Assembly (NCBI GenBank): GCA_039815185.1
Contig: JBCBZT010000002.1
Span: forward strand, 1 to 64,000
Direction of reading: 5' to 3'
From: Cyanobacteria bacterium P01_A01_bin.123
Lineage (GTDB): Bacteria; Cyanobacteriota; Cyanobacteriia; Phormidesmidales; Phormidesmidaceae
DNA: 64,000 nucleotides
Shown here: piece after piece, positions 1-64,000 of the stretch
How the letters are laid out: each line of letters begins with the position of its first letter
How positions within the stretch are numbered: the first letter of the stretch is position 1
Notes under the pieces: generated by a model
Seen by the model: the letters and a program-made list of their open reading frames with translations, nothing else
Told to the model about the DNA's origin: nothing
The model's database searches: none
Translations under genes and position numbers: made by a program

Positions 1-928
1 CCAATGGTGGCCAACTGCTCAGCTTGTAGATAGCTGTAGTTGACAATACGCGCTTGGTGCTTATCGAGATAGGCACAAAAGTTGGCTGCTTGTTTTCGAC
101 GGCAATCGTTGAAGAGAGCTTTAGCCGCTTCTCGCTGACCGTTCCACAGCAAGGTTTCTGCCTTATCTAAGCGTTTCAGAGAGCCCCCCACTTTATAGAG
201 ATTTTCCTTCAGGTGATACCAATCGAGAATTTCAAAGCGTTGTGCTGCGCTGCCAATCGTCTTAAACAGATTCCAAATACCATCATGGCCATCCCCTAAG
301 CACACTAAGGGAGTGCTCAAGGGTTGAGCATTAATCCAATCGGTTAAGCTCAACGAATCCTGAAATCGAGCGCCGTAGTAGAGGCCACTGAGCCGAGCAG
401 CTTTGTAGTCGCGCCAGCAACTTCCTGCTCCAGACTGCCCTCGCAACCGGACTTTGCCCCCGTCAAGACTGATTTCATTGACCGCTTGCTTAGCCTCTGG
501 TGGACGCCACTCTTGGTGTTGTACCAGTCGATGTAAACTGCTGTGGCCGACCGACATGCCAGTTAGCGCCTCTACTTCAGACTCGGCACTTTGATAGGAC
601 TCGTTGGCACACAATCGCAAGCACCCTTTACTCAAGACTGGACTCAAGCGCCCATAGGACTCTAAGGCCAGTCGGCGAGCTTGCTGTTGATGGATCGCTA
701 AGGTGCCGATACAGCTCTTCAGCTTTCTGATTCGTCCCCGCTGGGTGTGGGTAACCTGGCTGATAAAAAATGGCCCAATGCCGGGCCAACATGCCCCAGG
801 AGATGGCCCCGAATCGTTTTCTCTATCCCTTCTAAGTCTTGTATCGCAGCTGGTTCACTCTCTTCATAAAGAATTTCAGCCACTTCTTGCAAACAGGCTT
901 TCAGGCGTTCTTGCTTTTGAGCATCCAT
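1..928 (-). CDS. ISKra4-family transposase, two frames joined by a -1 frameshift; 3' end outside the window
   Basis: ORF A (MDAQKQERLKACLQEVAEILY...GHFLS) shifts at a T6 run (plus strand A6 765-770) into an open frame FFISQVTHTQRGRIRKLKS... that stays open to base 1. Confidence 0.85.
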
Positions 929-996
929 GAGAGTTGACTCCTGAGGAGACGGCACTCATCCCATTATCGGTCTATTTACAAAGTCGGGATGCTCCC
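1..996 (-). mobile_element. ISKra4-family insertion sequence, left end; runs off the window
   Basis: Terminal GGGAGCATCCC motif (plus strand gggatgctccc 986-996) lies upstream of a transposase with ISKra4-type motifs SLDGGKVRLR, WRDYKA, CLGDGHDGIWNLF and ILDWYHLKENL. Confidence 0.85.
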
Positions 997-1060
997 CCAT
1001 AGATCTAGGTATGAGCAAAGTTATTGTGCTAGCCCTAATCTGTCAGATTGCAGTTCTTGC

Positions 1061-1480
1061 CTAGCCTTCAAATAACCAACTCTGAACCCGCTGAAGACTT
1101 TTCCACTCCGGACGGCGCTTCAGTCCGTCTTCAAAATTTTCTTGAATTTCTTTACGGAGCTCTTCAATGCTCAACACCGCTTGCGCAGCCATATCGACGT
1201 GGGTTCTTACCCCCTTTTTGCCGGTTTCTAACATGGCGATCGCAAGGTTAATCCGAGCCTGGGGGTCTTTGGGCGCAAGTTTAACGGCTTTTTGAGCCGC
1301 TTTGTAAGCGCCATTGGGTTTGTCAGCCAGTAGGCTTAACCAAGCCAAGCAAGTCCAAGCTGCGCTGTTCTTGGGGGTGCGATCGCAAATTTCTTTAAAG
1401 ACTGGAAGCAAGTTTTCGGCGGGTTCTCCGGCCTTGTAACGTTCAATGCCTTGGTCAAACAGAGTATCAACTTGAGTCAT
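1061..1480 (-). CDS. Small TPR-repeat protein
   Basis: TPR-like helices (PKNSAAWTCLAWL, AVKLAPKDPQARINLAIA). Confidence 0.8.
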   Translation of the reverse strand: MTQVDTLFDQGIERYKAGEPAENLLPVFKEICDRTPKNSAAWTCLAWLSLLADKPNGAYKAAQKAVKLAPKDPQARINLAIAMLETGKKGVRTHVDMAAQAVLSIEELRKEIQENFEDGLKRRPEWKSLQRVQSWLFEG

Positions 1481-1535
1481 AACAATTGGCGGTTAGACAC
1501 CGCTAAAAGAACCTTAGAAACTTTACCAGCTCAAC

Positions 1536-1569
1536 GCAGTAGGGGCATAGCACGCTATGCCCCTACTGC
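1536..1569. repeat. REP-like GTAG palindrome
   Basis: Perfect 16-bp inverted repeat gcagtaggggcatagc-ac-gctatgcccctactgc, intergenic. Confidence 0.7.
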
Positions 1570-1766
1570 AGTCCAGAATAAGCCCAAGCTTAGAACCAGC
1601 CTAGAAGAATTTTCTAACGTGGCGGCAAAATCGGCCTACTGTTTCCAGGGGATAGTAGAGTTAAATCGCTTCCTATATCCCCATGCGACGCGGTCGCTTA
1701 GATCTAAGAACCTAGCAGCACAGGTGCCCTATTTCCAAATTCAGCTACAACTATACGCTAATGCAA

Positions 1767-2120
1767 CTATGCGCCAAAGGAATTGCCGCAGCCGCAGGTC
1801 TGGGCCGCATTGGGATTCGTAAACTGAAAGCCACCCCCAATTAAAGCGTCGCTAAAATCTAGGACGAGGCCATAGAGGTAAAGCAGACTTTTGCGATCGC
1901 AGACAACTTTAAACCCCTCATAGTCATAAACTTCGTCATCAGGGGTGATACTCTCAAGGTTGGAAAAGTCCATCATGTAAGACATTCCAGAACAGCCTCC
2001 CTGACGGACGCCGACCCGTAGGCAGAGGTCCTCGCCATGCTTATCTCTGAGCGCTAAAACGTGGTTCAGGGCTGCTTCAGTCATCTGAATGCCGCGTTGG
2101 GATTGGGTTGCTTGGGTCAT
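1767..2120 (-). CDS. iscA: Fe-S cluster assembly A-type carrier (IscA/HesB)
   Basis: GGCSGMSY and NPNAAQTCGCGNSF motifs. Confidence 0.9.
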   Translation of the reverse strand: MTQATQSQRGIQMTEAALNHVLALRDKHGEDLCLRVGVRQGGCSGMSYMMDFSNLESITPDDEVYDYEGFKVVCDRKSLLYLYGLVLDFSDALIGGGFQFTNPNAAQTCGCGNSFGA

Positions 2121-2585
2121 GGCAGTCGAGATAGGGATATTGTTCGGCTAGGTTGCATTTTAATCTGAACCTATATCTTAGTTTAACTTGTCTAACCTCG
2201 GTCTGAGGTTAGCAAGTCTTTTGGAACGACCTAGAGAAAAATCTATTGTCATTGTCTTTGACAGGTGTGAGCTTTTTATTTCTTTACAGAGTCTGCTGGC
2301 TTTTGAGGGCTCAAAGTTCAGCGTTTTCAGTAAACGAAGAAATTATTGCGGCAATTTTCAAATAATTAGTTAACAATAGTTTGCAGCGCGTGTTGGTTAT
2401 TCGCAATTGCCAGAATACTTTTAGAGTAACTCTCGATAGAATGGCGTTCAAACGTTTAGTGGGCGCTGCTATTTTTAGACAGGCGGCTACTGTTGGAATC
2501 CTTTGTTCCTACTATGCTCTCAGGGCTCTAGCCCCTCTATACGTTAGGTTTAAAATTCTTTGCTCGGGGATTGCTAAATTGCTCC

Positions 2586-4271
2586 ATGAACTCATTGAAT
2601 AGTTTGACTAGCCGACGCCTCAATCGCCTTCCCAAGCATCCTAGCGTTTGGGAGGGCGATCGCCGCAGTATTGGCGCTAGTTTGCTACTAGAATTCGATG
2701 CCGATAGTAACCCAGACGAGCCCAATGGTGACTGTATTTTGTGGGTTGATGGTACCCAAGGTATGGTGCGAGGCATCAGCGTTGTGCCTGCCGAAACAGG
2801 CCACGAAGCTGTAGTACGTACTCTACTGCAAGCGATGGAAAGCCCCCAAGGGCCAGCAGAACCAAGCCGACCGCAAAAAATCGTGGTTCGCGATCGCGAG
2901 ATTCACTTCTTCTTGCGGGGAGCGCTGCAAGATGTGGATATTGACATCGAGTATGTACCCACCCTGCCCCTGATTGACGAGATTTTTGAAGGGTTGATGC
3001 AACAGGTGGGTCAATCCCTGCCTAATCTTCCCGAGATCTATGCCGACGACCTGATGACCAAGGCATCCCAACTGTGGCAAGATGCTCCCTGGAACGTGTT
3101 GAATGAACAGCAAATCCTAGCGATTGAAGTTAACCGCTGGGATATTGAAACCCTCTACATCTCTGTCTTGGGCATGGCTGGCGTTGAGTATGGGGTGTTG
3201 ATGTACCGTTCGTTAGAATCTTTGCGTCAGTTTCGGCAACGCGTTTTGGGTGCCGATCAGGCCCCCAAAAAACTTCAGCAGGCTTTTCTAGAGCAAGATT
3301 GCTTATTTCTCAATTTTGAACTGTTAGAAGAACAGCCAGATCCAGAGGTAGACGTTTTTTCACCTTTTTGGACGATGCAGCCCACAGCGATTCAGCCAGA
3401 ATTCGGTAGCCTCCATCCCCTGGAGGGGTTGCGTACGGTTTTGGCTGACGAGGAAGCTGCTACCTTCATTGCGGTTTTAGAGGCAATGCATCGCTTCTTC
3501 AGTCGCCACTATGCCAAATTTGACAGTGCCATCTTCCCAGCATTAGAAGGGCGCTATCGCATTCCTAATCCGATGGCTGAAGATACCCCAAGCTTGGTGC
3601 CCATTAAGGTCAAAACGTTACCCGATGTGGCCACAGTGCTGCTTGAGGAGACCGCCGCCCTTGAGGAAGAAATTCCGGGTCAGGCATTTCCAATGCTGCG
3701 TGATGATTATGTGCCTGAAGGGGCGCTGATTATGCTGCGTTCGTTTTCTGACAGTTGGCTCCAGTATTTGCGCAAGAGTTATACGGTTTATCATCAAGCT
3801 CTCTCCAGCACAGCCACTGCCTTGACCAATGGTTTAGAACCACCAGAGCAGGACTTGCCCATTGTGGTGATTCAAACTTCTCGTCCCAAAGCCCTAGATT
3901 TGATTGAGAACCTGAAGCAGGCAGACGGGATAACCGCCGTGTGCTTTAACTGGGGAACCGATCCACTCACAGGGGAAGAATACGATCTTGGATTGTTGCA
4001 AACCGGTAATGGGGAGTTTCATTTGTTTGGGGAATTTTCGCGGGGCGATCGAACTGACCAACAACTGGTTGCCCAATGGCAGCGATGGCAAGCCAGAGCC
4101 AATGGTTACTGTGGTGTCGTGATTGCTGGTGGTATTACAGGGGCCTCCAAAGGAGAACCGCAGCTGAATCAAATGCTAGGATTCTTTGAAACACGACTGC
4201 GATCGCCAGAAGACCTTAATCTCACGCCGCTACAGCTCCAGGTCGCAGTGGATTGGGAAGCTGATTTTTAA
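2586..4271 (+). CDS. Conserved cyanobacterial hypothetical protein (DUF6930-like)
   Basis: Long ORF with VWEGDRR, CILWVDG and SRPQKIVVRDRE, as recalled for this family. Confidence 0.65.
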   Translation: MNSLNSLTSRRLNRLPKHPSVWEGDRRSIGASLLLEFDADSNPDEPNGDCILWVDGTQGMVRGISVVPAETGHEAVVRTLLQAMESPQGPAEPSRPQKIVVRDREIHFFLRGALQDVDIDIEYVPTLPLIDEIFEGLMQQVGQSLPNLPEIYADDLMTKASQLWQDAPWNVLNEQQILAIEVNRWDIETLYISVLGMAGVEYGVLMYRSLESLRQFRQRVLGADQAPKKLQQAFLEQDCLFLNFELLEEQPDPEVDVFSPFWTMQPTAIQPEFGSLHPLEGLRTVLADEEAATFIAVLEAMHRFFSRHYAKFDSAIFPALEGRYRIPNPMAEDTPSLVPIKVKTLPDVATVLLEETAALEEEIPGQAFPMLRDDYVPEGALIMLRSFSDSWLQYLRKSYTVYHQALSSTATALTNGLEPPEQDLPIVVIQTSRPKALDLIENLKQADGITAVCFNWGTDPLTGEEYDLGLLQTGNGEFHLFGEFSRGDRTDQQLVAQWQRWQARANGYCGVVIAGGITGASKGEPQLNQMLGFFETRLRSPEDLNLTPLQLQVAVDWEADF

Positions 4272-4334
4272 GCTTTCAGCTGGGGGACGGTTTGGTAGGC
4301 TAGATATCTACGATGTGAATACCCCTTGCCCTTT

Positions 4335-5384
4335 ATGGTGTCTGCCAGTTCCCAACTATTACCGAGACCAGATCAATGTCATCCTAGGGCGAATCTTTAT
4401 CCGATCAGCATTGCGCCCATGATGGATCGCACCGATCGGCATTTTCGCTTTTTTATGCGGCAAATTACCCGGCATACGTTGCTCTACACCGAAATGGTGA
4501 CCAGCGCGGCGATCAAGTATGGCGATCGGGATCATCTCCTAAGTTTTTCTCCAGCGGAAAAGCCCCTAGTGTTGCAGGTGGGGGGAGATGATCCCACTGA
4601 TTTAGCCCTATGTGCCCGAGTTGCAGCAGACTACGGCTATGACGAGATTAACTTGAATGTGGGTTGCCCTAGCGATCGGGTTCAGAGTGGACACTTTGGA
4701 GCTTGTTTGATGGCCCAACCCCAACAGGTGGCAGACTGTGTCGCCGCCATGGCAGCGGCAAGTTCCCTGCCAGTCAGCGTGAAGCACCGGATTGGCATTG
4801 ACAATCGCGATCGCTACGACGACCTGATCAATTTTGTCGCCACGGTTGCCCAAGCTGGATGCGCTCGCTTTAGCGTCCATGCCCGCAAGGCTTGGTTGCA
4901 GGGGTTAAGTCCTAAAGAAAATCGCACAGTGCCGCCCCTACGTTATGGCGACGTGTATCGACTGAAGCAAGACTTACCCCATTTGGGGATTGAAATTAAT
5001 GGTGGTATCACTACGCTGGCGCAGGTTCGAGAGCATCATCAGTTTGTAGATGCAGTCATGATTGGCCGAGCCGCCTACGACAATCCCTATCTATTCGCCA
5101 CTGTCGATCGCGCCTTCTTTGACCCTGCTGCGACAGTGCCTGCTCGCCACGCGATCGCCACAGCCATGCTCGATTACAGTGAGACCTGGATGACTCAGGG
5201 CCTAAAACTCAACAAAATTACCCGTCACATGCTGCAACTGTTTACCCATCAACCTGGTAGCCGCAACTGGCGACGACAATTAACCGAAAAGTCCTGCCTA
5301 CCAGGAGCAGGCCCCGAAGTGATTCAAACAGCCTTGGATATGCTCCCTACCAATGAACTATCAGACGTAGAATCCATCCTCTAA
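4335..5384 (+). CDS. dusA: tRNA dihydrouridine synthase DusA
   Basis: SIAPMMDRTDRHFR, NLNVGCPSDRVQSG, HARKAWLQGLSPKENR. Confidence 0.92.
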   Translation: MVSASSQLLPRPDQCHPRANLYPISIAPMMDRTDRHFRFFMRQITRHTLLYTEMVTSAAIKYGDRDHLLSFSPAEKPLVLQVGGDDPTDLALCARVAADYGYDEINLNVGCPSDRVQSGHFGACLMAQPQQVADCVAAMAAASSLPVSVKHRIGIDNRDRYDDLINFVATVAQAGCARFSVHARKAWLQGLSPKENRTVPPLRYGDVYRLKQDLPHLGIEINGGITTLAQVREHHQFVDAVMIGRAAYDNPYLFATVDRAFFDPAATVPARHAIATAMLDYSETWMTQGLKLNKITRHMLQLFTHQPGSRNWRRQLTEKSCLPGAGPEVIQTALDMLPTNELSDVESIL

Positions 5385-5563
5385 TTGCAATCGGTCTCCC
5401 CATAACCTCATTTCCCCTCACCCCAAAGTTCATCGCCAGACCACAGCTATCCACAATATGTCAACTCACTCCCTGCAATTGGGCACTTTAAGCAAGTCCT
5501 GGTTGAGTCCCCAACCGCCCCATTGCGTGTCAACGAAAATATAGATCAAAGGAGTGATTTACC

Positions 5564-6280
5564 ATGTTGCCAGTGCTACTTGCAGTGGTGCCGTTACAGG
5601 CTGCGATTGCGGTTGAGGTTCCTACCAGTCCAGTCTTAGAAGAAGTTCAGCCGACACCCTACCTGGCTCAAGTGGCCACAGACTGGTCTGACAATCTGGT
5701 GAGCTACAGCAACCAAGTAGGTCAACAAATTAGCTTGTACTGTGAACCCAACGGTACCCTGTATCCGGTTTGGGGAAGCGGTGTTTACACTACTAATTCA
5801 TCGGTTTGCAGCGCTGCTGTTCATGCTGGAATCATTCGTCCCTCCATGGGTGGGCAAGTCAACATTGAAATAACCACTTGGCAAAACGGTCATAGGGGCG
5901 TGACTCGTAACGGCGTTAGCTCCCTCGATTGGGAATCGTCAGATACCAGTTTTGTATTTATTGGCAATCGCCCAACGAACTACATATCCGATTGGTCTGA
6001 TAATGCGACAGCCTATCGAGGTCAAACCGGTCAACGGGTTTTTGTCACCTGTGCGCCCAATGGCTCCCTCGGCAGTGTTTGGGGAACCGGCACCTACACC
6101 GATGACTCTTCTATTTGCTCAGCAGCAGTCCATGCCGGTTTAATTGATACAGAGCAAGGTGGCAACGTGATGATCGAGATTGCCCAGGGTGAAATTGCTT
6201 ATGAGGGGACTTCCCAGCATGGGATAACTTCATCAGAATGGGGCCGCTGGGAAGGCAGCTTTGTTTTTGTTGAAAACTAG
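5564..6280 (+). CDS. Probably exported protein with two tandem LCCL domains
   Basis: Two VWG[S/T]GxYTxxSS[V/I]CSAAVHAG repeats; hydrophobic N-terminus. Confidence 0.85.
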   Translation: MLPVLLAVVPLQAAIAVEVPTSPVLEEVQPTPYLAQVATDWSDNLVSYSNQVGQQISLYCEPNGTLYPVWGSGVYTTNSSVCSAAVHAGIIRPSMGGQVNIEITTWQNGHRGVTRNGVSSLDWESSDTSFVFIGNRPTNYISDWSDNATAYRGQTGQRVFVTCAPNGSLGSVWGTGTYTDDSSICSAAVHAGLIDTEQGGNVMIEIAQGEIAYEGTSQHGITSSEWGRWEGSFVFVEN

Positions 6281-6422
6281 CCAGTCATCGAAAACGAGAA
6301 AGTTGGTCGGTCAAAGGTGCCGTTGAGACGTCATCCTGTTTCTAAACGGCACCTTTTCGGTGAACGGCTATACCTCCAAGCAGGGTGCTGCGTTACAGTC
6401 TAAACATGTAGCGGAGGAATTG

Positions 6423-6761
6423 ATGATGGCATCCTTAACCGAACAAAAGTGCGTTCCCTGCGAAGGTGGTGTCGATCCGATGAGTGAGTCAGAAATCGAC
6501 GCTCAGAAAGCTCAGATTCCTGATTGGCAAATCATTAAAGAAGGCGAAAATGCTCGCCTCCAGCGTAAGTTTACGTTTCCCGATTTCGTCCAGGCTATGG
6601 CTTTTACCCAAAGCGTCGGAGAAGCCGCTGAAGCTAACGGGCACCACCCATTGATTTGCTTAACCTGGGGAGAAGCAACGGTGACTTGGTGGACCCATGC
6701 GATTGATGGTCTCCACCAAAATGATTTCATTATGGCAGCCAAAACCGATGCGCTGGTCTAG
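6423..6761 (+). CDS. phhB: Pterin-4a-carbinolamine dehydratase
   Basis: CVPCEGG, AEANGHHP, WWTHAIDGLHQNDFIMAAK; GGAGG just upstream. Confidence 0.9.
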   Translation: MMASLTEQKCVPCEGGVDPMSESEIDAQKAQIPDWQIIKEGENARLQRKFTFPDFVQAMAFTQSVGEAAEANGHHPLICLTWGEATVTWWTHAIDGLHQNDFIMAAKTDALV

Positions 6762-6789
6762 CCTTTGTCAGAGACCTTGTCTCGATCGA

Positions 6790-8001
6790 CTAGAGCAACT
6801 CATCTAGGCTAAGTCCTTCTAGCGCTTCAAGATCATCTGCAGAGTCCACGAGTTCTTGGCAGAGGTCTTGGAGTGCTTTGTTTTGACTCCGACGGGAAAC
6901 CCGTCGGTATTTCTTCGCCGATAGCTTTGGCTCTGCCTGGAGCTGTCCCGATCCGGCCACTTTGTATTTCATGGTGGTTTCGAGCTCATGCGGTTGGGTT
7001 TGGGAGTATCCCTGTATCGCGATCGCATTCAATAATTGCAAATAATGACCGTAGCGTTCCCAATCCCCGCGCACCACACAACCCGGTTCTTCCTGATGCA
7101 GGCAGTTGTTAAATTGACAGTGACGCTGTGCGAGTCGCTGGCGAATCTCAGGGAAATAAGCAGCTAAGTCTTCTGGAGCACAATCAATATTGGGTTGGTT
7201 AAAGCCTGGGGTATCCGCTAAAAAGCCACCCTGGGGGAGGGCAAACAGCTCTACGTGGCGCGTCGTGTGGCGACCCCGCCCCAGCTTGCCCGAAACTGTA
7301 GCAACCCGCAGATCTAAATCGGGGATCAAGTGATTAATTAAGCTTGATTTCCCTACCCCGGAAGGGCCTGAGACGATCGTGATGTGGGTACTTAATTTTT
7401 GATGTAGGGCTGCCGGAACGGATTGGTTTCGAACACTGAGCCACAGCGGATCGTATCCCCAGCGTTGCAAGCGCTGATGCCAAGCTGCTTGTGCAGCAGC
7501 ATCGCCTAAATCGCGCTTATTCAGTGCTAAACATATCTGCATGCCCGTTGATTCAGCTTTGACTAAAAACCAACTCAGTTGGAAGGGTTCCAAACTGGGT
7601 TCGGCCAGGGCGAATACCAGCAGAATTTGGCTAGCATTGGCCACTGGGGGACGATCGAGCGCAGTAATACGGGGAGCAACGGCGGCGATCGCGCCTCGCT
7701 GTCCTTGCCAGTCTGGCTCTTGCACTTCAACGCGATCGCCCACCATTACCTGCTGCCCAGTTTTTTTCAATCGGGCCCGACGGGTACACAGCAAATGGCT
7801 AGGCTGTTCCCCGCTGCGTAGAGATGCGGAAATCAAAGGCTCATGGTTCAACGGGGAGGCAACTGCCGTTTTAACCATCGGCTCGAGACGTACCCAATAG
7901 TAATTAGCCTGGACAGACACAACCGTTCCCCATAGGGAATCTGCCATCTCCTTGGGGCAAGAGCCAGTCACGATTGGCTGTGATGATGCCTCGCGGGTCA
8001 C
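6790..8001 (-). CDS. rsgA: Ribosome small subunit GTPase RsgA
   Basis: NKRD, GPSGVGKSS, GRHTTR, DTPGF, and Zn finger CQFNNCLHQEEPGC. Confidence 0.93.
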   Translation of the reverse strand: MTREASSQPIVTGSCPKEMADSLWGTVVSVQANYYWVRLEPMVKTAVASPLNHEPLISASLRSGEQPSHLLCTRRARLKKTGQQVMVGDRVEVQEPDWQGQRGAIAAVAPRITALDRPPVANASQILLVFALAEPSLEPFQLSWFLVKAESTGMQICLALNKRDLGDAAAQAAWHQRLQRWGYDPLWLSVRNQSVPAALHQKLSTHITIVSGPSGVGKSSLINHLIPDLDLRVATVSGKLGRGRHTTRHVELFALPQGGFLADTPGFNQPNIDCAPEDLAAYFPEIRQRLAQRHCQFNNCLHQEEPGCVVRGDWERYGHYLQLLNAIAIQGYSQTQPHELETTMKYKVAGSGQLQAEPKLSAKKYRRVSRRSQNKALQDLCQELVDSADDLEALEGLSLDELL

Positions 8002-8003
8002 AG

Positions 8004-8330
8004 CTAAACCTGAGGTTTGCGGACTTGGACAATGAAAAAGTCGTCCTGAGGATTCAATTGTTCGATGGTATAGCCTTCCATTGTGAGACTATCTGGAACC
8101 TGCTCAATCGGCTCTCCAGCATCGAGCCAAACTTCTAGCAGCGACCCTGTAGCCATGCGCTCTAGCTTGAGCTTCGTTCTGACAAAATTGAGTGGGCAAG
8201 GGGTGCCCCTTAAGTCAAGTTGGGCATCAGGCTGTGTTGACGGTACAGCATCGTTCACAGTGCTTGCCGCTGCTGTTCCCAGGCGCGCTGGGTGAGATTG
8301 TTGGAGATGCTCTGAAAGGGGGATCGTCAT
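8004..8330 (-). CDS. TusA/SirA-family sulfur carrier
   Basis: [20 protein letters not shown] motif. Confidence 0.88.
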
Positions 8331-9454
8331 CCGCGAAATAGCCCTCCCAAAAATCCTTCAATGCCGCCTTTGCCAACCCGATCGCCGTGAATTTGGGCTA
8401 GCTGCTCCAAGAGTTCCCGTTCCTCCGGTCTAACTCGAGTCGGAATATCGATCAAAACCGTAATCAGATGATCTCCTCGGCTCACTGGGTTACCTAAGCG
8501 CGGCACCCCGTGGTTTTCCAAGGTCAGCACTGTATTAGGTTGGGTTCCGGGTGGAATCTGCAGTTCCACAGGGCCATCGACCGTTTCTACCTTCAACCGA
8601 CAGCCTAAAATTGCCTGCAAGTAGCTGATCTTCAAGTCCGACAGAATGTTGATGCCGTCTCGCTTAAAGGATGCATCTTCATTGACAAATAGATAGACAT
8701 ATAAGTCTCCAGCAGGGCCACCTCGCATCCCTGCATCTCCCTCGCCTGAAACCCGCAAGCGAGTCCCGTTATCAACGCCCTTAGGAACTGTAATTTTGAG
8801 CTTCTTGGTTTCTTCTTTTTGACCGCTACCGCCACAGGTTTCGCAGCGATCTTCAATCACTTCTCCTGTACCGTTACAAGTTGGACAAGCAGAGACCTGG
8901 GTAAAGCTGCCAAAAGGTGTGCGAGTAGCCCGTCTTACTTGGCCAGAACCGCCACAGGTTGCACAAGTCTTAGGGCGCGTCCCTGCTTTGGCACCCGATC
9001 CCTCGCAGGTTTTGCAAGTTTCTAGGTGGTTGATCTTGATTTCCTTTTCGCCACCAAAAATGGCTTCCTTAAAATCTAGTCGCAGATCTAGTCGTAGATC
9101 ATCTCCCCGAGCTGGCCCTCGCCGCCGCGTTGATTGACCCGCGCCTCCAGAAAAACCGCTAAAAAAGCTTTCAAAGATATCGGCAAAACCGCCCATGTCG
9201 CCGAAATCTTGGAATCCGGCGCTCCCAGCAGCACTCCCAACCCCGGCTTCGCCAAAACGATCGTAGCGAGCCCGGACTTCCGGTTCTGAAAGCACCTCAT
9301 AGGCCCGGTTGATTTCCTTAAACCGTTCCTCAGCACCGTCTTCTTTATTCACATCGGGGTGATACTTACGGGCCAAACGCCGATAGCCACGCTTCAGCTC
9401 ATCTTGGTCAGCATTGCGTGAAACCCCCAAAATTTCATAGTAATCGCGAGCCAT
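8327..9454 (-). CDS. dnaJ: Chaperone DnaJ
   Basis: J-domain with HPD, G/F region, four CxxCxGxG repeats. Confidence 0.97.
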
Positions 9455-9634
9455 AAAGCGATAGTCGAAGCCTCAGAATGGGCAGATTCAAACGACAAAT
9501 TAGATGGTGTTCCAACCCTATATCCGAGCGGTTGGGATAGAGCACATCCATTCAAACATTGTAGAAGCGATGTGGGATTGTGACCATGACTCACCGCGCC
9601 TTAAGCCAATCAGGGAACAAACTATTCAAACAGA

Positions 9635-11629
9635 CTAATCAATGGCTTCATAATCTGCTGTGATTGTTGCGTCGAAATTATCGGCTTCATCCTCCATGTC
9701 CATATCTGTAGAGTCAACGCCTAAGGTTTCATCTGGAATGCTGTCTTCCACCCCATCACTGTTAGCCCCTATACCCTCGGTGTTAATAGTGCCGTCATTC
9801 ATTATCTCATCGTCATCATCAGCGTGCTGATAGAGGGTGGCACCAATATCAAACACCGTTTGTTGAAAAGTATCCAGGCGTAATTTGAACTCATCGGGGG
9901 TGATCTCGCGATCGCTCATCGCAGCCCGCAGGCCAGCTGCTTGCTCGGCAGCTTCAGCTTTCATATGCTCGGCCATGAGATCGCCGTTATCCCGCAGCGT
10001 TGCTTCATAGCTGTAGAACAAGTTGTCTGCACGATTCTTCAGATCTGCCAGAACCCGCCGCTGATTATCCTCATCCGCAAATGTATCTGCTTCCTGACGC
10101 ATCCGCTCAACCTCGTCAGGATTTAACCCACCGGTGTTAGTAATCCGAATGCTCTGCTCACGCCCTGTCCCTTTATCGCGCGCTGAGACTTGCAAAATGC
10201 CATCAGCATCAATTTCAAAGGACACCTCAATTTGAGGTACCCCACGGGGAGCTGGTGGGATACCCGCTAGCTGAAACTTACCCAAACTCTTATTGTCTTT
10301 TGCCATTGCTCTCTCCCCTTGGAGCGCATGGACTTCAACAGAAGTTTGGCCATCGGTTGCCGTAGAGAAGACTTGCGCCTTACTGGTCGGGATGGTGGTA
10401 TTGCGTTCAATCACCTTTGTAAACACTTCTCCCAAGGTCTCAATACCCAAGGACAGCGGAGTGACATCCAGCAGCAGTAAGTCTTTCACCTCACCACCGA
10501 GTACCCCAGCCTGAATAGAAGCCCCTAAAGCAACGGCTTCATCTGGGTTAACAGAACGATCAGGAGTCTTCCCGTTGAAGAACTGGGAGATGGCATTTTG
10601 GACTGCTGGAATGCGGGTGGAACCGCCCACTAAAATAATCCGGTCAATCTCATCGGGCGTCAATTCAGCATCCTTGAGTGCCTGGGCTACTGGTTCTAAG
10701 GTTCCTTGGACAAGCGGCTTAGCCAACTCTTCAAACTTAGCTCGGGGCAAATCCATCTCTAAATGCTTTGGACCTGTTTCGTCGGCGGTAATAAAGGGCA
10801 AATTAATCGGCGTTGTCAGGATATTTGACAGTTCAATCTTGGCTTTTTCTGCCGCTTCTCGCAGTCTCTGCAGGGCCATGCGATCGGTTGATAGATCAAT
10901 ACCTTCCTGATCTCGGAAACTGTCAATCATCCAGGTGACAATACAATCATCAAAATCGTCACCCCCTAAGTGGTTATTGCCAGAGGTTGCCTTAACTTCA
11001 AATACGCCATCTCCAAGCTGTAAAACGGAAACATCAAAGGTGCCTCCTCCTAAGTCAAAGACCAAGACGGTTTGATCTTGATCTTGCTTGTCTAACCCGT
11101 AGGACAAGGAGGCTGATGTCGGCTCGTTGATGATACGGAGTACATCAAGGCCAGCGATTGTGCCAGCATCCTTGGTTGCTTGTCGTTGAGCATCGGTAAA
11201 GTAAGCTGGCACAGTAATCACAGCCTGTGTGACTTCTTCGCCCAGATAAGCTTCAGCATCTTGCTTCAGCTTCTGGAGAGTCATTGCCGAAATTTCCTGT
11301 GGAGTATAGGTTTTGCCCCGAATTTGGACGTCAACCGTATCGTCTCGTCCCTTAACACAAACATAGGAGACTCTGGAGCGCTCCCGTTCTGTATCGTCCC
11401 AACGTCGGCCAATAAACCGCTTGATACTGAATACGGTGTTTTCAGCGTTGGTTACTGCTTGACGCTTGGCCAACTGCCCTACTAGGCGTTCCCCAGATTT
11501 GCCAAAGCCAACAATGCTTGGGGTTGTGCGACCGCCTTCCGTGTTGGCGATAACAACAGGCTTTCCCCCTTCCAATACGGCTACGCAGCTATTTGTTGTG
11601 CCTAAATCGATACCAATGACTTTTCCCAT
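9635..11629 (-). CDS. dnaK: Chaperone DnaK with an acidic C-terminal tail
   Basis: [27 protein letters not shown]. Confidence 0.97.
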
Positions 11630-11933
11630 AGCGCTTGGCTTGTGTCGTACTAGATGAATAGGTGAGATGTGGCAGTCGGACAGTAAATGGGCTGGAAATA
11701 GTTAGGTCGAATAAGCTACTCCAGCGATCGGAGCTAGGCAATGACTACTAATTAGCTAACGCATCGCTGATTGTGAGGATAGGCATAACCTAATCAAAAC
11801 AAGCCAAAAGTCCTGGACTTATCGGGGTTTAGTGAACCAAACTACACAATAACTAGCCTCCTCGAAAACTTAAAGCGCTAACCCCGGATGACACCGCTAG
11901 AACTACGTGTTCAAAACGTTATGCTCTGAGACA

Positions 11934-12677
11934 TCATGTATCTGAGATATCGTCAGGGGGATCCTGCTCATGATTTCCTGGTTCAGGCGCAGCCGCGACT
12001 TTAACCATGGCATGGCGAAGAACCCGCTCACCTAAAAGATACCCTCTGACTAGCTCTTCCATAACAGTATCTTCAGGGTGTTGATCAGTCGGTTCTCTCA
12101 TAACAGCTTCATGCAGCATTGGATCAAACGGCTGTCCTTCAGCCCGCATCGGTGATACTCCGATCCGCTTTAGACAATCAACCAATTGCTTATAAACGCT
12201 TTGATAGCTTTTGTGAATAGTGGTTTCTGACTCTGTCTGAGGCTTAATCTGGGCTCTGGCCCGCTCAAAGTTATCGATAACCGGTAAAAGTTCACTGATG
12301 GTGGAACATTTGATCTGAACCTCCATATCCTCCTTTTCCTTGCTTGTACGTTTGCGGAAATTTTCAAAATCGGCAGCAATGCGAACATACTGACCCGTTC
12401 GATCTTCAACTTGAGCCTTGAGTCCAGCGACTTGACGTTGTAGATCAGCAAGAGCGGCTTGACCTTCAGCATCCAATCCAGAGTCCTCGGAAGTTTTAGA
12501 GGCCACATCCTCAGATGACTCTTCAGTTGCAGTGGAATCCGCAGTCTCAGAGTCTACAAATGCCTGATCAAAATCAATTTCAATGTCAGCCGCGTCTACA
12601 TCCAATTCCTCAATCGGCTCAACAGCTTCACTCCCTGAGGCTTGGGTGTTTTCTGGTGGATTAACTTCATCAATCAT
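11934..12677 (-). CDS. grpE: Nucleotide exchange factor GrpE
   Basis: [34 protein letters not shown]. Confidence 0.95.
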
Positions 12678-13191
12678 TGCGTTTGCGACCCAATTACATT
12701 TCTTGTGATGATCAGTTGGTCTCACAGCCTATCAAAACGATGAGCTGATATCCAACCATAATTAAAGCGCTTGCAATAGCCGTCCTGTACCTATTTAGGC
12801 TTAACTTATGTTAAGTCATCTCCAAGATTCGCGTGCAATTACGGAATAGGCTCGCTTTAGTGCCCTCGATATCCCAGCTAACCTAAGCAAAGGATGACGA
12901 TTTGCTTGGTTTAACTGAGCTCAGAACCGTTATTATCGGTGAAGAGTGTGATCACTCAACCCTGAGCCTTGGTTTAATGTCTCAACGATTTCAATATTCC
13001 CTGATCCTTATTTAATATGATGCCTGTAAGCCAAGATTGCAAAATCTAAGTGGGTCTTGCAGGATTTATGTGTCTTGCATGGCTTAGCGTTTGGTTCTGC
13101 CAAAGTTCCAGGCTAAGAAATCTATGGCTGCGATGTATATCAATTCTCTAGTTTTGGGCACACTCTCTAAAAGGATTTTCCCCACTGACAT

Positions 13192-15201
13192 ATGACTAAC
13201 TCCTCATCGCAACGTCGGGCACTGGTTCTCCAAAGGAGTTTCTCTCCCTTTGGCAACAAGCTTATTCAAGCGGGCTATGTCGATGGCGATCAGATGCAGA
13301 AGGCGTTGGCGGAGAGTCGCAAGACTGGTCGTGCCCTCACCGACATTCTAGAGGCACTGACCGGGCAACAGCTTTCTCCCGAACTGCTCCGCCAGTATAA
13401 GAAGCAGCAGTTGTTCGAACTCAAAATCCTGTACGGTGTTGAATCCTTAGATCCTGAGTTAGATAGCATCTCAGGGGTTCAAGTCACGGGCCTGATCGAT
13501 GCTCTGATTCCGGTTGATACCTGCCGTCGTCATCGATTGGTTCCACTGTCCAAAGAAGAGGGGGAAAACCCTTCAGTATTGGTTGCGATGGTGGATCCAG
13601 AAAACCTGGAGGCCCAAGACGATCTCAATCGTATTCTGCGGCCCAAAAGCCTCAAATTGAGGCGGATGGTGATTACCGTTGAGGATTATCAGCGGCTGAT
13701 CTCCACTTACTTAGACGAACAGGTCGCCCGTGAAAAGCAAAAAGACTTTGAACAATCGGTTGATGTTCAAAGTGATTTGGCTGATTTAGATGTCGGAGAT
13801 CTCGATCTTGAAGAAGCTCCCGATGAAGAATCAGATCTAGGCGCAGCGTTGCAGGATGCAGGGGCTGCACCTGTAATTGCCTTGGTCAATAAGATTCTGG
13901 TTAAAGCTCTGCAAGAAGGCGTATCTGATATTCACGTGGAGCCCCAGGAAGAATTCCTGCGGGTGCGTTTTCGTAAGGATGGCGTGTTACGGCCTGCCTT
14001 TGAGAAAAATTTCCCCAAGAAGATTATTCCGGCGGTAACGGCACGCTTCAAAATCATTTCTGAACTTGACATTGCTGAACGCCGTGTCCCTCAAGATGGC
14101 CGCATTCGAAGGGTATTCCAGCAGCGGAAAGTTGATTTCCGGGTGAGCACCTTACCCAGCCGTTACGGTGAAAAAGTGGTGTTGCGGATTCTCGACAATG
14201 CCTCCACCCAGTTGGGGCTCGATAAGATGATTACGGATCCTGAAACACTCAGTATCGTTCAGGAAATGGGAGCTCGACCCTACGGCTTAATTTTGGTGAC
14301 TGGGCCAACGGGATCAGGTAAAACCACAACACTCTATTCTCTATTGGCTGAACGGAATGATCCTGGGGTTAACATCAGCACTGCAGAGGATCCGATTGAA
14401 TACACCTTACCCGGTATTACTCAGGTGCAGGTGCTGCGCGAGAAAGGAATGGTGTTCGCTTCCATTTTGAGAGCGTTCCTGCGCCAAGATCCGGACGTCA
14501 TTCTGGTGGGTGAGACCCGTGATCCTGAGACTGCAAAAACGGCTATTGAGGCAGCGCTAACGGGACACTTGGTTTTAACTACGCTGCACACAAATGATGC
14601 GGCTGGCGCGATCGCCCGATTAGATGAGATGGGTGTTGAAGCTTTCCAGGTTTCGAGTTCACTGATTGGTGTGTTGGCCCAGCGCTTAATGCGCAAAGTT
14701 TGTTCTGACTGCCGCATTGCCTATCAGCCAAGCCATGAAGAGTTGGCCCGCTTTGGATTAAGTGCTGCTAACGATGGTGAGGTGACCTTCTACAAAGCCA
14801 ACACAATTCCCAACGATGCGATTGACTCTGCGAAAGCGGCAGGTACCCTTTGCCAAACTTGTAATGGCGGAGGATACAAAGGGCGAGTCGGGGTCTATGA
14901 AGTGATGCGGATCACAGAGACTCTCCAAGCGCTGATTTCCGAGGGGGCTCCGACAGAGCGCATTAAAGAAGCTGCTGTCGAAGAAGGGATGCAAACCCTG
15001 CTGGCTTATAGTCTTAACTTGGTTAGACAGGGGCTCACAACTTTAGATGAGGTTGAACGGGTTACCTTCACAGACACGGGATTAGAAGCTGAACTCAAAG
15101 CCCGCCGTAAAACCTCTTTAACTTGCAGTAACTGTGGTGCAGAGTTGAAGCAGGAATGGTTTGATTGTCCTTACTGCTTGACCCCCCGTTTTCACGATTA
15201 G
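13192..15201 (+). CDS. pilB: Type IV pilus assembly ATPase PilB with C-terminal Cys4 motif
   Basis: GPTGSGKTT, AEDPIE, LRQDPDVILVGETRD, terminal CSNC...CPYC. Confidence 0.95.
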   Translation: MTNSSSQRRALVLQRSFSPFGNKLIQAGYVDGDQMQKALAESRKTGRALTDILEALTGQQLSPELLRQYKKQQLFELKILYGVESLDPELDSISGVQVTGLIDALIPVDTCRRHRLVPLSKEEGENPSVLVAMVDPENLEAQDDLNRILRPKSLKLRRMVITVEDYQRLISTYLDEQVAREKQKDFEQSVDVQSDLADLDVGDLDLEEAPDEESDLGAALQDAGAAPVIALVNKILVKALQEGVSDIHVEPQEEFLRVRFRKDGVLRPAFEKNFPKKIIPAVTARFKIISELDIAERRVPQDGRIRRVFQQRKVDFRVSTLPSRYGEKVVLRILDNASTQLGLDKMITDPETLSIVQEMGARPYGLILVTGPTGSGKTTTLYSLLAERNDPGVNISTAEDPIEYTLPGITQVQVLREKGMVFASILRAFLRQDPDVILVGETRDPETAKTAIEAALTGHLVLTTLHTNDAAGAIARLDEMGVEAFQVSSSLIGVLAQRLMRKVCSDCRIAYQPSHEELARFGLSAANDGEVTFYKANTIPNDAIDSAKAAGTLCQTCNGGGYKGRVGVYEVMRITETLQALISEGAPTERIKEAAVEEGMQTLLAYSLNLVRQGLTTLDEVERVTFTDTGLEAELKARRKTSLTCSNCGAELKQEWFDCPYCLTPRFHD

Positions 15202-15251
15202 CCTTTTCCAGTCGAAACCACCTATTGATTCACATTGATTGAGGTAGACCT

Positions 15252-16367
15252 ATGGAACTAATGATCGAAGACTTGATGGAAGAAGTGGTAGAGCGCGGTG
15301 GTTCTGACTTGCATCTATCTGCTGGCCTCCCTCCCTACATTCGGATTAGTGGGCATTTGACGCCTACTGATCACAATCCTATGTCGCCGGAGCAATGCCA
15401 ACGACTCATCTTCAGTATGTTAAACAATACTCAGCGGAAAACGCTTGAGCAGACTTGGGAACTAGACTGTTCCTATGGTGTGAAAGGGCTGGCCAGGTTC
15501 CGGGTCAATGTTTACAAAGATCGAGGCACTTATGCTGCCTGTTTACGGGCTTTAAGTTCGAAGATTCCCTCCATGGAAATTCTTGGATTACCGAACATTG
15601 TCCGCGAGCTATCTGAAAAACCTCGGGGGCTCATCTTAGTAACAGGGCCAACTGGATCAGGAAAGTCAACCACGCTGGCTTCAATGATCAACAATATCAA
15701 TCTGACGCGCGCGGAACACATTTTGACAGTTGAGGATCCGATTGAGTTTGTCTATGAACCGATCAAGAGCCTCGTTCACCAACGCCAAATTGGTGAAGAT
15801 ACTAAGAGCTTTGCCAATGCGCTGAGGGCAGCCTTGAGGGAAGACCCTGATGTCATCCTGGTAGGTGAAATGCGGGATCTCGAGACGATTTCATTAGCAA
15901 TTTCAGCCGCTGAAACTGGACACTTAGTCTTTGGTACCTTACACACCAGCTCAGCCGCTCAAACCGTTGACCGGATGGTTGATGTGTTTCCCCCTGAACA
16001 ACAGCAGCAGGTTAGGGTGCAGCTTTCTAACTCCCTTGTCGCGGTTTTAAGTCAAACCCTAGTCCCTAAGCAGAACCCTAAGCCAGGGGAATTTGGTCGT
16101 ATCATGGCGCAGGAAATTATGGTAGTCACCCCTGCAATTTCCAACCTGATTCGCGAAGGTAAAACCGCCCAAATTTACGGGGCTATCCAGACTGGTGGTA
16201 AGTTAGCCATGCAGACTCTTGAAAAAGTGTTGTCAGACTTATATAAAGCAGGCTCAATTTCTTTCGAAGCGGCCATGTCGAAAAGCTCTCGTCCCGACGA
16301 GCTCCAACGGCTCATCGGTGGAGCACCAGGGACTAAGCAAGGTGTGGCGGCGGGTTCGAGGCGCTAA
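15252..16367 (+). CDS. pilT: Type IV pilus retraction ATPase PilT
   Basis: GPTGSGKST, ALREDPD, AISNLIRE. Confidence 0.95.
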   Translation: MELMIEDLMEEVVERGGSDLHLSAGLPPYIRISGHLTPTDHNPMSPEQCQRLIFSMLNNTQRKTLEQTWELDCSYGVKGLARFRVNVYKDRGTYAACLRALSSKIPSMEILGLPNIVRELSEKPRGLILVTGPTGSGKSTTLASMINNINLTRAEHILTVEDPIEFVYEPIKSLVHQRQIGEDTKSFANALRAALREDPDVILVGEMRDLETISLAISAAETGHLVFGTLHTSSAAQTVDRMVDVFPPEQQQQVRVQLSNSLVAVLSQTLVPKQNPKPGEFGRIMAQEIMVVTPAISNLIREGKTAQIYGAIQTGGKLAMQTLEKVLSDLYKAGSISFEAAMSKSSRPDELQRLIGGAPGTKQGVAAGSRR

Positions 16368-16684
16368 TTGAACTTTGAGGAACCATCGCCATTGTTTCAG
16401 TTGATTCAAACAATAGCGATGGTTACCTATCGCCCGCTGCCTTAAAGCATTCATCCTAAACCTTGATCACATCTAGAGTCATAGTTTTCCCTAAGCTAAA
16501 AACGCAAGTCTCTCAATCGAATGTCGTTTAGACTCGGACTGCTTGATCTGCGTAAGCGCCATTATCTGGACTTTGTGGTAAGTTAGCAGCACTTGGGTTA
16601 AGTGCCTGAAATGCCACTGCACCCGGGGTTATCCCTGTCGCTCAGTGTGTATCATTAAAGCCTACCCGTCACTAAGCAAGAGCC

Positions 16685-17905
16685 ATGCCTACTTACGTTG
16701 CAATCGGTCGTGATGCCACCGGAAGAAATCGAAAAGAAAAAGTCTCTGCCGAAACTCCCAACGAAGCCCGCACTCTACTGAAAGAACGCGGCATCTTCAT
16801 TCAAGATATGAAAGAAGAGCGGGCTTTGAGTTTCAATCTTGAAGATCTGCAAACCTCAATGACCTCGGTCACGGTTAAGGACAAAGCTATTTTTTCTCGC
16901 CAGTTTGCAGCTTTAGTGAATGCGGGGGTAGCCTTAGTGCGAGGGCTTGGCGTTCTTGCTGAAGAGTGTCCAAATCCTAAACTCAAGAAGGCTTTAGTCT
17001 CAATTAATGGAGATGTCCAGCAGGGTACTAATTTATCGGATGCCATGCGTAAGCATCCTCAATGTTTTGATGATCTCTATGTGGCCCTAGTTCAGGCTGG
17101 AGAAGTAGGCGGGGTTTTAGACGAAGTCTTAAACCGCCTTGCAAAGCTCTTAGAAGATCTAAACCGACTGCAAAATCAGATTAAGTCAGCGATGGCGTAT
17201 CCGGTCACCGTCGGTATTTTGGCTGTGGTCATTTTTGTGGCGATGACGGTTTTCTTGTTGCCGACGTTTGCTGATATTTTTGCTCAATTTGATGCGGAGC
17301 TTCCTCTATTTACCCGCATTATGCTGATGATCAGCGATTTCCTGCGAACGCCCCTCTATGTTGTATTGCTTATTGGCGCGATTGTTGCGGCTGTGATTGC
17401 CTATACCCAGTATTACAAGACCCGGGTAGGCCGGGAGACCATGGACAAGTTTTTCTTGAAAATGCCGCTGTTTGGCGACTTGGTTCAAAAAACGGCCACT
17501 GCACGGTTTTGCCGGACTTTTGGTTCCTTATCACGCTCTGGGGTGCCAATCTTAACAGCTATGGAGATCGTGCGTGATACATCTGGAAACCAGGTGATTG
17601 CTAATGCAATTGATGAAGCCCGGGCAGAAATTCAAACTGGGGGCATGATCAGCTTAGCGCTGCAAAAGCACCAGGTCTTTCCGGTGATGGCAGTCCAGAT
17701 GATTAGCATCGGTGAGGAAACGGGTGAATTAGACCAGATGTTGATGAAGGTGGCTGATTTCTATGAGGATGAGGTTGAGCAGGCGGTGAAAGCATTAACT
17801 TCGATCATGGAGCCGATTCTGATTATTGTTTTGGGAGGTATGGTTGGTTCGATCTTGATCTCAATGTATTTGCCAATGTTCAGGATTATGGAAGTCGTCC
17901 AATAA
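16685..17905 (+). CDS. pilC: Type IV pilus platform protein PilC
   Basis: Two T2SSF repeats (AGEVGGVLDEVL, IGEETGELDQML). Confidence 0.95.
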   Translation: MPTYVAIGRDATGRNRKEKVSAETPNEARTLLKERGIFIQDMKEERALSFNLEDLQTSMTSVTVKDKAIFSRQFAALVNAGVALVRGLGVLAEECPNPKLKKALVSINGDVQQGTNLSDAMRKHPQCFDDLYVALVQAGEVGGVLDEVLNRLAKLLEDLNRLQNQIKSAMAYPVTVGILAVVIFVAMTVFLLPTFADIFAQFDAELPLFTRIMLMISDFLRTPLYVVLLIGAIVAAVIAYTQYYKTRVGRETMDKFFLKMPLFGDLVQKTATARFCRTFGSLSRSGVPILTAMEIVRDTSGNQVIANAIDEARAEIQTGGMISLALQKHQVFPVMAVQMISIGEETGELDQMLMKVADFYEDEVEQAVKALTSIMEPILIIVLGGMVGSILISMYLPMFRIMEVVQ

Positions 17906-17933
17906 TTCAGTAGGTAAGGCATGAGGGAAATGG

Positions 17934-17966
17934 AAAAAGAGTTGTGCCCAGGCACAACTCTTTTTT
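17934..17966. terminator. Bidirectional intrinsic terminator
   Basis: aaaaagagttgtgcc-ca-ggcacaactctttttt between convergent genes. Confidence 0.85.
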
Positions 17967-18777
17967 ATTGCTGTTTTAAGGTTTCGTAGGTTGTTTTCAG
18001 GGTTAGCATATGGCGCGTTTGGAGTTCTTGGGGAGAATGGCTCAAAAGGCGATCGCGGTTTTCCTGACTTAACCCTTGTACTAGGCTAAAGTCGGCCCCA
18101 GCAATGCTTTCTAAGGTTTCAAATTCAATCCCGGTCAAATCAGCTGCTCGCAGATCTACCCCAGTGAGATTAGCTCCATTTAGCCTTGCGTCCCTTAAAC
18201 TGGCTCCAGTCAAAAACGCTTTTCTCAAGTCTGCTTGACTCAATCTCGCCTGGCCCAAATTTGCGCCGGTTAAATCAGTGCCCCCCAGATAAGCGCCCAG
18301 CAAACTTGCTCCCTGTAAGTCTGCGTATTGTAAGTTTGCTGTATTCAGAGCAGCACCATTTAAATTAGCCCCAGGGCCGATTGCGCCACAGGATTTATAG
18401 GTAAACCCTTGGGGAAATTTGGTTTGGCTATCGTAACGGGCTCCCTGAAATTGGGCATCAGTTAAATCTGTTTCACGCAAGTCAGCACCGCTTAAATCGG
18501 TTCGATAAAGACAAGCCCCCCTTAAACACGTACCTGATAATGTAGCGTGGGATAATGTTGCTCCCCTTAAATCTGCCTCGCTGAGATCAACCTGGGTAAA
18601 ACAGACTTGTGTTAAGTTGGCTCGGATCAAATTGGCTTGGCGCAACGTGTTGCCGTTTAGACTAATACCCTTGAAATCAAATTGGTAAAGATCTTGCTGA
18701 CTCATCTCCTCGCCTGACTCGAGCATGTTGAGCACTTGGGTTTTAGTGGTTAGATCTGGGGGTTCTCGTTTAGGCAT
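17965..18777 (-). CDS. Pentapeptide-repeat protein
   Basis: Extensive A[D/N]Lxx repeats. Confidence 0.9.
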   Translation of the reverse strand: MPKREPPDLTTKTQVLNMLESGEEMSQQDLYQFDFKGISLNGNTLRQANLIRANLTQVCFTQVDLSEADLRGATLSHATLSGTCLRGACLYRTDLSGADLRETDLTDAQFQGARYDSQTKFPQGFTYKSCGAIGPGANLNGAALNTANLQYADLQGASLLGAYLGGTDLTGANLGQARLSQADLRKAFLTGASLRDARLNGANLTGVDLRAADLTGIEFETLESIAGADFSLVQGLSQENRDRLLSHSPQELQTRHMLTLKTTYETLKQQ

Positions 18778-18956
18778 AAGGTTTAAGGATTAGGGAAACC
18801 TGAAAATCACCACAAATGATCTTACTTTGGCCGGGGCGGCCACCCATCAAAGCTGTTGAGGGTTTTCTCAACGCTTATCCCCTTCTAAGATTAACTGTGG
18901 ACATGGTTCGCTGTGCTTGTTTGTTTTGTTAAGCAATGGTTGTGTGAGGGAAATCT

Positions 18957-19541
18957 ATGGTGCTTATCCCCCCCCTGACAATGATGGACTTTTTCGGCAA
19001 GAGTGAAGGGATTTGGTATACCCAACGGACGGTTCATCATTTTGATACTGTAGCGGATGAGTCGGGGGAGTCGCAGTTGTATGTCAGCGTTGTCTCGTCA
19101 GTGGATGCTCGCGTTACGCACATCTGTGAATCCCAGGGTATTGATCCAGCCCAAGCTAAAGGGGGAGCTAGTTTCATGTGGCAATCCCATGACGACAAGG
19201 CTCAGCCGAATCCTGATCAGGCGGCTGTATTGGTGGATGTGCCTGCTGATGAAACAGGGTGCTCGGGCAAACTGCTGCGCAGCCAGGGGTATGTCGAAAA
19301 GATTCCTGTGGTGTGTCGATATTGGTTTGGCCAAGACGGCATTTTGACCATCGACACCGAATATGGCCAAAACCAAGGACAAGAGCGCTGCTGGTTTCTG
19401 ACCGATGATTTTCGGGTGCGTGTGAGTACTGTGCGGATGTTAGGCGGTGTCTATTTGATGACCTATTGTTCTGAACGGCGGCTGATGTCTGAGCAAACAC
19501 TAGTTCAAATGGCACAGAATCACGCTGCACAACTAGGGTAA
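18957..19541 (+). CDS. CpcS/CpeS-family (CpeU-like) phycobiliprotein lyase
   Basis: FFGKSEGIWYTQRTVHH, ERCWF, CSERR; lies immediately upstream of pebAB. Confidence 0.85.
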   Translation: MVLIPPLTMMDFFGKSEGIWYTQRTVHHFDTVADESGESQLYVSVVSSVDARVTHICESQGIDPAQAKGGASFMWQSHDDKAQPNPDQAAVLVDVPADETGCSGKLLRSQGYVEKIPVVCRYWFGQDGILTIDTEYGQNQGQERCWFLTDDFRVRVSTVRMLGGVYLMTYCSERRLMSEQTLVQMAQNHAAQLG

Positions 19542-19660
19542 GCAGTTGGCGTGGATGGGTGAGCAGGACGTTAAGGAAAGTAACTTTCAATCCAAAATCT
19601 GAGACAGAGCTTCAACTGATCCCCTATTCTCGGGGTTCAAGGCTCATAAAATTATCAGCG

Positions 19661-20389
19661 ATGTATAAACCTTTTCTCAAATACTTAGAAGACTCCTTAA
19701 ATCAACGGTTTAGCTTAAGCAGTCGCTCCATTCCTGAAGGGTTAGCACATCGAGTTAGTGAACGAGGGCGGAGTCCAGCTACGATTCAAAGCTGGTGTTG
19801 CCAATGCACTGAGTTCAGAAAAATTCGTTACACCTACATTGATGCTGGAACGACCTCGCAAATTTTTAACAGTGTTATTTATCCTAGCCACCAGTTTGAA
19901 CTGCCGTTGTTAGGGATTGATTTCCTTTCCTTTGGCCAGGTAAAAAATCTGATTGTGATGGATTTTCAGCCCTTATTCCAAGATCAGGCTTACTTGGAAC
20001 GATATATCTATCCTTTAAAGGTGCTACACGATCAATACCCTGATCTTTGCCAAGGCTTAGAAATGAAGTTTTATGATGCTAACCAATACTTCTCTCAGTA
20101 TTTATTGTTTGCCAAAACTGATGCAGAAACCGTTAGCACAAGAGTTTTTGAGGCCTTTAAAGACTACCTAGAGCTTTACTGGCAGATGGTAGATGCGGCT
20201 GAACCGCTAACGGAGCCGGATGCGATTCAGCGTGTGGTGCAGGCCCAGAAAGACTACGACCAGTACAGTGTGGAACGAGATCCAGCATCTGGGCTATTTA
20301 GCAGTTACTTTGGCCATGACTGGTCAGAACGGTTTCTGCATGAATTTTTGTTTGAAGATGCCATGCCGTTAGCGGCGGCGATTCAATAG
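19661..20389 (+). CDS. pebA: 15,16-dihydrobiliverdin:ferredoxin oxidoreductase
   Basis: [35 protein letters not shown]. Confidence 0.92.
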
Positions 20390-20403
20390 ACCCTTGGCTA
20401 ATT

Positions 20404-21156
20404 ATGACTTTATACCAACCGTTTTTAGACTACGCGATCGCGCTGCTGCATGAGCGATTGCCGATAGAGCCTTATCCGATTCCGCCTGGATTTGAATCTA
20501 AGCATGCCGTCACGGGCAAAGGGAAGCGCCAGGCAGAGGTGTTGACCACTAGCTATGCTTATCAAGCACCAAAGCTCAGACAAATTCGGGCCGCCCATGT
20601 GCAGGGGGGAGAGGCCCTGCAGGTTTTGAATTTTGTCATTTTTCCTCACTTGAACTACGATTTGCCCTTCTTCGGTGCGGATTTAGTGACGTTGCCGGGG
20701 GGGCATTTGATTGCGTTGGATATGCAACCGCTGTTTCGAGACGATTTGGCGTATCAGGCGAAATATACTCAGCCCATCTTGCCCCTGTTTGAACAGCAGC
20801 AGCAGCATCTCCCTTGGGGGGGGGATTTTCCTGAGGAAGCCAAACCTTTCTTCTCACCAGCGTTTCTTTGGACCCGGTCTCAAAGTACTGAAGTTGTAAA
20901 GACCCATGTCTTTAAAGCCTTCAAAGACTACCTGGGGGCCTATCTAGATTTTGTTCAACAGGCAGAACCCGTTCGTGAGGCAGCTCAGCTCAAGACAATT
21001 GAGGCGGCTCAACTGCGCTATCTAAGATATCGGGCTGAGAAAGATCCTGCTCGGGGGATGTTTACCCGGTTTTATGGAGCAGAGTGGACGGAGGAGTACA
21101 TCCATGGCTTCTTGTTTGATCTGGAGCGCCAGTTGCCAACCCTGAGTTGGGCATAA
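20404..21156 (+). CDS. pebB: Phycoerythrobilin:ferredoxin oxidoreductase
   Basis: [30 protein letters not shown]. Confidence 0.93.
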
Positions 21157-21171
21157 CTGAGTTGGGCATAA
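21142..21171. repeat. 15-bp tandem duplication across the pebB stop codon
   Basis: ctgagttgggcataa occurs twice in tandem. Confidence 0.9.
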
Positions 21172-21685
21172 CAAAGAGCCTTCAGTGTCTCATCTAGATC
21201 ACTCATAAAGACTGAGCAAAGCTTCGGGTTAATAGCCTAGCCTCAGAGCAGCCTGACTGGTATTGTCTGTGAGTCTAAACGGGCGTCTCAGAAAGCCTTT
21301 AGCCCGACTGCAAGGTAATAGGAGCGCTCGTTGCCAGGGCCCAATGGCTAAAGGCTCGTAGCTGAGGGAACCCCATTGAACCGAGGGATTTGACGATTTG
21401 TAACAGGTTTGTGATTGAACGGTATAGTATAAACAGAAATGTTAGAAGCTTAGAATCAGGTAAAGATTTGTCTGACTTCTGAGAAGGATTGAGTTCTTTC
21501 TTTTTTAAGAACCGTAAACGTTCCTGAGTTTCCTTGTCGTAAGGGTGGTTAGATCATCTTTAGCGATATTGCTCAACCTTTGATATCGGGCAGTCGTTCA
21601 GGCAAGAGAGCTCTTGAGCTAAGCCAAGTTTTTGTGGCTTATTCCCCCTCCCTAATCTTTTACAAACACTAAGGAGATTAAGTTA

Positions 21686-22204
21686 ATGTTTGACGCTTTT
21701 GCGAAAGTGGTCTCCCAGGCTGATGCACGGGGTGCTTACCTCACCTCTGATCAAATTGATGCCTTAAATGCGCTCGTTGCTGATGGCAATAAGCGGATGG
21801 ATGTCGTTAATCGAATCACCAGTAATTCCTCCAAGATTGTTGCTGATGCGGCACGCAGCCTGTTTGCAGAGCAACCTCAGTTAATTGCGCCGGGTGGCAA
21901 TGCTTACACCAGCCGTCGGATGGCAGCCTGCTTGCGAGACATGGAAATCATCCTGCGTTATGTAACCTATGCCATCTTTTCTGGCGATGCTAGCGTACTT
22001 GATGATCGCTGCCTGAATGGTTTGAAGGAAACCTATATTGCTTTGGGCACTCCTGGTACTTCTGTAGCAGTTGGTGTTGAAAAGATGAAGGCAGCCGCAC
22101 TTGCGATTGCGGGTGATAGCAGCGGTATTACCCCAGGGAACTGCTCCAGCATCTTGTCTGAGGTTGCGTCCTACTTCGATCGCGCAGCAGCAGCAGTTGG
22201 TTAA
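21686..22204 (+). CDS. cpcB: Phycocyanin beta subunit
   Basis: 172 aa; [17 protein letters not shown] and a second chromophore Cys in TPGNCSS. Confidence 0.96.
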
Positions 22205-22297
22205 TGTTTACCGGGTGCTGCGCTCGCTGCTTTGAACCATTCGCAGCACTCTGAAATGACATTCAAAAATTAACGCTAATTTGGAGATATTCTGACG

Positions 22298-22786
22298 ATG
22301 AAAACCCCTTTGACTGAAGCTGTTGCTGTTGCTGATTCCCAGGGACGTTTCCTAAGCTCTACTGAGGTTCAATCTGCATTTGGTCGTTTCCGTCAGGCTG
22401 GTGCTAGCCTGCAGGCGGCTAAAGGTTTGACTGAGAAAGCTAGTAGCTTGACCACTGGTGCGGCTCAGGCCGTATACAACAAGTTCCCTTACACGACCCA
22501 GATGCAAGGGCCTAACTATGCTGCGACTCAAGTGGGCAAGGACAAGTGTGTGCGAGATATCGGCTACTACCTGCGGATGGTGACGTATTGCCTAGTTGTT
22601 GGCGGTACTGGCCCCATGGATGACTACCTGATTGGTGGTCTGGCTGAGATCAACAAAACCTTTGAGTTGTCTCCCAGCTGGTACATTGAAGCTTTGAAAT
22701 ACATCAAGGCTAACCATGGTTTGAGCGGTGATCCTGCCGTTGAAGCTAACTCTTATCTCGACTACGCGATCAACGTCCTCAGTTAA
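22298..22786 (+). CDS. cpcA: Phycocyanin alpha subunit
   Basis: 162 aa; [20 protein letters not shown]. Confidence 0.96.
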
Positions 22787-22948
22787 TTGATTGTGCTGTT
22801 GGCCAAATAGTTCACGTTTACCTCTAACGGGTATGCAGCCGTTGAATCTAGTCGGCAGTTGTTTATCCGTTAGGGGTTTAGTTTAGGGGTACTGATTGAA
22901 CCGATAGGATATCTCTGTTTTCCTTGACTTCTTGTGAATTTGCTAAAA

Positions 22949-23773
22949 ATGAGTGACTCAGCGATTCAGGCAGACGGGCAATTAACGATTGAAAAAGCGA
23001 TCGCCAATCTCCAGGGAGAGGATCTGGGGTTGCGGGTATATGCAGCGTGGTGGCTGGGTCGTTTTCGCGTGGATTCGCCGTCCGCGATTCAAGTTTTAAT
23101 TGCAGCTTTGGCAGATGAAGATGACCGCACCCCTGTGGGGGGCTATCCCCTACGGCGAAATGCAGCTCGGGCCTTGGGTAAGCTGGGTGACCGCCAAGCT
23201 TTACCACCCTTAATTCAGGCGTTGCGGTGTTCAGATTTTTATGTGCGTGAAGCTGCAGCTCAGGCGCTAGAGCAGTTGGGTGATTGTGTAGCCATTTCAC
23301 CGCTGATTGATCTACTCAACGATCGAATGCCGGAGACATTGCCTGCTCCAGAACCGCCTCAGTTAGCCCAACCTTTTGATGCCATCATAGAAGCCCTAGG
23401 CAGTTTGGGGGCAATCGATGCGATCGCAGACGTCCGCCCTTTTCTTGATCATGCTGTCCCCCGCATTCAATATGCGGCAGCACGGGCGCTATATCAGTTA
23501 ACTCCAGATCGACAGGAGGCTTGTCAATACGGCGATCGCTTGGTGCAAGCCCTCAGCAACGATGATTTGCAACTGCGACGAACCGTGCTGGCAGACTTGG
23601 GAGCGATTGGATACTTATCTGCAGCTACCCCAATTGCTGAAACCCTGGCAGAAAATAGTTTAAAGCTTATTGCTTTGAAGGGGTTATTGGAGCATGAGCT
23701 TGATCAAACTGGAACCGCGGAATTATCAGTTGGGGCAAAGCAGGTAATGGCCCTGATGGATGATCTGCTATGA
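22949..23773 (+). CDS. cpcE: Phycocyanin alpha lyase CpcE
   Basis: YAAWWLG, GGYPLRRNAARALGKLG, AENSLKLIALKG. Confidence 0.9.
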   Translation: MSDSAIQADGQLTIEKAIANLQGEDLGLRVYAAWWLGRFRVDSPSAIQVLIAALADEDDRTPVGGYPLRRNAARALGKLGDRQALPPLIQALRCSDFYVREAAAQALEQLGDCVAISPLIDLLNDRMPETLPAPEPPQLAQPFDAIIEALGSLGAIDAIADVRPFLDHAVPRIQYAAARALYQLTPDRQEACQYGDRLVQALSNDDLQLRRTVLADLGAIGYLSAATPIAETLAENSLKLIALKGLLEHELDQTGTAELSVGAKQVMALMDDLL

Positions 23774-23979
23774 GAGTGTGGGGGTGTTAATTTTTCTTGT
23801 GCCCTTGGCAAATATGTGAAGCAGTGCAACAAACAGGGCGAGAATGTAAGCAGGTTTAATCTAAACTGCATCCGATTTGAAAACTTAAGCGCAAAGCCTT
23901 GCGTTTCTCCTGAATCTGGATGTGAGTTAGGTCTCATAATAATCTCACTTTTTTACACCGCATTCATCACGCTTTAGCA

Positions 23980-24795
23980 ATGTCTGATTCCTTATCTGCT
24001 TTGACTGCCGCGATCGATCGGGCTGATTCTGCCACAGATTTAACTGATGCTGTCCAAGCTTTGGCAGATGCCTGTTTAGTTGAAGCCGTGCCCACTTTGG
24101 TTGAGGCGCTAAGCTATAACAATCCTGGCGCAGCGGTGGCGGCAGTTGACGGTCTGATAACACTCGGAGAACCTGCTGTGGCGGGTCTCTTAGAACAGCT
24201 GGATCTAAATAACTACACTGCCCGTTCCTGGGCGATTCGAGCCCTAGCTGGGATTGGTGATCCGAGAGGATTAGTAACGCTATTAGGGGCTGCAACCGCT
24301 GATATTTCTATGAGTGTGCGGCGGGCAGCTGCCCGGGGACTGGGGGCAATGAAATGGCATTGGTTTCCTAGCAATCTTTTGGAAATTGCCCAGGCAGAAG
24401 CCTTGGATTCTTTACTCTTTGTGGCTCAATCTGATGAAGAGTGGGTGGTGCGCTATGCCGCAGTTGTAGGGCTAGAGTCGTTGTCAATGGCACTCCCGAA
24501 CACTCAGGCAGGTTGGCGCCAGCAGATTCAAGTCCAGTTAGCAGATCAAATTGCCCGAGATGAGAGCTGGGCGGTGCGGGCCAGGAGCTTACAAGCACAG
24601 CAATACTTGCGTGAGGAAGTTCCCTTGAAGCAAGAAGTTGTGCTTCAAGAACAGCCCCACTCGCCATCTTACGCAGCAGATTGGGAACAAATTTTAGACA
24701 AGTTGTACAAACGCAAGGTTGTAGAACGGTCAGTTCTATCGGAAGGCGACCCGGCAAAATACCGCCAGCTTTTGAGTACGGTTAGCTTAGGATAA
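23980..24795 (+). CDS. cpcF: Phycocyanin alpha lyase CpcF with C-terminal extension
   Basis: YNNPGAAVAAVDGL, SVRRAAARGLG, EWVVRYAAVVGLE. Confidence 0.85.
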   Translation: MSDSLSALTAAIDRADSATDLTDAVQALADACLVEAVPTLVEALSYNNPGAAVAAVDGLITLGEPAVAGLLEQLDLNNYTARSWAIRALAGIGDPRGLVTLLGAATADISMSVRRAAARGLGAMKWHWFPSNLLEIAQAEALDSLLFVAQSDEEWVVRYAAVVGLESLSMALPNTQAGWRQQIQVQLADQIARDESWAVRARSLQAQQYLREEVPLKQEVVLQEQPHSPSYAADWEQILDKLYKRKVVERSVLSEGDPAKYRQLLSTVSLG

Positions 24796-24830
24796 GGATT
24801 TTTTGTAGACCCATAAGGAGTGATAACAGG

Positions 24831-25073
24831 ATGGCTGAAATGACCCAATCCAAAACGATGGATCAAGCTACCCCTGAAGAATTAATTGAAGCAATCGCAG
24901 AATTAGAACAGTATCGCGAACGTTTGGTGAATGACACGATGGATATGGCTAAGCGGGCAAAGGTGATGAAAACCCAGGCTCAAGCCAATTTAGAGCCTAG
25001 CCTAGCTAAAATTGACGCTACGCTGGAAGCGTTGCGCCAAAAGCAAGCCGAAGCCGCAGATAGCCATCAATAA
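24831..25073 (+). CDS. Small helical hypothetical protein in the phycobilin-lyase cluster
   Basis: 80-aa ORF with an RBS-like sequence upstream, between cpcF and the cpeF-like gene. Confidence 0.75.
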   Translation: MAEMTQSKTMDQATPEELIEAIAELEQYRERLVNDTMDMAKRAKVMKTQAQANLEPSLAKIDATLEALRQKQAEAADSHQ

Positions 25074-25095
25074 AAAACGACATAGGACACTGAGG

Positions 25096-26004
25096 ATGGG
25101 GCAATCATCTCATACTGACGCATCAATTGATTATGATGCCCTGGCGCAAATTCAAGCCAAGAATGACTGGCTAGTGCAGCAAACCAGTGAGCAAATCACC
25201 CTGGATACCTTTGATCCATCGGATCATCAAGTCATGCAGCAGTTGGTGGAAGGTTTGGGTGACCCCAGGGGTGTCATGCGACTACGCTTTGCCGAGACCT
25301 TAGGCGATATTGGCGAACCCGCGACCCCCTTTTTAGTGGATGCCTTAGCTCACCACGCTAATGTGGTAGTCCGTCGGGCAGCGGCTAAAACCTTGACATT
25401 GATTGCTGACCCTGAAGCAGTGCCTGCATTGGTAGAGGCGTTCCTCAATGATCAAGACACAGTGGTTAAAGGGTCATCAGCAGGCGCTTTAGCCAGAACT
25501 GGAGAAGCGGCTGCGCCAGTGCTGCTGGAGATTTTGGCGGCTCCAAAGCACCCTGAAGATATTAAGGGTCACGCTGCATGGGCCTTGGCGTTTATGGGAT
25601 CTGAAGCTGAACCTTACCTCTATGAGGCGCTTAAGTCAGATTCCCTGGATGTTCGCTGTGCTGTGATTGGGGCCATTGGCCACGTGGCCCAAGAACAAAC
25701 AGACGAAAAGTCTTGCAGTCTGCTGGTCTCGGTTTTGACTGATCCAGAGCCGTTGATGCGTACCGAAGCAGCGGCGGCCCTGGGACAAGTTAACTATCCA
25801 CCAGCACTGCCGCATTTGATGTTGGCGTTGCAAGATAGTGATTTAGACGTGCGCAAAGCCGCGATCAATTCCCTGGGTAAAATTGGTAACCCTGCTGCGA
25901 TCGCGCCCTTAACTCAAGCGCTAGAAGACGACGTTGACGTGATTCGGACTTTGGCTAAATTGGCGATCGCTCAAATTGAACGTCAAGCTGACGACGATTG
26001 GTAA
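25096..26004 (+). CDS. cpeF: HEAT-repeat bilin lyase, CpeF/MpeV-like
   Basis: GDPRGVMRLRFAETLG, VVRRAAAKTLTLIAD and KGHAAWALAF resemble the CpeF/MpeV clan as recalled; pebAB is nearby. Confidence 0.7.
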   Translation: MGQSSHTDASIDYDALAQIQAKNDWLVQQTSEQITLDTFDPSDHQVMQQLVEGLGDPRGVMRLRFAETLGDIGEPATPFLVDALAHHANVVVRRAAAKTLTLIADPEAVPALVEAFLNDQDTVVKGSSAGALARTGEAAAPVLLEILAAPKHPEDIKGHAAWALAFMGSEAEPYLYEALKSDSLDVRCAVIGAIGHVAQEQTDEKSCSLLVSVLTDPEPLMRTEAAAALGQVNYPPALPHLMLALQDSDLDVRKAAINSLGKIGNPAAIAPLTQALEDDVDVIRTLAKLAIAQIERQADDDW

Positions 26005-26023
26005 GCCGCTCTAGACGCACTTT

Positions 26024-26065
26024 GTACCTGCAGCTACGATTTTGAGCGCCTGAATTGCTGACAAT
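26024..26065 (+). promoter_or_regulatory. Putative NtcA-activated promoter of the SBP-tdm unit
   Basis: GTA-cctgcagc-TAC (26024-26037), a 22-nt spacer, then -10-like GACAAT (26060-26065). Confidence 0.7.
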
Positions 26066-26084
26066 AGGCATCGTTTGAACCGTA

Positions 26085-26804
26085 ATGATGTCTATGACTT
26101 TTTCTACCCTTGAATCAGGGAAGCTCACGATTGGGGCTAGTGATTTTGATGCCCGCCCAATGACCTATGTAGAAGATGGGCAACGCCTCGGCTACGAGAT
26201 AGATGTGGCGCGGGCCGTGTGCGCCAAATTAGCGCTAGACCCTGTGTGGATTAACCTGCCGATGATGGCTTTTTACACCACATTGCAGGCTGAAAAATGC
26301 GATGTAGTTTGGTTCAATCAGGCAATTACGCCAGAACGGCAAGGGCACAGTCGCTTCACTCGGCCTTACGGCCTGTTTGACGAGGCGATCATCGTCCGTG
26401 CTGATAGTGATATTCATTCAGCTGCGGACTTGAAAGGTCTAAAACTAGGCGGGTTGGCAGACAGCACCAATATTGAATTGGGAGAGCAGTTCGAGGGGGT
26501 AGAGTTGGTGCCGTTTCCGGGGAGTGATCAGGTCTTGCCTGAAATGCTGGCGGCGTTGCGAGCAGGCGAGATTGATGCCCTGGTCGATGATGAACTGGTG
26601 TTGATTACGGCGGCTGAGGCCGACCCAAGTTTGCGGATTGGGTTTACGGTGGAGACGCGCCATCCGTTTGCGATCGCGCTGCGACCTGATAGTGAACCTT
26701 TACTGAACACGCTGAATCAAACCCTAGACCAGCTAGAAGCCGACGGCACTCTAGGTAAGCTTTGGGAACAGTGGATTCCCTGGCGGCCCTTTCCGTTTGC
26801 GTAG
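26085..26804 (+). CDS. Family-3 (polar amino acid type) solute-binding-fold protein without a signal peptide
   Basis: GKLTIG, GYEIDVARAVC, AITPERQ..FTRPY, DGTLGKLWEQW; no hydrophobic leader. Confidence 0.85.
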   Translation: MMSMTFSTLESGKLTIGASDFDARPMTYVEDGQRLGYEIDVARAVCAKLALDPVWINLPMMAFYTTLQAEKCDVVWFNQAITPERQGHSRFTRPYGLFDEAIIVRADSDIHSAADLKGLKLGGLADSTNIELGEQFEGVELVPFPGSDQVLPEMLAALRAGEIDALVDDELVLITAAEADPSLRIGFTVETRHPFAIALRPDSEPLLNTLNQTLDQLEADGTLGKLWEQWIPWRPFPFA

Positions 26805-26872
26805 CGGCATGAGTTGCACACAATACCTGCCGATCTTTGTGGTCGGTGAAGTCTTAACCCAGGGTCTAAACC

Positions 26873-28744
26873 ATGCAAAATGTGCAGGTTCCATCTCCAA
26901 CCCAATCGTCTGAGCGCTATCCCGATGTGCCTGCACCGCTAGGCGAGGTCATGGCTGAATATCGCATTGAAGCGGCAACGGCGATCGCCTACCGAGTTAA
27001 AGCCGGACAATACATCCAGATCATGGATGTCGAGGGCACCCAGTGCTCTGATTTTTTGGCGTTTGCAGGCGACGACTACTCAGAAGAACTGGACAGCACG
27101 GTCACCCGCACGTTGCTCAACCAGGCCATGCCCCAGGCTGGACTGCACAGCAAATATTTTTCGCAGGCGATGCGACCATTGGTGGAGGTGATTCAAGATA
27201 CCTGCGATCGTCACGACAGCTTTCTACTCGCCTGCACTAACAAGTACTACGAAGATGCGGGCTATCCCGGACATCCCAGCTGTAGCGACAACTTCAATCA
27301 AGTCCTGGCTGCCTATGGCATTGCCCCCCGACCCGGCTGGCCAGCGGTGAACTTTTTCTTCAATACGGCTGTGGATGACAGTGGCAGTATTGTGTCGGCA
27401 GAATCATGGTCGCGACCGGGAGACTATGTGTTGCTCAAGGCCCATCAAGATTTGCTTTGCGCCAGTTCCGCCTGCCCGGATGATATTGACCCCGCCAATG
27501 GCTGGCGACCCACCCCCATTCATGTCCGCATTTATGGGGCTGAAGAACGATTCCCCAAGGCTATTGGACGTCGTGTTGCCACGGATTTGCCCCTGCGCCT
27601 CACTCAAGATAGCGCCTTTACCCCCCGCATTCGAGCGCTGACTCAAAACCTGGTGGAGTATAACGGCTTTTGGGTGCCTGTCAGCTATCGGCATCAGGGC
27701 GATCACGCGGAATACTGGGCGCTGCGAGAGCGGGTGGCGTTGATGGATCTTTCCGCCCTGCGAAAGTTTGAGGTGGTTGGCCCCAATGCGCTAGATCTGT
27801 TGCAGTGGACTTTCTCTCGTAATGTGGCCAAGTTGGATGTGGGTCAATCGGCCTATGGTTGTTTGCTGAATCCCCACGGCGGCATCATCGACGACGGCAT
27901 CGTCTTTCGGTTGGGGGAATTGGCCTATCGGTATGTGGGCAATTGCGACACGGATGGGTTGTGGTTGTGGGAAGTGGCTCAGGCAGAGGGGTTTGTGGTT
28001 GAGGTTGAACCGAGTAGCGATCGCGTCCATAACCTCGCCCTCCAAGGGCCATGCTCTCGCGACCTGCTGCGATCGCGGGTGGAACTTGATGCCGCATCGG
28101 GGCTGAATGACCTAAACGATCTGCAATACTTCCGCTTTGTTCAAGGAACCGTCAGCGGCATTCCCGTGATGATTTCTCGTACGGGCTACACGGGCGAGTT
28201 GGGCTATGAACTGTTTGTGCATCCCGATCGCGGGGCTGATTTATGGGATGCGCTGATTCAGGTGGGTGCTGCTTACGATCTGCTGCCGTTGGGGATGCAG
28301 GCCCTGGATCGGGCGCGAATTGAAGCGGGATTGCTTGCTGCGGGCAGAGAATTTAATGATTTGATTTCACCCTACCAGGCGGGTATCGGCTGGACGGTGG
28401 GGATGAAGACTAAGCCCGACTTTATCGGACGTGAGGCGTTAGAACAGTTGCGAGAACGCCCCCCGTTCGTAGCGGTGGGGCTCATGCTCAGGAGTAATGA
28501 GGTGGCCTGCGGTGGGCAGTGTGTGTATCCCGTGGGCGATCGCTGGCGGGTTGGCCATGTGACTAGCGGCACGTTTTCTCCTGTGTTGAATCGCAGTATT
28601 GCGATGGCCCAAGTCGCGCCAGAATATGCCCAGGATGGGATGGAGTTAGAGGTGGGGTTTATGGATGGTTTGAAGCGTCGGGTTAGGGCTCAGGTTGGGC
28701 CATTGTCGTTGTATGACCCGACGAAGAGTCGGGTTAGGGGTTAG
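26873..28744 (+). CDS. tdm: DUF1989 + GcvT-like protein; TMAO demethylase (Tdm)-like, shorter at the N-terminus
   Basis: DUF1989 domain with C121/H134/C137/C201; aminomethyltransferase domain with DLSALRKFEV, SRTGYTGELGYE and RARIEAGL. Confidence 0.78.
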   Translation: MQNVQVPSPTQSSERYPDVPAPLGEVMAEYRIEAATAIAYRVKAGQYIQIMDVEGTQCSDFLAFAGDDYSEELDSTVTRTLLNQAMPQAGLHSKYFSQAMRPLVEVIQDTCDRHDSFLLACTNKYYEDAGYPGHPSCSDNFNQVLAAYGIAPRPGWPAVNFFFNTAVDDSGSIVSAESWSRPGDYVLLKAHQDLLCASSACPDDIDPANGWRPTPIHVRIYGAEERFPKAIGRRVATDLPLRLTQDSAFTPRIRALTQNLVEYNGFWVPVSYRHQGDHAEYWALRERVALMDLSALRKFEVVGPNALDLLQWTFSRNVAKLDVGQSAYGCLLNPHGGIIDDGIVFRLGELAYRYVGNCDTDGLWLWEVAQAEGFVVEVEPSSDRVHNLALQGPCSRDLLRSRVELDAASGLNDLNDLQYFRFVQGTVSGIPVMISRTGYTGELGYELFVHPDRGADLWDALIQVGAAYDLLPLGMQALDRARIEAGLLAAGREFNDLISPYQAGIGWTVGMKTKPDFIGREALEQLRERPPFVAVGLMLRSNEVACGGQCVYPVGDRWRVGHVTSGTFSPVLNRSIAMAQVAPEYAQDGMELEVGFMDGLKRRVRAQVGPLSLYDPTKSRVRG

Positions 28745-28867
28745 GTTGGCAATACATTTCTGAGGTGTGTGTGGTGCTGCCTTCAACAAAGCTTGTAGCA
28801 ATCGCGATCGCACCGTCTTCTTCAATCGGATAGTAGCTGGATTTTGCCATCCGTGGATGTGGATGTA

Positions 28868-29093
28868 GGATAACACCCCTCTGGAGAGTGTTATCTATTA
28901 AAAACGCTGGATAACACACCAATTGCCAGGATTAACCATCACATCTGATGGACAACACCCCAAAATTGAAGCGTTACCTGCAAATTTTCTGTTTAATTTC
29001 TGGGAAATGGGGCGTTATCTCGCAGATCTGACATATAGCTGCGGGAAAGCGGTGTGTTATCGGGCAGATCTGACGTGGAACATATAGTTATGC
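28868..29093. repeat. Degenerate ~41-bp periodic array of GGATAACAC / GTGTTATC motifs
   Basis: GGA[T/C]AACAC at 28868, 28909, 28950; G[T/C]GTTA[T/C]C at 28888, 28971, 29012, 29054; GCAGATCTGAC at 29022 and 29064. Confidence 0.7.
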
Positions 29094-29364
29094 AACTTTA
29101 TCTGTTGGCAGGGACAGCAACTCAAACTGACCGATTTGCGTACATAACACATCATTCCTCCGAGCGTTTACTTATACCTGAAGGACTCATCATGTAACCG
29201 ATATTGAAAGTGGACTGCTCTGGAATCAAACCAGATCTTCTCCCTTTTTTATACATATTCTTTTCAGAAACGTGCATAGAGAAAGGAGGGGAGGGGGCTA
29301 CCATTACCCTAGCAATCCATCTATTATTGTATGCAAATAACACTAATAACGTCAAGAGCTGCAC

Positions 29365-30129
29365 ATGATAAAATCTTCGAAAAGTTACCACACCTTAAAA
29401 GAGCAGATTCAGTTGTCTGTTGATTTTGTGCTGCTATGTTGCCACTCAATGCCTGCTCTGAAGGGATATATTAAAGCTGTCGAAAAAGGAGGTGCAGAGA
29501 AAATACCCAACCCTGATATCTTCAAAAATACAGCAGAGTATGACAGACTGAAACAAATTATTCCTAATTACAGAAAAACCATAGGCCGCTTTCTTGTCTT
29601 GAGCTCATTTAGTTATTTTGAGTCTTATGTTTCAGATGTTATAGATGAGCTGTTTTTAATAAACGGTGGAGAAGCAGAGTTTTTGAAGATGGTAAAAGAC
29701 AAGCGAGATGATTACTTCGAAGTTATTGCTAGCCTCAATGAGAGAGCAAAGAAGCTCAGAGAAGAGAAAGATAAATCTAAAATCGAAAAGTACAGAAAGA
29801 TAATTGATGAGCTAACAAGATCAAATTACAAGTTTCCATCAGAGTTGCTTGCATTCTATGGAATTTTTCAACTTCAAGAAAAATTGATTAACATGAGAGC
29901 ATGTGATATTCCAGACATCATGGAAAATGCACTTGGCATTAAAATAGAAGAAGACGAAAGAACCGAATTCCATCGGATTAGAGAGCGAAGAAATGGTATA
30001 GCTCATGGAAAAATCACCGAAGTTGATTTATCAGAAGCCATTCAAATCAATAATTTTCTCAAAAACTTTGCTAAAAAAGTTGATCAGCACATAATTAGAA
30101 ATTTTTTTGTGATCGAGTCAGCCACTTGA
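29365..30129 (+). CDS. AT-rich hypothetical protein with a HEPN-like RxxxxH motif
   Basis: FSYFESYV near the N-terminus and RERRNGIAHG near the C-terminus; low GC. Confidence 0.65.
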   Translation: MIKSSKSYHTLKEQIQLSVDFVLLCCHSMPALKGYIKAVEKGGAEKIPNPDIFKNTAEYDRLKQIIPNYRKTIGRFLVLSSFSYFESYVSDVIDELFLINGGEAEFLKMVKDKRDDYFEVIASLNERAKKLREEKDKSKIEKYRKIIDELTRSNYKFPSELLAFYGIFQLQEKLINMRACDIPDIMENALGIKIEEDERTEFHRIRERRNGIAHGKITEVDLSEAIQINNFLKNFAKKVDQHIIRNFFVIESAT

Positions 30130-30147
30130 TTTTTGGTAATGTCATCC

Positions 30148-30234
30148 TCATAATAAATTGCTGCACCGGAATTTCGAAAGGTGGTCGCTTGCGTTGCGAA
30201 GGTCATTTACCTCCGCTGAGCTTGGTCGTTAGAT
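30148..30234 (+). other. attC-like recombination site 1
   Basis: TCATAAT...gctgcaccgga...tccgctgagc...GTTAGAT; 87-bp imperfect palindrome just after a stop codon. Confidence 0.6.
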
Positions 30235-30290
30235 GATGTGGCTAAGCAGAGGCAATATAAGCGTTCCAGAATCTGTGACGAACCATAAAT

Positions 30291-30683
30291 TTGAAGCAAA
30301 TGAACGAAGCAGAAAGAGAGGCGGGTCTTGCCGTAACGCCTGGTTATAGATACGCCGAGAAAGTGGGGAACCAGTTATTCGTTGCTGGCCAAGTTCCACA
30401 TAATAGAGACGGACAGCTGATCGGTATAGACAATCCCCACGCTCAATCGCGCCAGTGCTTGGACAATCTGCTCAAAATACTCGCAGTTCATGGCTACTCG
30501 GTCGCAGATATACGGCAGCTAGTTATTTACGTAGTAGGACAGCGCTCTAATCTTGTTCAAGCATGGACGGCTGTGGAGGAAAAGTTTAGTGAGGGAGTTC
30601 CACCTGCCACATTGCTTGGGGTCACAACATTGGGACACGAAGGGCAACTTGTAGAAATTGATGCGACAGTGATCAAAACGTAG
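30291..30683 (+). CDS. RidA/YjgF-family protein
   Basis: LFVAGQVP, PPATLLGV, LVEIDA. Confidence 0.85.
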   Translation: MKQMNEAEREAGLAVTPGYRYAEKVGNQLFVAGQVPHNRDGQLIGIDNPHAQSRQCLDNLLKILAVHGYSVADIRQLVIYVVGQRSNLVQAWTAVEEKFSEGVPPATLLGVTTLGHEGQLVEIDATVIKT

Positions 30684-30786
30684 TGCGATCGCGGATCTTG
30701 TAGTGTGTGTTGGCGGCAGCATAACGCGCCAACAAGCCTATAAAATACGATGGTGGTGCGTTAGCTTGGCGTTATCACCCTAATGG

Positions 30787-30873
30787 TGATAACACAGACG
30801 CTGTACCCGAACGTCGCAAGGCGTTGGTTGAGTTGCAAAAATTATCTGTATCCCGTGAGCGCGATCGTTAGAC
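30787..30873 (+). other. attC-like recombination site 2
   Basis: TGATAAC...cgctgtacccga...tcccgtgagcg...GTTAGAC; 87 bp and similar in sequence to site 1. Confidence 0.6.
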
Positions 30874-30920
30874 CGACATCCTTCCGGTAGAGGTTTGCTA
30901 CCATTAAATCAACAAACGGA

Positions 30921-31301
30921 GTGATGCTTATGGAACTGACGATTGTAACTGAGCCAACTCCTCTAAAACTAAATGAAGATGGCGTGGTTCTCGTCGGGAA
31001 CACTCGCGTCACATTGGATACTGTGGTTGATGCTTTTTTGGAAGGTGCCACAGCAGAAGAGATTGTCGAGCAATATCCATCGCTTCAACTTGCAGATGTG
31101 TATTCAGTAATTAGTTACTACCTGCGTCGAAAAGCCGAAGTTGATGCCTATCTAAAAATTCGGCAAGAGCGTGCCGCGCAAGTTCGGCAAGAAAACGAGC
31201 GTCGTTTCAATCCAATTGGAATCCGCGATCGGCTGATGGCGAGACTTGACCATCAAAGACAAGGTTCAAATGCTACGCCTTTTAGCGGACGAGAACTTTA
31301 A
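30921..31301 (+). CDS. DUF433 antitoxin-like protein
   Basis: VGNTRVTLDTVV, GATAEEIVEQYPSLQLADVYSVISYY. Confidence 0.85.
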   Translation: MMLMELTIVTEPTPLKLNEDGVVLVGNTRVTLDTVVDAFLEGATAEEIVEQYPSLQLADVYSVISYYLRRKAEVDAYLKIRQERAAQVRQENERRFNPIGIRDRLMARLDHQRQGSNATPFSGREL

Positions 31302-31623
31302 CAACCAAATTGTTAGGGGTATTCTTAGACGAAGATCTGATATTGATATTGTCAGAGTTCAAGATGTAGGTCTGTCTAAAACTGATGATCGGGTCATTCT
31401 GGAATGGGCAGCACAAAAGGGGCGAATTCTATTGACTCATGATGTGGAAACAATGACCCGATACGCCTACGAGCGCGTACAGGCAGAGTTAGCAATGCCG
31501 GGAGTCTTTGAGATTAGTCGCAGCGTGCCGATTGGGTTGGCGATTGAGGAGGTCATCTTGATCACGGAGGGAAGCTTTGAGGGCGAATGGGAAGGACAAG
31601 TGCAATATTTGCCTCTCCGTTAA
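31270..31623 (+). CDS. DUF5615 PIN-like toxin
   Basis: MLRLLADENF, DDRVILEWA, RILLTHD; overlaps the DUF433 gene. Confidence 0.85.
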   Translation: MLRLLADENFNNQIVRGILRRRSDIDIVRVQDVGLSKTDDRVILEWAAQKGRILLTHDVETMTRYAYERVQAELAMPGVFEISRSVPIGLAIEEVILITEGSFEGEWEGQVQYLPLR

Positions 31624-31661
31624 AGTCCTAGCTCAATCTAACCGAATGGCGAGGTGTTCTG

Positions 31662-31808
31662 ATGAGTCAAGCGAATTTTGATGCCATGAGTGGTGCTGAA
31701 TTGAAACAGTACTTTCTGGCGAATCGCCAAGATCAATCTGCTTTTCAGGCGTATTTGGATAGGTTCAGTAAAATGAACGCTATATCGTTGCAAGATGCAT
31801 CGGATTGA
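31662..31808 (+). CDS. DUF6887-like small protein, possibly truncated; not in the ORF track
   Basis: Manual translation MSQANFDAMSGAELKQYFLANRQDQSAFQAYLDRFSKMNAISLQDASD; GAGG upstream. Confidence 0.6.
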   Translation: MSQANFDAMSGAELKQYFLANRQDQSAFQAYLDRFSKMNAISLQDASD

Positions 31809-31868
31809 ACTCCCGTTATACTCAATAACTTCTGCGCTAAGATCGTGAAGAACTGTAACTGAACTAAC

Positions 31869-33311
31869 ATGGTGCAAGCAAACTTAGAGAAAAAAGCCTC
31901 TCTAGTCAAGGATTGGGCCAGAGGTTACGAATCGCAAGTTAATGAATATAGCTATTGGATCGACGAAATTGAAGGGATGATTCCCCCAGACCTTCAGGGG
32001 ACACTCTTTCGCAATGGTGCGGGAAGACTAGATGTTAACGGACAAAAGATTGGCCATCCTTTCGATGGAGATGGCATGGTCTGTGCCATCACGTTTAATC
32101 AAGGTCGTGCTCACTTCAAAAACCGATACGTCCGTACCGAAGGTTATCTCAAAGAACAAGCAGCCGGGAAAATCCTGTATCGAGGTTTTGGCACGCAAAA
32201 GCCTGGAGGATGGCTCGCCAATATTTTTGACACCAATTTCAAAAATGCAGCTAATACAAACGTTATTTATTGGGGCGGTAAATTATGGACGATGTGGGAA
32301 GGCGGTCAGCCTCACCAGCTCGTTCCTGAAACATTGGAAACTGTCGGTACGGATGACCTTGATGGTTTACTAGAGCCTAATCAACCCTTCTCAGCGCACC
32401 CCAAAATCATAGATAATCACTTTGTTAATTTTGGGGTTAGTGGCATTACATCTCAAACCTTAACTATCTTTGAGTTAGACGACCTTGGAAACAAATTAAA
32501 ACAGTACTCCCATTCCTTGACAGGGTTTGCATTTTTGCACGATATGCTAATTACGGATAATTACTGTATATTCATGCAACATCCCTTTCAGGTGAAAGGA
32601 TTACCGTTCCTCCTCGGATTTAAGACCATAGAGCAATGTTTTGACTTCAATCCCAAGCAACCGACCAAAATCATCGTGATTTCTCGTCATGGAAACCATG
32701 ATCTAGAGATATTAGAAACAGAATCTTTCTTCGGATTTCACCATGGCAATGCTTGGGAAAAAGATGGGAAAATCTATTTAGAGTCAATTTGTAGCCAATC
32801 TTTTCCTCAAAAGCAAGAAGCGGAGTTAGATTTTACAAAGATTGACTTTGATATTTTCCCTAAGGGAGAACTATGGGAGTTTGAGTTAGATTTAGCCAAA
32901 AAAACTGTAAATCGCCGAAAAATTGAAGAAAGAGGGTGTGAATTTCCTTCAGTGAATCCGATGTGGGTGGGAAAAGAACATCGTTATCTTTATATGAATG
33001 CCTGCGATAGTCCAACCGGAAATGGCCCCCTGCAAGCCATTCTGAAACTAGACAAAGGGTCAGGAGACCGTCAGTTATGGAACCCGCCCCCGAGGGGGTT
33101 TGCGGGCGAACCCATTTTTGTCCCTCGTCCTAACGGAATTGAAGAAGACGATGGATGGTTAATCTCATTGGTTTACGACGCCGAGACACATCGGTCTTAC
33201 GTTGTCATTTTAGATGCACAAAATCTTGATCAGGTGATTGCGAAGTTATATCTTGAGCACCATATTCCCCATGGATTTCACGGCAATTGGGCATCTAAAG
33301 TATTCGTTTAA
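31869..33311 (+). CDS. Carotenoid cleavage oxygenase (RPE65/ACO family)
   Basis: HPFDGDG, FSAHPK, FLHD, FHHGNA, HGFHG (Fe-binding histidines). Confidence 0.92.
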   Translation: MVQANLEKKASLVKDWARGYESQVNEYSYWIDEIEGMIPPDLQGTLFRNGAGRLDVNGQKIGHPFDGDGMVCAITFNQGRAHFKNRYVRTEGYLKEQAAGKILYRGFGTQKPGGWLANIFDTNFKNAANTNVIYWGGKLWTMWEGGQPHQLVPETLETVGTDDLDGLLEPNQPFSAHPKIIDNHFVNFGVSGITSQTLTIFELDDLGNKLKQYSHSLTGFAFLHDMLITDNYCIFMQHPFQVKGLPFLLGFKTIEQCFDFNPKQPTKIIVISRHGNHDLEILETESFFGFHHGNAWEKDGKIYLESICSQSFPQKQEAELDFTKIDFDIFPKGELWEFELDLAKKTVNRRKIEERGCEFPSVNPMWVGKEHRYLYMNACDSPTGNGPLQAILKLDKGSGDRQLWNPPPRGFAGEPIFVPRPNGIEEDDGWLISLVYDAETHRSYVVILDAQNLDQVIAKLYLEHHIPHGFHGNWASKVFV

Positions 33312-33335
33312 TCTACTGTGGTGGGATATGCTGAA

Positions 33336-33425
33336 ATCTAACAACGCTGTGTAAGGAATGCTTGATTAAAGTTTTCGGTTAAGCTGTTTTCAGCTGCTCA
33401 CATTCCTAATAGCTAGCTATTAGGT
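33336..33425 (+). other. Degenerate attC-like site 3
   Basis: ATCTAAC...gctgtgtaaggaatg...cattcctaatagc...ATTAGGT, starting 25 nt after the stop codon. Confidence 0.45.
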
Positions 33426-33440
33426 GCATTTACAAATGTC

Positions 33441-34052
33441 CTAGACCTGCAAAATACCCACTAACGTCATAACCAATAGTTCAATATCGGCGGGCACCTT
33501 GAACGATTGGATATCGCGGGTAATCATTTGCTGGGATTGATCTAGAGTGCCAAACACCCATAATTCACCAATAGTGACTGCGCCATAAATCAGATTCAGC
33601 TCCGGATTCACCTTAGCTAAGGCAATCATTTCAACCCCCAACTGGGTAAATCCTCGTGTTAAGTCATCGCGCTTGGCTTCGACGACTACCAGGTTGGTTG
33701 CAGATTGCATCAAATAATCCAAGGTGCCTTGCAAATAATCATCTACAGCAAGCGAATATTCAATTCTCAAGAGCGTCTGACAGGTGATCGCGACCCGCAT
33801 CAAAACTGGAGCCACCAAAGCCTCCCGTTTAGCGGCCTCGCTACTGAGGGTCACATAGGGAATCACGGCTTCAAGCTGCTGCTTCAAGTCAGAGAGGTGG
33901 GGAATGGCAGTTTGGCTGCGGGGCAACTCTAGATAAGCGCGCTGAAAGCGATAGCCAAACTCCGCTAAGATTTCGTCGGTATCGTAGGGCAGTTCAAAAT
34001 AAGAACGAAACGAATAGCGATTGCCCGCTTGCAGAATTTTAGGGTGAGCCAT
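33441..34052 (-). CDS. Cyanobacterial PD-(D/E)XK-like hypothetical protein
   Basis: GTLDYL...VVEAK...GFTQL...YGAVT. Confidence 0.65.
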   Translation of the reverse strand: MAHPKILQAGNRYSFRSYFELPYDTDEILAEFGYRFQRAYLELPRSQTAIPHLSDLKQQLEAVIPYVTLSSEAAKREALVAPVLMRVAITCQTLLRIEYSLAVDDYLQGTLDYLMQSATNLVVVEAKRDDLTRGFTQLGVEMIALAKVNPELNLIYGAVTIGELWVFGTLDQSQQMITRDIQSFKVPADIELLVMTLVGILQV

Positions 34053-34139
34053 GAGATTGCTGGGAAGGGAGTATGCTAAGGCTGATGGTTAGCGATCGCT
34101 CCTCTATCATAGAAGCCCTAATTCCACGCCATTAACCCA

Positions 34140-34670
34140 ATGTCCGTGATCAACACTGAGCCCAATGTCGGCTTGGCTCCAGAGCTATTCCAAGTGAATC
34201 CGCCCCACTATCATCTATGGGATTTTGCCGGGGTAGATGGACTGCAGGTCGCGATCGCCCTCTTCGCCCCCACAGTCAATCACATCTCCCCCTTCCAATC
34301 CCTGACATCAAACTTCAACCAGCAACCTTGTGCCATCCTACGACTGTGTGAAAACAATTTTCGCGTTGCCCTGCCAGCAGAAATGCCCTTTGATCAGGCT
34401 GTCGCCGATTTAGAGTTAAATGTCTGGGTTAAACCCTGCCAAGCGACTACGATTGTTTTGCCTGTCGATTTTGGGCTTCAGCGCTTGGCTCAAATCGCCA
34501 CGACAAAACCCACTTATACGCTCAACCCATTTCCTCTGAATCAAGCCGTACCTGCCCGCATCAACGGCATTGCCATCTTGGCTTGGCATCACCCCTGGCA
34601 AGGACAACCCAAGCTGGTCATTCAAACGGCGGCCACTGATGCGGATGCCATTCGAGCGACTTTTTCTTAG
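34140..34670 (+). CDS. Hypothetical protein; weak resemblance to the sarcosine-oxidase gamma / GcvT-like fold
   Basis: Clean 176-aa ORF; the fold guess rests only on size and residue pattern. Confidence 0.4.
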   Translation: MSVINTEPNVGLAPELFQVNPPHYHLWDFAGVDGLQVAIALFAPTVNHISPFQSLTSNFNQQPCAILRLCENNFRVALPAEMPFDQAVADLELNVWVKPCQATTIVLPVDFGLQRLAQIATTKPTYTLNPFPLNQAVPARINGIAILAWHHPWQGQPKLVIQTAATDADAIRATFS

Positions 34671-34675
34671 CCTGC

Positions 34676-35110
34676 TTAAGCCGCTACGAATTCAAACGGG
34701 TTGAACACCGCAACACCCGACTCCAAAAGATCCTTGACATTGCGCGTTGCCACGCAGAGGTTATGCTGCCTCGCGATCGCGGCGATGAACAAATCGGGTT
34801 GACTAAAGGTATAGCCACGCTTTCGTCCCTGCTCAAGCATTTGCCGCCAGATTAAAATCGTCTCCTCATCAATATTGAGAATTCGCGCTGTAAACCACGG
34901 TCGTAATATGTTGTCGATCCAGTGTGTTAACTCCGCTGCAAAGGTGGAATCGGTAACCTGGCAAATGCCAAAGCGAATCTCTGCGAGCGTTATCGTACTC
35001 AAATAAAAGGACTGGGGCGGCTGGCTTTCACTCCAAGCCTTAACAGCAGGATGGCAACGCGGCTTCCTCAATTCTGAAACGATATTGGTATCTAGCAACC
35101 AGCCATTCAC
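34676..35110 (-). CDS. vapC: VapC PIN-domain toxin
   Basis: LLDTNIVSE, DLFIAAIA, VATRNVKD. Confidence 0.9.
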   Translation of the reverse strand: MNGWLLDTNIVSELRKPRCHPAVKAWSESQPPQSFYLSTITLAEIRFGICQVTDSTFAAELTHWIDNILRPWFTARILNIDEETILIWRQMLEQGRKRGYTFSQPDLFIAAIARQHNLCVATRNVKDLLESGVAVFNPFEFVAA

Positions 35111-35472
35111 AATTCAATTTCTCGAATAGGGGATTGAACGCTAGCCGATTCAAATTCAAGCTTGCTTAATGGTGATTGAGAAAGGAGGGCATGCAAGTTA
35201 GGCTGAGCAAGCAACGGCAATATCTTTTCAAAAAGCTGAGTCGAGATAACGACTACCGCCTCTTCTCCTCGCACAGTAATCCTTTGTGGCTCTGTATGTT
35301 TTGCCTGCCTAACCACTTCACTCAATCGAGCTTTTGCATCTTCCAGTTTCCAATCTGGGAATTGCTCGAGTTGAGCAGCGAGTTGTTCACTGAGATGGGT
35401 TGATTCTGAAGACATATAGAGTACCTGACTAGCACTGGTCAGATCATATATCCATTGACAAATAGGCGGCAA
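35107..35472 (-). CDS. Phd/YefM-family antitoxin; start uncertain
   Basis: WKLEDAKARLSEVVRQA..EPQRITVRG; 4-nt overlap with vapC. Confidence 0.85.
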   Translation of the reverse strand: MPPICQWIYDLTSASQVLYMSSESTHLSEQLAAQLEQFPDWKLEDAKARLSEVVRQAKHTEPQRITVRGEEAVVVISTQLFEKILPLLAQPNLHALLSQSPLSKLEFESASVQSPIREIEL

Positions 35473-35706
35473 ATAGGAGTAAACGTCTATTTTTCTAGTG
35501 TTTTGCTCCGCTTTGTAGTACTGTAAAGTTTTGTAACTATCTTTCGCTCTCGATGCTGTAAAGCGATTTCAACTCTAGACTCCGTCCACACCTAAGTCCG
35601 TGGTATTTGCTTGAGGAAGATTACGGTCTTCAACTTGGGAAGAGTCTAGTCTCCAGCTCCGCATCCCAGACAAAGGTAGCGTTGAGGCGTTAACCGAGAA
35701 CTATTT

Positions 35707-36774
35707 GTGCAATTAAGTATCCCACCCAATGCGGGGGCTGAGGCAACCGCGACTTCTCGCAGGCAAGAACTTCCTTTTACTCTCCAGGAATTGAAAGCTG
35801 CGATTCCGGCTTACTGCTTTGAGCCGTCTACGTTCAAATCGCTGGCCTATTTCTTTCTAGACCTTGGCGTCATTGCCGGGCTTTACGCCCTGGCGGCCTA
35901 TCTCAACTCTTGGTTATTCTTTCCCATCTTTTGGCTGGCGCAGGGCACGATGTTCTGGGCCCTTTTTGTGGTGGGTCACGACTGTGGTCACGGGTCTTTC
36001 TCCAAGCATAAATGGCTAAATAACTTGGTTGGGCATTTGTCACATACCCCAATTTTGGTGCCTTACCACGGTTGGCGGATCAGTCATCGCACCCACCACG
36101 CCAACACGGGCAATATCGACACTGACGAAAGCTGGTATCCTGTGTCTCAGGCTGAGTATGACGGCATGCACTGGTCGGTAAAGCTGGTGAGATTTCAAGC
36201 CCTGCTATTGGCCTATCCCATTTATTTGTTTGTGCGCTCCCACAATCGGGGTGGCTCCCATTTCTTGCCCAGCAGCTCACTCTTTAAACCCTCTGAAAAG
36301 AGGGATGTGATTACCAGTACGGTTTGCTGGAGTCTGATGGTGGTTTTCTTGGTTGGCCTTGGATTGATGTTTGGGCCATTGTTTGTGGTCAAGTTTTACC
36401 TGATGCCCTACATCATCTTTGTGGTGTGGCTCGACTGGGTGACTTATTTGCACCACACCGTGCCTGAGATTCCCTGGTACCGCAACGATAGCTGGTATTT
36501 CTTGAAAGGGGCATTGTCTACCATTGACCATGACTACGGGTTTATCAACAATATTCACCACAATATTGGTACCCACGTGGCGCACCATATTTTCTTGAAT
36601 ATGCCGCACTACCACCTCAAGACCGCTACGGCAGCGATCAAACCCATCTTGGGTGATTACTACCGAGTTTCTGACGAGCCCGTTTGGAAAACGCTCTGGA
36701 AGTCAATGCGGACTTGTCACTACGTTCCTAACAGTGGGCAAAAGGTCTACTACCAAGCGGCTCAGCCCAAGTAG
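35707..36774 (+). CDS. desB: Omega-3 (delta-15) acyl-lipid desaturase
   Basis: His boxes HDCGH, HRTHH, HVAHH; ELPFTLQELKAAIP near the N-terminus. Confidence 0.88.
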   Translation: MQLSIPPNAGAEATATSRRQELPFTLQELKAAIPAYCFEPSTFKSLAYFFLDLGVIAGLYALAAYLNSWLFFPIFWLAQGTMFWALFVVGHDCGHGSFSKHKWLNNLVGHLSHTPILVPYHGWRISHRTHHANTGNIDTDESWYPVSQAEYDGMHWSVKLVRFQALLLAYPIYLFVRSHNRGGSHFLPSSSLFKPSEKRDVITSTVCWSLMVVFLVGLGLMFGPLFVVKFYLMPYIIFVVWLDWVTYLHHTVPEIPWYRNDSWYFLKGALSTIDHDYGFINNIHHNIGTHVAHHIFLNMPHYHLKTATAAIKPILGDYYRVSDEPVWKTLWKSMRTCHYVPNSGQKVYYQAAQPK

Positions 36775-36804
36775 TCTGCCTGCACCCTAGATTAATCATC
36801 AACC

Positions 36805-36842
36805 TGCGGGTCGGGAACGCTATTCCTGACCCGCACTTTTTT
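36805..36842 (+). terminator. Intrinsic terminator after desB
   Basis: tgcgggtcgggaa-cgcta-ttcctgacccgca followed by a T6 run. Confidence 0.8.
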
Positions 36843-36953
36843 GGGGGCGATCGCGTCAGGGCACCCATCCTTGGCATTCCTCCGGTATCGCCGATAGCAA
36901 AAGCCAATCTCAAAAATGGAGTATAAAGCCCACAACGTTTATCAGCGATTGCT

Positions 36954-38312
36954 ATGCCCTCCCGTGTTGCCATTATTGGGGCTGGCCCCTGTGGTCTTTC
37001 CCAACTCCACGCCTTTGAACAGGCACGCCTGAAAGGTACCGAGATTCCTGAACTGGTGTGTTTTGAGAAGCAGGCGGGTTGGGGGGGCTTATGGAATTTT
37101 ACTTGGCGCACGGGGCTTGACGAGTATGGTCAACCCGTCCACGGCAGCATGTATCGCTACCTGTGGTCCAATGGCCCCAAAGAATGCCTTGAATTTGCTG
37201 ACTACACCTTTGAAGAGCACTTCGGGCAAGCGATTCCGTCCTTTCCCCCCCGCGAAGTGCTTTACGACTACATTGTCGGACGGGCTAAAAAGAACAAGCT
37301 AGAACGCTACATCCGCTTTAGCACCCCGGTTCGCTACATTGAATACCTTGAAGCCAGTGACACCTTCCGGGTGCGGGTCAAAGACCTCGAAGCTGATCAG
37401 GAATACACTGAAGAATTTGACCATGTCATTGTTGCCAGTGGGCATTTCTCAGTGCCCAATATGCCAGTCTTTGCAGGCATTGACCGCTTTCCGGGTCGCG
37501 TGCTCCACAGCCACGATTTCCGGGAAGCTCGGGAGTTTACCGGGCGCGATCTACTAGTGGTGGGCGGTAGCTACTCTGCAGAAGATATTGCGCTGCAAAG
37601 CTACAAGTACGGGGCTCGCTCGGTCACGATCAGCTACCGGACGGCACCCATGGGGTTCGAGTGGCCAGAGGGAATCAAAGAAGTGCCGCTGATGACCTAT
37701 CTAGACGGTAAAACTGCCCACTTCAAAGATGGCAGCAGCCAAGACGTAGACGCGATCGTGCTCTGTGTGGGCTACCAGCATAGCTTCCCCTTTTTAGAAG
37801 ACAGCCTCCGGTTGAAAACTAAGAACCGCCTGTACCCAGGGTCACTCTACAAAGGCATCTTCTGGGAACCCAATCCCAAGCTGATGTATCTGGGCATGCA
37901 AGATCAGTTCTACACCTTCTCAATGTTTGATGTGCAGTCCTGGTATGCCCGCGATGTGGTGTTAGGCCGCATTGCGCTGCCGGATACAACCGCTATGGCA
38001 AAAGATATCGCCCTTTGGCAGCAGCGCGAAGAAGCTTTGCAGGATGCCTTTGAGCAAATTGATTTCCAAAAGGACTATGTGGTTGATCTGGCTGACTGCG
38101 TTGACTATGCCCCCTGTGACTGGAATATGACGGTCGATTTGTTCAAGGAGTGGGAGCACGATAAAGAACACAGCATCCTGGGCTATCGTGATAAGGCATT
38201 CCCGTCTGCCTGCACGGGTACAAAAGCGCCTGTCCACCACACGCCGTGGATTGAAGCGATGGATGATTCGATGGCCTGCTTCTTAAGCAAACAGCCCGCT
38301 AGCGTATCCTAA
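36954..38312 (+). CDS. tmm: Bacterial flavin-containing monooxygenase, trimethylamine monooxygenase (Tmm/mFMO) type
   Basis: GAGPCG, WGGLWNFTWRTGLD, HGSMYRYLWSNGPKECLEFADY, FMO motif FPGRVLHSHDF, GGSYSAEDI. Confidence 0.85.
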   Translation: MPSRVAIIGAGPCGLSQLHAFEQARLKGTEIPELVCFEKQAGWGGLWNFTWRTGLDEYGQPVHGSMYRYLWSNGPKECLEFADYTFEEHFGQAIPSFPPREVLYDYIVGRAKKNKLERYIRFSTPVRYIEYLEASDTFRVRVKDLEADQEYTEEFDHVIVASGHFSVPNMPVFAGIDRFPGRVLHSHDFREAREFTGRDLLVVGGSYSAEDIALQSYKYGARSVTISYRTAPMGFEWPEGIKEVPLMTYLDGKTAHFKDGSSQDVDAIVLCVGYQHSFPFLEDSLRLKTKNRLYPGSLYKGIFWEPNPKLMYLGMQDQFYTFSMFDVQSWYARDVVLGRIALPDTTAMAKDIALWQQREEALQDAFEQIDFQKDYVVDLADCVDYAPCDWNMTVDLFKEWEHDKEHSILGYRDKAFPSACTGTKAPVHHTPWIEAMDDSMACFLSKQPASVS

Positions 38313-38393
38313 ATTAAACGGTGCGTCGGGCTTTGCCGCGACACACCCTACGGCTGAAACATGAAAATTCTCAGCAATTTGTGAGGTGGTGCT

Positions 38394-39188
38394 GTGTCTG
38401 TTGTTGGCAAGATTGAAAGCATCTGGCGTTATCCCGTCAAAAGCATGTGCGGGGAAGAACTGGAGGAAGCCTTTGTCTCCTTTGCAGGGGTGATGGGCGA
38501 TCGCGTTTATGGCTTCCTTAAAAGCAACGGCAATCCCGGTTTCCCTTGGCATACCGCCCGCGACCAAGAATCGCTGCTGCTGTACAAGCCCCGATTCAAA
38601 AATGCGAGTCTGACGATCAAGCCTGAAAATCTGGCAGCGGCGCAAGATATGGGTCCAGGCATTAATCCGGTCTATCCAGAAACAGCGCAATTTGCAGTCG
38701 AGGTTGAAACCCCAGACGGTGAGGTTTACAGCGTCGAGGATGAGGCTTTTGTAGCGCATCTCAAGACAGTAACGAATAACGAAACCCTAAAGCTGCACTT
38801 CACCCAACGGAGCCAGTTTGACTGCCGCCCACTCACCCTATTTTCACTACAGTTGGGTGAACTGTTGAGTGAAGAGTTGGGCATCACCCTTGATAAGCGA
38901 CGGTTTCGGTCTAACCTTTACGTGAATTGGAGCGGTGATAAGCCGAAGCTTTATGAAAAAGAGCTAATCGGGAAACGCCTAAAGATTGGGGACATGCTAG
39001 AAGTGAGTTTGCTAGAGCGTGACCCCAGATGCAAAATGATCACCCTTGATCCAGACACCTCTGAGGCAAATCCTGAGGTGATTAAGCATGTCTCGAAGGC
39101 TCACGAAGGCTATGCCGGGGTCTATGGTGCAGTGCTGGTTGAGGGTGTGGTGAAAACAGGGGATGCGATCGAGCTTTTGGATGATTAA
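38394..39188 (+). CDS. MOSC-domain (mARC/YcbX-like) molybdenum-cofactor protein
   Basis: IWRYPVKSMCGE, GDR, RRFRSNL, PRCKMITLDP. Confidence 0.88.
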   Translation: MSVVGKIESIWRYPVKSMCGEELEEAFVSFAGVMGDRVYGFLKSNGNPGFPWHTARDQESLLLYKPRFKNASLTIKPENLAAAQDMGPGINPVYPETAQFAVEVETPDGEVYSVEDEAFVAHLKTVTNNETLKLHFTQRSQFDCRPLTLFSLQLGELLSEELGITLDKRRFRSNLYVNWSGDKPKLYEKELIGKRLKIGDMLEVSLLERDPRCKMITLDPDTSEANPEVIKHVSKAHEGYAGVYGAVLVEGVVKTGDAIELLDD

Positions 39189-39271
39189 AGTGGCATTTAT
39201 TACAGGGGAATGCATATAGTAGGGCAAGGTAATATTTGAACCAAATTAATACTTTGCGCTAGGTATAAGGC

Positions 39272-40135
39272 ATGCCAGATCCTCGGCTGATTGCGATTAA
39301 AGGTACCGATAATGCCGACCGTCAGGGGGACGTGATTTTTGTCCATGGCCTGGGTGGCAGTGCCCTAGAAACCTGGCATACAGATAAGAAAGCCCTAGAA
39401 AAAGCTCAAAAGTCTGAGGGTGAGGCATTTCAACCGGGGCAGTTAAATTTTTGGCCTGCCTGGTTGGGTGAAGATTATCCCCAACTGGGGATTTGGTCGT
39501 TAGATTACGACATTGAACCCTTAGCTTGGCGGGGAAACACCATGCCGCTGACGGATCGGGCCACGAATATTCTGCAAGTCTTCTCGAACAAACGGATTGG
39601 CAATCGCCCCATTCTGTTTATCACCCACAGTATGGGCGGATTGTTGGTCAAGCAGATGCTCCGCAGCGCTTTTGATTTTGGCAACCCCCGGTGGAAAAAG
39701 ATTGAGGAAAATACGAAGGGGATTGTCTTTTTGGCGACGCCCCATTCAGGATCTGACTTGTCGAACCTGATGCAGTTCGTCAATCGGGTTTTGCAAGGGG
39801 TGATGCGGGCTAGTGTGAGTGTGGAAGAACTGGAAGCGAATCACTCGCGTCTGCGGGAACTGAACAATGTCTACCGGAACCATACTCGGCTTAGTCAGAT
39901 TCCGGTTGACGCCTATTTTGAGACACAGCCCTACAACCCCGTTGGGCTGGTCGTAGATCAGGCCAGTGCTGATCCGGGTATGCAGGGGGTGGTGCCCATT
40001 GGTGTTGGTGCAGACCACATCACGATTTGCAAAATTGCTCCTGAAGACAAGACCAACAGCATTGTTTATAACAGCATCAAGCTGTTTATAGAAGATTACT
40101 TACTCGCAAAGACAGAGGTACCTCAACGCCCTTAA
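39272..40135 (+). CDS. Alpha/beta hydrolase (SERAC1/PGAP1/SesB-like lipase fold)
   Basis: IFVHGLGG, THSMGG nucleophile elbow, LATPHSGS, ADHITICK. Confidence 0.85.
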   Translation: MPDPRLIAIKGTDNADRQGDVIFVHGLGGSALETWHTDKKALEKAQKSEGEAFQPGQLNFWPAWLGEDYPQLGIWSLDYDIEPLAWRGNTMPLTDRATNILQVFSNKRIGNRPILFITHSMGGLLVKQMLRSAFDFGNPRWKKIEENTKGIVFLATPHSGSDLSNLMQFVNRVLQGVMRASVSVEELEANHSRLRELNNVYRNHTRLSQIPVDAYFETQPYNPVGLVVDQASADPGMQGVVPIGVGADHITICKIAPEDKTNSIVYNSIKLFIEDYLLAKTEVPQRP

Positions 40136-40174
40136 ATGCCCCTCCGTCTGATACTGGCATAGTGCCGGAGGGGC
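40126..40174 (+). other. Candidate -1 programmed frameshift signal
   Basis: A-CGC-CCT-TAA followed by a perfect 9-bp stem gcccctccg (40138-40146) / cggaggggc (40166-40174); the -1 frame is open into the NACHT ORF. Confidence 0.55.
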
Positions 40175-42375
40175 CAGCAGGTGTGCCATTGTTGGAGCAT
40201 CCATTTCACGGAGATGCTGACAAGGATAACTGGTTTGGAGGCTTTACTAATCATTCAGGCAGCAGTGGCCGAGTTGAAATCCATCAACATTATGGATTGC
40301 CCAACACCAAGCCCGATGCGATCCATAGGGATAAGAAGGAAAAGATTTTAATTGATGCAGTTTGGACGGAGGTAGAAGATCGTTTAAGGCAATCTTTGCA
40401 CAATGCGATTTTGATTCGCTTAGATATGGCGGAGCAGCGTAACCAGGTGAGTCGCCCTTGGGACAGCCAGTTGCGCACGGCTGAGCAGGGTATAAAACCC
40501 TTAGAACCCGGCACCCACATTGCCGACGTGTTTGATCGGCGGGATGTGGGGGGTAAGCTGCTAATTTTGGGTAATCCCGGTTCAGGAAAGACGACCACGA
40601 TGTTGGATCTGGCAGCAGTGCTGATTCAACGAGCCAATGCCCAGCCTGACCAGCCGATTCCGGTGATGTTTAATCTGTCGTCTTGGCAGAATGCCAAGCA
40701 AAGTATTACCGACTGGCTGCTGGGTGAATTGAAGCTGAAGTACGGGGTATCGCCAAAGCTGGGACAGACCTGGCTGGCGGAGAAAAAGCTGTTGCCGTTG
40801 CTAGATGGGTTAGATGAGTTACCCCCGCAGCGACAAGAACCTGTGGTGCAAGCGATTAACGATTGGTTGCAGTCGGGGGAGGGGCCAACGCGACTGTTGG
40901 TGTGCAGCCGCATTGAAGAGTATGGGCTGTATGGGGCAAAACTGGCGTTGAATGGGGCCATTTGCCTGGAACTGCTCACAGATATACAGCTCCAGGACTA
41001 CTTAAACTCATTAAGAATGGGTGACCTATGGCAGACTCTGCAACAAGACACCGCGCTGCTGGGCTTGGTGAGGACACCACTTGTGTTATGCGTCTCGGTT
41101 TTGACGCATGAGGCAATCGATCCAGATCAGTGGAGGCGAAAGCAAACAACCACAGAGCGGACGGGCTATTTGCTAGACGCATATGTAAAACGACAGTTGC
41201 ATAAAGCTGTCAAGAGAGAGAGAAATCTATCAGTCAAACAGTTCACAGCGAAACAAATTCGTCGCCAACTTACTTGGCTTGCAAGAAGATTAATAGCAAT
41301 TTCCTCAGATGAGTTTTCTATTGAAGAGATTCAATCAGATTTTCTAAATAAACGGCGAAAAAGAGTTTACAAGATGGTTGTTTCTCTTGGTTTCGGAATA
41401 ATTATCGGTTGCATTTATTGGCTATTATGCAGAATTATATATACCTTGGTCATCGAAAGCGACTATCTTGTTGCATATATTGAAAATCTTGTTAGTACTT
41501 CATTTCCTTCATTTCCTTCATTTAGACATAACCAAATTTTTGATTCTTATATAAAAGGATTTGATTTCGCCTTCCACAGAGGAGCTCTTTGGGGAATGAT
41601 AATATCAATGCTTTGCGGAGCATTTCTTGGCTTCAATGAAAGTAGAAGAAATATTATGTTTACGGAGGCATTTTCTTTTCAGGGAATAAATAGAAAAACT
41701 CTAAAGATTTGGTTGATTGCTAGTCTAGCTTTAGGACTTGGCTTTGGCTTGATCTGTTTGGCTACTTTTGGAATTAATATCCTATATTCTCCCCGATTTT
41801 ACATTTATTCTGAAACTATTGACTCGCAAGCTCTAGGGCCAGCAGGTTCTATCGAGCCCATATTTTTGAAAGGCTCATTTCCTTATAAAATGGGAGTTAT
41901 ATATCTCCTTTTTACAGCTATTTCTTGGATAAAATTCTGGATTTTGTTCGGCATATTCAAAGGTATAAAAAAGCCAATTGAGGTAAAATATTTCTCCTCC
42001 CAAGGGATCTTAAATAATTTCAGGATGGCTGCATTATATTCTTTCTTTATATGTATTTTGATCACATTTTTCTCATTTATATGCCTCTCTTTTATTTCTA
42101 ATGTAGGCAATGTAGTTCATATCGTTTGGATTACAATGCCAATAATTTTTTTGTGTGCAGTTCTGATGAGCTTGGCATCTCTTGGTTTGCCATTAATTCA
42201 ACATTTTGTGCTTCGATTCTTACTTTGTAAGAGTGAAGGAATTCCCTGGAACTATACCTGCTTCCTCAACCACTGCACTGAACGCCTCATACTCCAGCGA
42301 GTCGGCGGGCGCTATCGGTTCATCCACAAACTTATACAAGAGCATTTTGCAGCCATGCCGATGGGGCGAGAGTGA
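40162..42375 (+). CDS. NACHT NTPase with multi-pass C-terminal transmembrane region
   Basis: GNPGSGKTT, LLDGLDEL, RTPL, hydrophobic helices, terminal LQRVGGRYRFIHKLIQEHFA. Confidence 0.88.
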   Translation: MPEGPAGVPLLEHPFHGDADKDNWFGGFTNHSGSSGRVEIHQHYGLPNTKPDAIHRDKKEKILIDAVWTEVEDRLRQSLHNAILIRLDMAEQRNQVSRPWDSQLRTAEQGIKPLEPGTHIADVFDRRDVGGKLLILGNPGSGKTTTMLDLAAVLIQRANAQPDQPIPVMFNLSSWQNAKQSITDWLLGELKLKYGVSPKLGQTWLAEKKLLPLLDGLDELPPQRQEPVVQAINDWLQSGEGPTRLLVCSRIEEYGLYGAKLALNGAICLELLTDIQLQDYLNSLRMGDLWQTLQQDTALLGLVRTPLVLCVSVLTHEAIDPDQWRRKQTTTERTGYLLDAYVKRQLHKAVKRERNLSVKQFTAKQIRRQLTWLARRLIAISSDEFSIEEIQSDFLNKRRKRVYKMVVSLGFGIIIGCIYWLLCRIIYTLVIESDYLVAYIENLVSTSFPSFPSFRHNQIFDSYIKGFDFAFHRGALWGMIISMLCGAFLGFNESRRNIMFTEAFSFQGINRKTLKIWLIASLALGLGFGLICLATFGINILYSPRFYIYSETIDSQALGPAGSIEPIFLKGSFPYKMGVIYLLFTAISWIKFWILFGIFKGIKKPIEVKYFSSQGILNNFRMAALYSFFICILITFFSFICLSFISNVGNVVHIVWITMPIIFLCAVLMSLASLGLPLIQHFVLRFLLCKSEGIPWNYTCFLNHCTERLILQRVGGRYRFIHKLIQEHFAAMPMGRE

Positions 42376-42388
42376 TGGAGGTACTTTG

Positions 42389-42625
42389 ATGGTCGAAGGA
42401 CTAATTTTTCGCTACGACAAAGTAGGAGATATCCTTTATATCGACAAATGCTCACCTTACCCAGAGCAAGAATCTGATGAAATTGGCGATGAAATGATTG
42501 CTCGCTTTAACCCTGACTCTGGGGAGATTGAAAATCTGGAAATTCTGTTTTTCTCTAAACGCCTATTTGATGCCAACATTTTGGAACTCCCCGTCATTGC
42601 GAATATGCGGTTGGCGGCATCTTAG
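42389..42625 (+). CDS. DUF2283-family small protein (orphan antitoxin-like)
   Basis: RYDKVGDILYID...GEIENLEIL; GGAGG upstream. Confidence 0.75.
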   Translation: MVEGLIFRYDKVGDILYIDKCSPYPEQESDEIGDEMIARFNPDSGEIENLEILFFSKRLFDANILELPVIANMRLAAS

Positions 42626-42633
42626 AGAGATCG

Positions 42634-43172
42634 TTAATGCCTTGGTTTGTAGTTCAGCATGCCGCCCATCATCGCCCCGATAACCGTGGCAGGGAGCACC
42701 GCCAAAATCAGGACTAGACCGCTATAGGTGATGCCCAACATGCCGTCACCGGCTGTTTCAGGATTTGCCATCTCTACAAAAATCCCAGGACTAGCCACGC
42801 GGCAACCGATGGCAAAGGCAATCACGGCGGCGATCAGACTTCCCAGCACCATGTTTAACCCCAGTTGGGCACCTTTGAGTAGAGATCGCTGCACCATAGC
42901 GGCAATGATTCCCGCCACTAAGCTAATTGCCGTGCCAAGAATGCCAGCGATAAAGACCGTGATGAAAACTAAATAGACGAGGGCAGGCCATCCCCCGCGA
43001 TCGCGAGATATAAAACGCTCACCCCTACCATTGCCCCCACCAGCCAAGGGATAACTGCCCGCGATCGCCTTTGCCGCTGCATCAGTTTGAGGATGACAGT
43101 AAGAGCAACGCCCACCAGCATCACAGGAATCAAAAATATAACGTAGCCTAACCATGGATCGGCAATCAGCAT
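42634..43172 (-). pseudogene. Frameshifted membrane protein gene
   Basis: Hydrophobic ORF MLIADPWLGY...LAIAG continues as GWPALVYLVF... in another frame at a G5 run (plus strand C5 42992-42996). Confidence 0.65.
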
Positions 43173-43294
43173 GACCAGTTGCGATGATGTGTATCAGATA
43201 CCCCAGAAAACATCATGCCTTTCGGGCATTCCGCGTAATCTTTTGCAACCTCGCTAAGATTTCATGACTTAACACGACCCTGTTCACCTGCTAG

Positions 43295-43338
43295 GTATCC
43301 ACAGCTACAGAGTCGTCGGGGCAGGCCCGATTTACTAT
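43295..43338 (+). promoter_or_regulatory. Putative NtcA-activated promoter of the GS-like/amine oxidase unit
   Basis: GTA-tccacagc-TAC (43295-43308), then TACTAT (43333-43338) after a 24-nt spacer. Confidence 0.6.
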
Positions 43339-43449
43339 CCACAAGACCGCAGCAGATAACAGTCCAACCCAGGCTGCTGATAATAGACCCCATCCGGATT
43401 TAGAAAGTCAGATTGAGATGGGGTCGATATTGAAATTGGAGAGATTTTT

Positions 43450-44952
43450 GTGACTGTAGCGATTTCCAAACCCGAAACCCTCACAGACTTAGAAGCCTAC
43501 GTAAGCCAGTCAGAACGGGCTGAGCTGGTGAAACAGGTACGGGCCAAAATTGATCAACTGGGCATTCAATACATCTACTACCAGTTCGTTTCTGTCACCG
43601 GGCGGATCACGGGTAAAGGGGTTCCGGCGTCTCACTGGGAAAGCATTGCCGAGCGTGGAATCCAGCTCGTCTATGGGGCAATGGCAAACCTGTTTTTAGA
43701 TCGCTACGGTAACTACATTGGCTATGGGCCAGAAGCGTCAGAACTGGTTGCGATTCCTGACCCAGATACTTTTTGCCAACTGCCCTGGGATAAGCGTGTG
43801 GCGCGGGTGTTTTGCACCTGCTTCCGCAACCGGGAGGAGCCTGAAAATCCTGGCGGGTATCTGACTGCCGATTGCCGGGGCAATCTGCGTCGTATCCACG
43901 CCCAGTTTCAAGCAGACCATAACGGCCTCCATTTGCGCCACGGCACCGAACCCGAAATGATGTGGTTGAAGAAGGGGGCAGATGGCAAACCCGACGGCGG
44001 GGCGACCCATCCCTACTGCTATCACATCGACCAGTTTGAGCAACTGCGTCCGGTGGTGTTGAAGGTGATTGAGTACTGCAACGCCATGGGCCTAGACATG
44101 ATCCAGGGCGATCATGAAGATGCACCCGGTCAGCTCGAACTAAACTTTATGTTCGATAATGCCCTACGCACTGCCGATCGATTAACTACGTATCGCCAAA
44201 TTTGCTCCCAGGTAGCGCGGGAGTTTGGGCTAATAGCTTGCTTTATGTCTAAGCCGTTTATGGGCCTCTCTGCAAATGGTTGCCACCACAACCTATCGCT
44301 TTGGTACGGTGGTGAAGACAAGGTAGAAACCTTAGGGCAAGACTCACTCCCAGGCATGGAAGGCACGTTCAGCTATCGTAAGGGGGGTGAAAACACCTTC
44401 TTGCCTGACCCGGAGTTGAGCAAGACGAAACCTGGCCCTATTGGTCTCCAGTCCATTGGCGGGGTGATTGAGCACTTGGGTGCCCTGACTGCCATTGGTT
44501 GCTCTACTGTTAACTCTTACCGCCGCCTGTGGGATACGGGCTTATGGGCTCCCGTCTATGCCGACTGGGGTTTTCAAAACCGGACGTGCGGGCTACGGGT
44601 GTCGGCCCCAGGGCGGTTTGAATACCGGGCGGTGGACTCGATGGTGAATCCGTATTTGATGGCGTCTGCCATCCTCAAAGCCTTTGACGACGGCATCAAG
44701 CGCAACCTGGATCCGGGTGAACCGGAAGAGCGCAATCTTTACGAAGCCATGGAGGCGGGTAAGCAAGTGAAGAAGCTGCCCATGTCCCTAGGCGATGCCC
44801 TGGCTCGTTTAGAAGAAGACGAGGTGATTCAGTCGGCGATGCCGGAGGATATGTACCGGATCTTTGCCTGGTACAAGCGGGATGAGTGGGAGAAGTTTTT
44901 GGCGACCGTGACGGATTGGGATACAGATATGTATCTGGATTGCTTGCCTTAG
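43450..44952 (+). CDS. Glutamine-synthetase-like protein, probable gamma-glutamyl-amine ligase
   Basis: GTEPE, HEDAPGQLE, NGCHHNLS, NSYRRL, NRT, FEYR; the flap reads WAP instead of EAP and there is no DGSS. Confidence 0.85.
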   Translation: MTVAISKPETLTDLEAYVSQSERAELVKQVRAKIDQLGIQYIYYQFVSVTGRITGKGVPASHWESIAERGIQLVYGAMANLFLDRYGNYIGYGPEASELVAIPDPDTFCQLPWDKRVARVFCTCFRNREEPENPGGYLTADCRGNLRRIHAQFQADHNGLHLRHGTEPEMMWLKKGADGKPDGGATHPYCYHIDQFEQLRPVVLKVIEYCNAMGLDMIQGDHEDAPGQLELNFMFDNALRTADRLTTYRQICSQVAREFGLIACFMSKPFMGLSANGCHHNLSLWYGGEDKVETLGQDSLPGMEGTFSYRKGGENTFLPDPELSKTKPGPIGLQSIGGVIEHLGALTAIGCSTVNSYRRLWDTGLWAPVYADWGFQNRTCGLRVSAPGRFEYRAVDSMVNPYLMASAILKAFDDGIKRNLDPGEPEERNLYEAMEAGKQVKKLPMSLGDALARLEEDEVIQSAMPEDMYRIFAWYKRDEWEKFLATVTDWDTDMYLDCLP

Positions 44953-45059
44953 ATCGGGATGGCGATGCCGTTGATGATGAGTACCCCTCTGCCTGCGGCA
45001 CCTCCCCTTATGAAGGGGAGGATGGGTTGGGTCTGCTGTTAATGCACTCAAGTTGAGCT

Positions 45060-47042
45060 ATGTCTTGGATTCCCTGTGTACGTGGCTGGTTTATTTCCCT
45101 TTGTCTGCTGATCACTGTATTTATTGCAGGCTCAGGTTCAGCCTGGGCTGCTGCCTCACATCCCATGGATGCCCTCAGCCCTGCGGAATATAAGACCGCG
45201 CTTGGCATCTTAAAAGATGAGGGGCTGGTCAACGAAGACAGCCGCTACCCGTTTATTCAGCTCCAGCCACCCCCTAAAGCTGCCATGCTGGATTGGCAAC
45301 CAGGGGAACCTTTTGAACGTTCAGCTTTTGCCATGGTTAAGCAAGGGCCTGAGGTTTATGAGGCGGTGGTAAATCTAACGCGACGGGAAGTGTCGCGTTG
45401 GGAAGCGATCGCGGATGTACAAGCGGGCATCCTCTTAAGCGAATGGACGGGGGCTCAAGACATCACGCTGGCCGATCCGGCGTGGCAGGCGGCGGTTAAA
45501 AAACGGGGCATTGAAGCGGCTGACTATGGGGGCATTGTTTGTGCGCCCCTGACTGCAGGCTATTATGACCTGCCAGAAGAAGCAGGGCGGCGCTTATTTA
45601 AGGTCAACTGCTTTGATGGGCGGGATACGGAAAACTTTTGGGGTCGTCCGATTGAAGGCATCACGGCAGTCGTCGATATCGATGCGGGTCGGGTAATCAA
45701 GCTGGTGGATACGGGCGTTGTGCCGATGCCCACCGCATCTGCTGGATATACCGAAGCAGAAGTTACTCAGCAGAGCGCGCCCAAACCCCTGGACTGGACA
45801 GAAGCTAAGGGTCATGACTACACCTTTAACGGGCAAGTGGTGGATTGGCACAACTGGCAGTTCCATGTGCGCCTGGATTCGCGGGTGGGGCCGATTTTTT
45901 CCCTAGTAAAGTACAACGATCACGACAACTGGCGATCGGTAATGTACGAGGGGTCGCTGTCGGAGCTGTTTGTGCCCTACCAAAGCAGCGACCCCAACTG
46001 GTATTTCCGCACCTATATGGATGCGGGGGAATATGGGGCAGGGAAGTTGGCGGTGCCGCTGGAGCGCGATCGCGATTGTCCTTCCACTGCGGTGTATCTG
46101 GATGCAGTATTTGCCGATGACAGGGGGCAACCCTATACCCAAGCCGATGCCGCCTGCATCTTTGAACGCTATGGCGGCGACCCGGTGTGGCGACATACGG
46201 ATGCTCTGGTAGGTAAGTCGGCTAGCCGTCGCGATCGCGAATTGGTGGTTCGCTTCGTCACGGTCATTGGCAACTATGACTATCTGTTTGACTGGTCTTT
46301 TGGCGAAAACGGCACGCTCAAAGTGCGCTTTGGGGCCAGCGGGATGGAAGAGGTGCAGGCGGTTCCGGCGATGCGCGTTGACGGTGAAGCGATGACGAGT
46401 GAAGCCTTTGGTCGCATGGTTGCCCCCCAAACCCTAGCTGTCAACCACGACCACTTCTTTAGCTTCCGCCTCGACATGGACGTAGACGGGCCAGACAACA
46501 GCTTCGTTTGTGACGACCTCAAAACTGTTGCGGTCAAAGCAAGTCCCCGTACCAGTCTCTGGACCGTTGACTCTCACACGGCCAAAACCGAATCGGAAGC
46601 CCAGATGCGGCTGAATATTCGTGAACCTGCCCTGTGGCGAGTGGTCAATCCCCATGCGGAGAATTTTGTGGGCTATCCCACTAGCTACGAGTTCAAATCC
46701 CACGGTAATGCCATGTCGCTAATGCAGCCCGACGACTATCCTCAGCAGCGGGCAGGCTTTACCAACTATCACCTGTGGGTAACGCCCTACGCAGCAGATG
46801 AACGCTATGCGGCGGGCAATTATCCCAACCAAAGCCATGGCGGCGATGGGCTACCCGCTTGGACGGGGCAGGATCGTCCGATTGAAGATACGGATATTGT
46901 GGTTTGGTACACGCTGGGGTTACACCATGTGGTGCGGGCAGAAGATTGGCCGGTGTTGCCAACGGAATGGCACGAATTTGAAGTGCGGCCTTTTGACTTT
47001 TTTGATGGGAATCCAGCGTTGGAGATTTCGTCTAAAAGTTAG
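45060..47042 (+). CDS. Secreted copper/TPQ primary-amine oxidase (TynA/MaoA family)
   Basis: Signal peptide ending SAWA; HPMDAL; catalytic Asp in YMDAGEYG; TPQ consensus NYDY; Cu ligands in HDH and LHH. Confidence 0.92.
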   Translation: MSWIPCVRGWFISLCLLITVFIAGSGSAWAAASHPMDALSPAEYKTALGILKDEGLVNEDSRYPFIQLQPPPKAAMLDWQPGEPFERSAFAMVKQGPEVYEAVVNLTRREVSRWEAIADVQAGILLSEWTGAQDITLADPAWQAAVKKRGIEAADYGGIVCAPLTAGYYDLPEEAGRRLFKVNCFDGRDTENFWGRPIEGITAVVDIDAGRVIKLVDTGVVPMPTASAGYTEAEVTQQSAPKPLDWTEAKGHDYTFNGQVVDWHNWQFHVRLDSRVGPIFSLVKYNDHDNWRSVMYEGSLSELFVPYQSSDPNWYFRTYMDAGEYGAGKLAVPLERDRDCPSTAVYLDAVFADDRGQPYTQADAACIFERYGGDPVWRHTDALVGKSASRRDRELVVRFVTVIGNYDYLFDWSFGENGTLKVRFGASGMEEVQAVPAMRVDGEAMTSEAFGRMVAPQTLAVNHDHFFSFRLDMDVDGPDNSFVCDDLKTVAVKASPRTSLWTVDSHTAKTESEAQMRLNIREPALWRVVNPHAENFVGYPTSYEFKSHGNAMSLMQPDDYPQQRAGFTNYHLWVTPYAADERYAAGNYPNQSHGGDGLPAWTGQDRPIEDTDIVVWYTLGLHHVVRAEDWPVLPTEWHEFEVRPFDFFDGNPALEISSKS

Positions 47043-47128
47043 AAAGATGCGTCACCATCTCAGCACGTTTGAGTCAAGGTTGCTCCCTATCAGATGCACT
47101 AGTGTTGCGGAGGTATTCCCTGTAGAAC

Positions 47129-47461
47129 CTAGCCATTCATGCCGTCCTCGTCGTTTTCGACGGCGATCGCTTGATCAATCTCATCGGCATGGCTGGCATA
47201 GTAGGCCCGTGCCACGGTTAGGTCGAAGGGAGTGAGCCCAGGAAAGTTATGGAGCAGTTCAGCATCGTCAGCGCCTTGTTCTTGCAAGGAGATTAGCGTC
47301 CAAACGGAAATGCGGGTGTTACGGATACGAGCATGTCCGCCACAGACCCCCGCTGTTTTTTGGACGCTGCGGGTGGTGAGTTGTTGTTGGAACAGGGCAT
47401 AGTCCTCTGGAGGCAAGGACTCAACGGCCTGGACGAGGGATTCCACAAGTTTGGTGTTCAT
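47129..47461 (-). CDS. DUF433 antitoxin-like protein; partner toxin apparently truncated
   Basis: GVCGGHARIRNTRISVWTL; the overlapping MARFY start typical of a DUF5615 partner loses similarity at once. Confidence 0.8.
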   Translation of the reverse strand: MNTKLVESLVQAVESLPPEDYALFQQQLTTRSVQKTAGVCGGHARIRNTRISVWTLISLQEQGADDAELLHNFPGLTPFDLTVARAYYASHADEIDQAIAVENDEDGMNG

Positions 47462-47739
47462 CAAAGCAACCGGGAAAAGGGGCTGAACTCTTTTCAAAAT
47501 CTAGCGTCACGACTTCATAGGGGATACAGAATTTTAAGATTGAATCACAAGCTGAGGCACAGGCTAATTCAATCGTCAAAGTCGCGTCAATCGATTTATT
47601 AAGTCTGACTACGAATTTTGATAGCAGGAGTTATAAGCATAGATTGTGCCAGCAATACAGGCTCGAAAAATTGCAAATGAGTACCCTTACAAATCCGGGC
47701 ATAATGGAGTAAGCCAGATACTCACATAGGAACTATCTT

Positions 47740-49881
47740 ATGGTCAACGTCGTTCGAGGCGATGTCGCTAAACCAGTTTCATCTAAAAGGCTAGCCGAAT
47801 ACTTTGAAGCCAGAGTTGATATTGATGGCAGCCTATACATGGGATATCCAATTATAGGAACTCCGCAAGGAGGCTATCAAATCGACGCTCTTTTAATATC
47901 AAGAGAACACGGCGTCGTTATTTTTAACTTGGTAGAAGGTATTGAAAGTGATGTTGATATAGAAGAGGTACAGGATGAGAGTATAACTAAAATTCAATCG
48001 AAGCTCCTTCAACATAAGGCACTGACTAGTAGAAGAAGGCTAATGGTTGAAATCAATGTTGTCACTTATGCACCGGCTTTAAGTCATAAGCCAAGTATCT
48101 CCGAAGATTATCATGTGCTCATCAATGAGAATGAGTTAGCAGAGTATCTCAATTCTCAGAGTTGGGAACATGATGAATATTTTGAGAAGCTTAATTCAGT
48201 AATTCAAGCCATTACCTCTATCAGAAAAAGAAAACAGAGGAACTATGTACAACAGGAGAATTCTCGAGGTGCAAAGTTAAGCAGATTAGAGGATTCAATA
48301 GCAAATTTAGACAGGAATCAGAGTGCTGCTGTAATTGAAACTGTAGAGGGAGTACAAAGAATTAGAGGGCTTGCAGGCTCAGGAAAAACTATTGTTCTAG
48401 CTCTCAAGGTTGCATATTTACATGCAAAGCATCCTGATTGGAATATAGCTGTAACTTTTAATACTCGCTCGCTTAAAGGTCAGTTCAAACAGCTAATTAA
48501 TACATTTACTATTGAACATACTAGCGAGGAACCAGATTGGGAAAAGGTAAAAATCATACATGCTTGGGGTAGTCCTTCCAAGGATGGAATTTATTATGAA
48601 TTTTGTAAGAGACATAATGTAGAATATCGAGATCTCAGCAGAGCCAGAAAAATCGCTAACTCATATGGTCAGGAGTTTGATGCTGTTTGCGAGGAATCCC
48701 TCAGTAAAGTATCAGAATTTGAACAATATTATGATGCGATTTTGATTGATGAAGCACAAGATTTCTCCAAACACTTCCTAAGGCTTTGCTATGAAATTCT
48801 CACAGAACCAAAGAGGCTAGTGTATGCCTATGATGAATTGCAAAGCTTAAATAAAAAAGTAATGGAATCGCCAGAGTCTATTTTTGGTGATGACTCTTAT
48901 GGTAATCCTCGTGTTCTATTGCAGAATCGTATTGGTGAACCTAAACAAGACATTATCTTAGAGAAATGCTATAGAAATTCCCGCCCAATTTTAGTCTCTG
49001 CTCATTCTCTTGGCTTTGGGATATATAGGGACGATGGGCTGGTTCAGATGTTTGAATACTCTGGTTTGTGGAGAGATATTGGCTACGAGGTTGAAGAAGG
49101 AAATTTAGAAGACAATAGTTCTGTAAAACTTGCTAGAAACGAGAATACAAGCCCAAGATTTCTCGAAACTCATTCCTCAATAGAGGACTTAATTATATTT
49201 AAGTCATTTGATACTGATGGTGATCAAATTGAATGGCTTGTTAACCAGATAGACACAAATTTGAAGCAAGATGAGTTAAAGTATGACGACATAATGGTCA
49301 TACATACAAATCCATTGACAGCCAGAAAAGCCCTAGGAGTTGCTAGAGAAGCTCTTTTTGACAAAGGCATTAACTCCAGCTTAGCCGGAGTAACGACTTC
49401 ACCCGATGAATTTTTCAATGAAAATTCCATCGTTTTCACTAGTATCAACAGAGCCAAAGGTAACGAAGCTGCAATGATTTATGTGATTAATGCACAATTA
49501 TGCTTTTCTGGTTTTGAGCTTGCGAGAAAGAGAAATATTCTATTCACTGCAATGACTCGAAGCAAGGCTTGGTTGAGAGTTGTCGGACATGGTGAGAGCA
49601 TGAAAAGCTTAGTGCATGAATATGAAAAAGTAAAACAAAAGAATTTTACTCTCGATTTCCTATATCCCAGCGAATCAGAACGAAGGAGAATGAATCTTGT
49701 TAATAGAGATATGAGTCCTAGAGAACGTGAACTTCTGAAAGACAGGAGTAAGCAGGATAATTTCAAGGAAGTACTTGAGGCTCTTGTGCAAGGTGAAATC
49801 CATCTTGAAGACTTACCTTCTGATGTTCAAGAGAGTTTGAAGAAATTTGCAACCAATCAGCCTGAGACCAAAAGTGACTAA
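47740..49881 (+). CDS. SF1 (UvrD-like) helicase with an N-terminal NERD-like domain
   Basis: GLAGSGKT, IDEAQD, CYRNS, RAKGNE, FTAMTRSK; low GC. Confidence 0.88.
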   Translation: MVNVVRGDVAKPVSSKRLAEYFEARVDIDGSLYMGYPIIGTPQGGYQIDALLISREHGVVIFNLVEGIESDVDIEEVQDESITKIQSKLLQHKALTSRRRLMVEINVVTYAPALSHKPSISEDYHVLINENELAEYLNSQSWEHDEYFEKLNSVIQAITSIRKRKQRNYVQQENSRGAKLSRLEDSIANLDRNQSAAVIETVEGVQRIRGLAGSGKTIVLALKVAYLHAKHPDWNIAVTFNTRSLKGQFKQLINTFTIEHTSEEPDWEKVKIIHAWGSPSKDGIYYEFCKRHNVEYRDLSRARKIANSYGQEFDAVCEESLSKVSEFEQYYDAILIDEAQDFSKHFLRLCYEILTEPKRLVYAYDELQSLNKKVMESPESIFGDDSYGNPRVLLQNRIGEPKQDIILEKCYRNSRPILVSAHSLGFGIYRDDGLVQMFEYSGLWRDIGYEVEEGNLEDNSSVKLARNENTSPRFLETHSSIEDLIIFKSFDTDGDQIEWLVNQIDTNLKQDELKYDDIMVIHTNPLTARKALGVAREALFDKGINSSLAGVTTSPDEFFNENSIVFTSINRAKGNEAAMIYVINAQLCFSGFELARKRNILFTAMTRSKAWLRVVGHGESMKSLVHEYEKVKQKNFTLDFLYPSESERRRMNLVNRDMSPRERELLKDRSKQDNFKEVLEALVQGEIHLEDLPSDVQESLKKFATNQPETKSD

Positions 49882-49918
49882 CATATTAATAAGTAGAATG
49901 ATACATAACTATTCTGTT

Positions 49919-50040
49919 AAGAGCACCTCGAAAATAAATTTGGACTCCAAAACCGATAGCTGAAATCCTTTAATTCTCGTTGATGATTCTCAATCATGAG
50001 AGCTTATTCTCAATGACCTTGAATTAATCGAGGTGCTCTT
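49919..50040. mobile_element. MITE-like 122-bp element
   Basis: Perfect 13-bp terminal inverted repeats aagagcacctcga / tcgaggtgctctt; non-coding interior. Confidence 0.6.
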
Positions 50041-50199
50041 CAGATAATTAATTCTCATTAAGTTCAAAAAAAATGCGCTGCTTTCGAAAGCAGCTTCTTT
50101 TATGTATTCTATGAAAATGTTATATATCTATTTAAGATACTGCTGTTTGGATCTAGAGTTTGAGCAGTGGCAGCAATTTCACAATGAATCATTTTAGCT

Positions 50200-50865
50200 A
50201 TGCTAGACCATCTCGGCATTCATAATCAGGTGAGTACAATTACTCAGAAGTTGATATCTATTAACTTGTCAGTTAAACAAAAGTTTCCTTCATGTACGAC
50301 AACGGGAAGAGATAGCTACAAAATCTCATATTCGGGCATGCAGGATATTTCGATAGCTCTTAAAAATGTTGAGTATAAGGAAATATATGAAGAGTTAGAT
50401 GAAGATGAAAATTACAATATAAAAATGATTGATGGGGCACTAATACAACTCTTATATACTTACAAAGACTCTACCTTAGCTTCACATCGGCTAGCCTTCT
50501 TTCCATCTCCTTTTTTACACGACTTTCAGAATGAACCTGAAATATATGAGGAAGATGAAATATATGCAGATATAATAGCTAAAAATGTACTACCTGTTCC
50601 TGTCAGATTTGATTTTGATTATGATCCAAAAAAACACGTAGAGTTAGACCATCCTAAATGCCATTTAACTTTGGGACAGTTTAAGAACTGTAGAATCCCT
50701 GTGTGTTCTCCGATCACTCCAAATGCATTTATAGATTTTATTCTTCGCAGTTTTTACAATACTGCATTTCAAAAATTTACTGACCAATTAAATTTCTCTA
50801 GTAATTTATTTGATGAGACTATTACTTCTACAGAAAAGAAGCTAATACATTTAGCTATTTCTTAA
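50200..50865 (+). CDS. DUF2290-family protein
   Basis: MIDGALIQL, HRLAFFPSP, PVRFDFD, HPKCHLTLGQFKNCRIPV; follows the helicase. Confidence 0.8.
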   Translation: MLDHLGIHNQVSTITQKLISINLSVKQKFPSCTTTGRDSYKISYSGMQDISIALKNVEYKEIYEELDEDENYNIKMIDGALIQLLYTYKDSTLASHRLAFFPSPFLHDFQNEPEIYEEDEIYADIIAKNVLPVPVRFDFDYDPKKHVELDHPKCHLTLGQFKNCRIPVCSPITPNAFIDFILRSFYNTAFQKFTDQLNFSSNLFDETITSTEKKLIHLAIS

Positions 50866-51157
50866 AGGTTCTAAAAAATTAGTGTAATCGCTCATCGCCG
50901 TAGGATAGGCTGAGGAATAAAACCCATCAGTTAAGATATTTTTTCGCCTGATTTATTCCTTCGTTTTATATGTTGAGATGTCTACTTTTAAGATAATCAT
51001 TTGATTGGATATCCAATACTTTTTATTAGGTTATGCTATCACCAACCCAACCTATAAGGGCGGCGATCGCATTGCTCAACAAGAGCAGCAAAGTTATTTT
51101 TGTTCTTTAGCTCTGAAACTTTATGCGACCTACAATGGTACCGTCTTGAGATTCCTT

Positions 51158-51405
51158 ATGGATTTCCTATCTGTTCGTCAAGCTAGAGACAAGCTGTACT
51201 CCCTGATTGATGAGGTTGCCGAAAATCACAATCCTGTTTTTATCGCTGGCAAGCGCAACGAAGCGGTTCTCATTGCTAAGGCAGATTGGGCGCGATTCAA
51301 GAAACCTTATATCTCAATAACATTCCTGGGATGGTTGAATCTATTCAGAATACAGCACAAGAACCGCTTGAAGACTGCACAGAACTTAAGGACTTAGATT
51401 GGTGA
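51158..51405 (+). pseudogene. Frameshifted YefM/Phd antitoxin
   Basis: ARDKLYSLIDEVAENHNPVFIAGKRNEAVLIAKADW then IQETLYLNNIPGMVESI...LDW* in a different frame; shift near 51290. Confidence 0.8.
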
Positions 51406-51490
51406 GCTGGAAGGTCGTCCTATCTAAGCAGGCAACTAAAGATGCTAAGCAAGTGGCCGCTTCTGGCCTTAAGCGCAATGTCCAGAAATG
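51402..51490 (+). pseudogene. Truncated YoeB/Txe toxin
   Basis: GTG start overlapping the antitoxin stop; MSWKVVLSKQATKDAKQVAASGLK, then similarity ends. Confidence 0.7.
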
Positions 51491-51765
51491 TCATAGCGTG
51501 TCTGGATCAATGCCGCGATCGCGTAGTTTCTGCAGAAGCTCTTCTCTCTGCTGTCGCTCCTGAGCCGCTAACGCCTCAGCCTGCAAGCGTCGCTGCTGTT
51601 CTTGAGCTGCCCTTGCACGCTCCAGTGCAATCACATTTTCTGGGGCTGGGTAAGCTTGCCCCTGTGGGTCATACCAATGCAGCCAGTCACGTAGCGGTAG
51701 ACCCTCATGAGTGCCCTGGGCAACGCCAATAAATACCCAACCCAATTTCTGGCATCCAAACCGGG
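51491..51765 (-). pseudogene. C-terminal remnant of a Uma2-family endonuclease
   Basis: PVWMPEIGLGI, a 4-bp TATT duplication, then WLHWYDPQG...LQKLRDRGIDPDTL. Confidence 0.7.
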
Positions 51766-51794
51766 TGGGTATCAAAACACCTAGCTCAGCCAAT

Positions 51795-53297
51795 TCAATC
51801 ACCAACGCCGACTGTCTCACCTACAGCATTTTCTCCATAGTCTTGAATGCGACGGTTCAAATTCGAAAAATCAAACACATTGTTTGACCCAAGCCGGGCT
51901 GTAATCGTGTTCCAAAGGCCAACAATCACGCCAGAGACCACAATCGGCACCACAAAAGCCACTAGCAAATCCCCAGCAAACGGCAATGGCGTCCACGGTG
52001 AAAAGTCAGGTTTTGGGAAAAATAAAGCCCCTGCTCCGATCCCCAACAAAGAACTCACAAAAGCCACTGTTCCCGTTAGGCGACGAGAATACAGGCCGTT
52101 AAGCATAGGGATGAGTGCCCCAGCGCAAACTAAATCTGCCAGCAGAAATAGATAAAGCACATTGTAGCCCTGGGCTGCGATCGCGATCGTCGGTAACCCA
52201 ATCACAACTGTCAAAATACGCGATGCCCGCAGCAAGTTACTGGGCTGCATCGTCGGAAACAGGCGGGTTAAATCCAGAGTGAACACACTGGCAATGCCGT
52301 TAAGCAAGGTGTCAATACTGCTCATCACCAGTGCTAGGGCTAAAATCAACACCCCGACTATCATCCATGTGGGTACCGCCAAAGCTTGCAGTAGCGAGAA
52401 AAAAGCCCGATCATCGGCAAACTCAAAGTGCATCGCCACGATACCTAAGAGTCCAGCAATCAACAAAATGGGCACAATCGCCACCGCAGAGGCCAGAAAC
52501 GATCGCCGCACCACCCCATCATTACGGCAGGCATAAATCCGCTGCCAGTTGGATTGGTTGAACATTTCAGCAGAGATCACTGCGATCACTAAGATCAAAC
52601 CAAATTTGAGGCCGGGGCCATTGCCCAAACTCAGCAGTTGGGGCGCGGCATCTTGAACGGGCGCGATCGCAGCTCCCCAACCCCCCAAGGCAATCACCGC
52701 AACGGCAAAGCTCAACAGCAACAGCGGCACGATAATTACAAACTGTACGGCGTCAGTAAAAATCGTCGTGCCCAACCCACCCACAGACGTGTAGGCAAAC
52801 ACCGCTACCATCACCACCAACGCTGTCAGACCCAAAGGCACGTTGCCCATGATTTCTACTGCCTTCGCGATCGCGGTTAGTTCGGCAGCCAGGTAGACAA
52901 ACATGTAAAACACGATAATGCCCAGTACCAAGAGATACATGGCATTACCAAAGCGATAAAACACATATTCGTTTAGCGAATGACCCTTGGGCATGAGATG
53001 GCGGATGCGAATGCCAATTACCGCAAAAATCGCCGCAGGCGTTGCCTGACCCATGCAATATCCCAAAATCCCAGCCACACCACTCGTCGCCCCGACTTCT
53101 GGCGGACTAAACAAAATCCAAGCCCCCATAGCCGATGCCACGATAGTCGCAAAAGCCATCCAGGTACCCACCCGGTTACGACTCACCATGTAGTCTTCTA
53201 AATTGGCCTTTTGCCGACGGGCGTGAAGCAGCCCCACTAACGTAAATATCCCAGCCGTTGCCAGGGTGGCCATCAGCGCGATCGCACCAATTGACAT
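51795..53297 (-). CDS. Na+:solute symporter, probable thiamine or thiamine-precursor transporter (ThiV-like)
   Basis: Multi-TM SSS features (YTSVGG...TDAVQ, WQRIYA, MSSIDT); TPP riboswitch upstream. Confidence 0.8.
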   Translation of the reverse strand: MSIGAIALMATLATAGIFTLVGLLHARRQKANLEDYMVSRNRVGTWMAFATIVASAMGAWILFSPPEVGATSGVAGILGYCMGQATPAAIFAVIGIRIRHLMPKGHSLNEYVFYRFGNAMYLLVLGIIVFYMFVYLAAELTAIAKAVEIMGNVPLGLTALVVMVAVFAYTSVGGLGTTIFTDAVQFVIIVPLLLLSFAVAVIALGGWGAAIAPVQDAAPQLLSLGNGPGLKFGLILVIAVISAEMFNQSNWQRIYACRNDGVVRRSFLASAVAIVPILLIAGLLGIVAMHFEFADDRAFFSLLQALAVPTWMIVGVLILALALVMSSIDTLLNGIASVFTLDLTRLFPTMQPSNLLRASRILTVVIGLPTIAIAAQGYNVLYLFLLADLVCAGALIPMLNGLYSRRLTGTVAFVSSLLGIGAGALFFPKPDFSPWTPLPFAGDLLVAFVVPIVVSGVIVGLWNTITARLGSNNVFDFSNLNRRIQDYGENAVGETVGVGD

Positions 53298-53499
53298 CTC
53301 ACATACCTCTTGCAAAACACACAGCGGTGGCTAGAGGTTGGGTGATCTACAGCAGTCTTAACGTAAAATCACCCTACAAACTGACCCGTTAGCACTGACG
53401 CGATCTCAACCCTTAAAGGATTGAAATCAAAAGCTCCCAACCCTTTAAAAGGTCAGGAGCTAGGATGCGATCGTTCGTCGTTTCGGTTAATCAAACCTA

Positions 53500-53590
53500 A
53501 ATCAACGCTTCCCTCCGCTGGTACTAACCAGGTCAGGTTCTGAGGGTATAATCTCAGCCCGATTTCGTCGGACACCCCTAGCTTAGGACT
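53500..53590 (-). ncRNA. TPP riboswitch
   Basis: Minus strand reads CTAGGGGTGTCC...GGGCTGAGATTATACCCTCAGAACCTGACCTGGTTAGTACCAGCGGAGGGAAG, matching the THI-box consensus. Confidence 0.92.
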
Positions 53591-53726
53591 GATTCTAGCA
53601 CCGTATGGGTAAGGGAAGAGTGGCGTTAATGCTTCGTAAGGGGTGAGGCACAAGGGGGTGGTTTTATCCCTGACCTACCCCTCGCCCCTCACGAAAATAC
53701 CCTCCGCTCATCCCTGGTTAATCAAT

Positions 53727-55640
53727 CTAGCTTTGCAAACTCACCACGGGCTGCGCCACATCAAATGTTGATAGGATTTTCTCAGCCATTTGAGACGGCG
53801 TCAGACCCAGCGCAATTTTTGATTGGTCAGGTTTAGCGTGGTCAACCAGCACATCAGGGACACCCAGACGCAATACGGGGACAGTAATTTGAGCATCGAG
53901 CAGTGACTCTGCGATCGCAGACCCAAAGCCCCCCATCAAACAACCCTCCTCAAAGGTCACCACACGACCGATTTGTTTTGCCAAGGGATGAATCAGGGAT
54001 TCGTCTAGCGGTTTAGCAAATCGGGCATTAACGACTGTGGCTTCGATGCCGTGCTCACTCAAAATTTCAGCCGTTTGCAGGGTGGGATACACCATTGATC
54101 CATAGCCCAGCATCAGCAGATCATCCCCTCGACGCAGAATTTCTGCTTTGCCGATGGGTAGTGGTTCGATACCATCTTCCATCAGAGGCACCCCATAACC
54201 ACTGCCACGGGGATAGCGGACGGCAATCGGACTGTCGGTGTGGTTAATGCCAGTCACCACCATTTGCTGGAGTTCAGCTTCGTCCTTCGGTGCCATCAAG
54301 ACGATATTGGGGATGCAGCGCAAATAGGCGATGTCGTAAAGCCCTTGATGGGTCGGCCCATCAGCTCCCACAATCCCGGCCCGGTCTAAGCAGAAGAACA
54401 CGGGTAGATTTTGAATGCAGACATCATGCACGATCTGATCAAAGCCACGCTGCAAAAAGGTGGAATAGATCGCCGCCACGGGCCGCATGCCCTCGCAAGC
54501 CAATCCAGCAGCCAAGGTCACGGCATGCTGTTCTGCGATACCGACATCGATGTACTGCTTAGGTAGCTTGTCTTGCAGTTTATTGAGGCATGTCCCTGTT
54601 GCCATCGCGGCAGTAATCCCAATGATTTTGGGGTTGTGCTCTGCCAGTTTCACGAGGGTTTCGGCAAAGACCTTAGAGTATTTTGGCGGCACAGGTTTGC
54701 TGGCCGGGGCACCTTTGCCCGTCGCCAGATTAAACGGCGATTGAGCGTGGTAGCCCACTTGGTCTTTCTCGGCCAGACTGTATCCTTTGCCTTTTACCGT
54801 GGCCACATGGACGAGGACGGGGCCGGGGTGCTGGTGCGCTTCCTTGAAGGTAGCCATCAGCTCGGTTAGATTGTGGCCGTCTATTGGCCCCATGTAGGTG
54901 AACCCTAACTCTTCAAAGACTGCCCCGACCTTAGGAACAGCCAGACGCTTCATCCCTTCTTTGACTCGATTCAGCTCTGGGGAAAGAGACTCGCCAACAA
55001 AGGGTAAATGTTTGAACTGCTCTTCTAAGTTCTCTGAAAGAAACTGTACGGGTGGGCTGAGACGCATTTTGTTGAGATAGCGTGGAATTGCCCCTACATT
55101 GGGCGAAATGGACATCTCATTATCATTGAGCACGACCAATAGCTTGGTGTTGGGCAGGTGTCCCGCATGGTTGATCGCTTCTAAGGCCATACCCCCAGTT
55201 AGCGCTCCATCACCAATAATGGCGGCTACTTTGAAATCTTCACCTTTGGCGTCGCGGGCTAAAGCCATCCCTAGTGCAGCAGAAATACTGGTGGAGGCGT
55301 GACCTGCGCCGAAATGATCGAATTTGCTTTCGCAGCGTTTGAGATAACCCGCAACGCCCTGTCGCTGGCGCAGGGTGTGGAAGTCGGGATAACGTCCCGT
55401 AATCAATTTGTGGGGATAAGCTTGGTGACCTACATCCCAAACCACTTTGTCGCGATCGAGATCGAGTGTTTGATACAAAGCCAAGGTCAGCTCAACCACA
55501 CCCAAGCCCGGTCCCAGATGACCTCCGCTTGTCGCGACGGTTTGCAGATGCTTCTCTCGGATTTGGCGAGCGATCTGTTCAAGCTGATGAATGGAAAGGC
55601 CATGCAACTGGTTGGGGTGAGTAATTTCACTCAGGTGCAT
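53727..55640 (-). CDS. dxs: 1-deoxy-D-xylulose-5-phosphate synthase
   Basis: [19 protein letters not shown]...[19 protein letters not shown]. Confidence 0.97.
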
Positions 55641-55863
55641 ACTGAAATACCCTCTAGACGTATTGTGTGGTAAGTGCCACTGCTTTCACTGTAGTCAAAA
55701 TTGAGTCTCAGGACGCGTAGCTGCTCAGAATATGATGTGGGAGGATAAATATATGGGACTCAGTTTTGCAGTTGTGTTACTTTGGCTTCTGTTAGCGTAG
55801 AACAACGCTTGTTACATTTGATCCATAGTTTTCATTAAGCGATATAAGCCTTAAATTTCTGTC

Positions 55864-56388
55864 ATGGTTAATTGTCGTTTGCGTTCTAATCCTTTCCGGT
55901 TTTCTGTGATACCGTTTGCGATCGCAGGTTTGGCTGCCGCCGCCCTCCCGATCACGGTTCAGGCCCCAGCCCAAGCCAATGATTATGAGAGTTGTGCCCA
56001 AGGCTTAACTGACGTTGGCATTACTGTCGAAGATGCCGCCTATGCCTGTGCCACAGCCCTCCATCCCACTGATGTTTCCACCTGCTTTACCAAGGTGAAT
56101 AATGATGTGGGACTCGATTCGTCAGCCTTACTCTCTGCTTGTCGGCGGGTGCGGCGTCCTGTGGATTTAGCCACCTGCGTTGTAGACATTCACCGCGATC
56201 GCCTGGGTGAAGGGTCACTCGCAGTGCTCGATAATTGCCGCCGTAGCCTGTTGCCCGTGCGCTACTCCGAATGTGTGACTGGGCTGATTGAGGCCACTAC
56301 CCTACCGATAGATGACTCCTTGAGCGAATGTATTGCCGGAGGCTATCGGCCTCGTGACATCGCACCAACGTTTATCCCAGTCGATTGA
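55864..56388 (+). CDS. Exported Cys-repeat hypothetical protein
   Basis: Signal peptide ending AQA; three C-x5-P-x5-C repeats. Confidence 0.75.
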   Translation: MVNCRLRSNPFRFSVIPFAIAGLAAAALPITVQAPAQANDYESCAQGLTDVGITVEDAAYACATALHPTDVSTCFTKVNNDVGLDSSALLSACRRVRRPVDLATCVVDIHRDRLGEGSLAVLDNCRRSLLPVRYSECVTGLIEATTLPIDDSLSECIAGGYRPRDIAPTFIPVD

Positions 56389-56434
56389 TTGAGACAGTGG
56401 ATGTCTAGGGGCAGATTCTAAAGTTCTATTGGGG

Positions 56435-57634
56435 CTACTTAGAGGCGCGGTTCAACAGGTAAATACCTGCGACTAGCCCCAATAGGGTGGGTAACCAAGC
56501 CGCCATAAACGGCGACAGCATCCCTGTTTTGCCAAACGCGTCGGTAATAAACGAAAGCAGATAATAGCCAAAGATAATAACCACGCTGACGCCAAAGCTA
56601 GTGGCTTTCCCTGTGCGTTGAGGTCGTACCCCTAGAGCTGACCCCACAATGCCAAAAACCACACAGACAAAAGGCAACGCATATTTTTGTTGAATTCGCA
56701 CCTGCCAGGTGCGAATTTCTTTCTCGTCACCTCCTTGGCGAATTAAATCTAGGTATTGAGTCGCTTGGGCAATGTTTAACTCGCTGTCACTGCGGGTTCG
56801 AGACGCTAAATCTAGGGGCGTTTTAGGCAGTTGTAGGGCTTGCTGATTGAACCGCACAATGTTGCGGAATGATCCATCTGGGGAGATGACATAGACCGTG
56901 CCGTTTTCAAAGTTCCAGAGGTTTTGCCCCAAATCCCAGGTGGCTGCCTCTGCACTGACAATTTGGTCTAACCCCTGTCGTGAAAAGTCAACAATGGTTA
57001 AACCTTGCATTTCTTCGCCATCGAACTTGCGGGCGTAAAATAACCGTTTGAGTTCTTGGGCACCACTCCCGTCTGAGGCTGGTTGGAATTCCTGATAGAA
57101 AATATTGCGTTCTTGAAAAGGTGGACGTTCTGAATTGAGCGCTTGTTCTAGGGTAATTGCCGCTTGATAATTGGCTGCTGGCGTAATTAACTCATTAAAG
57201 GCAAAAGTCAATCCCGTCACAAATAGACTGAGCACCACCGCTGGTGCAATAATCCGTCGCACGCTCACCCCACAGCCGCGCAGGGCGATTAATTCACTGT
57301 CTCCAGAAAAGCGGCTGTAGGTCATCATGCAGGCCAACAGCGTTGACATCGGAAAGGCCAACACCACAAACTCAGGTAGCTTGAGCAAGAAGATTTGCAA
57401 GGCTAAGGAAGTGGCTAGCCCCGATTCTGTCACCTGGCGAATCAGCTCAAACAGCGCCCCAATCGAAACCCCAATGGATGAAAAAGCGCCGACCCCAAAC
57501 AAAAATGGCAGCGTGAGTTCTCGAGCAATGTAGCGATCCATCACAGACACAGACGGCAGCAATCCACCCAGTAGTGAAAAACGATGGTCGGTTTCAGAGA
57601 CACTAGAAGCCATAGCAGCGTTAACGATATACAA
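56435..57634 (-). CDS. LptF/LptG (YjgP/YjgQ) permease
   Basis: MDRYIAREL, SELIALRGCGVS, FMAAWLP. Confidence 0.9.
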   Translation of the reverse strand: MYIVNAAMASSVSETDHRFSLLGGLLPSVSVMDRYIARELTLPFLFGVGAFSSIGVSIGALFELIRQVTESGLATSLALQIFLLKLPEFVVLAFPMSTLLACMMTYSRFSGDSELIALRGCGVSVRRIIAPAVVLSLFVTGLTFAFNELITPAANYQAAITLEQALNSERPPFQERNIFYQEFQPASDGSGAQELKRLFYARKFDGEEMQGLTIVDFSRQGLDQIVSAEAATWDLGQNLWNFENGTVYVISPDGSFRNIVRFNQQALQLPKTPLDLASRTRSDSELNIAQATQYLDLIRQGGDEKEIRTWQVRIQQKYALPFVCVVFGIVGSALGVRPQRTGKATSFGVSVVIIFGYYLLSFITDAFGKTGMLSPFMAAWLPTLLGLVAGIYLLNRASK

Positions 57635-57663
57635 TCTGTTGCTTAATCAAAGATAGCGTTCCG

Positions 57664-58392
57664 TTACAACTTAAAGCTGTCTCCCAAATAGTGTTCACGC
57701 ACCAGGGGATTGTTGTACAAATCATCGGCATTCCCGGCAGCCAGAATTTGGCCATCGCTCATGATGTAGGCCCGATCGATAATTTGGAGGGTTTCTCGGA
57801 CATTGTGATCGGTAATTAAAATGCCCATATTGCGATCGCGTAGGGTTCCTACAATCTCTTGAATCTCAGCTACGGCGATTGGGTCTACGCCGGCAAAGGG
57901 TTCGTCTAGGAATAAAAATTTGGGGCCATCGGTACCTGCCGCCAGCGATCGCGCTAATTCCGTTCTGCGTCGCTCTCCTCCCGAGACTTGAATTCCCAGA
58001 GTATTGGCTACCTTCTCCAAACGAAAATCTTTGAGCAACTCCTCCAGCCGATCGGGTTGTTCATCGGCCGGAATCTGGGTTTGTTCCATAACCAGTCGAA
58101 TGTTGTCTTTGACAGTGAGATTACGAAAAATGCTGGCTTCTTGGGCCAGGTAACCAATGCCCAACCGGGCCCTTTGGTGCATCGGTAGGGTGGTAATATC
58201 AATTTCGTTGAGGCAAACCTTACCAGTGTCAGGCTTTTCTAGCCCCGTTGCCATGTAAAAAGTTGTGGTTTTTCCAGCGCCATTTGGCCCCAATAGCCCG
58301 ACAATCTCACCCTGGGCCACTGACAAGCTTACCCCTTGAACTACGGTTCGTTTGCCGTAGGTCTTTTGAACGTTATCTACAACGATTTTCAA
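57664..58392 (-). CDS. lptB: LPS export ABC ATPase LptB
   Basis: GPNGAGKTT, SGGERRRTE, DEPFAGVDP, ITDHNVRE. Confidence 0.93.
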   Translation of the reverse strand: MKIVVDNVQKTYGKRTVVQGVSLSVAQGEIVGLLGPNGAGKTTTFYMATGLEKPDTGKVCLNEIDITTLPMHQRARLGIGYLAQEASIFRNLTVKDNIRLVMEQTQIPADEQPDRLEELLKDFRLEKVANTLGIQVSGGERRRTELARSLAAGTDGPKFLFLDEPFAGVDPIAVAEIQEIVGTLRDRNMGILITDHNVRETLQIIDRAYIMSDGQILAAGNADDLYNNPLVREHYLGDSFKL

Positions 58393-58478
58393 AGGGTTGA
58401 TCCGAATGGGAAAAACATCTGCGTCTTTCTCAAATCTTAAAGGCAACGACATTGATTTCGACCAAGGACTCAAAAAAA

Positions 58479-59018
58479 CTACTCTGCATCGGGGTCGGCG
58501 ATCGGATCAAGCTCTAGCGCAGGAGGGGGGCTGGGGATAGGTGCGAGTTCTGGAGACCCGGCAGCATCGCCGCCATTTTCGGGTGCAGGAGTCTCGTCAG
58601 AAGCCGGCACAATGTAAGTCGCTTCGACCTGCTCTTCCGGCTGGGGCAGCGCGACAAAGCGCCCCTCATCAACCAAGTAAGTGACGGTTTCAGCCCTTAG
58701 GGTATTCCCTTCTTGATTGACCACAACGTTGCCGCTTAACACGATCCGCCTTTCATTGCTGTAGTACTGAGCCTGAGCTGCGGTGGCAAAGATCTCTTGC
58801 TCTGGATAGTCAATCTGGACATTGCCGGTGGCAGTCACAATACCTGTATTGGCGTTAGCCTCTTGTACATCAGACCGCAGGGTAATGGTGCCCCCGGAGG
58901 CCTGACCAGAAGGCTGGGCTCCAGCCCGATTAGAGACCAGCCCAACAAATAGGGCACTGGACATGACGATGCTAAAGGCCAAAGGCTGAAAGTATCGACG
59001 AAAGTGAGCAGAGATCAT
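58479..59018 (-). CDS. lptA: LptA/OstA-family protein
   Basis: ATGNVQI, IVLSGNVVVNQEGN; first gene of the lpt operon. Confidence 0.82.
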   Translation of the reverse strand: MISAHFRRYFQPLAFSIVMSSALFVGLVSNRAGAQPSGQASGGTITLRSDVQEANANTGIVTATGNVQIDYPEQEIFATAAQAQYYSNERRIVLSGNVVVNQEGNTLRAETVTYLVDEGRFVALPQPEEQVEATYIVPASDETPAPENGGDAAGSPELAPIPSPPPALELDPIADPDAE

Positions 59019-59350
59019 AAGTATGGTTTGGCCGTTAGCTTTGCCAGCAATCCGTTAACTGCAATTAAGGTACAGCATGACTCAAGCAAGGTACCTTGAT
59101 CGTGCCATAAATTAGGGGGCTAATCAAATTCTTCCAGAAGTTTGGTGTACTTTCCGCGATCGCCCCACTTTCTACATACAATAATCACATTTGATGCGGT
59201 GTGGTGAACGGCACAAAACCTCACCAGGAGTAGATTTGAGGACGGTTATTAACCTAGAAAGTTTCCGCAGCGCAGACTGAGCCCCGAACCGAATCGATAG
59301 TGAGTAGCATAGGAGCGTAAATTGCTTGCTGTTATTCAGGATGCCCAGCT

Positions 59351-60052
59351 ATGGCTCAGCCTATTGATCTCTACTATTGGCCCACCCCTAACGGTTGGAA
59401 AATTAGCATTTTTCTAGAAGAGGCGGCATTACCTTACACGGTTAAGCCCATCAATATTGGTGCGGGTGATCAGTTTGAGCCGGATTTTCTCAAGCTCAAC
59501 CCCAACAATAAGATGCCTGTCATTGTCGATCCAGAGGGCCCAGAGGGGAACCCCATCACATTGTTTGAGTCGGGTGCAATTTTGTTATACCTAGCAGAAA
59601 AGACAGGTCAATTTTTGCCCGAGACAATCTGCGATCGCTACCGGGTAATCCAATGGTTAATGTTTCAAATGGGGGGAATTGGCCCCATGTTGGGACAAGC
59701 CCATCATTTTCGTCAGTATGCGCCAGATCAGATTCCTTACGCCGTTGATCGCTACACCAATGAAGCCACCCGCCTCTATCGTGTGTTAGATAAACAGCTG
59801 GGGGAAACTGAGTTCGTGGCGGGTGACTACTCAATTGCTGACATGGCAATTTTTCCGTGGATTGTGCCTTACGAACGTCAGGGTCAAGACATGGCCAACA
59901 CCCCTAATCTCAAGCGTTGGTTTGACACAATCAACAGTCGGCCAGCGGTACAGCGGGGGCTAGCGGTACTCAAAACCGAGCGTAGCAGTCAAAAAATGGA
60001 CGATAAAGCTCGGGAAGCTTTGTTTGGAAGACGTCAATTAGAGCAGCGGTAA
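59351..60052 (+). CDS. Glutathione S-transferase, YfcG/YghU-like
   Basis: PTPNGWK, FESGAIL, YSIADMAIFPW. Confidence 0.9.
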   Translation: MAQPIDLYYWPTPNGWKISIFLEEAALPYTVKPINIGAGDQFEPDFLKLNPNNKMPVIVDPEGPEGNPITLFESGAILLYLAEKTGQFLPETICDRYRVIQWLMFQMGGIGPMLGQAHHFRQYAPDQIPYAVDRYTNEATRLYRVLDKQLGETEFVAGDYSIADMAIFPWIVPYERQGQDMANTPNLKRWFDTINSRPAVQRGLAVLKTERSSQKMDDKAREALFGRRQLEQR

Positions 60053-60168
60053 GTAGGCCGACCGCAATCCTCAAGGCAGGTCTGATTGTGGCTCCTCCAC
60101 AGTCTTGTGAACAGTTTGATCGTGAGCACGATGTCTGGGATCCCTGACACAAACTAAGGCTTTTCCTT

Positions 60169-60198
60169 AAGACAGTTGCGATGGGAAACTGTCTTTTT
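60169..60198 (+). terminator. Putative intrinsic terminator
   Basis: aagacagtt...aactgtctt followed by a T-run. Confidence 0.5.
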
Positions 60199-60554
60199 CA
60201 TTAGCTATACTTTTAAATAGGTTCTGCGAGTTGTCATTTGAAGCAAAAAACGAAATCTTGTAGCCCAACCACAGCAATCGTTTTGCGCAACCCTAAAGAA
60301 ATGCTGGTGGAAGGTTAAGCGGCAGAGCCGTTAATATTGAGCCAGATCAAATAGTGTTCTCTTTAGAATCCATAGTCTTTGCTAATGATTTTTCTAAGAA
60401 AATTTTGAAAAATCGTTCGGCTATCGCTAGCGTATACAACGGAAAAATCGGTATGATTAGCTACAGAAAGCTTTTTATTTATTGAGCTTTCTGTAACGTT
60501 TTTTTGCTTGATCAGTCCATCTTCCTTCCAGCCGGTCGCTAGACAGGGTGAATT

Positions 60555-60776
60555 ATGTTTCAGACTCTCCGCTTTTCCATTGATATGATCCAAGACGAAG
60601 CCCGCCAACTTGTGCAGCGGGGTGTTGTTAGCCGCCAGCAACCGATCTATACCCTTTGTCAGTACATCCCAGCTCGGGAATGGGAAGGGGTTGAAGCTGC
60701 GCTTGAACGTCAAGGTTTCTTGTTACGCGATCGCATCAGCGATTTAATGGGTCGCGAAGACTGGGAGAATGACTAA
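60555..60776 (+). CDS. DUF4327-family protein
   Basis: IQDEARQLV...SRQQPIYTLCQYIPAREW...W.ND. Confidence 0.85.
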   Translation: MFQTLRFSIDMIQDEARQLVQRGVVSRQQPIYTLCQYIPAREWEGVEAALERQGFLLRDRISDLMGREDWEND

Positions 60777-60830
60777 TTAGGGCTGAATCCCTCCAGTCAT
60801 CTATCAAGTTTGAGAATCGATCAAATCTAG

Positions 60831-61805
60831 CTATTCAAATAGGGTGAGCTGAGAGGGCTGCAAAGGCAGCTTAATCTCAGCCCAGGGGAGTGGCGGTAGA
60901 TCTGCCTCACCCACGACTGCAGCCAGGTCGTTTTGAAAGTGGCGGGCGATCGCAGGTGAACGCGACTCATCTGGACAATGAAAGAAACTGTAGACTTGGG
61001 TGCCTTGCTTGAGCCATTGGGCGATGCGAGGCACCCATTGGTCAAAATAGGGTTGGTTGACGGCCATTGAAGGATGGCCAATATAGCGGACTAGGGTAAA
61101 CGGGGCAGTCACGACGGGTTGTAAGGGCAATCTGGGTTTGCGTCGCTCTGAAGCGATTTGCGGATCTTCAGCACCGTCGTCAACGCAGTCATAAATTGGC
61201 CGCGTATCGAGTAAGACTCGACCCACACCGCGATCGCGCAGTAAGTCATTTAATCGCTCAGCGTGCGGTGGCTTAAACCAGTCAGGGTGGCGAACTTCCA
61301 CTGCGATCGCGCCCTGTTCTTTGGGCCAATGATCGAGAAATGCTTGTAAATCAGAGAATTGGTTTGGCCCATAGCTGGGCGGCAGTTGGGCAAAAAATGG
61401 CCCCAAGCGATCGCCCAAGGGCTGCATTTTGACAAGAAACCTGAGAGCTTCTGGCCAATGGGGCATCAGTTGACCCCCATGGGTGACGCTACGCGGTAGC
61501 TTGAGACAAAACTGAAACCCTGGAATGCTCTCCTGTGCCCAGCGTTTCACCGTGGCGTTATCGGGCACAGAATAAAAGGTGGTGTTGCCTTCAACCGCGG
61601 TCATCCGCTGGCTGTAGAGTTTGAGAAAATCACCGGGACGGCTTTTGGCTGGGTAAAAGTCGCCCACCCAATCTTTATAAGCCCATACGGCACAGCCAAT
61701 ATAAAAAGCGCGATCGCGATAATTCACCGAATAAACCACATCTAATTTGAAAGCTTGTTCGCGCAGCGTCTCCACAGGAGCAATTTTTAGCTTAAGGGAA
61801 AACAA
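60831..61805 (-). CDS. DUF72-family protein; start uncertain
   Basis: IGCAVW, VEGNTTFY, QLPPS, AVEVRH. Confidence 0.88.
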   Translation of the reverse strand: MFSLKLKIAPVETLREQAFKLDVVYSVNYRDRAFYIGCAVWAYKDWVGDFYPAKSRPGDFLKLYSQRMTAVEGNTTFYSVPDNATVKRWAQESIPGFQFCLKLPRSVTHGGQLMPHWPEALRFLVKMQPLGDRLGPFFAQLPPSYGPNQFSDLQAFLDHWPKEQGAIAVEVRHPDWFKPPHAERLNDLLRDRGVGRVLLDTRPIYDCVDDGAEDPQIASERRKPRLPLQPVVTAPFTLVRYIGHPSMAVNQPYFDQWVPRIAQWLKQGTQVYSFFHCPDESRSPAIARHFQNDLAAVVGEADLPPLPWAEIKLPLQPSQLTLFE

Positions 61806-61918
61806 TAGATCTGTATGGGGCCACGGTTTATTTCCCCTGTTCAGCGAGAAAAGTGTAACAATTTTGTCAGAGCCCTGCTCACGCTATAGCCTTTTACCAC
61901 CGCGATCGCTAACTGGTC

Positions 61919-62917
61919 ATGTCCTTTATCCATATCCCCAAACCTTGGCAACTGCCAGAAACCGCCGCTACTTCAGAAACCGCTTTTTTCAATCGGCGCA
62001 AATTTATCAAAACCCTTGCGGGTGCAGGCATTGGTGCTAGTGTGACATCACTAATCGGATGCCAGCGCCAAGCGCAAACCATTGATCCCGAACTGGAAGC
62101 TACGTTAGGGACTGAGTTAAAGTCAGTCCGCACCAATCGAGACTTTACGGCAGATACAGTGAATCGCCCCGTTACTGAGCAGGTGTTTGCCAGTCGTTAT
62201 AACAATTACTACGAATTTGGCAGCACTAAGACCATCTGGAAAAAAGCTCAAGACTTGCCCACCGACGACTGGAAGGTAGAAGTTACAGGCTTGGTCAATA
62301 ACCCCACAACGTATGATCTCGATGATCTCTATAAAAAGTTCCCGCTCGAAGAACGGGTTTATCGCTTTCGCTGCGTCGAAGCTTGGGCTATGGTGGTGCC
62401 TTGGATTGGCTTTCCGATGAAGCGAATTATCGAAGCTGTGGAGCCAACCAGCGACGCTAAGTTTGTGCGATTTATCTCCTTCTATGACGATAAAATTAGC
62501 ACTGGCCCGGCCTGGCCCCCGTCTGCCTATATGCCCTGGCCCTACACCGAAGGGCTAACGATTGAAGAAATGGCCAATGATCTGTCCTTCTTCGCGGTAG
62601 GCCTTTACGGACGCACCTTACCCAAGCAGCACGGTGCCCCCATCCGCATGGTGATGCCGTGGAAATATGGCTTTAAGGGGGCAAAATCGGTGGTCAAAAT
62701 CGAGTTTGTCAACGAACAGCCCGCCACGTTTTGGAATACTCTTGGGCCCAATGAATATGGTTTTATTGCCAACGTTGAACCCGATGTGCCCCATCCCCGC
62801 TGGTCTCAGGCGACAGAGCGGATTGTGGGCGAAGGGGCTAATCCATTTGCTTGGGAACGGCAGGATACGCTGCTTTACAACGGCTATGGGGAGTATGTTG
62901 CCGACCTCTATACATAG
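61919..62917 (+). CDS. msrP: Protein-methionine-sulfoxide reductase catalytic subunit
   Basis: Tat motif RRKFI, YNNYYEFG, FRCVEAW, PWKYGFK, HPRWSQA. Confidence 0.93.
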   Translation: MSFIHIPKPWQLPETAATSETAFFNRRKFIKTLAGAGIGASVTSLIGCQRQAQTIDPELEATLGTELKSVRTNRDFTADTVNRPVTEQVFASRYNNYYEFGSTKTIWKKAQDLPTDDWKVEVTGLVNNPTTYDLDDLYKKFPLEERVYRFRCVEAWAMVVPWIGFPMKRIIEAVEPTSDAKFVRFISFYDDKISTGPAWPPSAYMPWPYTEGLTIEEMANDLSFFAVGLYGRTLPKQHGAPIRMVMPWKYGFKGAKSVVKIEFVNEQPATFWNTLGPNEYGFIANVEPDVPHPRWSQATERIVGEGANPFAWERQDTLLYNGYGEYVADLYT

Positions 62918-62969
62918 CATTGGCCTCTACACATAGTATTGGATTGTCAGTTCTCCTGGCGATCGCAAC

Positions 62970-63950
62970 TCACAAGCGATAGCCCAACTGACCAGCGGTC
63001 TCTCCTGCAATCTTTTTAATCAGGGAGACCTCTATCCGGCTGAGCTGACTGCTGTATTTTCGAATGGGTTCCTCGATCCGTTGTCCTAAGAGGGTTCGAT
63101 CCACCTTTAATTCGATGAAATCTTCTATCTTGGAGATTTCTCCGTCTTTGCCAATCAAATCTTCGTAGCGTACGATCAGGCTCTTTAGCCCAGCGACTTG
63201 AGTGGCAAAACCCTCCGCAAGGTATGACCAAAATGTCGCAAAGTCAGTTGCCGTATCAACCCTTAAATTAGGCCATTGAATATACCATGCACGGCCTTTA
63301 TAAGACCGATAGGCATCGATGGGATTGCGCGTCAAAAAGATAAATTTAGCGTTTGGAAACAGCCAGTTTAAATACAAGGCCTGATCAATATTTAACCGGA
63401 CTTCTTTCATGCCCCAATGCTTAAATCCCTGTTTAAGCGCCGGGTCTTGAAGTAACTTGATGAAAAAACTTTGGTGTGCATCATAAAGCGCTTGAACTGG
63501 CGGAAAGAGGCAAGCAGTCCAGGTTGTCGTCAATGCCTGAACATCGTCTGATGATATGGGCTGAAAGCATCCATCGTAAGGATAGTCAGATTTGAATGCC
63601 CTCAAATGTGAAAATAATGCATGACTTGGCATCGTGTCAGAATAGGGTTCTCCCCAGATCAAGGCCTCTCCACTACTCATCACCAAACGCTGTAACAGGG
63701 TAGATCCGGTTCGCCAACCCGTCGCGCAAATAAAAATTGGAGCATGGCTTTCGCCAGAATTTTGGGTCAAGTCATACACTTGTGATAACCGTTCAAGCAA
63801 AGCCAGAGACTCACTGTACTCGCCATAAACTCTCTTAAGTTCAGATTTCCTTACATTAGCCCTGAGATAAGGCTTGATGTAAGGGCAGTAAATCGATCTG
63901 TAGTAGAGTTGCCAGGAATATTTCAGGGGATTCTTTAAAGGCATCAGCAA
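62970..63950 (-). CDS. Sulfotransferase-family protein
   Basis: PAPS-binding motifs GWRTGSTLL and TRNPIDAYRS; RYEDL. Confidence 0.85.
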   Translation of the reverse strand: MLMPLKNPLKYSWQLYYRSIYCPYIKPYLRANVRKSELKRVYGEYSESLALLERLSQVYDLTQNSGESHAPIFICATGWRTGSTLLQRLVMSSGEALIWGEPYSDTMPSHALFSHLRAFKSDYPYDGCFQPISSDDVQALTTTWTACLFPPVQALYDAHQSFFIKLLQDPALKQGFKHWGMKEVRLNIDQALYLNWLFPNAKFIFLTRNPIDAYRSYKGRAWYIQWPNLRVDTATDFATFWSYLAEGFATQVAGLKSLIVRYEDLIGKDGEISKIEDFIELKVDRTLLGQRIEEPIRKYSSQLSRIEVSLIKKIAGETAGQLGYRL

Positions 63951-64000
63951 GTATATTGGGGCTGACTATTGCAACGTCCAATTGTAGGCATGATCGCTAC

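Follow-up and report, generated by a model that had tools for sequence, protein, structure and literature searches.

Whether a TMAO demethylase (Tdm) that lacks its N-terminal domain (NTD) is a complete, naturally minimal enzyme or one component of a larger assembly is the question raised by a gene located in a 64,000-nt stretch of DNA (the window) from the cyanobacterium P01_A01_bin.123. The source genome (G000) is 99.99% complete, with 5.99% contamination, and the window also carries phycocyanin and pilus genes. The chemistry of TMAO demethylation itself is already known: PMC13619132 and PMC12560246 describe TDM as a Zn-dependent enzyme that splits TMAO into dimethylamine and formaldehyde, followed by transfer to THF. 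The features considered here are collected in Table 1.

Table 1. Features of the tdm region, with positions given in the window.
Feature	Position	Strand	Basis and remarks
SBP_bac_3-fold protein, no evident signal peptide	26085..26804	+	Pfam/NCBIfam, N-termini judged by eye; island member, not tdm-specific
Short-form Tdm (P0001, 623 aa)	26873..28744	+	DUF1989 core ~19-225, GcvT domain ~245-622, without N-terminal DUF1989-like domain
Lower-GC stretch between tdm and orphan	28745..34139	.	HEPN protein, RidA-like, DUF433/DUF5615 pair, carotenoid oxygenase, 203-aa ORF
Orphan P0271 (176 aa), SoxG-like half of GcvT fold	34140..34670	+	Candidate accessory subunit; co-occurrence, adjacency, fold
Trimethylamine monooxygenase Tmm	36954..38312	+	NF058570, 787.5 bits vs cut-off 675; likely TMAO source in G000
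MOSC-domain protein	38394..39188	+	Pfam; 3' of tmm in several relatives
Glutamine-synthetase-like (GS-like) protein	43450..44952	+	Recurrent island member; 317 vs TIGR03105 cut-off 469.6, so GmaS identity not established
Copper amine oxidase	45060..47042	+	Family relatives directly upstream of tdm in ACAD-type island

Gene structure and domain layout

The fusion of a DUF1989 core to a GcvT folate-binding domain, which is the layout of Tdm, was found in P0001 by Pfam (DUF1989 at residues 31-195, GCV_T at 252-508 and GCV_T_C at 535-615), by alignment and in the AF2 model (pLDDT 90.6, pTM 0.86). The frame is open over 624 codons, and an in-frame TAA two codons 5' of the ATG excludes a longer start. 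In the comparison with the NCBIfam Tdm profile NF053776, residues 11-622 covered positions 148-762 of 763 (E 2.7e-251), while residues 16-622 aligned with residues 176-786 of Paracoccus TDM (PDB 9Q59/9Q5A; E 1.5e-191). The missing N-terminal part amounts to 138 aa relative to Methylocella silvestris Tdm (761 aa) and to 164 aa relative to Paracoccus TDM (787 aa). At 836.4 bits, P0001 stays under the equivalog cut-off of NF053776 (1100); the values were 861.6 for a Leptolyngbya homologue discussed below (P0106), 1043.5 for the short form of locus L100 and 1213.5 for the long form P0122. As the short forms fall under this cut-off and are named 'DUF1989 domain-containing protein', cyanobacterial TMAO catabolism is easily overlooked.

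Other DUF1989 proteins offer a further comparison. UAAP1/UAAP2 (CgdAB) are urea-carboxylase-associated DUF1989 proteins with a role in guanidine breakdown. P0001 shares the DUF1989 fold with them and with 3ORU/3SIY (TM 0.77 by target to 3SIY) and gives weak profile matches, but it is far under the UAAP cut-offs (108 vs 285 and 80 vs 206), and the UAAPs have no GcvT fusion.

Active site and folate site

A metal site formed by C121, H134, C137 and C201, accompanied by F117, W156 and W179, had been put forward in the preliminary description, and all seven residues are indeed present at these positions of P0001. The M. silvestris numbering given there (C263/H276/C279/C343) agrees with PMC12560246, which names C263, H276, C279, C343, D346 and D198. 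The constant offset of +142 claimed between the two proteins applies to C121/H134/C137/C201/D204 but does not extend over the whole protein, where D60 corresponds to D198 (+138); in the alignment with Paracoccus TDM, a gap of four residues separates D60 from the +142 block. Residue equivalence was judged from the spacing, the match to the NCBIfam Tdm profile and the Paracoccus TDM alignment.

For Paracoccus TDM, PMC13619132 lists C285/C301/C365, D220, F327 and D367, and these residues correspond to C121/C137/C201, D60, F163 and D203 of P0001 in the alignment to 9Q59 and 9Q5A, the latter being a D220A/D367A chain. F117, W156 and W179 lie opposite F, W and W in the same alignment. All published Zn and active-site residues are kept in P0001 (C121/C137/C201, D60, H134, F163, D203 and D204), and across 113 short forms C121, C137, C201, D60, H134, F117, W156 and D203 are invariant (113/113), with either F or Y at position 163 (113/113). 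The folate-site residues given in the same source, R480, F582, F672 and K782, have R316, F420, W507 and K618 as their counterparts, counted from the Paracoccus alignment. The Zn cysteines, D220, F327, D367, R480, F582 and K782 of Paracoccus TDM are therefore retained, and F672 is replaced by W507, a conservative change found in 113/113 short forms.

Absence of the N-terminal domain

According to PMC12560246, Tdm has a third, DUF1989-like and cysteine-free domain that is ubiquitous in Tdm homologues, and the isolated halves of the M. silvestris enzyme are inactive. PMC13619132 reports that the TDM of Paracoccus sp. DMF without residues 1-150 or 151-158 aggregates severely, that the NTD is required for solubility and assembly, and that the enzyme is assembled from 2 + 2 halves with peripheral THF-binding domains (PDB 9Q59/9Q5L/9Q5A). 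P0001 resembles M. silvestris BL2 Tdm (NF053776) in the DUF1989-GcvT layout and in the +142 spacing, through C263/H276/C279/C343/D346, but has no third domain, its profile match being confined to the part given above. The Paracoccus enzyme is a 787-aa product of one gene with a 150-aa NTD, unlike the cyanobacterial form, which is without NTD and has a diverged GcvT half.

An alignment of 32 NTDs matched the catalytic core of Tdm (hhalign prob 96), from which the NTD is seen to have arisen by duplication of the core and subsequent decay. When the profile of these 32 NTDs was compared with a six-frame translation of the source genome, only the Tdm core was matched (E 4e-6; next E 3.2), and PF09347 found one locus in this genome, with no second DUF1989 locus. 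A split gene was rejected on these grounds. Distinct frames with an upstream stop numbered 44 in the cyanobacterial clade, none with an NTD match, and 49 outside it, with an NTD match in 48 and L100 as the exception. From this count 5 open-ended frames were left out, the lowest score accepted in it was weak (9 bits), and 12 of the long loci had also served to build the NTD profile.

The proposal that this is a true Tdm without about 140 N-terminal residues is upheld at the level of sequence by the equivalent residues, the conserved clade, the lack of a free NTD gene and the presence of Tmm 8 kb downstream. Judged in this way, the cyanobacterial short Tdm is a lineage that lost a non-catalytic N-terminal DUF1989 duplicate, and the loss is real. 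With an NTD in P0106 and in almost every other lineage, parsimony favours loss whatever the position of the root. The more than 100 natural NTD-less sequences offer a direct test of the role of the NTD and of formaldehyde channelling after its loss.

Distribution and phylogeny of the short form

A search with residues 1-240 gave 5914 homologues; the 120 best measure 351-720 aa, and those with named organisms are all cyanobacterial. In 112 of 113 aligned near-full-length homologues, no more than 39 residues precede P20. The exception is P0106 from Leptolyngbya sp. FACHB-261, where 117 residues precede it; this extension matches the start of the NTD (hhalign prob 88, 32 columns) and can be read as a shrunken NTD, for which a search for relatives gave P0106 alone. 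Within the family, 150 genomes were sampled and 71 of them carry the gene, which is present in 13 of 19 sampled genera. Across the phylum it was detected in 3 of 400 genomes, in all three as the short form. Furthermore, locus L100, a non-cyanobacterial metagenomic contig of 64% GC, carries an ACAD-like gene, a flavin reductase and an NTD-less Tdm of ~645 aa, so the short form is not limited to cyanobacteria. P0106, with its shrunken NTD, and L100, as an independent loss, could serve as controls on the role of the NTD. P0133 (625 aa, 40% identity) was considered as a second short lineage and rejected, being marked as partial at its source and lying on a 2.8-kb contig.

Cyanobacterial Tdm proteins, P0106 included, group together as a single long-stemmed clade, both in a thinned set of 84 rows (SH-aLRT 100, stem 0.76) and in a thinned set of 29 rows (100/100, 0.64). 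In the core, short-to-long identity (54.6%) is close to long-to-long identity (56.5%), whereas in the GcvT half the values are 44-45% and 58-60%, respectively. All 21 clade-diagnostic substitutions, determined from 113 short and 53 long forms, are located in residues 250-602 and none in the core (19-225). The GcvT half of the cyanobacterial clade is disproportionately diverged. In the GcvT tree, for which other GcvT-like proteins supplied the root, the clade lies outside 21/21 other sampled Tdm domains (100/98), one intended outgroup row having fallen among the Tdm domains; in the core tree, which had one distant outgroup, the clade (99/100) is part of a polytomy of long Tdm cores. Such a pattern is compatible with fast evolution, with a domain swap or with long-branch attraction. 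P0106 falls in a polytomy in both trees from the thinned sets, whereas the GcvT tree pairs it with P0113 (97/83).

P0106 has 21/21 of the clade states in its GcvT half despite a shrunken NTD, and L100 has 1/21 despite NTD absence; remodelling of the GcvT half therefore follows the clade and not the loss of the NTD. A return of the 21 sites to the GcvT consensus was not supported in general, as the outgroup, which contained Tdm-related GcvT proteins, sides with the long forms at 14 of these sites and with the short forms at 5. Taken together, the cyanobacterial protein is, on sequence features, a variant of Tdm and not a plain member, as its core goes with Tdm while the NTD is absent and the NCBIfam score is too low. 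No short or cyanobacterial Tdm was found described in the open literature, although subscription papers or supplements could mention one; PMC13390433 describes the standard pathway, and cyanobacteria are absent from the passages available.

A SoxG-like orphan gene linked to tdm

P0271, which is without a Pfam or NCBIfam match, sits 5.4 kb from tdm in the window and adjoins it in most relatives, and the genes lying in between would be insertions. Neighbour clustering placed the 175-aa orphan family near tdm in 40 of 53 loci, a set in which some genomes are represented by two loci and several loci break off near tdm; where present, the orphan overlaps tdm or lies within 60 bp of it in 32 of the 40 loci, these being partly repeated genomes as well. 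A total of 154 homologues of the orphan were found, and among the 120 listed, the named ones are all cyanobacterial.

In the 150 genomes of the family, the orphan is present in 69 of 71 that have tdm and in 6 of 79 that do not. Three of these six represent an assembly break, with a 3' fragment of tdm at the contig edge, one has a broken copy, and in the remaining two (G070 and G110) the orphan is present and DUF1989 was not found. Conversely, tdm without an orphan detectable by profile occurs in G057 (99% complete) and G012. In the sample of 400 genomes across the phylum, the orphan was recorded in the 3 tdm genomes, in G161, where a decayed tdm-orphan remnant is present, and in G152 (100% complete), where the orphan is divergent and DUF1989 was not found. 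The orphan is retained even when located far from tdm, as in G014 and G019. A free-standing orphan was found neither in 5 long-form genomes nor in the long-form loci, and none lies within 3.8 kb downstream of the NTD-less Tdm of L100, so the NTD can be lost without an adjacent orphan. Over the 150 genomes, the Jaccard index with tdm was 0.90 for the orphan, 0.68 for the ACAD-like gene, 0.59 for the SBP-fold gene and 0.18 for tmm. The co-occurrence was recorded among kin, and it may reflect a single acquisition of one operon. Purifying selection acts on the orphan, with dN/dS of 0.09-0.23 in 9 of 11 pairs and the other 2 saturated. Its invariant residues include W27, D28, N73, R75 and W149.

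In regard to its fold, the orphan matched residues 288-467 of Tdm (hhalign prob 94.7), although the alignment is gapped where Tdm has D340/D341, and is without the C-terminal barrel. The aspartate pair of GcvT activates THF, and the orphan would thus be a non-catalytic half-GcvT protein. Its AF2 model (pLDDT 94.2) compares well with GcvT-fold proteins (1WSR, Z 13.4, rmsd 3.7, 164 aligned residues; 2GAG_A, Z 13.8, rmsd 5.3, 168 aligned), and the Atlas leads were SoxG and GCV_T clusters. SoxG is the non-catalytic gamma subunit of sarcosine oxidase. Like SoxG (2GAG_C, 1VRQ_C), the orphan is a free-standing half of the GcvT fold, comparable to it in size (Foldseek TM 0.63 by query), but it has 12% identity to it, is linked to tdm, and finds its nearer structural matches in GcvT domains of larger proteins. 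The SoxG model PF04268 matched none of 120 orphan members and gave no match in the source genome, as was also the case in control genomes, and no SoxB was found above the cut-off in the source genome.

Two possible origins of the orphan were considered. A displaced NTD was rejected (hhalign prob 0.2). Derivation from the GcvT domain of Tdm itself was not established: the best locus score was indeed a Tdm (L094, E 3.5e-9), yet the scores overlap, with maxima in a later comparison of 17.1 for short Tdm, 12.0 for long Tdm and 16.2 for other GcvT-like proteins. As the orphan is unrelated to the NTD, and as P0106 combines an NTD remnant with 21/21 clade states while NTD-less L100 has 1/21, the orphan is probably not a simple replacement of the NTD.

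The methylated-amine island

Genes for tmm, GS-like, amine oxidase and Amt-like proteins give tdm a methylated-amine context, in which two island types were recognized. The first, as in the window, has the order SBP-tdm-orphan-tmm-(MOSC)-GS-like. In the second, GS-like and SBP genes are divergent from PhyH, ACAD-like, copper amine oxidase, tdm, orphan and Amt-like genes. The islands also hold aldehyde and alcohol dehydrogenase genes, and the copper amine oxidase could be a candidate for ammonia release from methylamine. Within the 150 genomes, tmm is present in 16, the ACAD-like gene in 55 and both in 2; one or the other accompanies tdm in 63 of 71 genomes, and tmm does so in 13 of the 71.

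The SBP-fold protein encoded upstream had been mentioned as a possible partner of Tdm. Its gene is present in 114 of 150 genomes, comprising 69 of 71 with tdm and 45 of 79 without, and a specific partnership was rejected for this reason; it is a member of the wider island. Outside the window, a lone HODM-family (DmmA-like) gene is located on another contig of the source genome (HODM occurs in 13 of 71 tdm genomes), together with two TIGR03105 genes over the cut-off elsewhere in this genome, where a complete DMA or N-methylglutamate route was not identified.

Proposed function and alternative explanations

In the proposed mechanism, the Zn site (C121/C137/C201), with D60, F163 and D203, would bind TMAO, which would be cleaved to dimethylamine and formaldehyde, and the GcvT domain would capture the formaldehyde on tetrahydrofolate. 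These steps are carried over from the Paracoccus and Methylocella enzymes on the strength of the conserved residues, and we consider it likely that the short Tdm has TMAO demethylase activity. TMAO would be supplied by Tmm in the source genome and probably by the ACAD-like flavoprotein in most relatives, and the pathway probably serves to scavenge nitrogen from methylated amines. The genomic data further suggest that the separate, non-catalytic SoxG-like protein probably stabilises or assembles Tdm at its remodelled GcvT half; we lean slightly towards the orphan being a physical subunit of the short Tdm. For the combined picture of a Zn-dependent TMAO demethylase without NTD, fed by Tmm or the ACAD-like flavoprotein and equipped with an accessory subunit, the chances appear about even. 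A still more specific scenario can be offered tentatively and is rated below even: a two-gene enzyme that dispensed with the decayed NTD, whose folate domain was either remodelled or taken over from a sister lineage, and which recruited a dedicated half-GcvT, SoxG-like subunit. Speculatively, this subunit could then be the encoded counterpart of the peripheral half-subunits of the Paracoccus enzyme.

The idea of a naturally minimal form thus becomes doubtful in view of the near-perfect co-occurrence with the 176-aa SoxG-like gene and of the remodelled GcvT half, and the short Tdm may be a two-gene enzyme instead of a stand-alone minimal one. It is also conceivable, if rather unlikely, that Tdm is soluble and active alone and that the orphan is co-inherited and acts elsewhere, for instance in the handling of folate or formaldehyde, or alongside another enzyme of the island. 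The NTD-less Tdm of L100, which has no orphan next to it, tdm without orphan in G057 and orphan without tdm in G152 would all agree with this, as would the confident folding of the AF2 monomer, a model that is silent on solubility. On the other hand, the orphan follows tdm best among the tested island genes and persists in genomes where the two are not linked, its fold corresponds to the remodelled part of Tdm, and the known enzymes, as described above, aggregate without the NTD (Paracoccus) or are inactive as halves (M. silvestris). At the opposite extreme, a truncated, decaying or misannotated gene (a pseudogene, a split gene or a wrong start) could be suspected from the score under the NCBIfam cut-off and from the non-viable NTD deletion engineered in Paracoccus TDM, as reported in PMC13619132. 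Such a reading is extremely improbable and is already refuted by the conservation data: an in-frame stop lies just 5' of the start and no NTD gene was found in the source genome, the short N-terminus recurs in 112 of 113 homologues, dN is far below dS, and the gene is present in 13 of the 19 sampled genera.

Another possibility concerns the substrate, as the same chemistry could act on a different amine N-oxide, produced by the ACAD-like flavoprotein or a PhyH-type dioxygenase and feeding a GS-like gamma-glutamylation. We regard this as improbable. It would account for the absence of tmm from 58 of 71 tdm genomes, for the lack of an identified complete DMA or N-methylglutamate route in the source genome, for the PhyH, GS-like and aldehyde/alcohol dehydrogenase genes in the islands, and for the long stem branch (0.64-0.76). 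However, the catalytic core is without clade-diagnostic change and its divergence is normal, Tmm over the cut-off is encoded beside tdm here and in relatives, and the ACAD-like gene is also found 5' of an ordinary long Tdm in Labrys (67-70% identity).

If the two-gene scenario is true, then, together with Tmm or an undescribed two-component ACAD-fold amine oxygenase, about half of one mat- or biofilm-type cyanobacterial family would use methylated amines directly, a role assigned to heterotrophs in the literature found. The candidate partner belongs to an unannotated family without a Pfam model, and as the cultured Synechococcus sp. PCC 7335 has both Tdm (WP_083785076) and the orphan (S7335_5044) on record, the question is testable.

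Linkage of an ACAD-fold flavoprotein gene to tdm

An ACAD-fold flavoprotein, encoded in 55 of the 150 family genomes with 79-92% identity among its copies, is a candidate trimethylamine oxygenase alternative to the monooxygenase Tmm. Across these genomes its gene is linked to tdm, the TMAO demethylase gene, and is almost mutually exclusive with tmm. In locus L100, the next gene after it encodes a flavin reductase.

Coordinates of the genes and segments discussed
Feature	Location	Remarks
SBP_bac_3-fold protein gene	window 26085-26804	
Insertion site between tdm and orphan	window 28745-34139	HEPN protein, RidA-like, DUF433/DUF5615 pair, carotenoid oxygenase
Helicase-like ORF (713 aa) and 221-aa ORF	window 47740-50865	low GC, 37-40%
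Sodium:solute symporter	window 51795-53315	near island
ACAD-fold flavoprotein gene	L191:5889-7334 and relatives; L100:1-1100; also L058-L063, L073	
Short Tdm	L100:1097-3034	non-cyanobacterial, ~645 aa
Extended Tdm frames	L080:1169-5806; L099:2224-5565	921 and 489 residues upstream of Tdm
tdm-orphan remnant	L219:1501-1980	G161
Membrane protein gene	L056:7084-7527 and relatives	145-150 aa
Heme-dependent oxidative N-demethylase alpha-like gene	L166:1441-2349 (G000:C108)	lone

Variation in Tdm and its junction with the orphan gene

The short Tdm of L100, seen on a single contig, probably represents an independent loss of the N-terminal domain (NTD), and the orphan gene, for a SoxG-like half-GcvT protein, was not found downstream of it on that contig. 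A cyanobacterial Tdm of 720 aa (P0106, WP_190803452, Leptolyngbya sp. FACHB-261), whose NTD has shrunk to about 110 aa, is possibly an intermediate form. No Pfam match was present in the upstream residues of the two extended frames, and those of L099 look like open-frame carry-over in GC-rich DNA. A eukaryotic Tdm-like gene was also seen, in the chytrid fungus Gonapodya prolifera (P0125, 949 aa, N-terminus expanded).

Three GcvT-only proteins of 372-427 aa (P0162, P0176, P0182) score best on the Tdm profile, and are either Tdm-type folate domains standing alone or gene fragments. Fusions of HemD (uroporphyrinogen-III synthase) to GcvT, of about 650 aa, also occur (P0207, P0232).

The tdm-orphan insertion site holds different inserts in relatives (L036, L038, L046). 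G161 carries a decayed remnant in which part of the 3' end of tdm is fused, in frame, with part of the orphan gene.

Accompanying genes

The SBP_bac_3-fold family, present in 114/150 family genomes and usually neighboured by PhyH-type and GS-like genes, showed no evident signal peptide or adjoining ABC genes; its members are possibly cytoplasmic binding proteins or enzymes. The heme-dependent oxidative N-demethylase alpha-like gene occurs in 20 family genomes of the 150, and partner subunits were not evident near the L166 copy. Directly 3' of the island's Amt-like transporter lies a conserved membrane protein without an NCBIfam match. Judged by eye, the low-GC helicase-like segment looks like a defence-type insert. 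The symporter is a putative amine uptake system.

Follow-up and report, generated by a model that had tools for sequence, protein, structure and literature searches.

The window, the whole stretch of 64,000 nucleotides analysed here from Cyanobacteria bacterium P01_A01_bin.123, carries two overlapping open reading frames on its forward strand. The upstream gene (39272–40135) encodes an alpha/beta-hydrolase of 287 amino acids, which is matched by the Pfam models PGAP1 (E-value 1.6e-8) and DUF676, both above cutoff. In the alignment with 13 relatives, His25-Gly26, His119-Ser120-x-Gly-Gly, Glu217 and His249 are invariant, and the fold signature and catalytic residues of sesB/SERAC1-like hydrolases are present; Ser120, Glu217 and His249 probably form the catalytic triad. 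A sequence search returned no solved structure related to the hydrolase, and no relative was confirmed when it was used as a query against a collection of genome contigs.

The second frame is read at −1 relative to the hydrolase and is open from 40072 to 42375. Its part from 40132 to 42375, with 747 codons after the slip site described below, consists of a linker, a NACHT module, a variable low-GC transmembrane region and a conserved C-terminal tail. The NACHT module is recognised by PF05729 (E-value 3.6e-8, above cutoff), with Walker A at 40570 and Walker B at 40798. Hydropathy places five hydrophobic segments at 41374–42198, downstream of the NTPase module, and one more within it; the GC content is 0.34 at 41201–42200, compared with 0.52 before. 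In the natural fusion P0052, hydrolase, NACHT and transmembrane region lie in one frame; the −1 frame of the window is 32% identical to its C-terminal part over 674 aligned columns. The PADLOC search with the NACHT protein gave only a weak match of 31 residues.

The junction of the two frames is compact. The hydrolase ends CAA-CGC-CCT-TAA and, as the original prediction stated, the −1 frame runs open across this stop into the NACHT frame. The tetramer C_CCU (40129–40132) lies in phase at the end of the zero frame and is followed by a 5-nt spacer (40133–40137), which contains the stop TAA (40133–40135). Behind the spacer stands a candidate stimulatory hairpin with a 37-nt span, supported by folding and by pairing in relatives, whose arms (40138–40146 and 40166–40174) form the perfect 9-bp stem foreseen 5 nt after CCT. 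The genome contains a detected gene for tRNA-Pro(GGG), which decodes CCU by wobble. Joined at this point, 287 and 747 residues would give a transframe fusion of 1034 amino acids, close to the roughly 1,030 estimated earlier. It had been noted that the slip site is not a canonical heptamer; the tandem X_XXY_YYZ arrangement is indeed missing here and in the relatives, and C_CCU fits the Z_ZZN class of tetramers (PMC4066793).

Taken by itself, the hairpin of the window exceeds chance only modestly. For 47 nt the z-score is −2.0, with 7 of 200 shuffled sequences equally good; for 81 nt it is −0.8. Among 1500 long-ORF ends sampled from the genome, 16 fold equally well. The case for frameshifting rests on conservation rather than on the fold in the window. 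At the junction, Rfam contained no family (two matches were at chance level), and terminator prediction made no terminator-like call at the hairpin. The proposed pairing of CTGGC in the loop with a downstream GCCAG did not hold up: it overlaps the last two bases of the stem and is not kept in relatives, and such a pseudoknot was rejected.

Two GTG codons were considered as separate starts of the NACHT frame. The one at 40162 was rejected, as it sits in the hairpin loop, lacks an SD sequence and is not conserved. The earlier description of a loop GTG with no ribosome-binding site applies to this codon; it overlooked a second, in-frame candidate at 40183–40185, 11 nt behind GGAGG (40167–40171) in the 3′ arm. 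The sequence of the region was compared at the contig level: an independently assembled contig of run X1, possibly the source of the window itself, is identical over 38800–43000. The assembly indel that had been named as a risk is absent from the junction in the contigs compared. Contamination of the genome, a metagenome bin, is 6%.

Conservation of the cassette in relatives

Two entries that did not select for the motif led to related loci, namely homology to the NACHT protein (30 loci, including that of the window) and homology to the hydrolase (four other genomes). The full cassette of tetramer, spacer and hairpin is present at 16 of the 30 loci recovered by NACHT homology alone, the window included. 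In each of these, no stop interrupts the −1 frame between the slip site and the conserved motif at the NACHT N-terminus, through linkers of 11 different lengths (40–92 codons), every one in frame. C_CCU likewise occurs at all 16, behind five different amino acids whose codons end in C. The other 14 loci comprise eight in-frame adaptor-NACHT genes, five NACHT genes with their own start and one broken gene. Of the four genomes reached through the hydrolase, three carry the full cassette with a long −1 frame, and one keeps its 5′ half.

The pooled set contains 38 distinct junctions, many of them picked by pattern or covariance model. They link hydrolase, CHAT, TIR, trypsin or kinase domains to NACHT, NB-ARC or nSTAND ATPases, in seven cyanobacterial families and also in cultured strains, for example Nodosilinea nodulosa PCC 7104. 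The lipase-NACHT pairing originally described is confirmed at this locus but too narrow for the cassette, since most relatives have other effectors, accompanied by a Death-like adaptor. The hairpin span is 34, 37, 40 or 43 nt in 37 of 38 junctions, which corresponds to 1 mod 3 and keeps the frame. The −1 frame extends for at least 100 codons in 35 and is cut by a contig end in one. With a filter that admitted stops up to +16, the zero-frame stop lies at +4 in five junctions, at +7 in 32 and at +16 in one. The codon before CCT varies (AAC 17, CGC 8, GAC 5, others 8), and the upstream sequence is A-rich in some copies only. Conservation of the cassette and of its −1 reading relation extends over different effectors, ATPase types and families, and the survey of homologues that had been suggested found the motif and hairpin kept, with compensatory changes and frame-keeping indels; it also found the in-frame fusions looked for, P0052 and a hydrolase-nSTAND protein (P0001).

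In the relatives the structure is a hairpin with a stem of 9–11 bp, conserved about 5 nt downstream of the slip site, and no pseudoknot was found. Of the cells in the stem alignment, 91% are paired, and 26 are changed on both sides, where shuffling gives a mean of 9.3. The stem covariation of 0.240 exceeds the shuffled value of 0.123, is reached by none of 500 shuffles and lies above all slid controls, with the caveat that kinship alone can exceed shuffles. Matches to the covariance model contribute further paired changes within the core stem. Both the invariance and the covariation are partly circular, because the loci are related and many were chosen by the motif. A contig of run X2 has other sequence on either side (net −18 and −9 nt), with the hairpin preserved as an island between the replaced flanks (47 of 54 letters kept). 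Over the stretch of 24 codons that precedes the conserved NACHT motif, pS is 0.63 and pN 0.22 in the −1 frame, which is free of stops in all 18 loci, compared with stops in 14 and 13 of the 18 in the other two frames. The same coding pattern is seen at four loci that have no start codon upstream of the conserved motif. Judged from these substitutions, the overlapping −1 frame upstream of any start is under protein-coding constraint.

Outside the family of the window the distribution of the cassette is patchy. The exact pattern matches only 2 of 401 genomes across the phylum. The covariance model has matches in 10 of 150 other genomes of the class; among these matches, eight loci show the gene arrangement (one of them decayed) and three weak ones do not. 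In metagenome contigs, the strict pattern gave no match, and a second pattern gave one locus, whose junction is already among the 38. In its own genome the cassette is single-copy according to the covariance model; a scan for −1 overlaps showed no second copy among the matches listed, and seven NACHT paralogues checked have open N-termini and no such junction. Of 48 loose-pattern matches in viral contigs, none has both frames, and the span keeps the frame in 18; for 12 non-cyanobacterial pattern matches, the numbers are none and three. Some copies depart from the pattern. L085 has a 38-nt span, a stop in the loop and a truncated NB-ARC; L063 has a −1 frame of only 68 amino acids; L005 lacks the 3′ arm; and the −1 frames of L045 and L090 have no Pfam match. 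L029 and L031, two CHAT-adaptor loci near element-bearing loci on the NACHT tree, carry a T in place of the C that precedes CCT and have no hairpin, and their NACHT gene has its own SD and GTG. The cassette label requires 7 changes on this tree, compared with a shuffled mean of 10.2, and only two are forced by strong branches; for this reason no order of gain and loss is claimed.

Probable frameshifting and alternative explanations

The conserved slip motif and hairpin are likely to drive programmed −1 ribosomal frameshifting. The main product would then be the free 287-aa hydrolase, with the 1034-aa hydrolase-NACHT-membrane fusion made in a smaller amount. The same elements could also be read as translational coupling, in which the 3′ arm hides the SD, and ribosomes at the hydrolase stop melt the hairpin and re-initiate at GTG 40183, so that two proteins and no fusion are made. 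The stop adjoins the stem, the relatives L017, L029 and L031 have separately started NACHT genes, and the window copy and 10 others combine GGAGG in the arm with a start codon no more than 15 nt from the stem; given these 11 of 38 junctions, separate ATPase synthesis is possible. Against coupling stands the fact that the start codon is not conserved: 23 of the 38 junctions have no ATG, GTG or TTG in the 15 nt next to the stem; the other 15 amount to 39%, near the background of 33%. GGAGG is absent from the arm in six junctions, and the four loci with no start before the motif evolve as protein there. Coupling would also work without CCCU, without a fixed −1 relation and without loop lengths that change by multiples of three. 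It is an improbable explanation of the junction as a whole, and in the window copy it may act as a second route. A palindromic repeat at the DNA level (REP-like), serving module-swap recombination, or an mRNA-stabilising stem, with the −1 relation inherited and unused, is less probable still. The cassette does lie exactly at the module boundary and outlasts the replacement of both flanks, and in some copies a downstream AGGG is able to pair with CCCT; this partner is missing in many copies that keep CCCT. Most of the 12 non-cyanobacterial matches are hairpins in intergenic DNA that share the head of the cassette, but they were selected by the cassette pattern itself, which makes their likeness circular. 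Moreover, the cassette is single-copy in its genome, and untranslated DNA would not hold loop and linker lengths in threes or pS above pN. An origin from such a repeat is possible and compatible with frameshifting.

The two remaining alternatives are very improbable, each to about the same degree. A once-fused hydrolase-NACHT gene might have been broken by a one-base indel, as a pseudogene or an assembly error, next to a chance hairpin. In-frame fusions of these domains are common, and the contamination of the bin and the contig-level comparison allow for error, but the same break with stop and stem recurs in other genera, in seven families and between unrelated domains on both sides, and both frames are intact with catalytic residues kept. 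This explanation is already largely refuted. Transcriptional slippage, in which RNA polymerase inserts an extra base into the C run, would yield the same fusion with the same frame constraints. Slippage-prone runs are usually long A or T tracts, whereas the run here is only three Cs in most copies, and the fixed 5-nt distance to a downstream stem suits a ribosome and not a polymerase that has yet to transcribe the stem. Ribosomal frameshifting faces an objection of its own: in the part of the E. coli study considered here, C_CCU is weak and requires a pseudoknot (PMC4066793), whereas the cassette offers a 9–11-bp hairpin with a modest z-score.

Relation to known systems

To our knowledge, few frameshifts are known in bacterial chromosomes; dnaX is one case in which the shift yields the shorter product. 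The following comparisons draw on excerpts of the cited papers. A close mechanistic parallel is the Z_ZZN frameshifting of IS3-family elements (Sharma et al. 2014, PMC4066793), which likewise uses a four-base motif, one tRNA that re-pairs cognately, a structure 5 nt downstream, and a short zero-frame product beside a long fusion. C_CC.U is among six shift-prone tetramers in the E. coli reporters of that work, tested with a 5-nt spacer. Of five insertion-sequence tetramers, those named there are A_AAG, U_UUC/U and A_AAA, and the cassette differs from these in using C_CCU, in having a simple hairpin as stimulator, and in joining chromosomal effector-ATPase pairs, not transposases. In copA and csoS2 (PMC5009743), dnaX (PMC3711429) and the phage tail chaperones (PMC13581612), as proposed for the cassette, one gene makes two products at a set ratio. 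In the tail chaperone the long product arises by shifting, as it would in the cassette; in copA and csoS2 the shift yields the shorter product, and dnaX uses an A-rich heptamer. None of these, as far as the excerpts describe them, is a cassette common to many unrelated domain pairs or an immune receptor.

On the protein side, the bNACHT NLR-related proteins (Kibby et al., 10.1101/2022.07.19.500537) resemble the system in their effector-NACHT-C-terminal transmembrane order, their abundance in cyanobacteria and rapid effector swapping. The window protein has the NTPase module with Walker A and B and the C-terminal transmembrane region (Pfam, hydropathy). An N-terminal effector in one chain with NACHT would arise in the window only through the shift and is encoded in frame in P0052; the bNACHT effectors are described as directly fused, and the excerpt of that work makes no mention of recoding. 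Fungal sesB-like lipase NLRs (Dyrka et al. 2014, PMC4986451) also place a SERAC1-like alpha/beta hydrolase N-terminal to NACHT or NB-ARC, but as in-frame eukaryotic fusions with repeat sensors, in contrast to the inferred frameshift join and C-terminal membrane region found here.

The adaptor of the relatives recalls the EAD principle (Kaur et al. 2020, PMC7159879; 2021, PMC8195603), which links a small helical adaptor to effectors (TIR, caspase-like, trypsin, kinase or alpha/beta-hydrolase) as well as to STAND ATPases, and for which homotypic recruitment is proposed. In EAD systems two adaptor copies stand in separate genes, whereas in the relatives one adaptor stretch would enter both products; the word "frameshift" does not occur in the main texts of the two papers. 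The adaptor is joined to the effector in most relatives; in the window copy it is absent, and the hydrolase runs directly to the cassette. An HMM of the adaptor matched only one other protein in this genome, and the adaptor itself matched none of the Pfam EAD models. Its structural model (pLDDT 83) has four helices, and CARD, PYD, DED and death domains fill most of the top 50 rows of a structure search at Z-scores of only 5–7, for example BinCARD (Z 6.7, rmsd 3.3, 75 aligned residues). No prior description of such a frameshift in NLR-like immune genes was found in abstracts and in excerpts of the cited papers, and the cluster tables of PMC3711429 could hold such genes.

Proposed mechanism

In the proposed mechanism, the stem 5 nt downstream would stall the ribosome while tRNA-Pro(GGG) occupies CCU. 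This single tRNA would then re-pair cognately on CCC, and reading would resume in the −1 frame; the neighbouring tRNA could not re-pair, because the preceding codon varies. The fusion is expected to be the minority product, as E. coli reporter values for tetramers are 0.26–5.6%, and the stop directly behind the slip codon may raise its share in the window copy. By the precedent of bNACHT and fungal sesB NLRs, the membrane-anchored NACHT would oligomerise on sensing infection and activate the serine hydrolase against membrane lipids. The fusion may act as an NLR-like immune switch with a role in defence. In the relatives, free effector in excess would be drawn onto the oligomer by the Death-like adaptor, which both products would contain. 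The window copy has no adaptor, and therefore the cassette may here mainly keep the armed receptor scarce.

A broader proposal, given slightly less than even odds, is that the element is a portable recoding cassette of cyanobacteria, 46 nt long (C_CCU, 5 nt, GC hairpin), which may have begun as a palindromic repeat that was domesticated and which can join an effector module of any kind, with or without adaptor, to any STAND ATPase. A single gene would then supply the receptor-bound nucleator of an inflammasome-like assembly as well as its free effector in excess, at a stoichiometry set by the ribosome and with the Death-like adaptor common to both products. If the frameshifting itself is real, a proline tetramer serves here as a natural slip site, and a receptor-to-effector ratio could be set from one gene. 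Annotations would also split such genes and give their ATPases false starts, and surveys of bacterial NLRs would therefore miss the effectors. A further element of the window copy alone is the SD-like GAGGU (40115–40119, forward strand), 9 nt before the slip site, a possible 5′ stimulator; an upstream SD-like match of at least 4 nt is present in only 5 of 29 junctions.

Conserved junction between a hydrolase and a NACHT ATPase

The junction between the hydrolase and NACHT genes is a real, conserved signal of the recoding type. The alpha/beta hydrolase gene (39272–40135, forward strand; 287 aa, PGAP1 and DUF676 domains), located in a genome bin of 8.1 Mb whose relatives mark it as cyanobacterial, ends with CGC-CCT-TAA. 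An alignment of 13 relatives shows no variation at the oxyanion His-Gly, the predicted nucleophile Ser120, Glu217 or His249, and PADLOC matches the protein to DUF626_VIII (E 4e-24), a model that belongs to a retron system. An open −1 frame runs from 40072 to 42375 on the same strand, so the original prediction that it passes the hydrolase stop into the NACHT ORF was confirmed. The predicted 9-bp stem 5 nt after CCT was likewise found: the hairpin occupies 40138–40174 (forward strand), and its stem is perfect and starts five bases after CCCT. Taken alone, this hairpin is mildly unusual (z −2.0), with equal folding at 16 of 1500 long-ORF ends of the genome.

The −1 frame encodes a NACHT module; behind it come a low-GC stretch, in which five hydrophobic segments lie, and a conserved tail. 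GC content in the transmembrane region (41201–42200) is 0.34, compared with about 0.5 on either side. This part is hardly covered by related contigs, which do extend over the NACHT core and the tail; it may be read as a swapped or fast-changing sensor segment. A DUF2283 gene lies behind the NACHT gene at 42389–42625, and a similar one follows L011, the locus of the closest NACHT relative.

Relatives found by protein homology

The loci found by protein searches were weighted most in the assessment, because kinship and motif selection inflate the pattern-based figures. Hydrolase homologues occur in 4 of 60 other genomes, and all four genes end with C-CCT, 5 nt and GCCCC. In three of them the full hairpin precedes a long −1 ORF, encoding a NACHT, an nSTAND-type ATPase and an unassigned 239-aa protein, respectively; the fourth lacks the 3′ arm, and its frame closes. 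When the genomes of the family were searched with the NACHT (E up to 1e-60), 43 of 173 gave a match; of the 50 places listed, 30 loci were examined. The cassette (slip tetramer C_CCU, 5-nt spacer with the stop, and hairpin, with a −1 ORF beyond) is present in 16 of these 30, the window locus included. The others comprise eight in-frame adaptor–NACHT proteins, five loci with a start of their own and a broken one. In all 16, no stop interrupts the −1 frame between the slip site and the conserved N-terminal motif of NACHT, over 11 different linker lengths, and the codon preceding CCT ends in C, whether it stands for Arg, Asn, Asp, Thr or Tyr. In a contig from the sequencing run X2, whose hydrolase is about 93% alike, the hairpin island survives between two replaced flanks, which differ in net length by −18 and −9 nt.

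On the tree, L029 and L031 lie close to two loci that carry the cassette, L030 and L033. The CHAT-adaptor genes of L029 and L031 end with T preceding CCT and no hairpin, and NACHT has a Shine-Dalgarno sequence and GTG of its own, overlapping the stop. Slip base and stem have both gone where the NACHT starts on its own. The linker, which contains a glycine-rich repeat, is duplicated in both loci.

Wider search and pooled junctions

The exact pattern gave 36 matches in genome contigs. The 24 that are junctions of the cassette kind come from records named Nodosilinea, Leptolyngbya, Brasilonema, Symploca and other cyanobacteria, with one uncultured bacterium and one Actinomycetota bin. In the latter, L070 joins a kinase-adaptor gene through the cassette to NB-ARC-TPR, which may reflect transfer or mis-binning. 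With a covariance model, 10 of 150 further genomes of the class gave a match; eight loci have the gene arrangement (one decayed), three weak ones do not, and some matches show paired changes inside the core stem.

Junctions were pooled when the upstream frame had at least 100 codons (or was cut by the locus end), the stop lay within 16 nt and the stem had at least 7 pairs; duplicates were collapsed. The resulting 38 distinct junctions carry seven family labels. Stem spans are 37 nt (27 junctions), 34 (7), 40 (2), 43 (1) and 38 (1, a decayed copy), and the −1 ORF reaches at least 100 codons in 35, is cut by the contig end in one and is short in two. Upstream lie hydrolase, CHAT, TIR, trypsin, kinase or EAD8 domains, or the adaptor alone; downstream, NACHT-TM, other NACHT, NB-ARC-TPR or nSTAND/AAA. 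Across an alignment of 29 junctions, pairing in the named stem reaches 91%, with 26 doubly changed cells versus a shuffled mean of 9.3, and the stem outdoes all slid controls; kinship and motif selection inflate this covariation as well as the pooled figures. Decayed or half cassettes are represented by L085 (38-nt span, stop in the loop), L005 (5′ arm only) and L063 (68-codon −1 frame). Loose-pattern matches in viral contigs served as controls: of 53 listed, 48 were examined, none of which had both ORFs, and 18 of the 48 had a frame-keeping span.

Mechanism and alternative explanations

Programmed −1 frameshifting at the cassette, with a predicted fusion product, is quite likely. Helped by the hairpin, a single tRNA would slip back from CCU onto CCC; the genome has a tRNA-Pro(GGG) gene. 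Sharma et al. (PMC4066793) rank the tetramers A_AAG > U_UUY > C_CCY > A_AAA in E. coli and give 0.26–5.6% shifting with a 5-nt spacer, a strong stimulator being needed. The fusion, 1034 aa in the window copy, would accordingly be expected as a minor product. The signal would work like the tetramer frameshift of IS3 type and does not belong to the heptamer class, in keeping with the earlier statement that the slip site is no X-XXY-YYZ heptamer.

In the 24 codons ahead of the conserved motif, the −1 frame shows pS 0.63 and pN 0.22 across 18 NACHT-type loci, and the other two frames contain stops in 14 and 13 of them. Translational coupling alone, in which re-initiation at GTG 40183 behind the stop would give two separate proteins, is unlikely. 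It is favored by 11 of the 38 junctions, in which the 3′ arm contains GGAGG and a start codon follows. However, start codons within 15 nt of the stem (15 of 38) are close to the background of 33%, and in four of the 18 loci ATG, GTG and TTG are absent from the slip site to the motif, yet pS exceeds pN in all six pairs. Since the window copy has both GGAGG and the start, coupled re-initiation may add a free NACHT there beside the frameshift product.

That the cassette is a repeat or recombination element is highly improbable. The remaining 12 of the 36 pattern matches come from other bacteria and are hairpins that lack the ORF pair. Hairpin repeats of other bacteria (L040, L046, L048, L057, L058, L060, L064, L067–L069, L073, L075 and L087), seven of them in sphingomonads, share the cassette's head. 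They hint at a possible REP-like origin, which would be compatible with frameshifting, but the pattern itself selected them. Still more remote are an artefact and, to the same degree, transcriptional slippage. The junction region of the window recurs unchanged in a contig of run X1, but X1 may itself be the window's source.

Fusions, the adaptor and the predicted role

The original prediction had proposed a survey of homologues for CCCT with a hairpin or for in-frame fusions, and both were encountered. P0052, a named NACHT protein of Moorena, is an in-frame hydrolase–NACHT-TM fusion (32% in alignment to the −1 ORF), and P0001 joins hydrolase and nSTAND in frame. Most relatives have an 85-residue helical C-terminal domain with no Pfam match. 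Its structural model bears some likeness to CARD, pyrin and death domains, suggestive only at the modest Z of 5–7. The effector-associated domain (EAD) principle holds that such adaptors recruit effectors homotypically (PMC8195603), and the frameshift, if real, would put one adaptor in both the free effector and the receptor fusion. The window hydrolase has no adaptor, as in L045, L081, L084 and L089.

The window cassette sits in a bNACHT-type gene; its domain content places the copy outside the EAD systems. A defence role is predicted by analogy, from the bNACHT report (10.1101/2022.07.19.500537) and the fungal sesB-NLR precedent (PMC4986451). Literature searches, with look-ups in passages of main texts, turned up no account of a frameshift that joins an effector to a STAND ATPase.

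Other loci in the genome and the window

The genome's only other protein with the Death-like adaptor (at residues 646–733) is encoded by a 980-codon frame on the minus strand of contig C130, with an apparent FGE-sulfatase domain, identified by eye, behind the adaptor; it might act as a partner in a system of the ternary type. On the minus strand of contig C107, two ORFs, 2392 and 6507 codons long, overlap in the −1 relation, with a strong hairpin about 30 nt past the first stop. Within the window, a low-GC island (47740–50865) contains a UvrD-like helicase (713 aa) and a DUF2290 gene. A HEPN (RiboL-PSP) protein lies in a low-GC patch at 29365–30129, and several toxin–antitoxin-like pairs, recognized by eye, occur near its gene, including 30921–31623 and 34676–35472.
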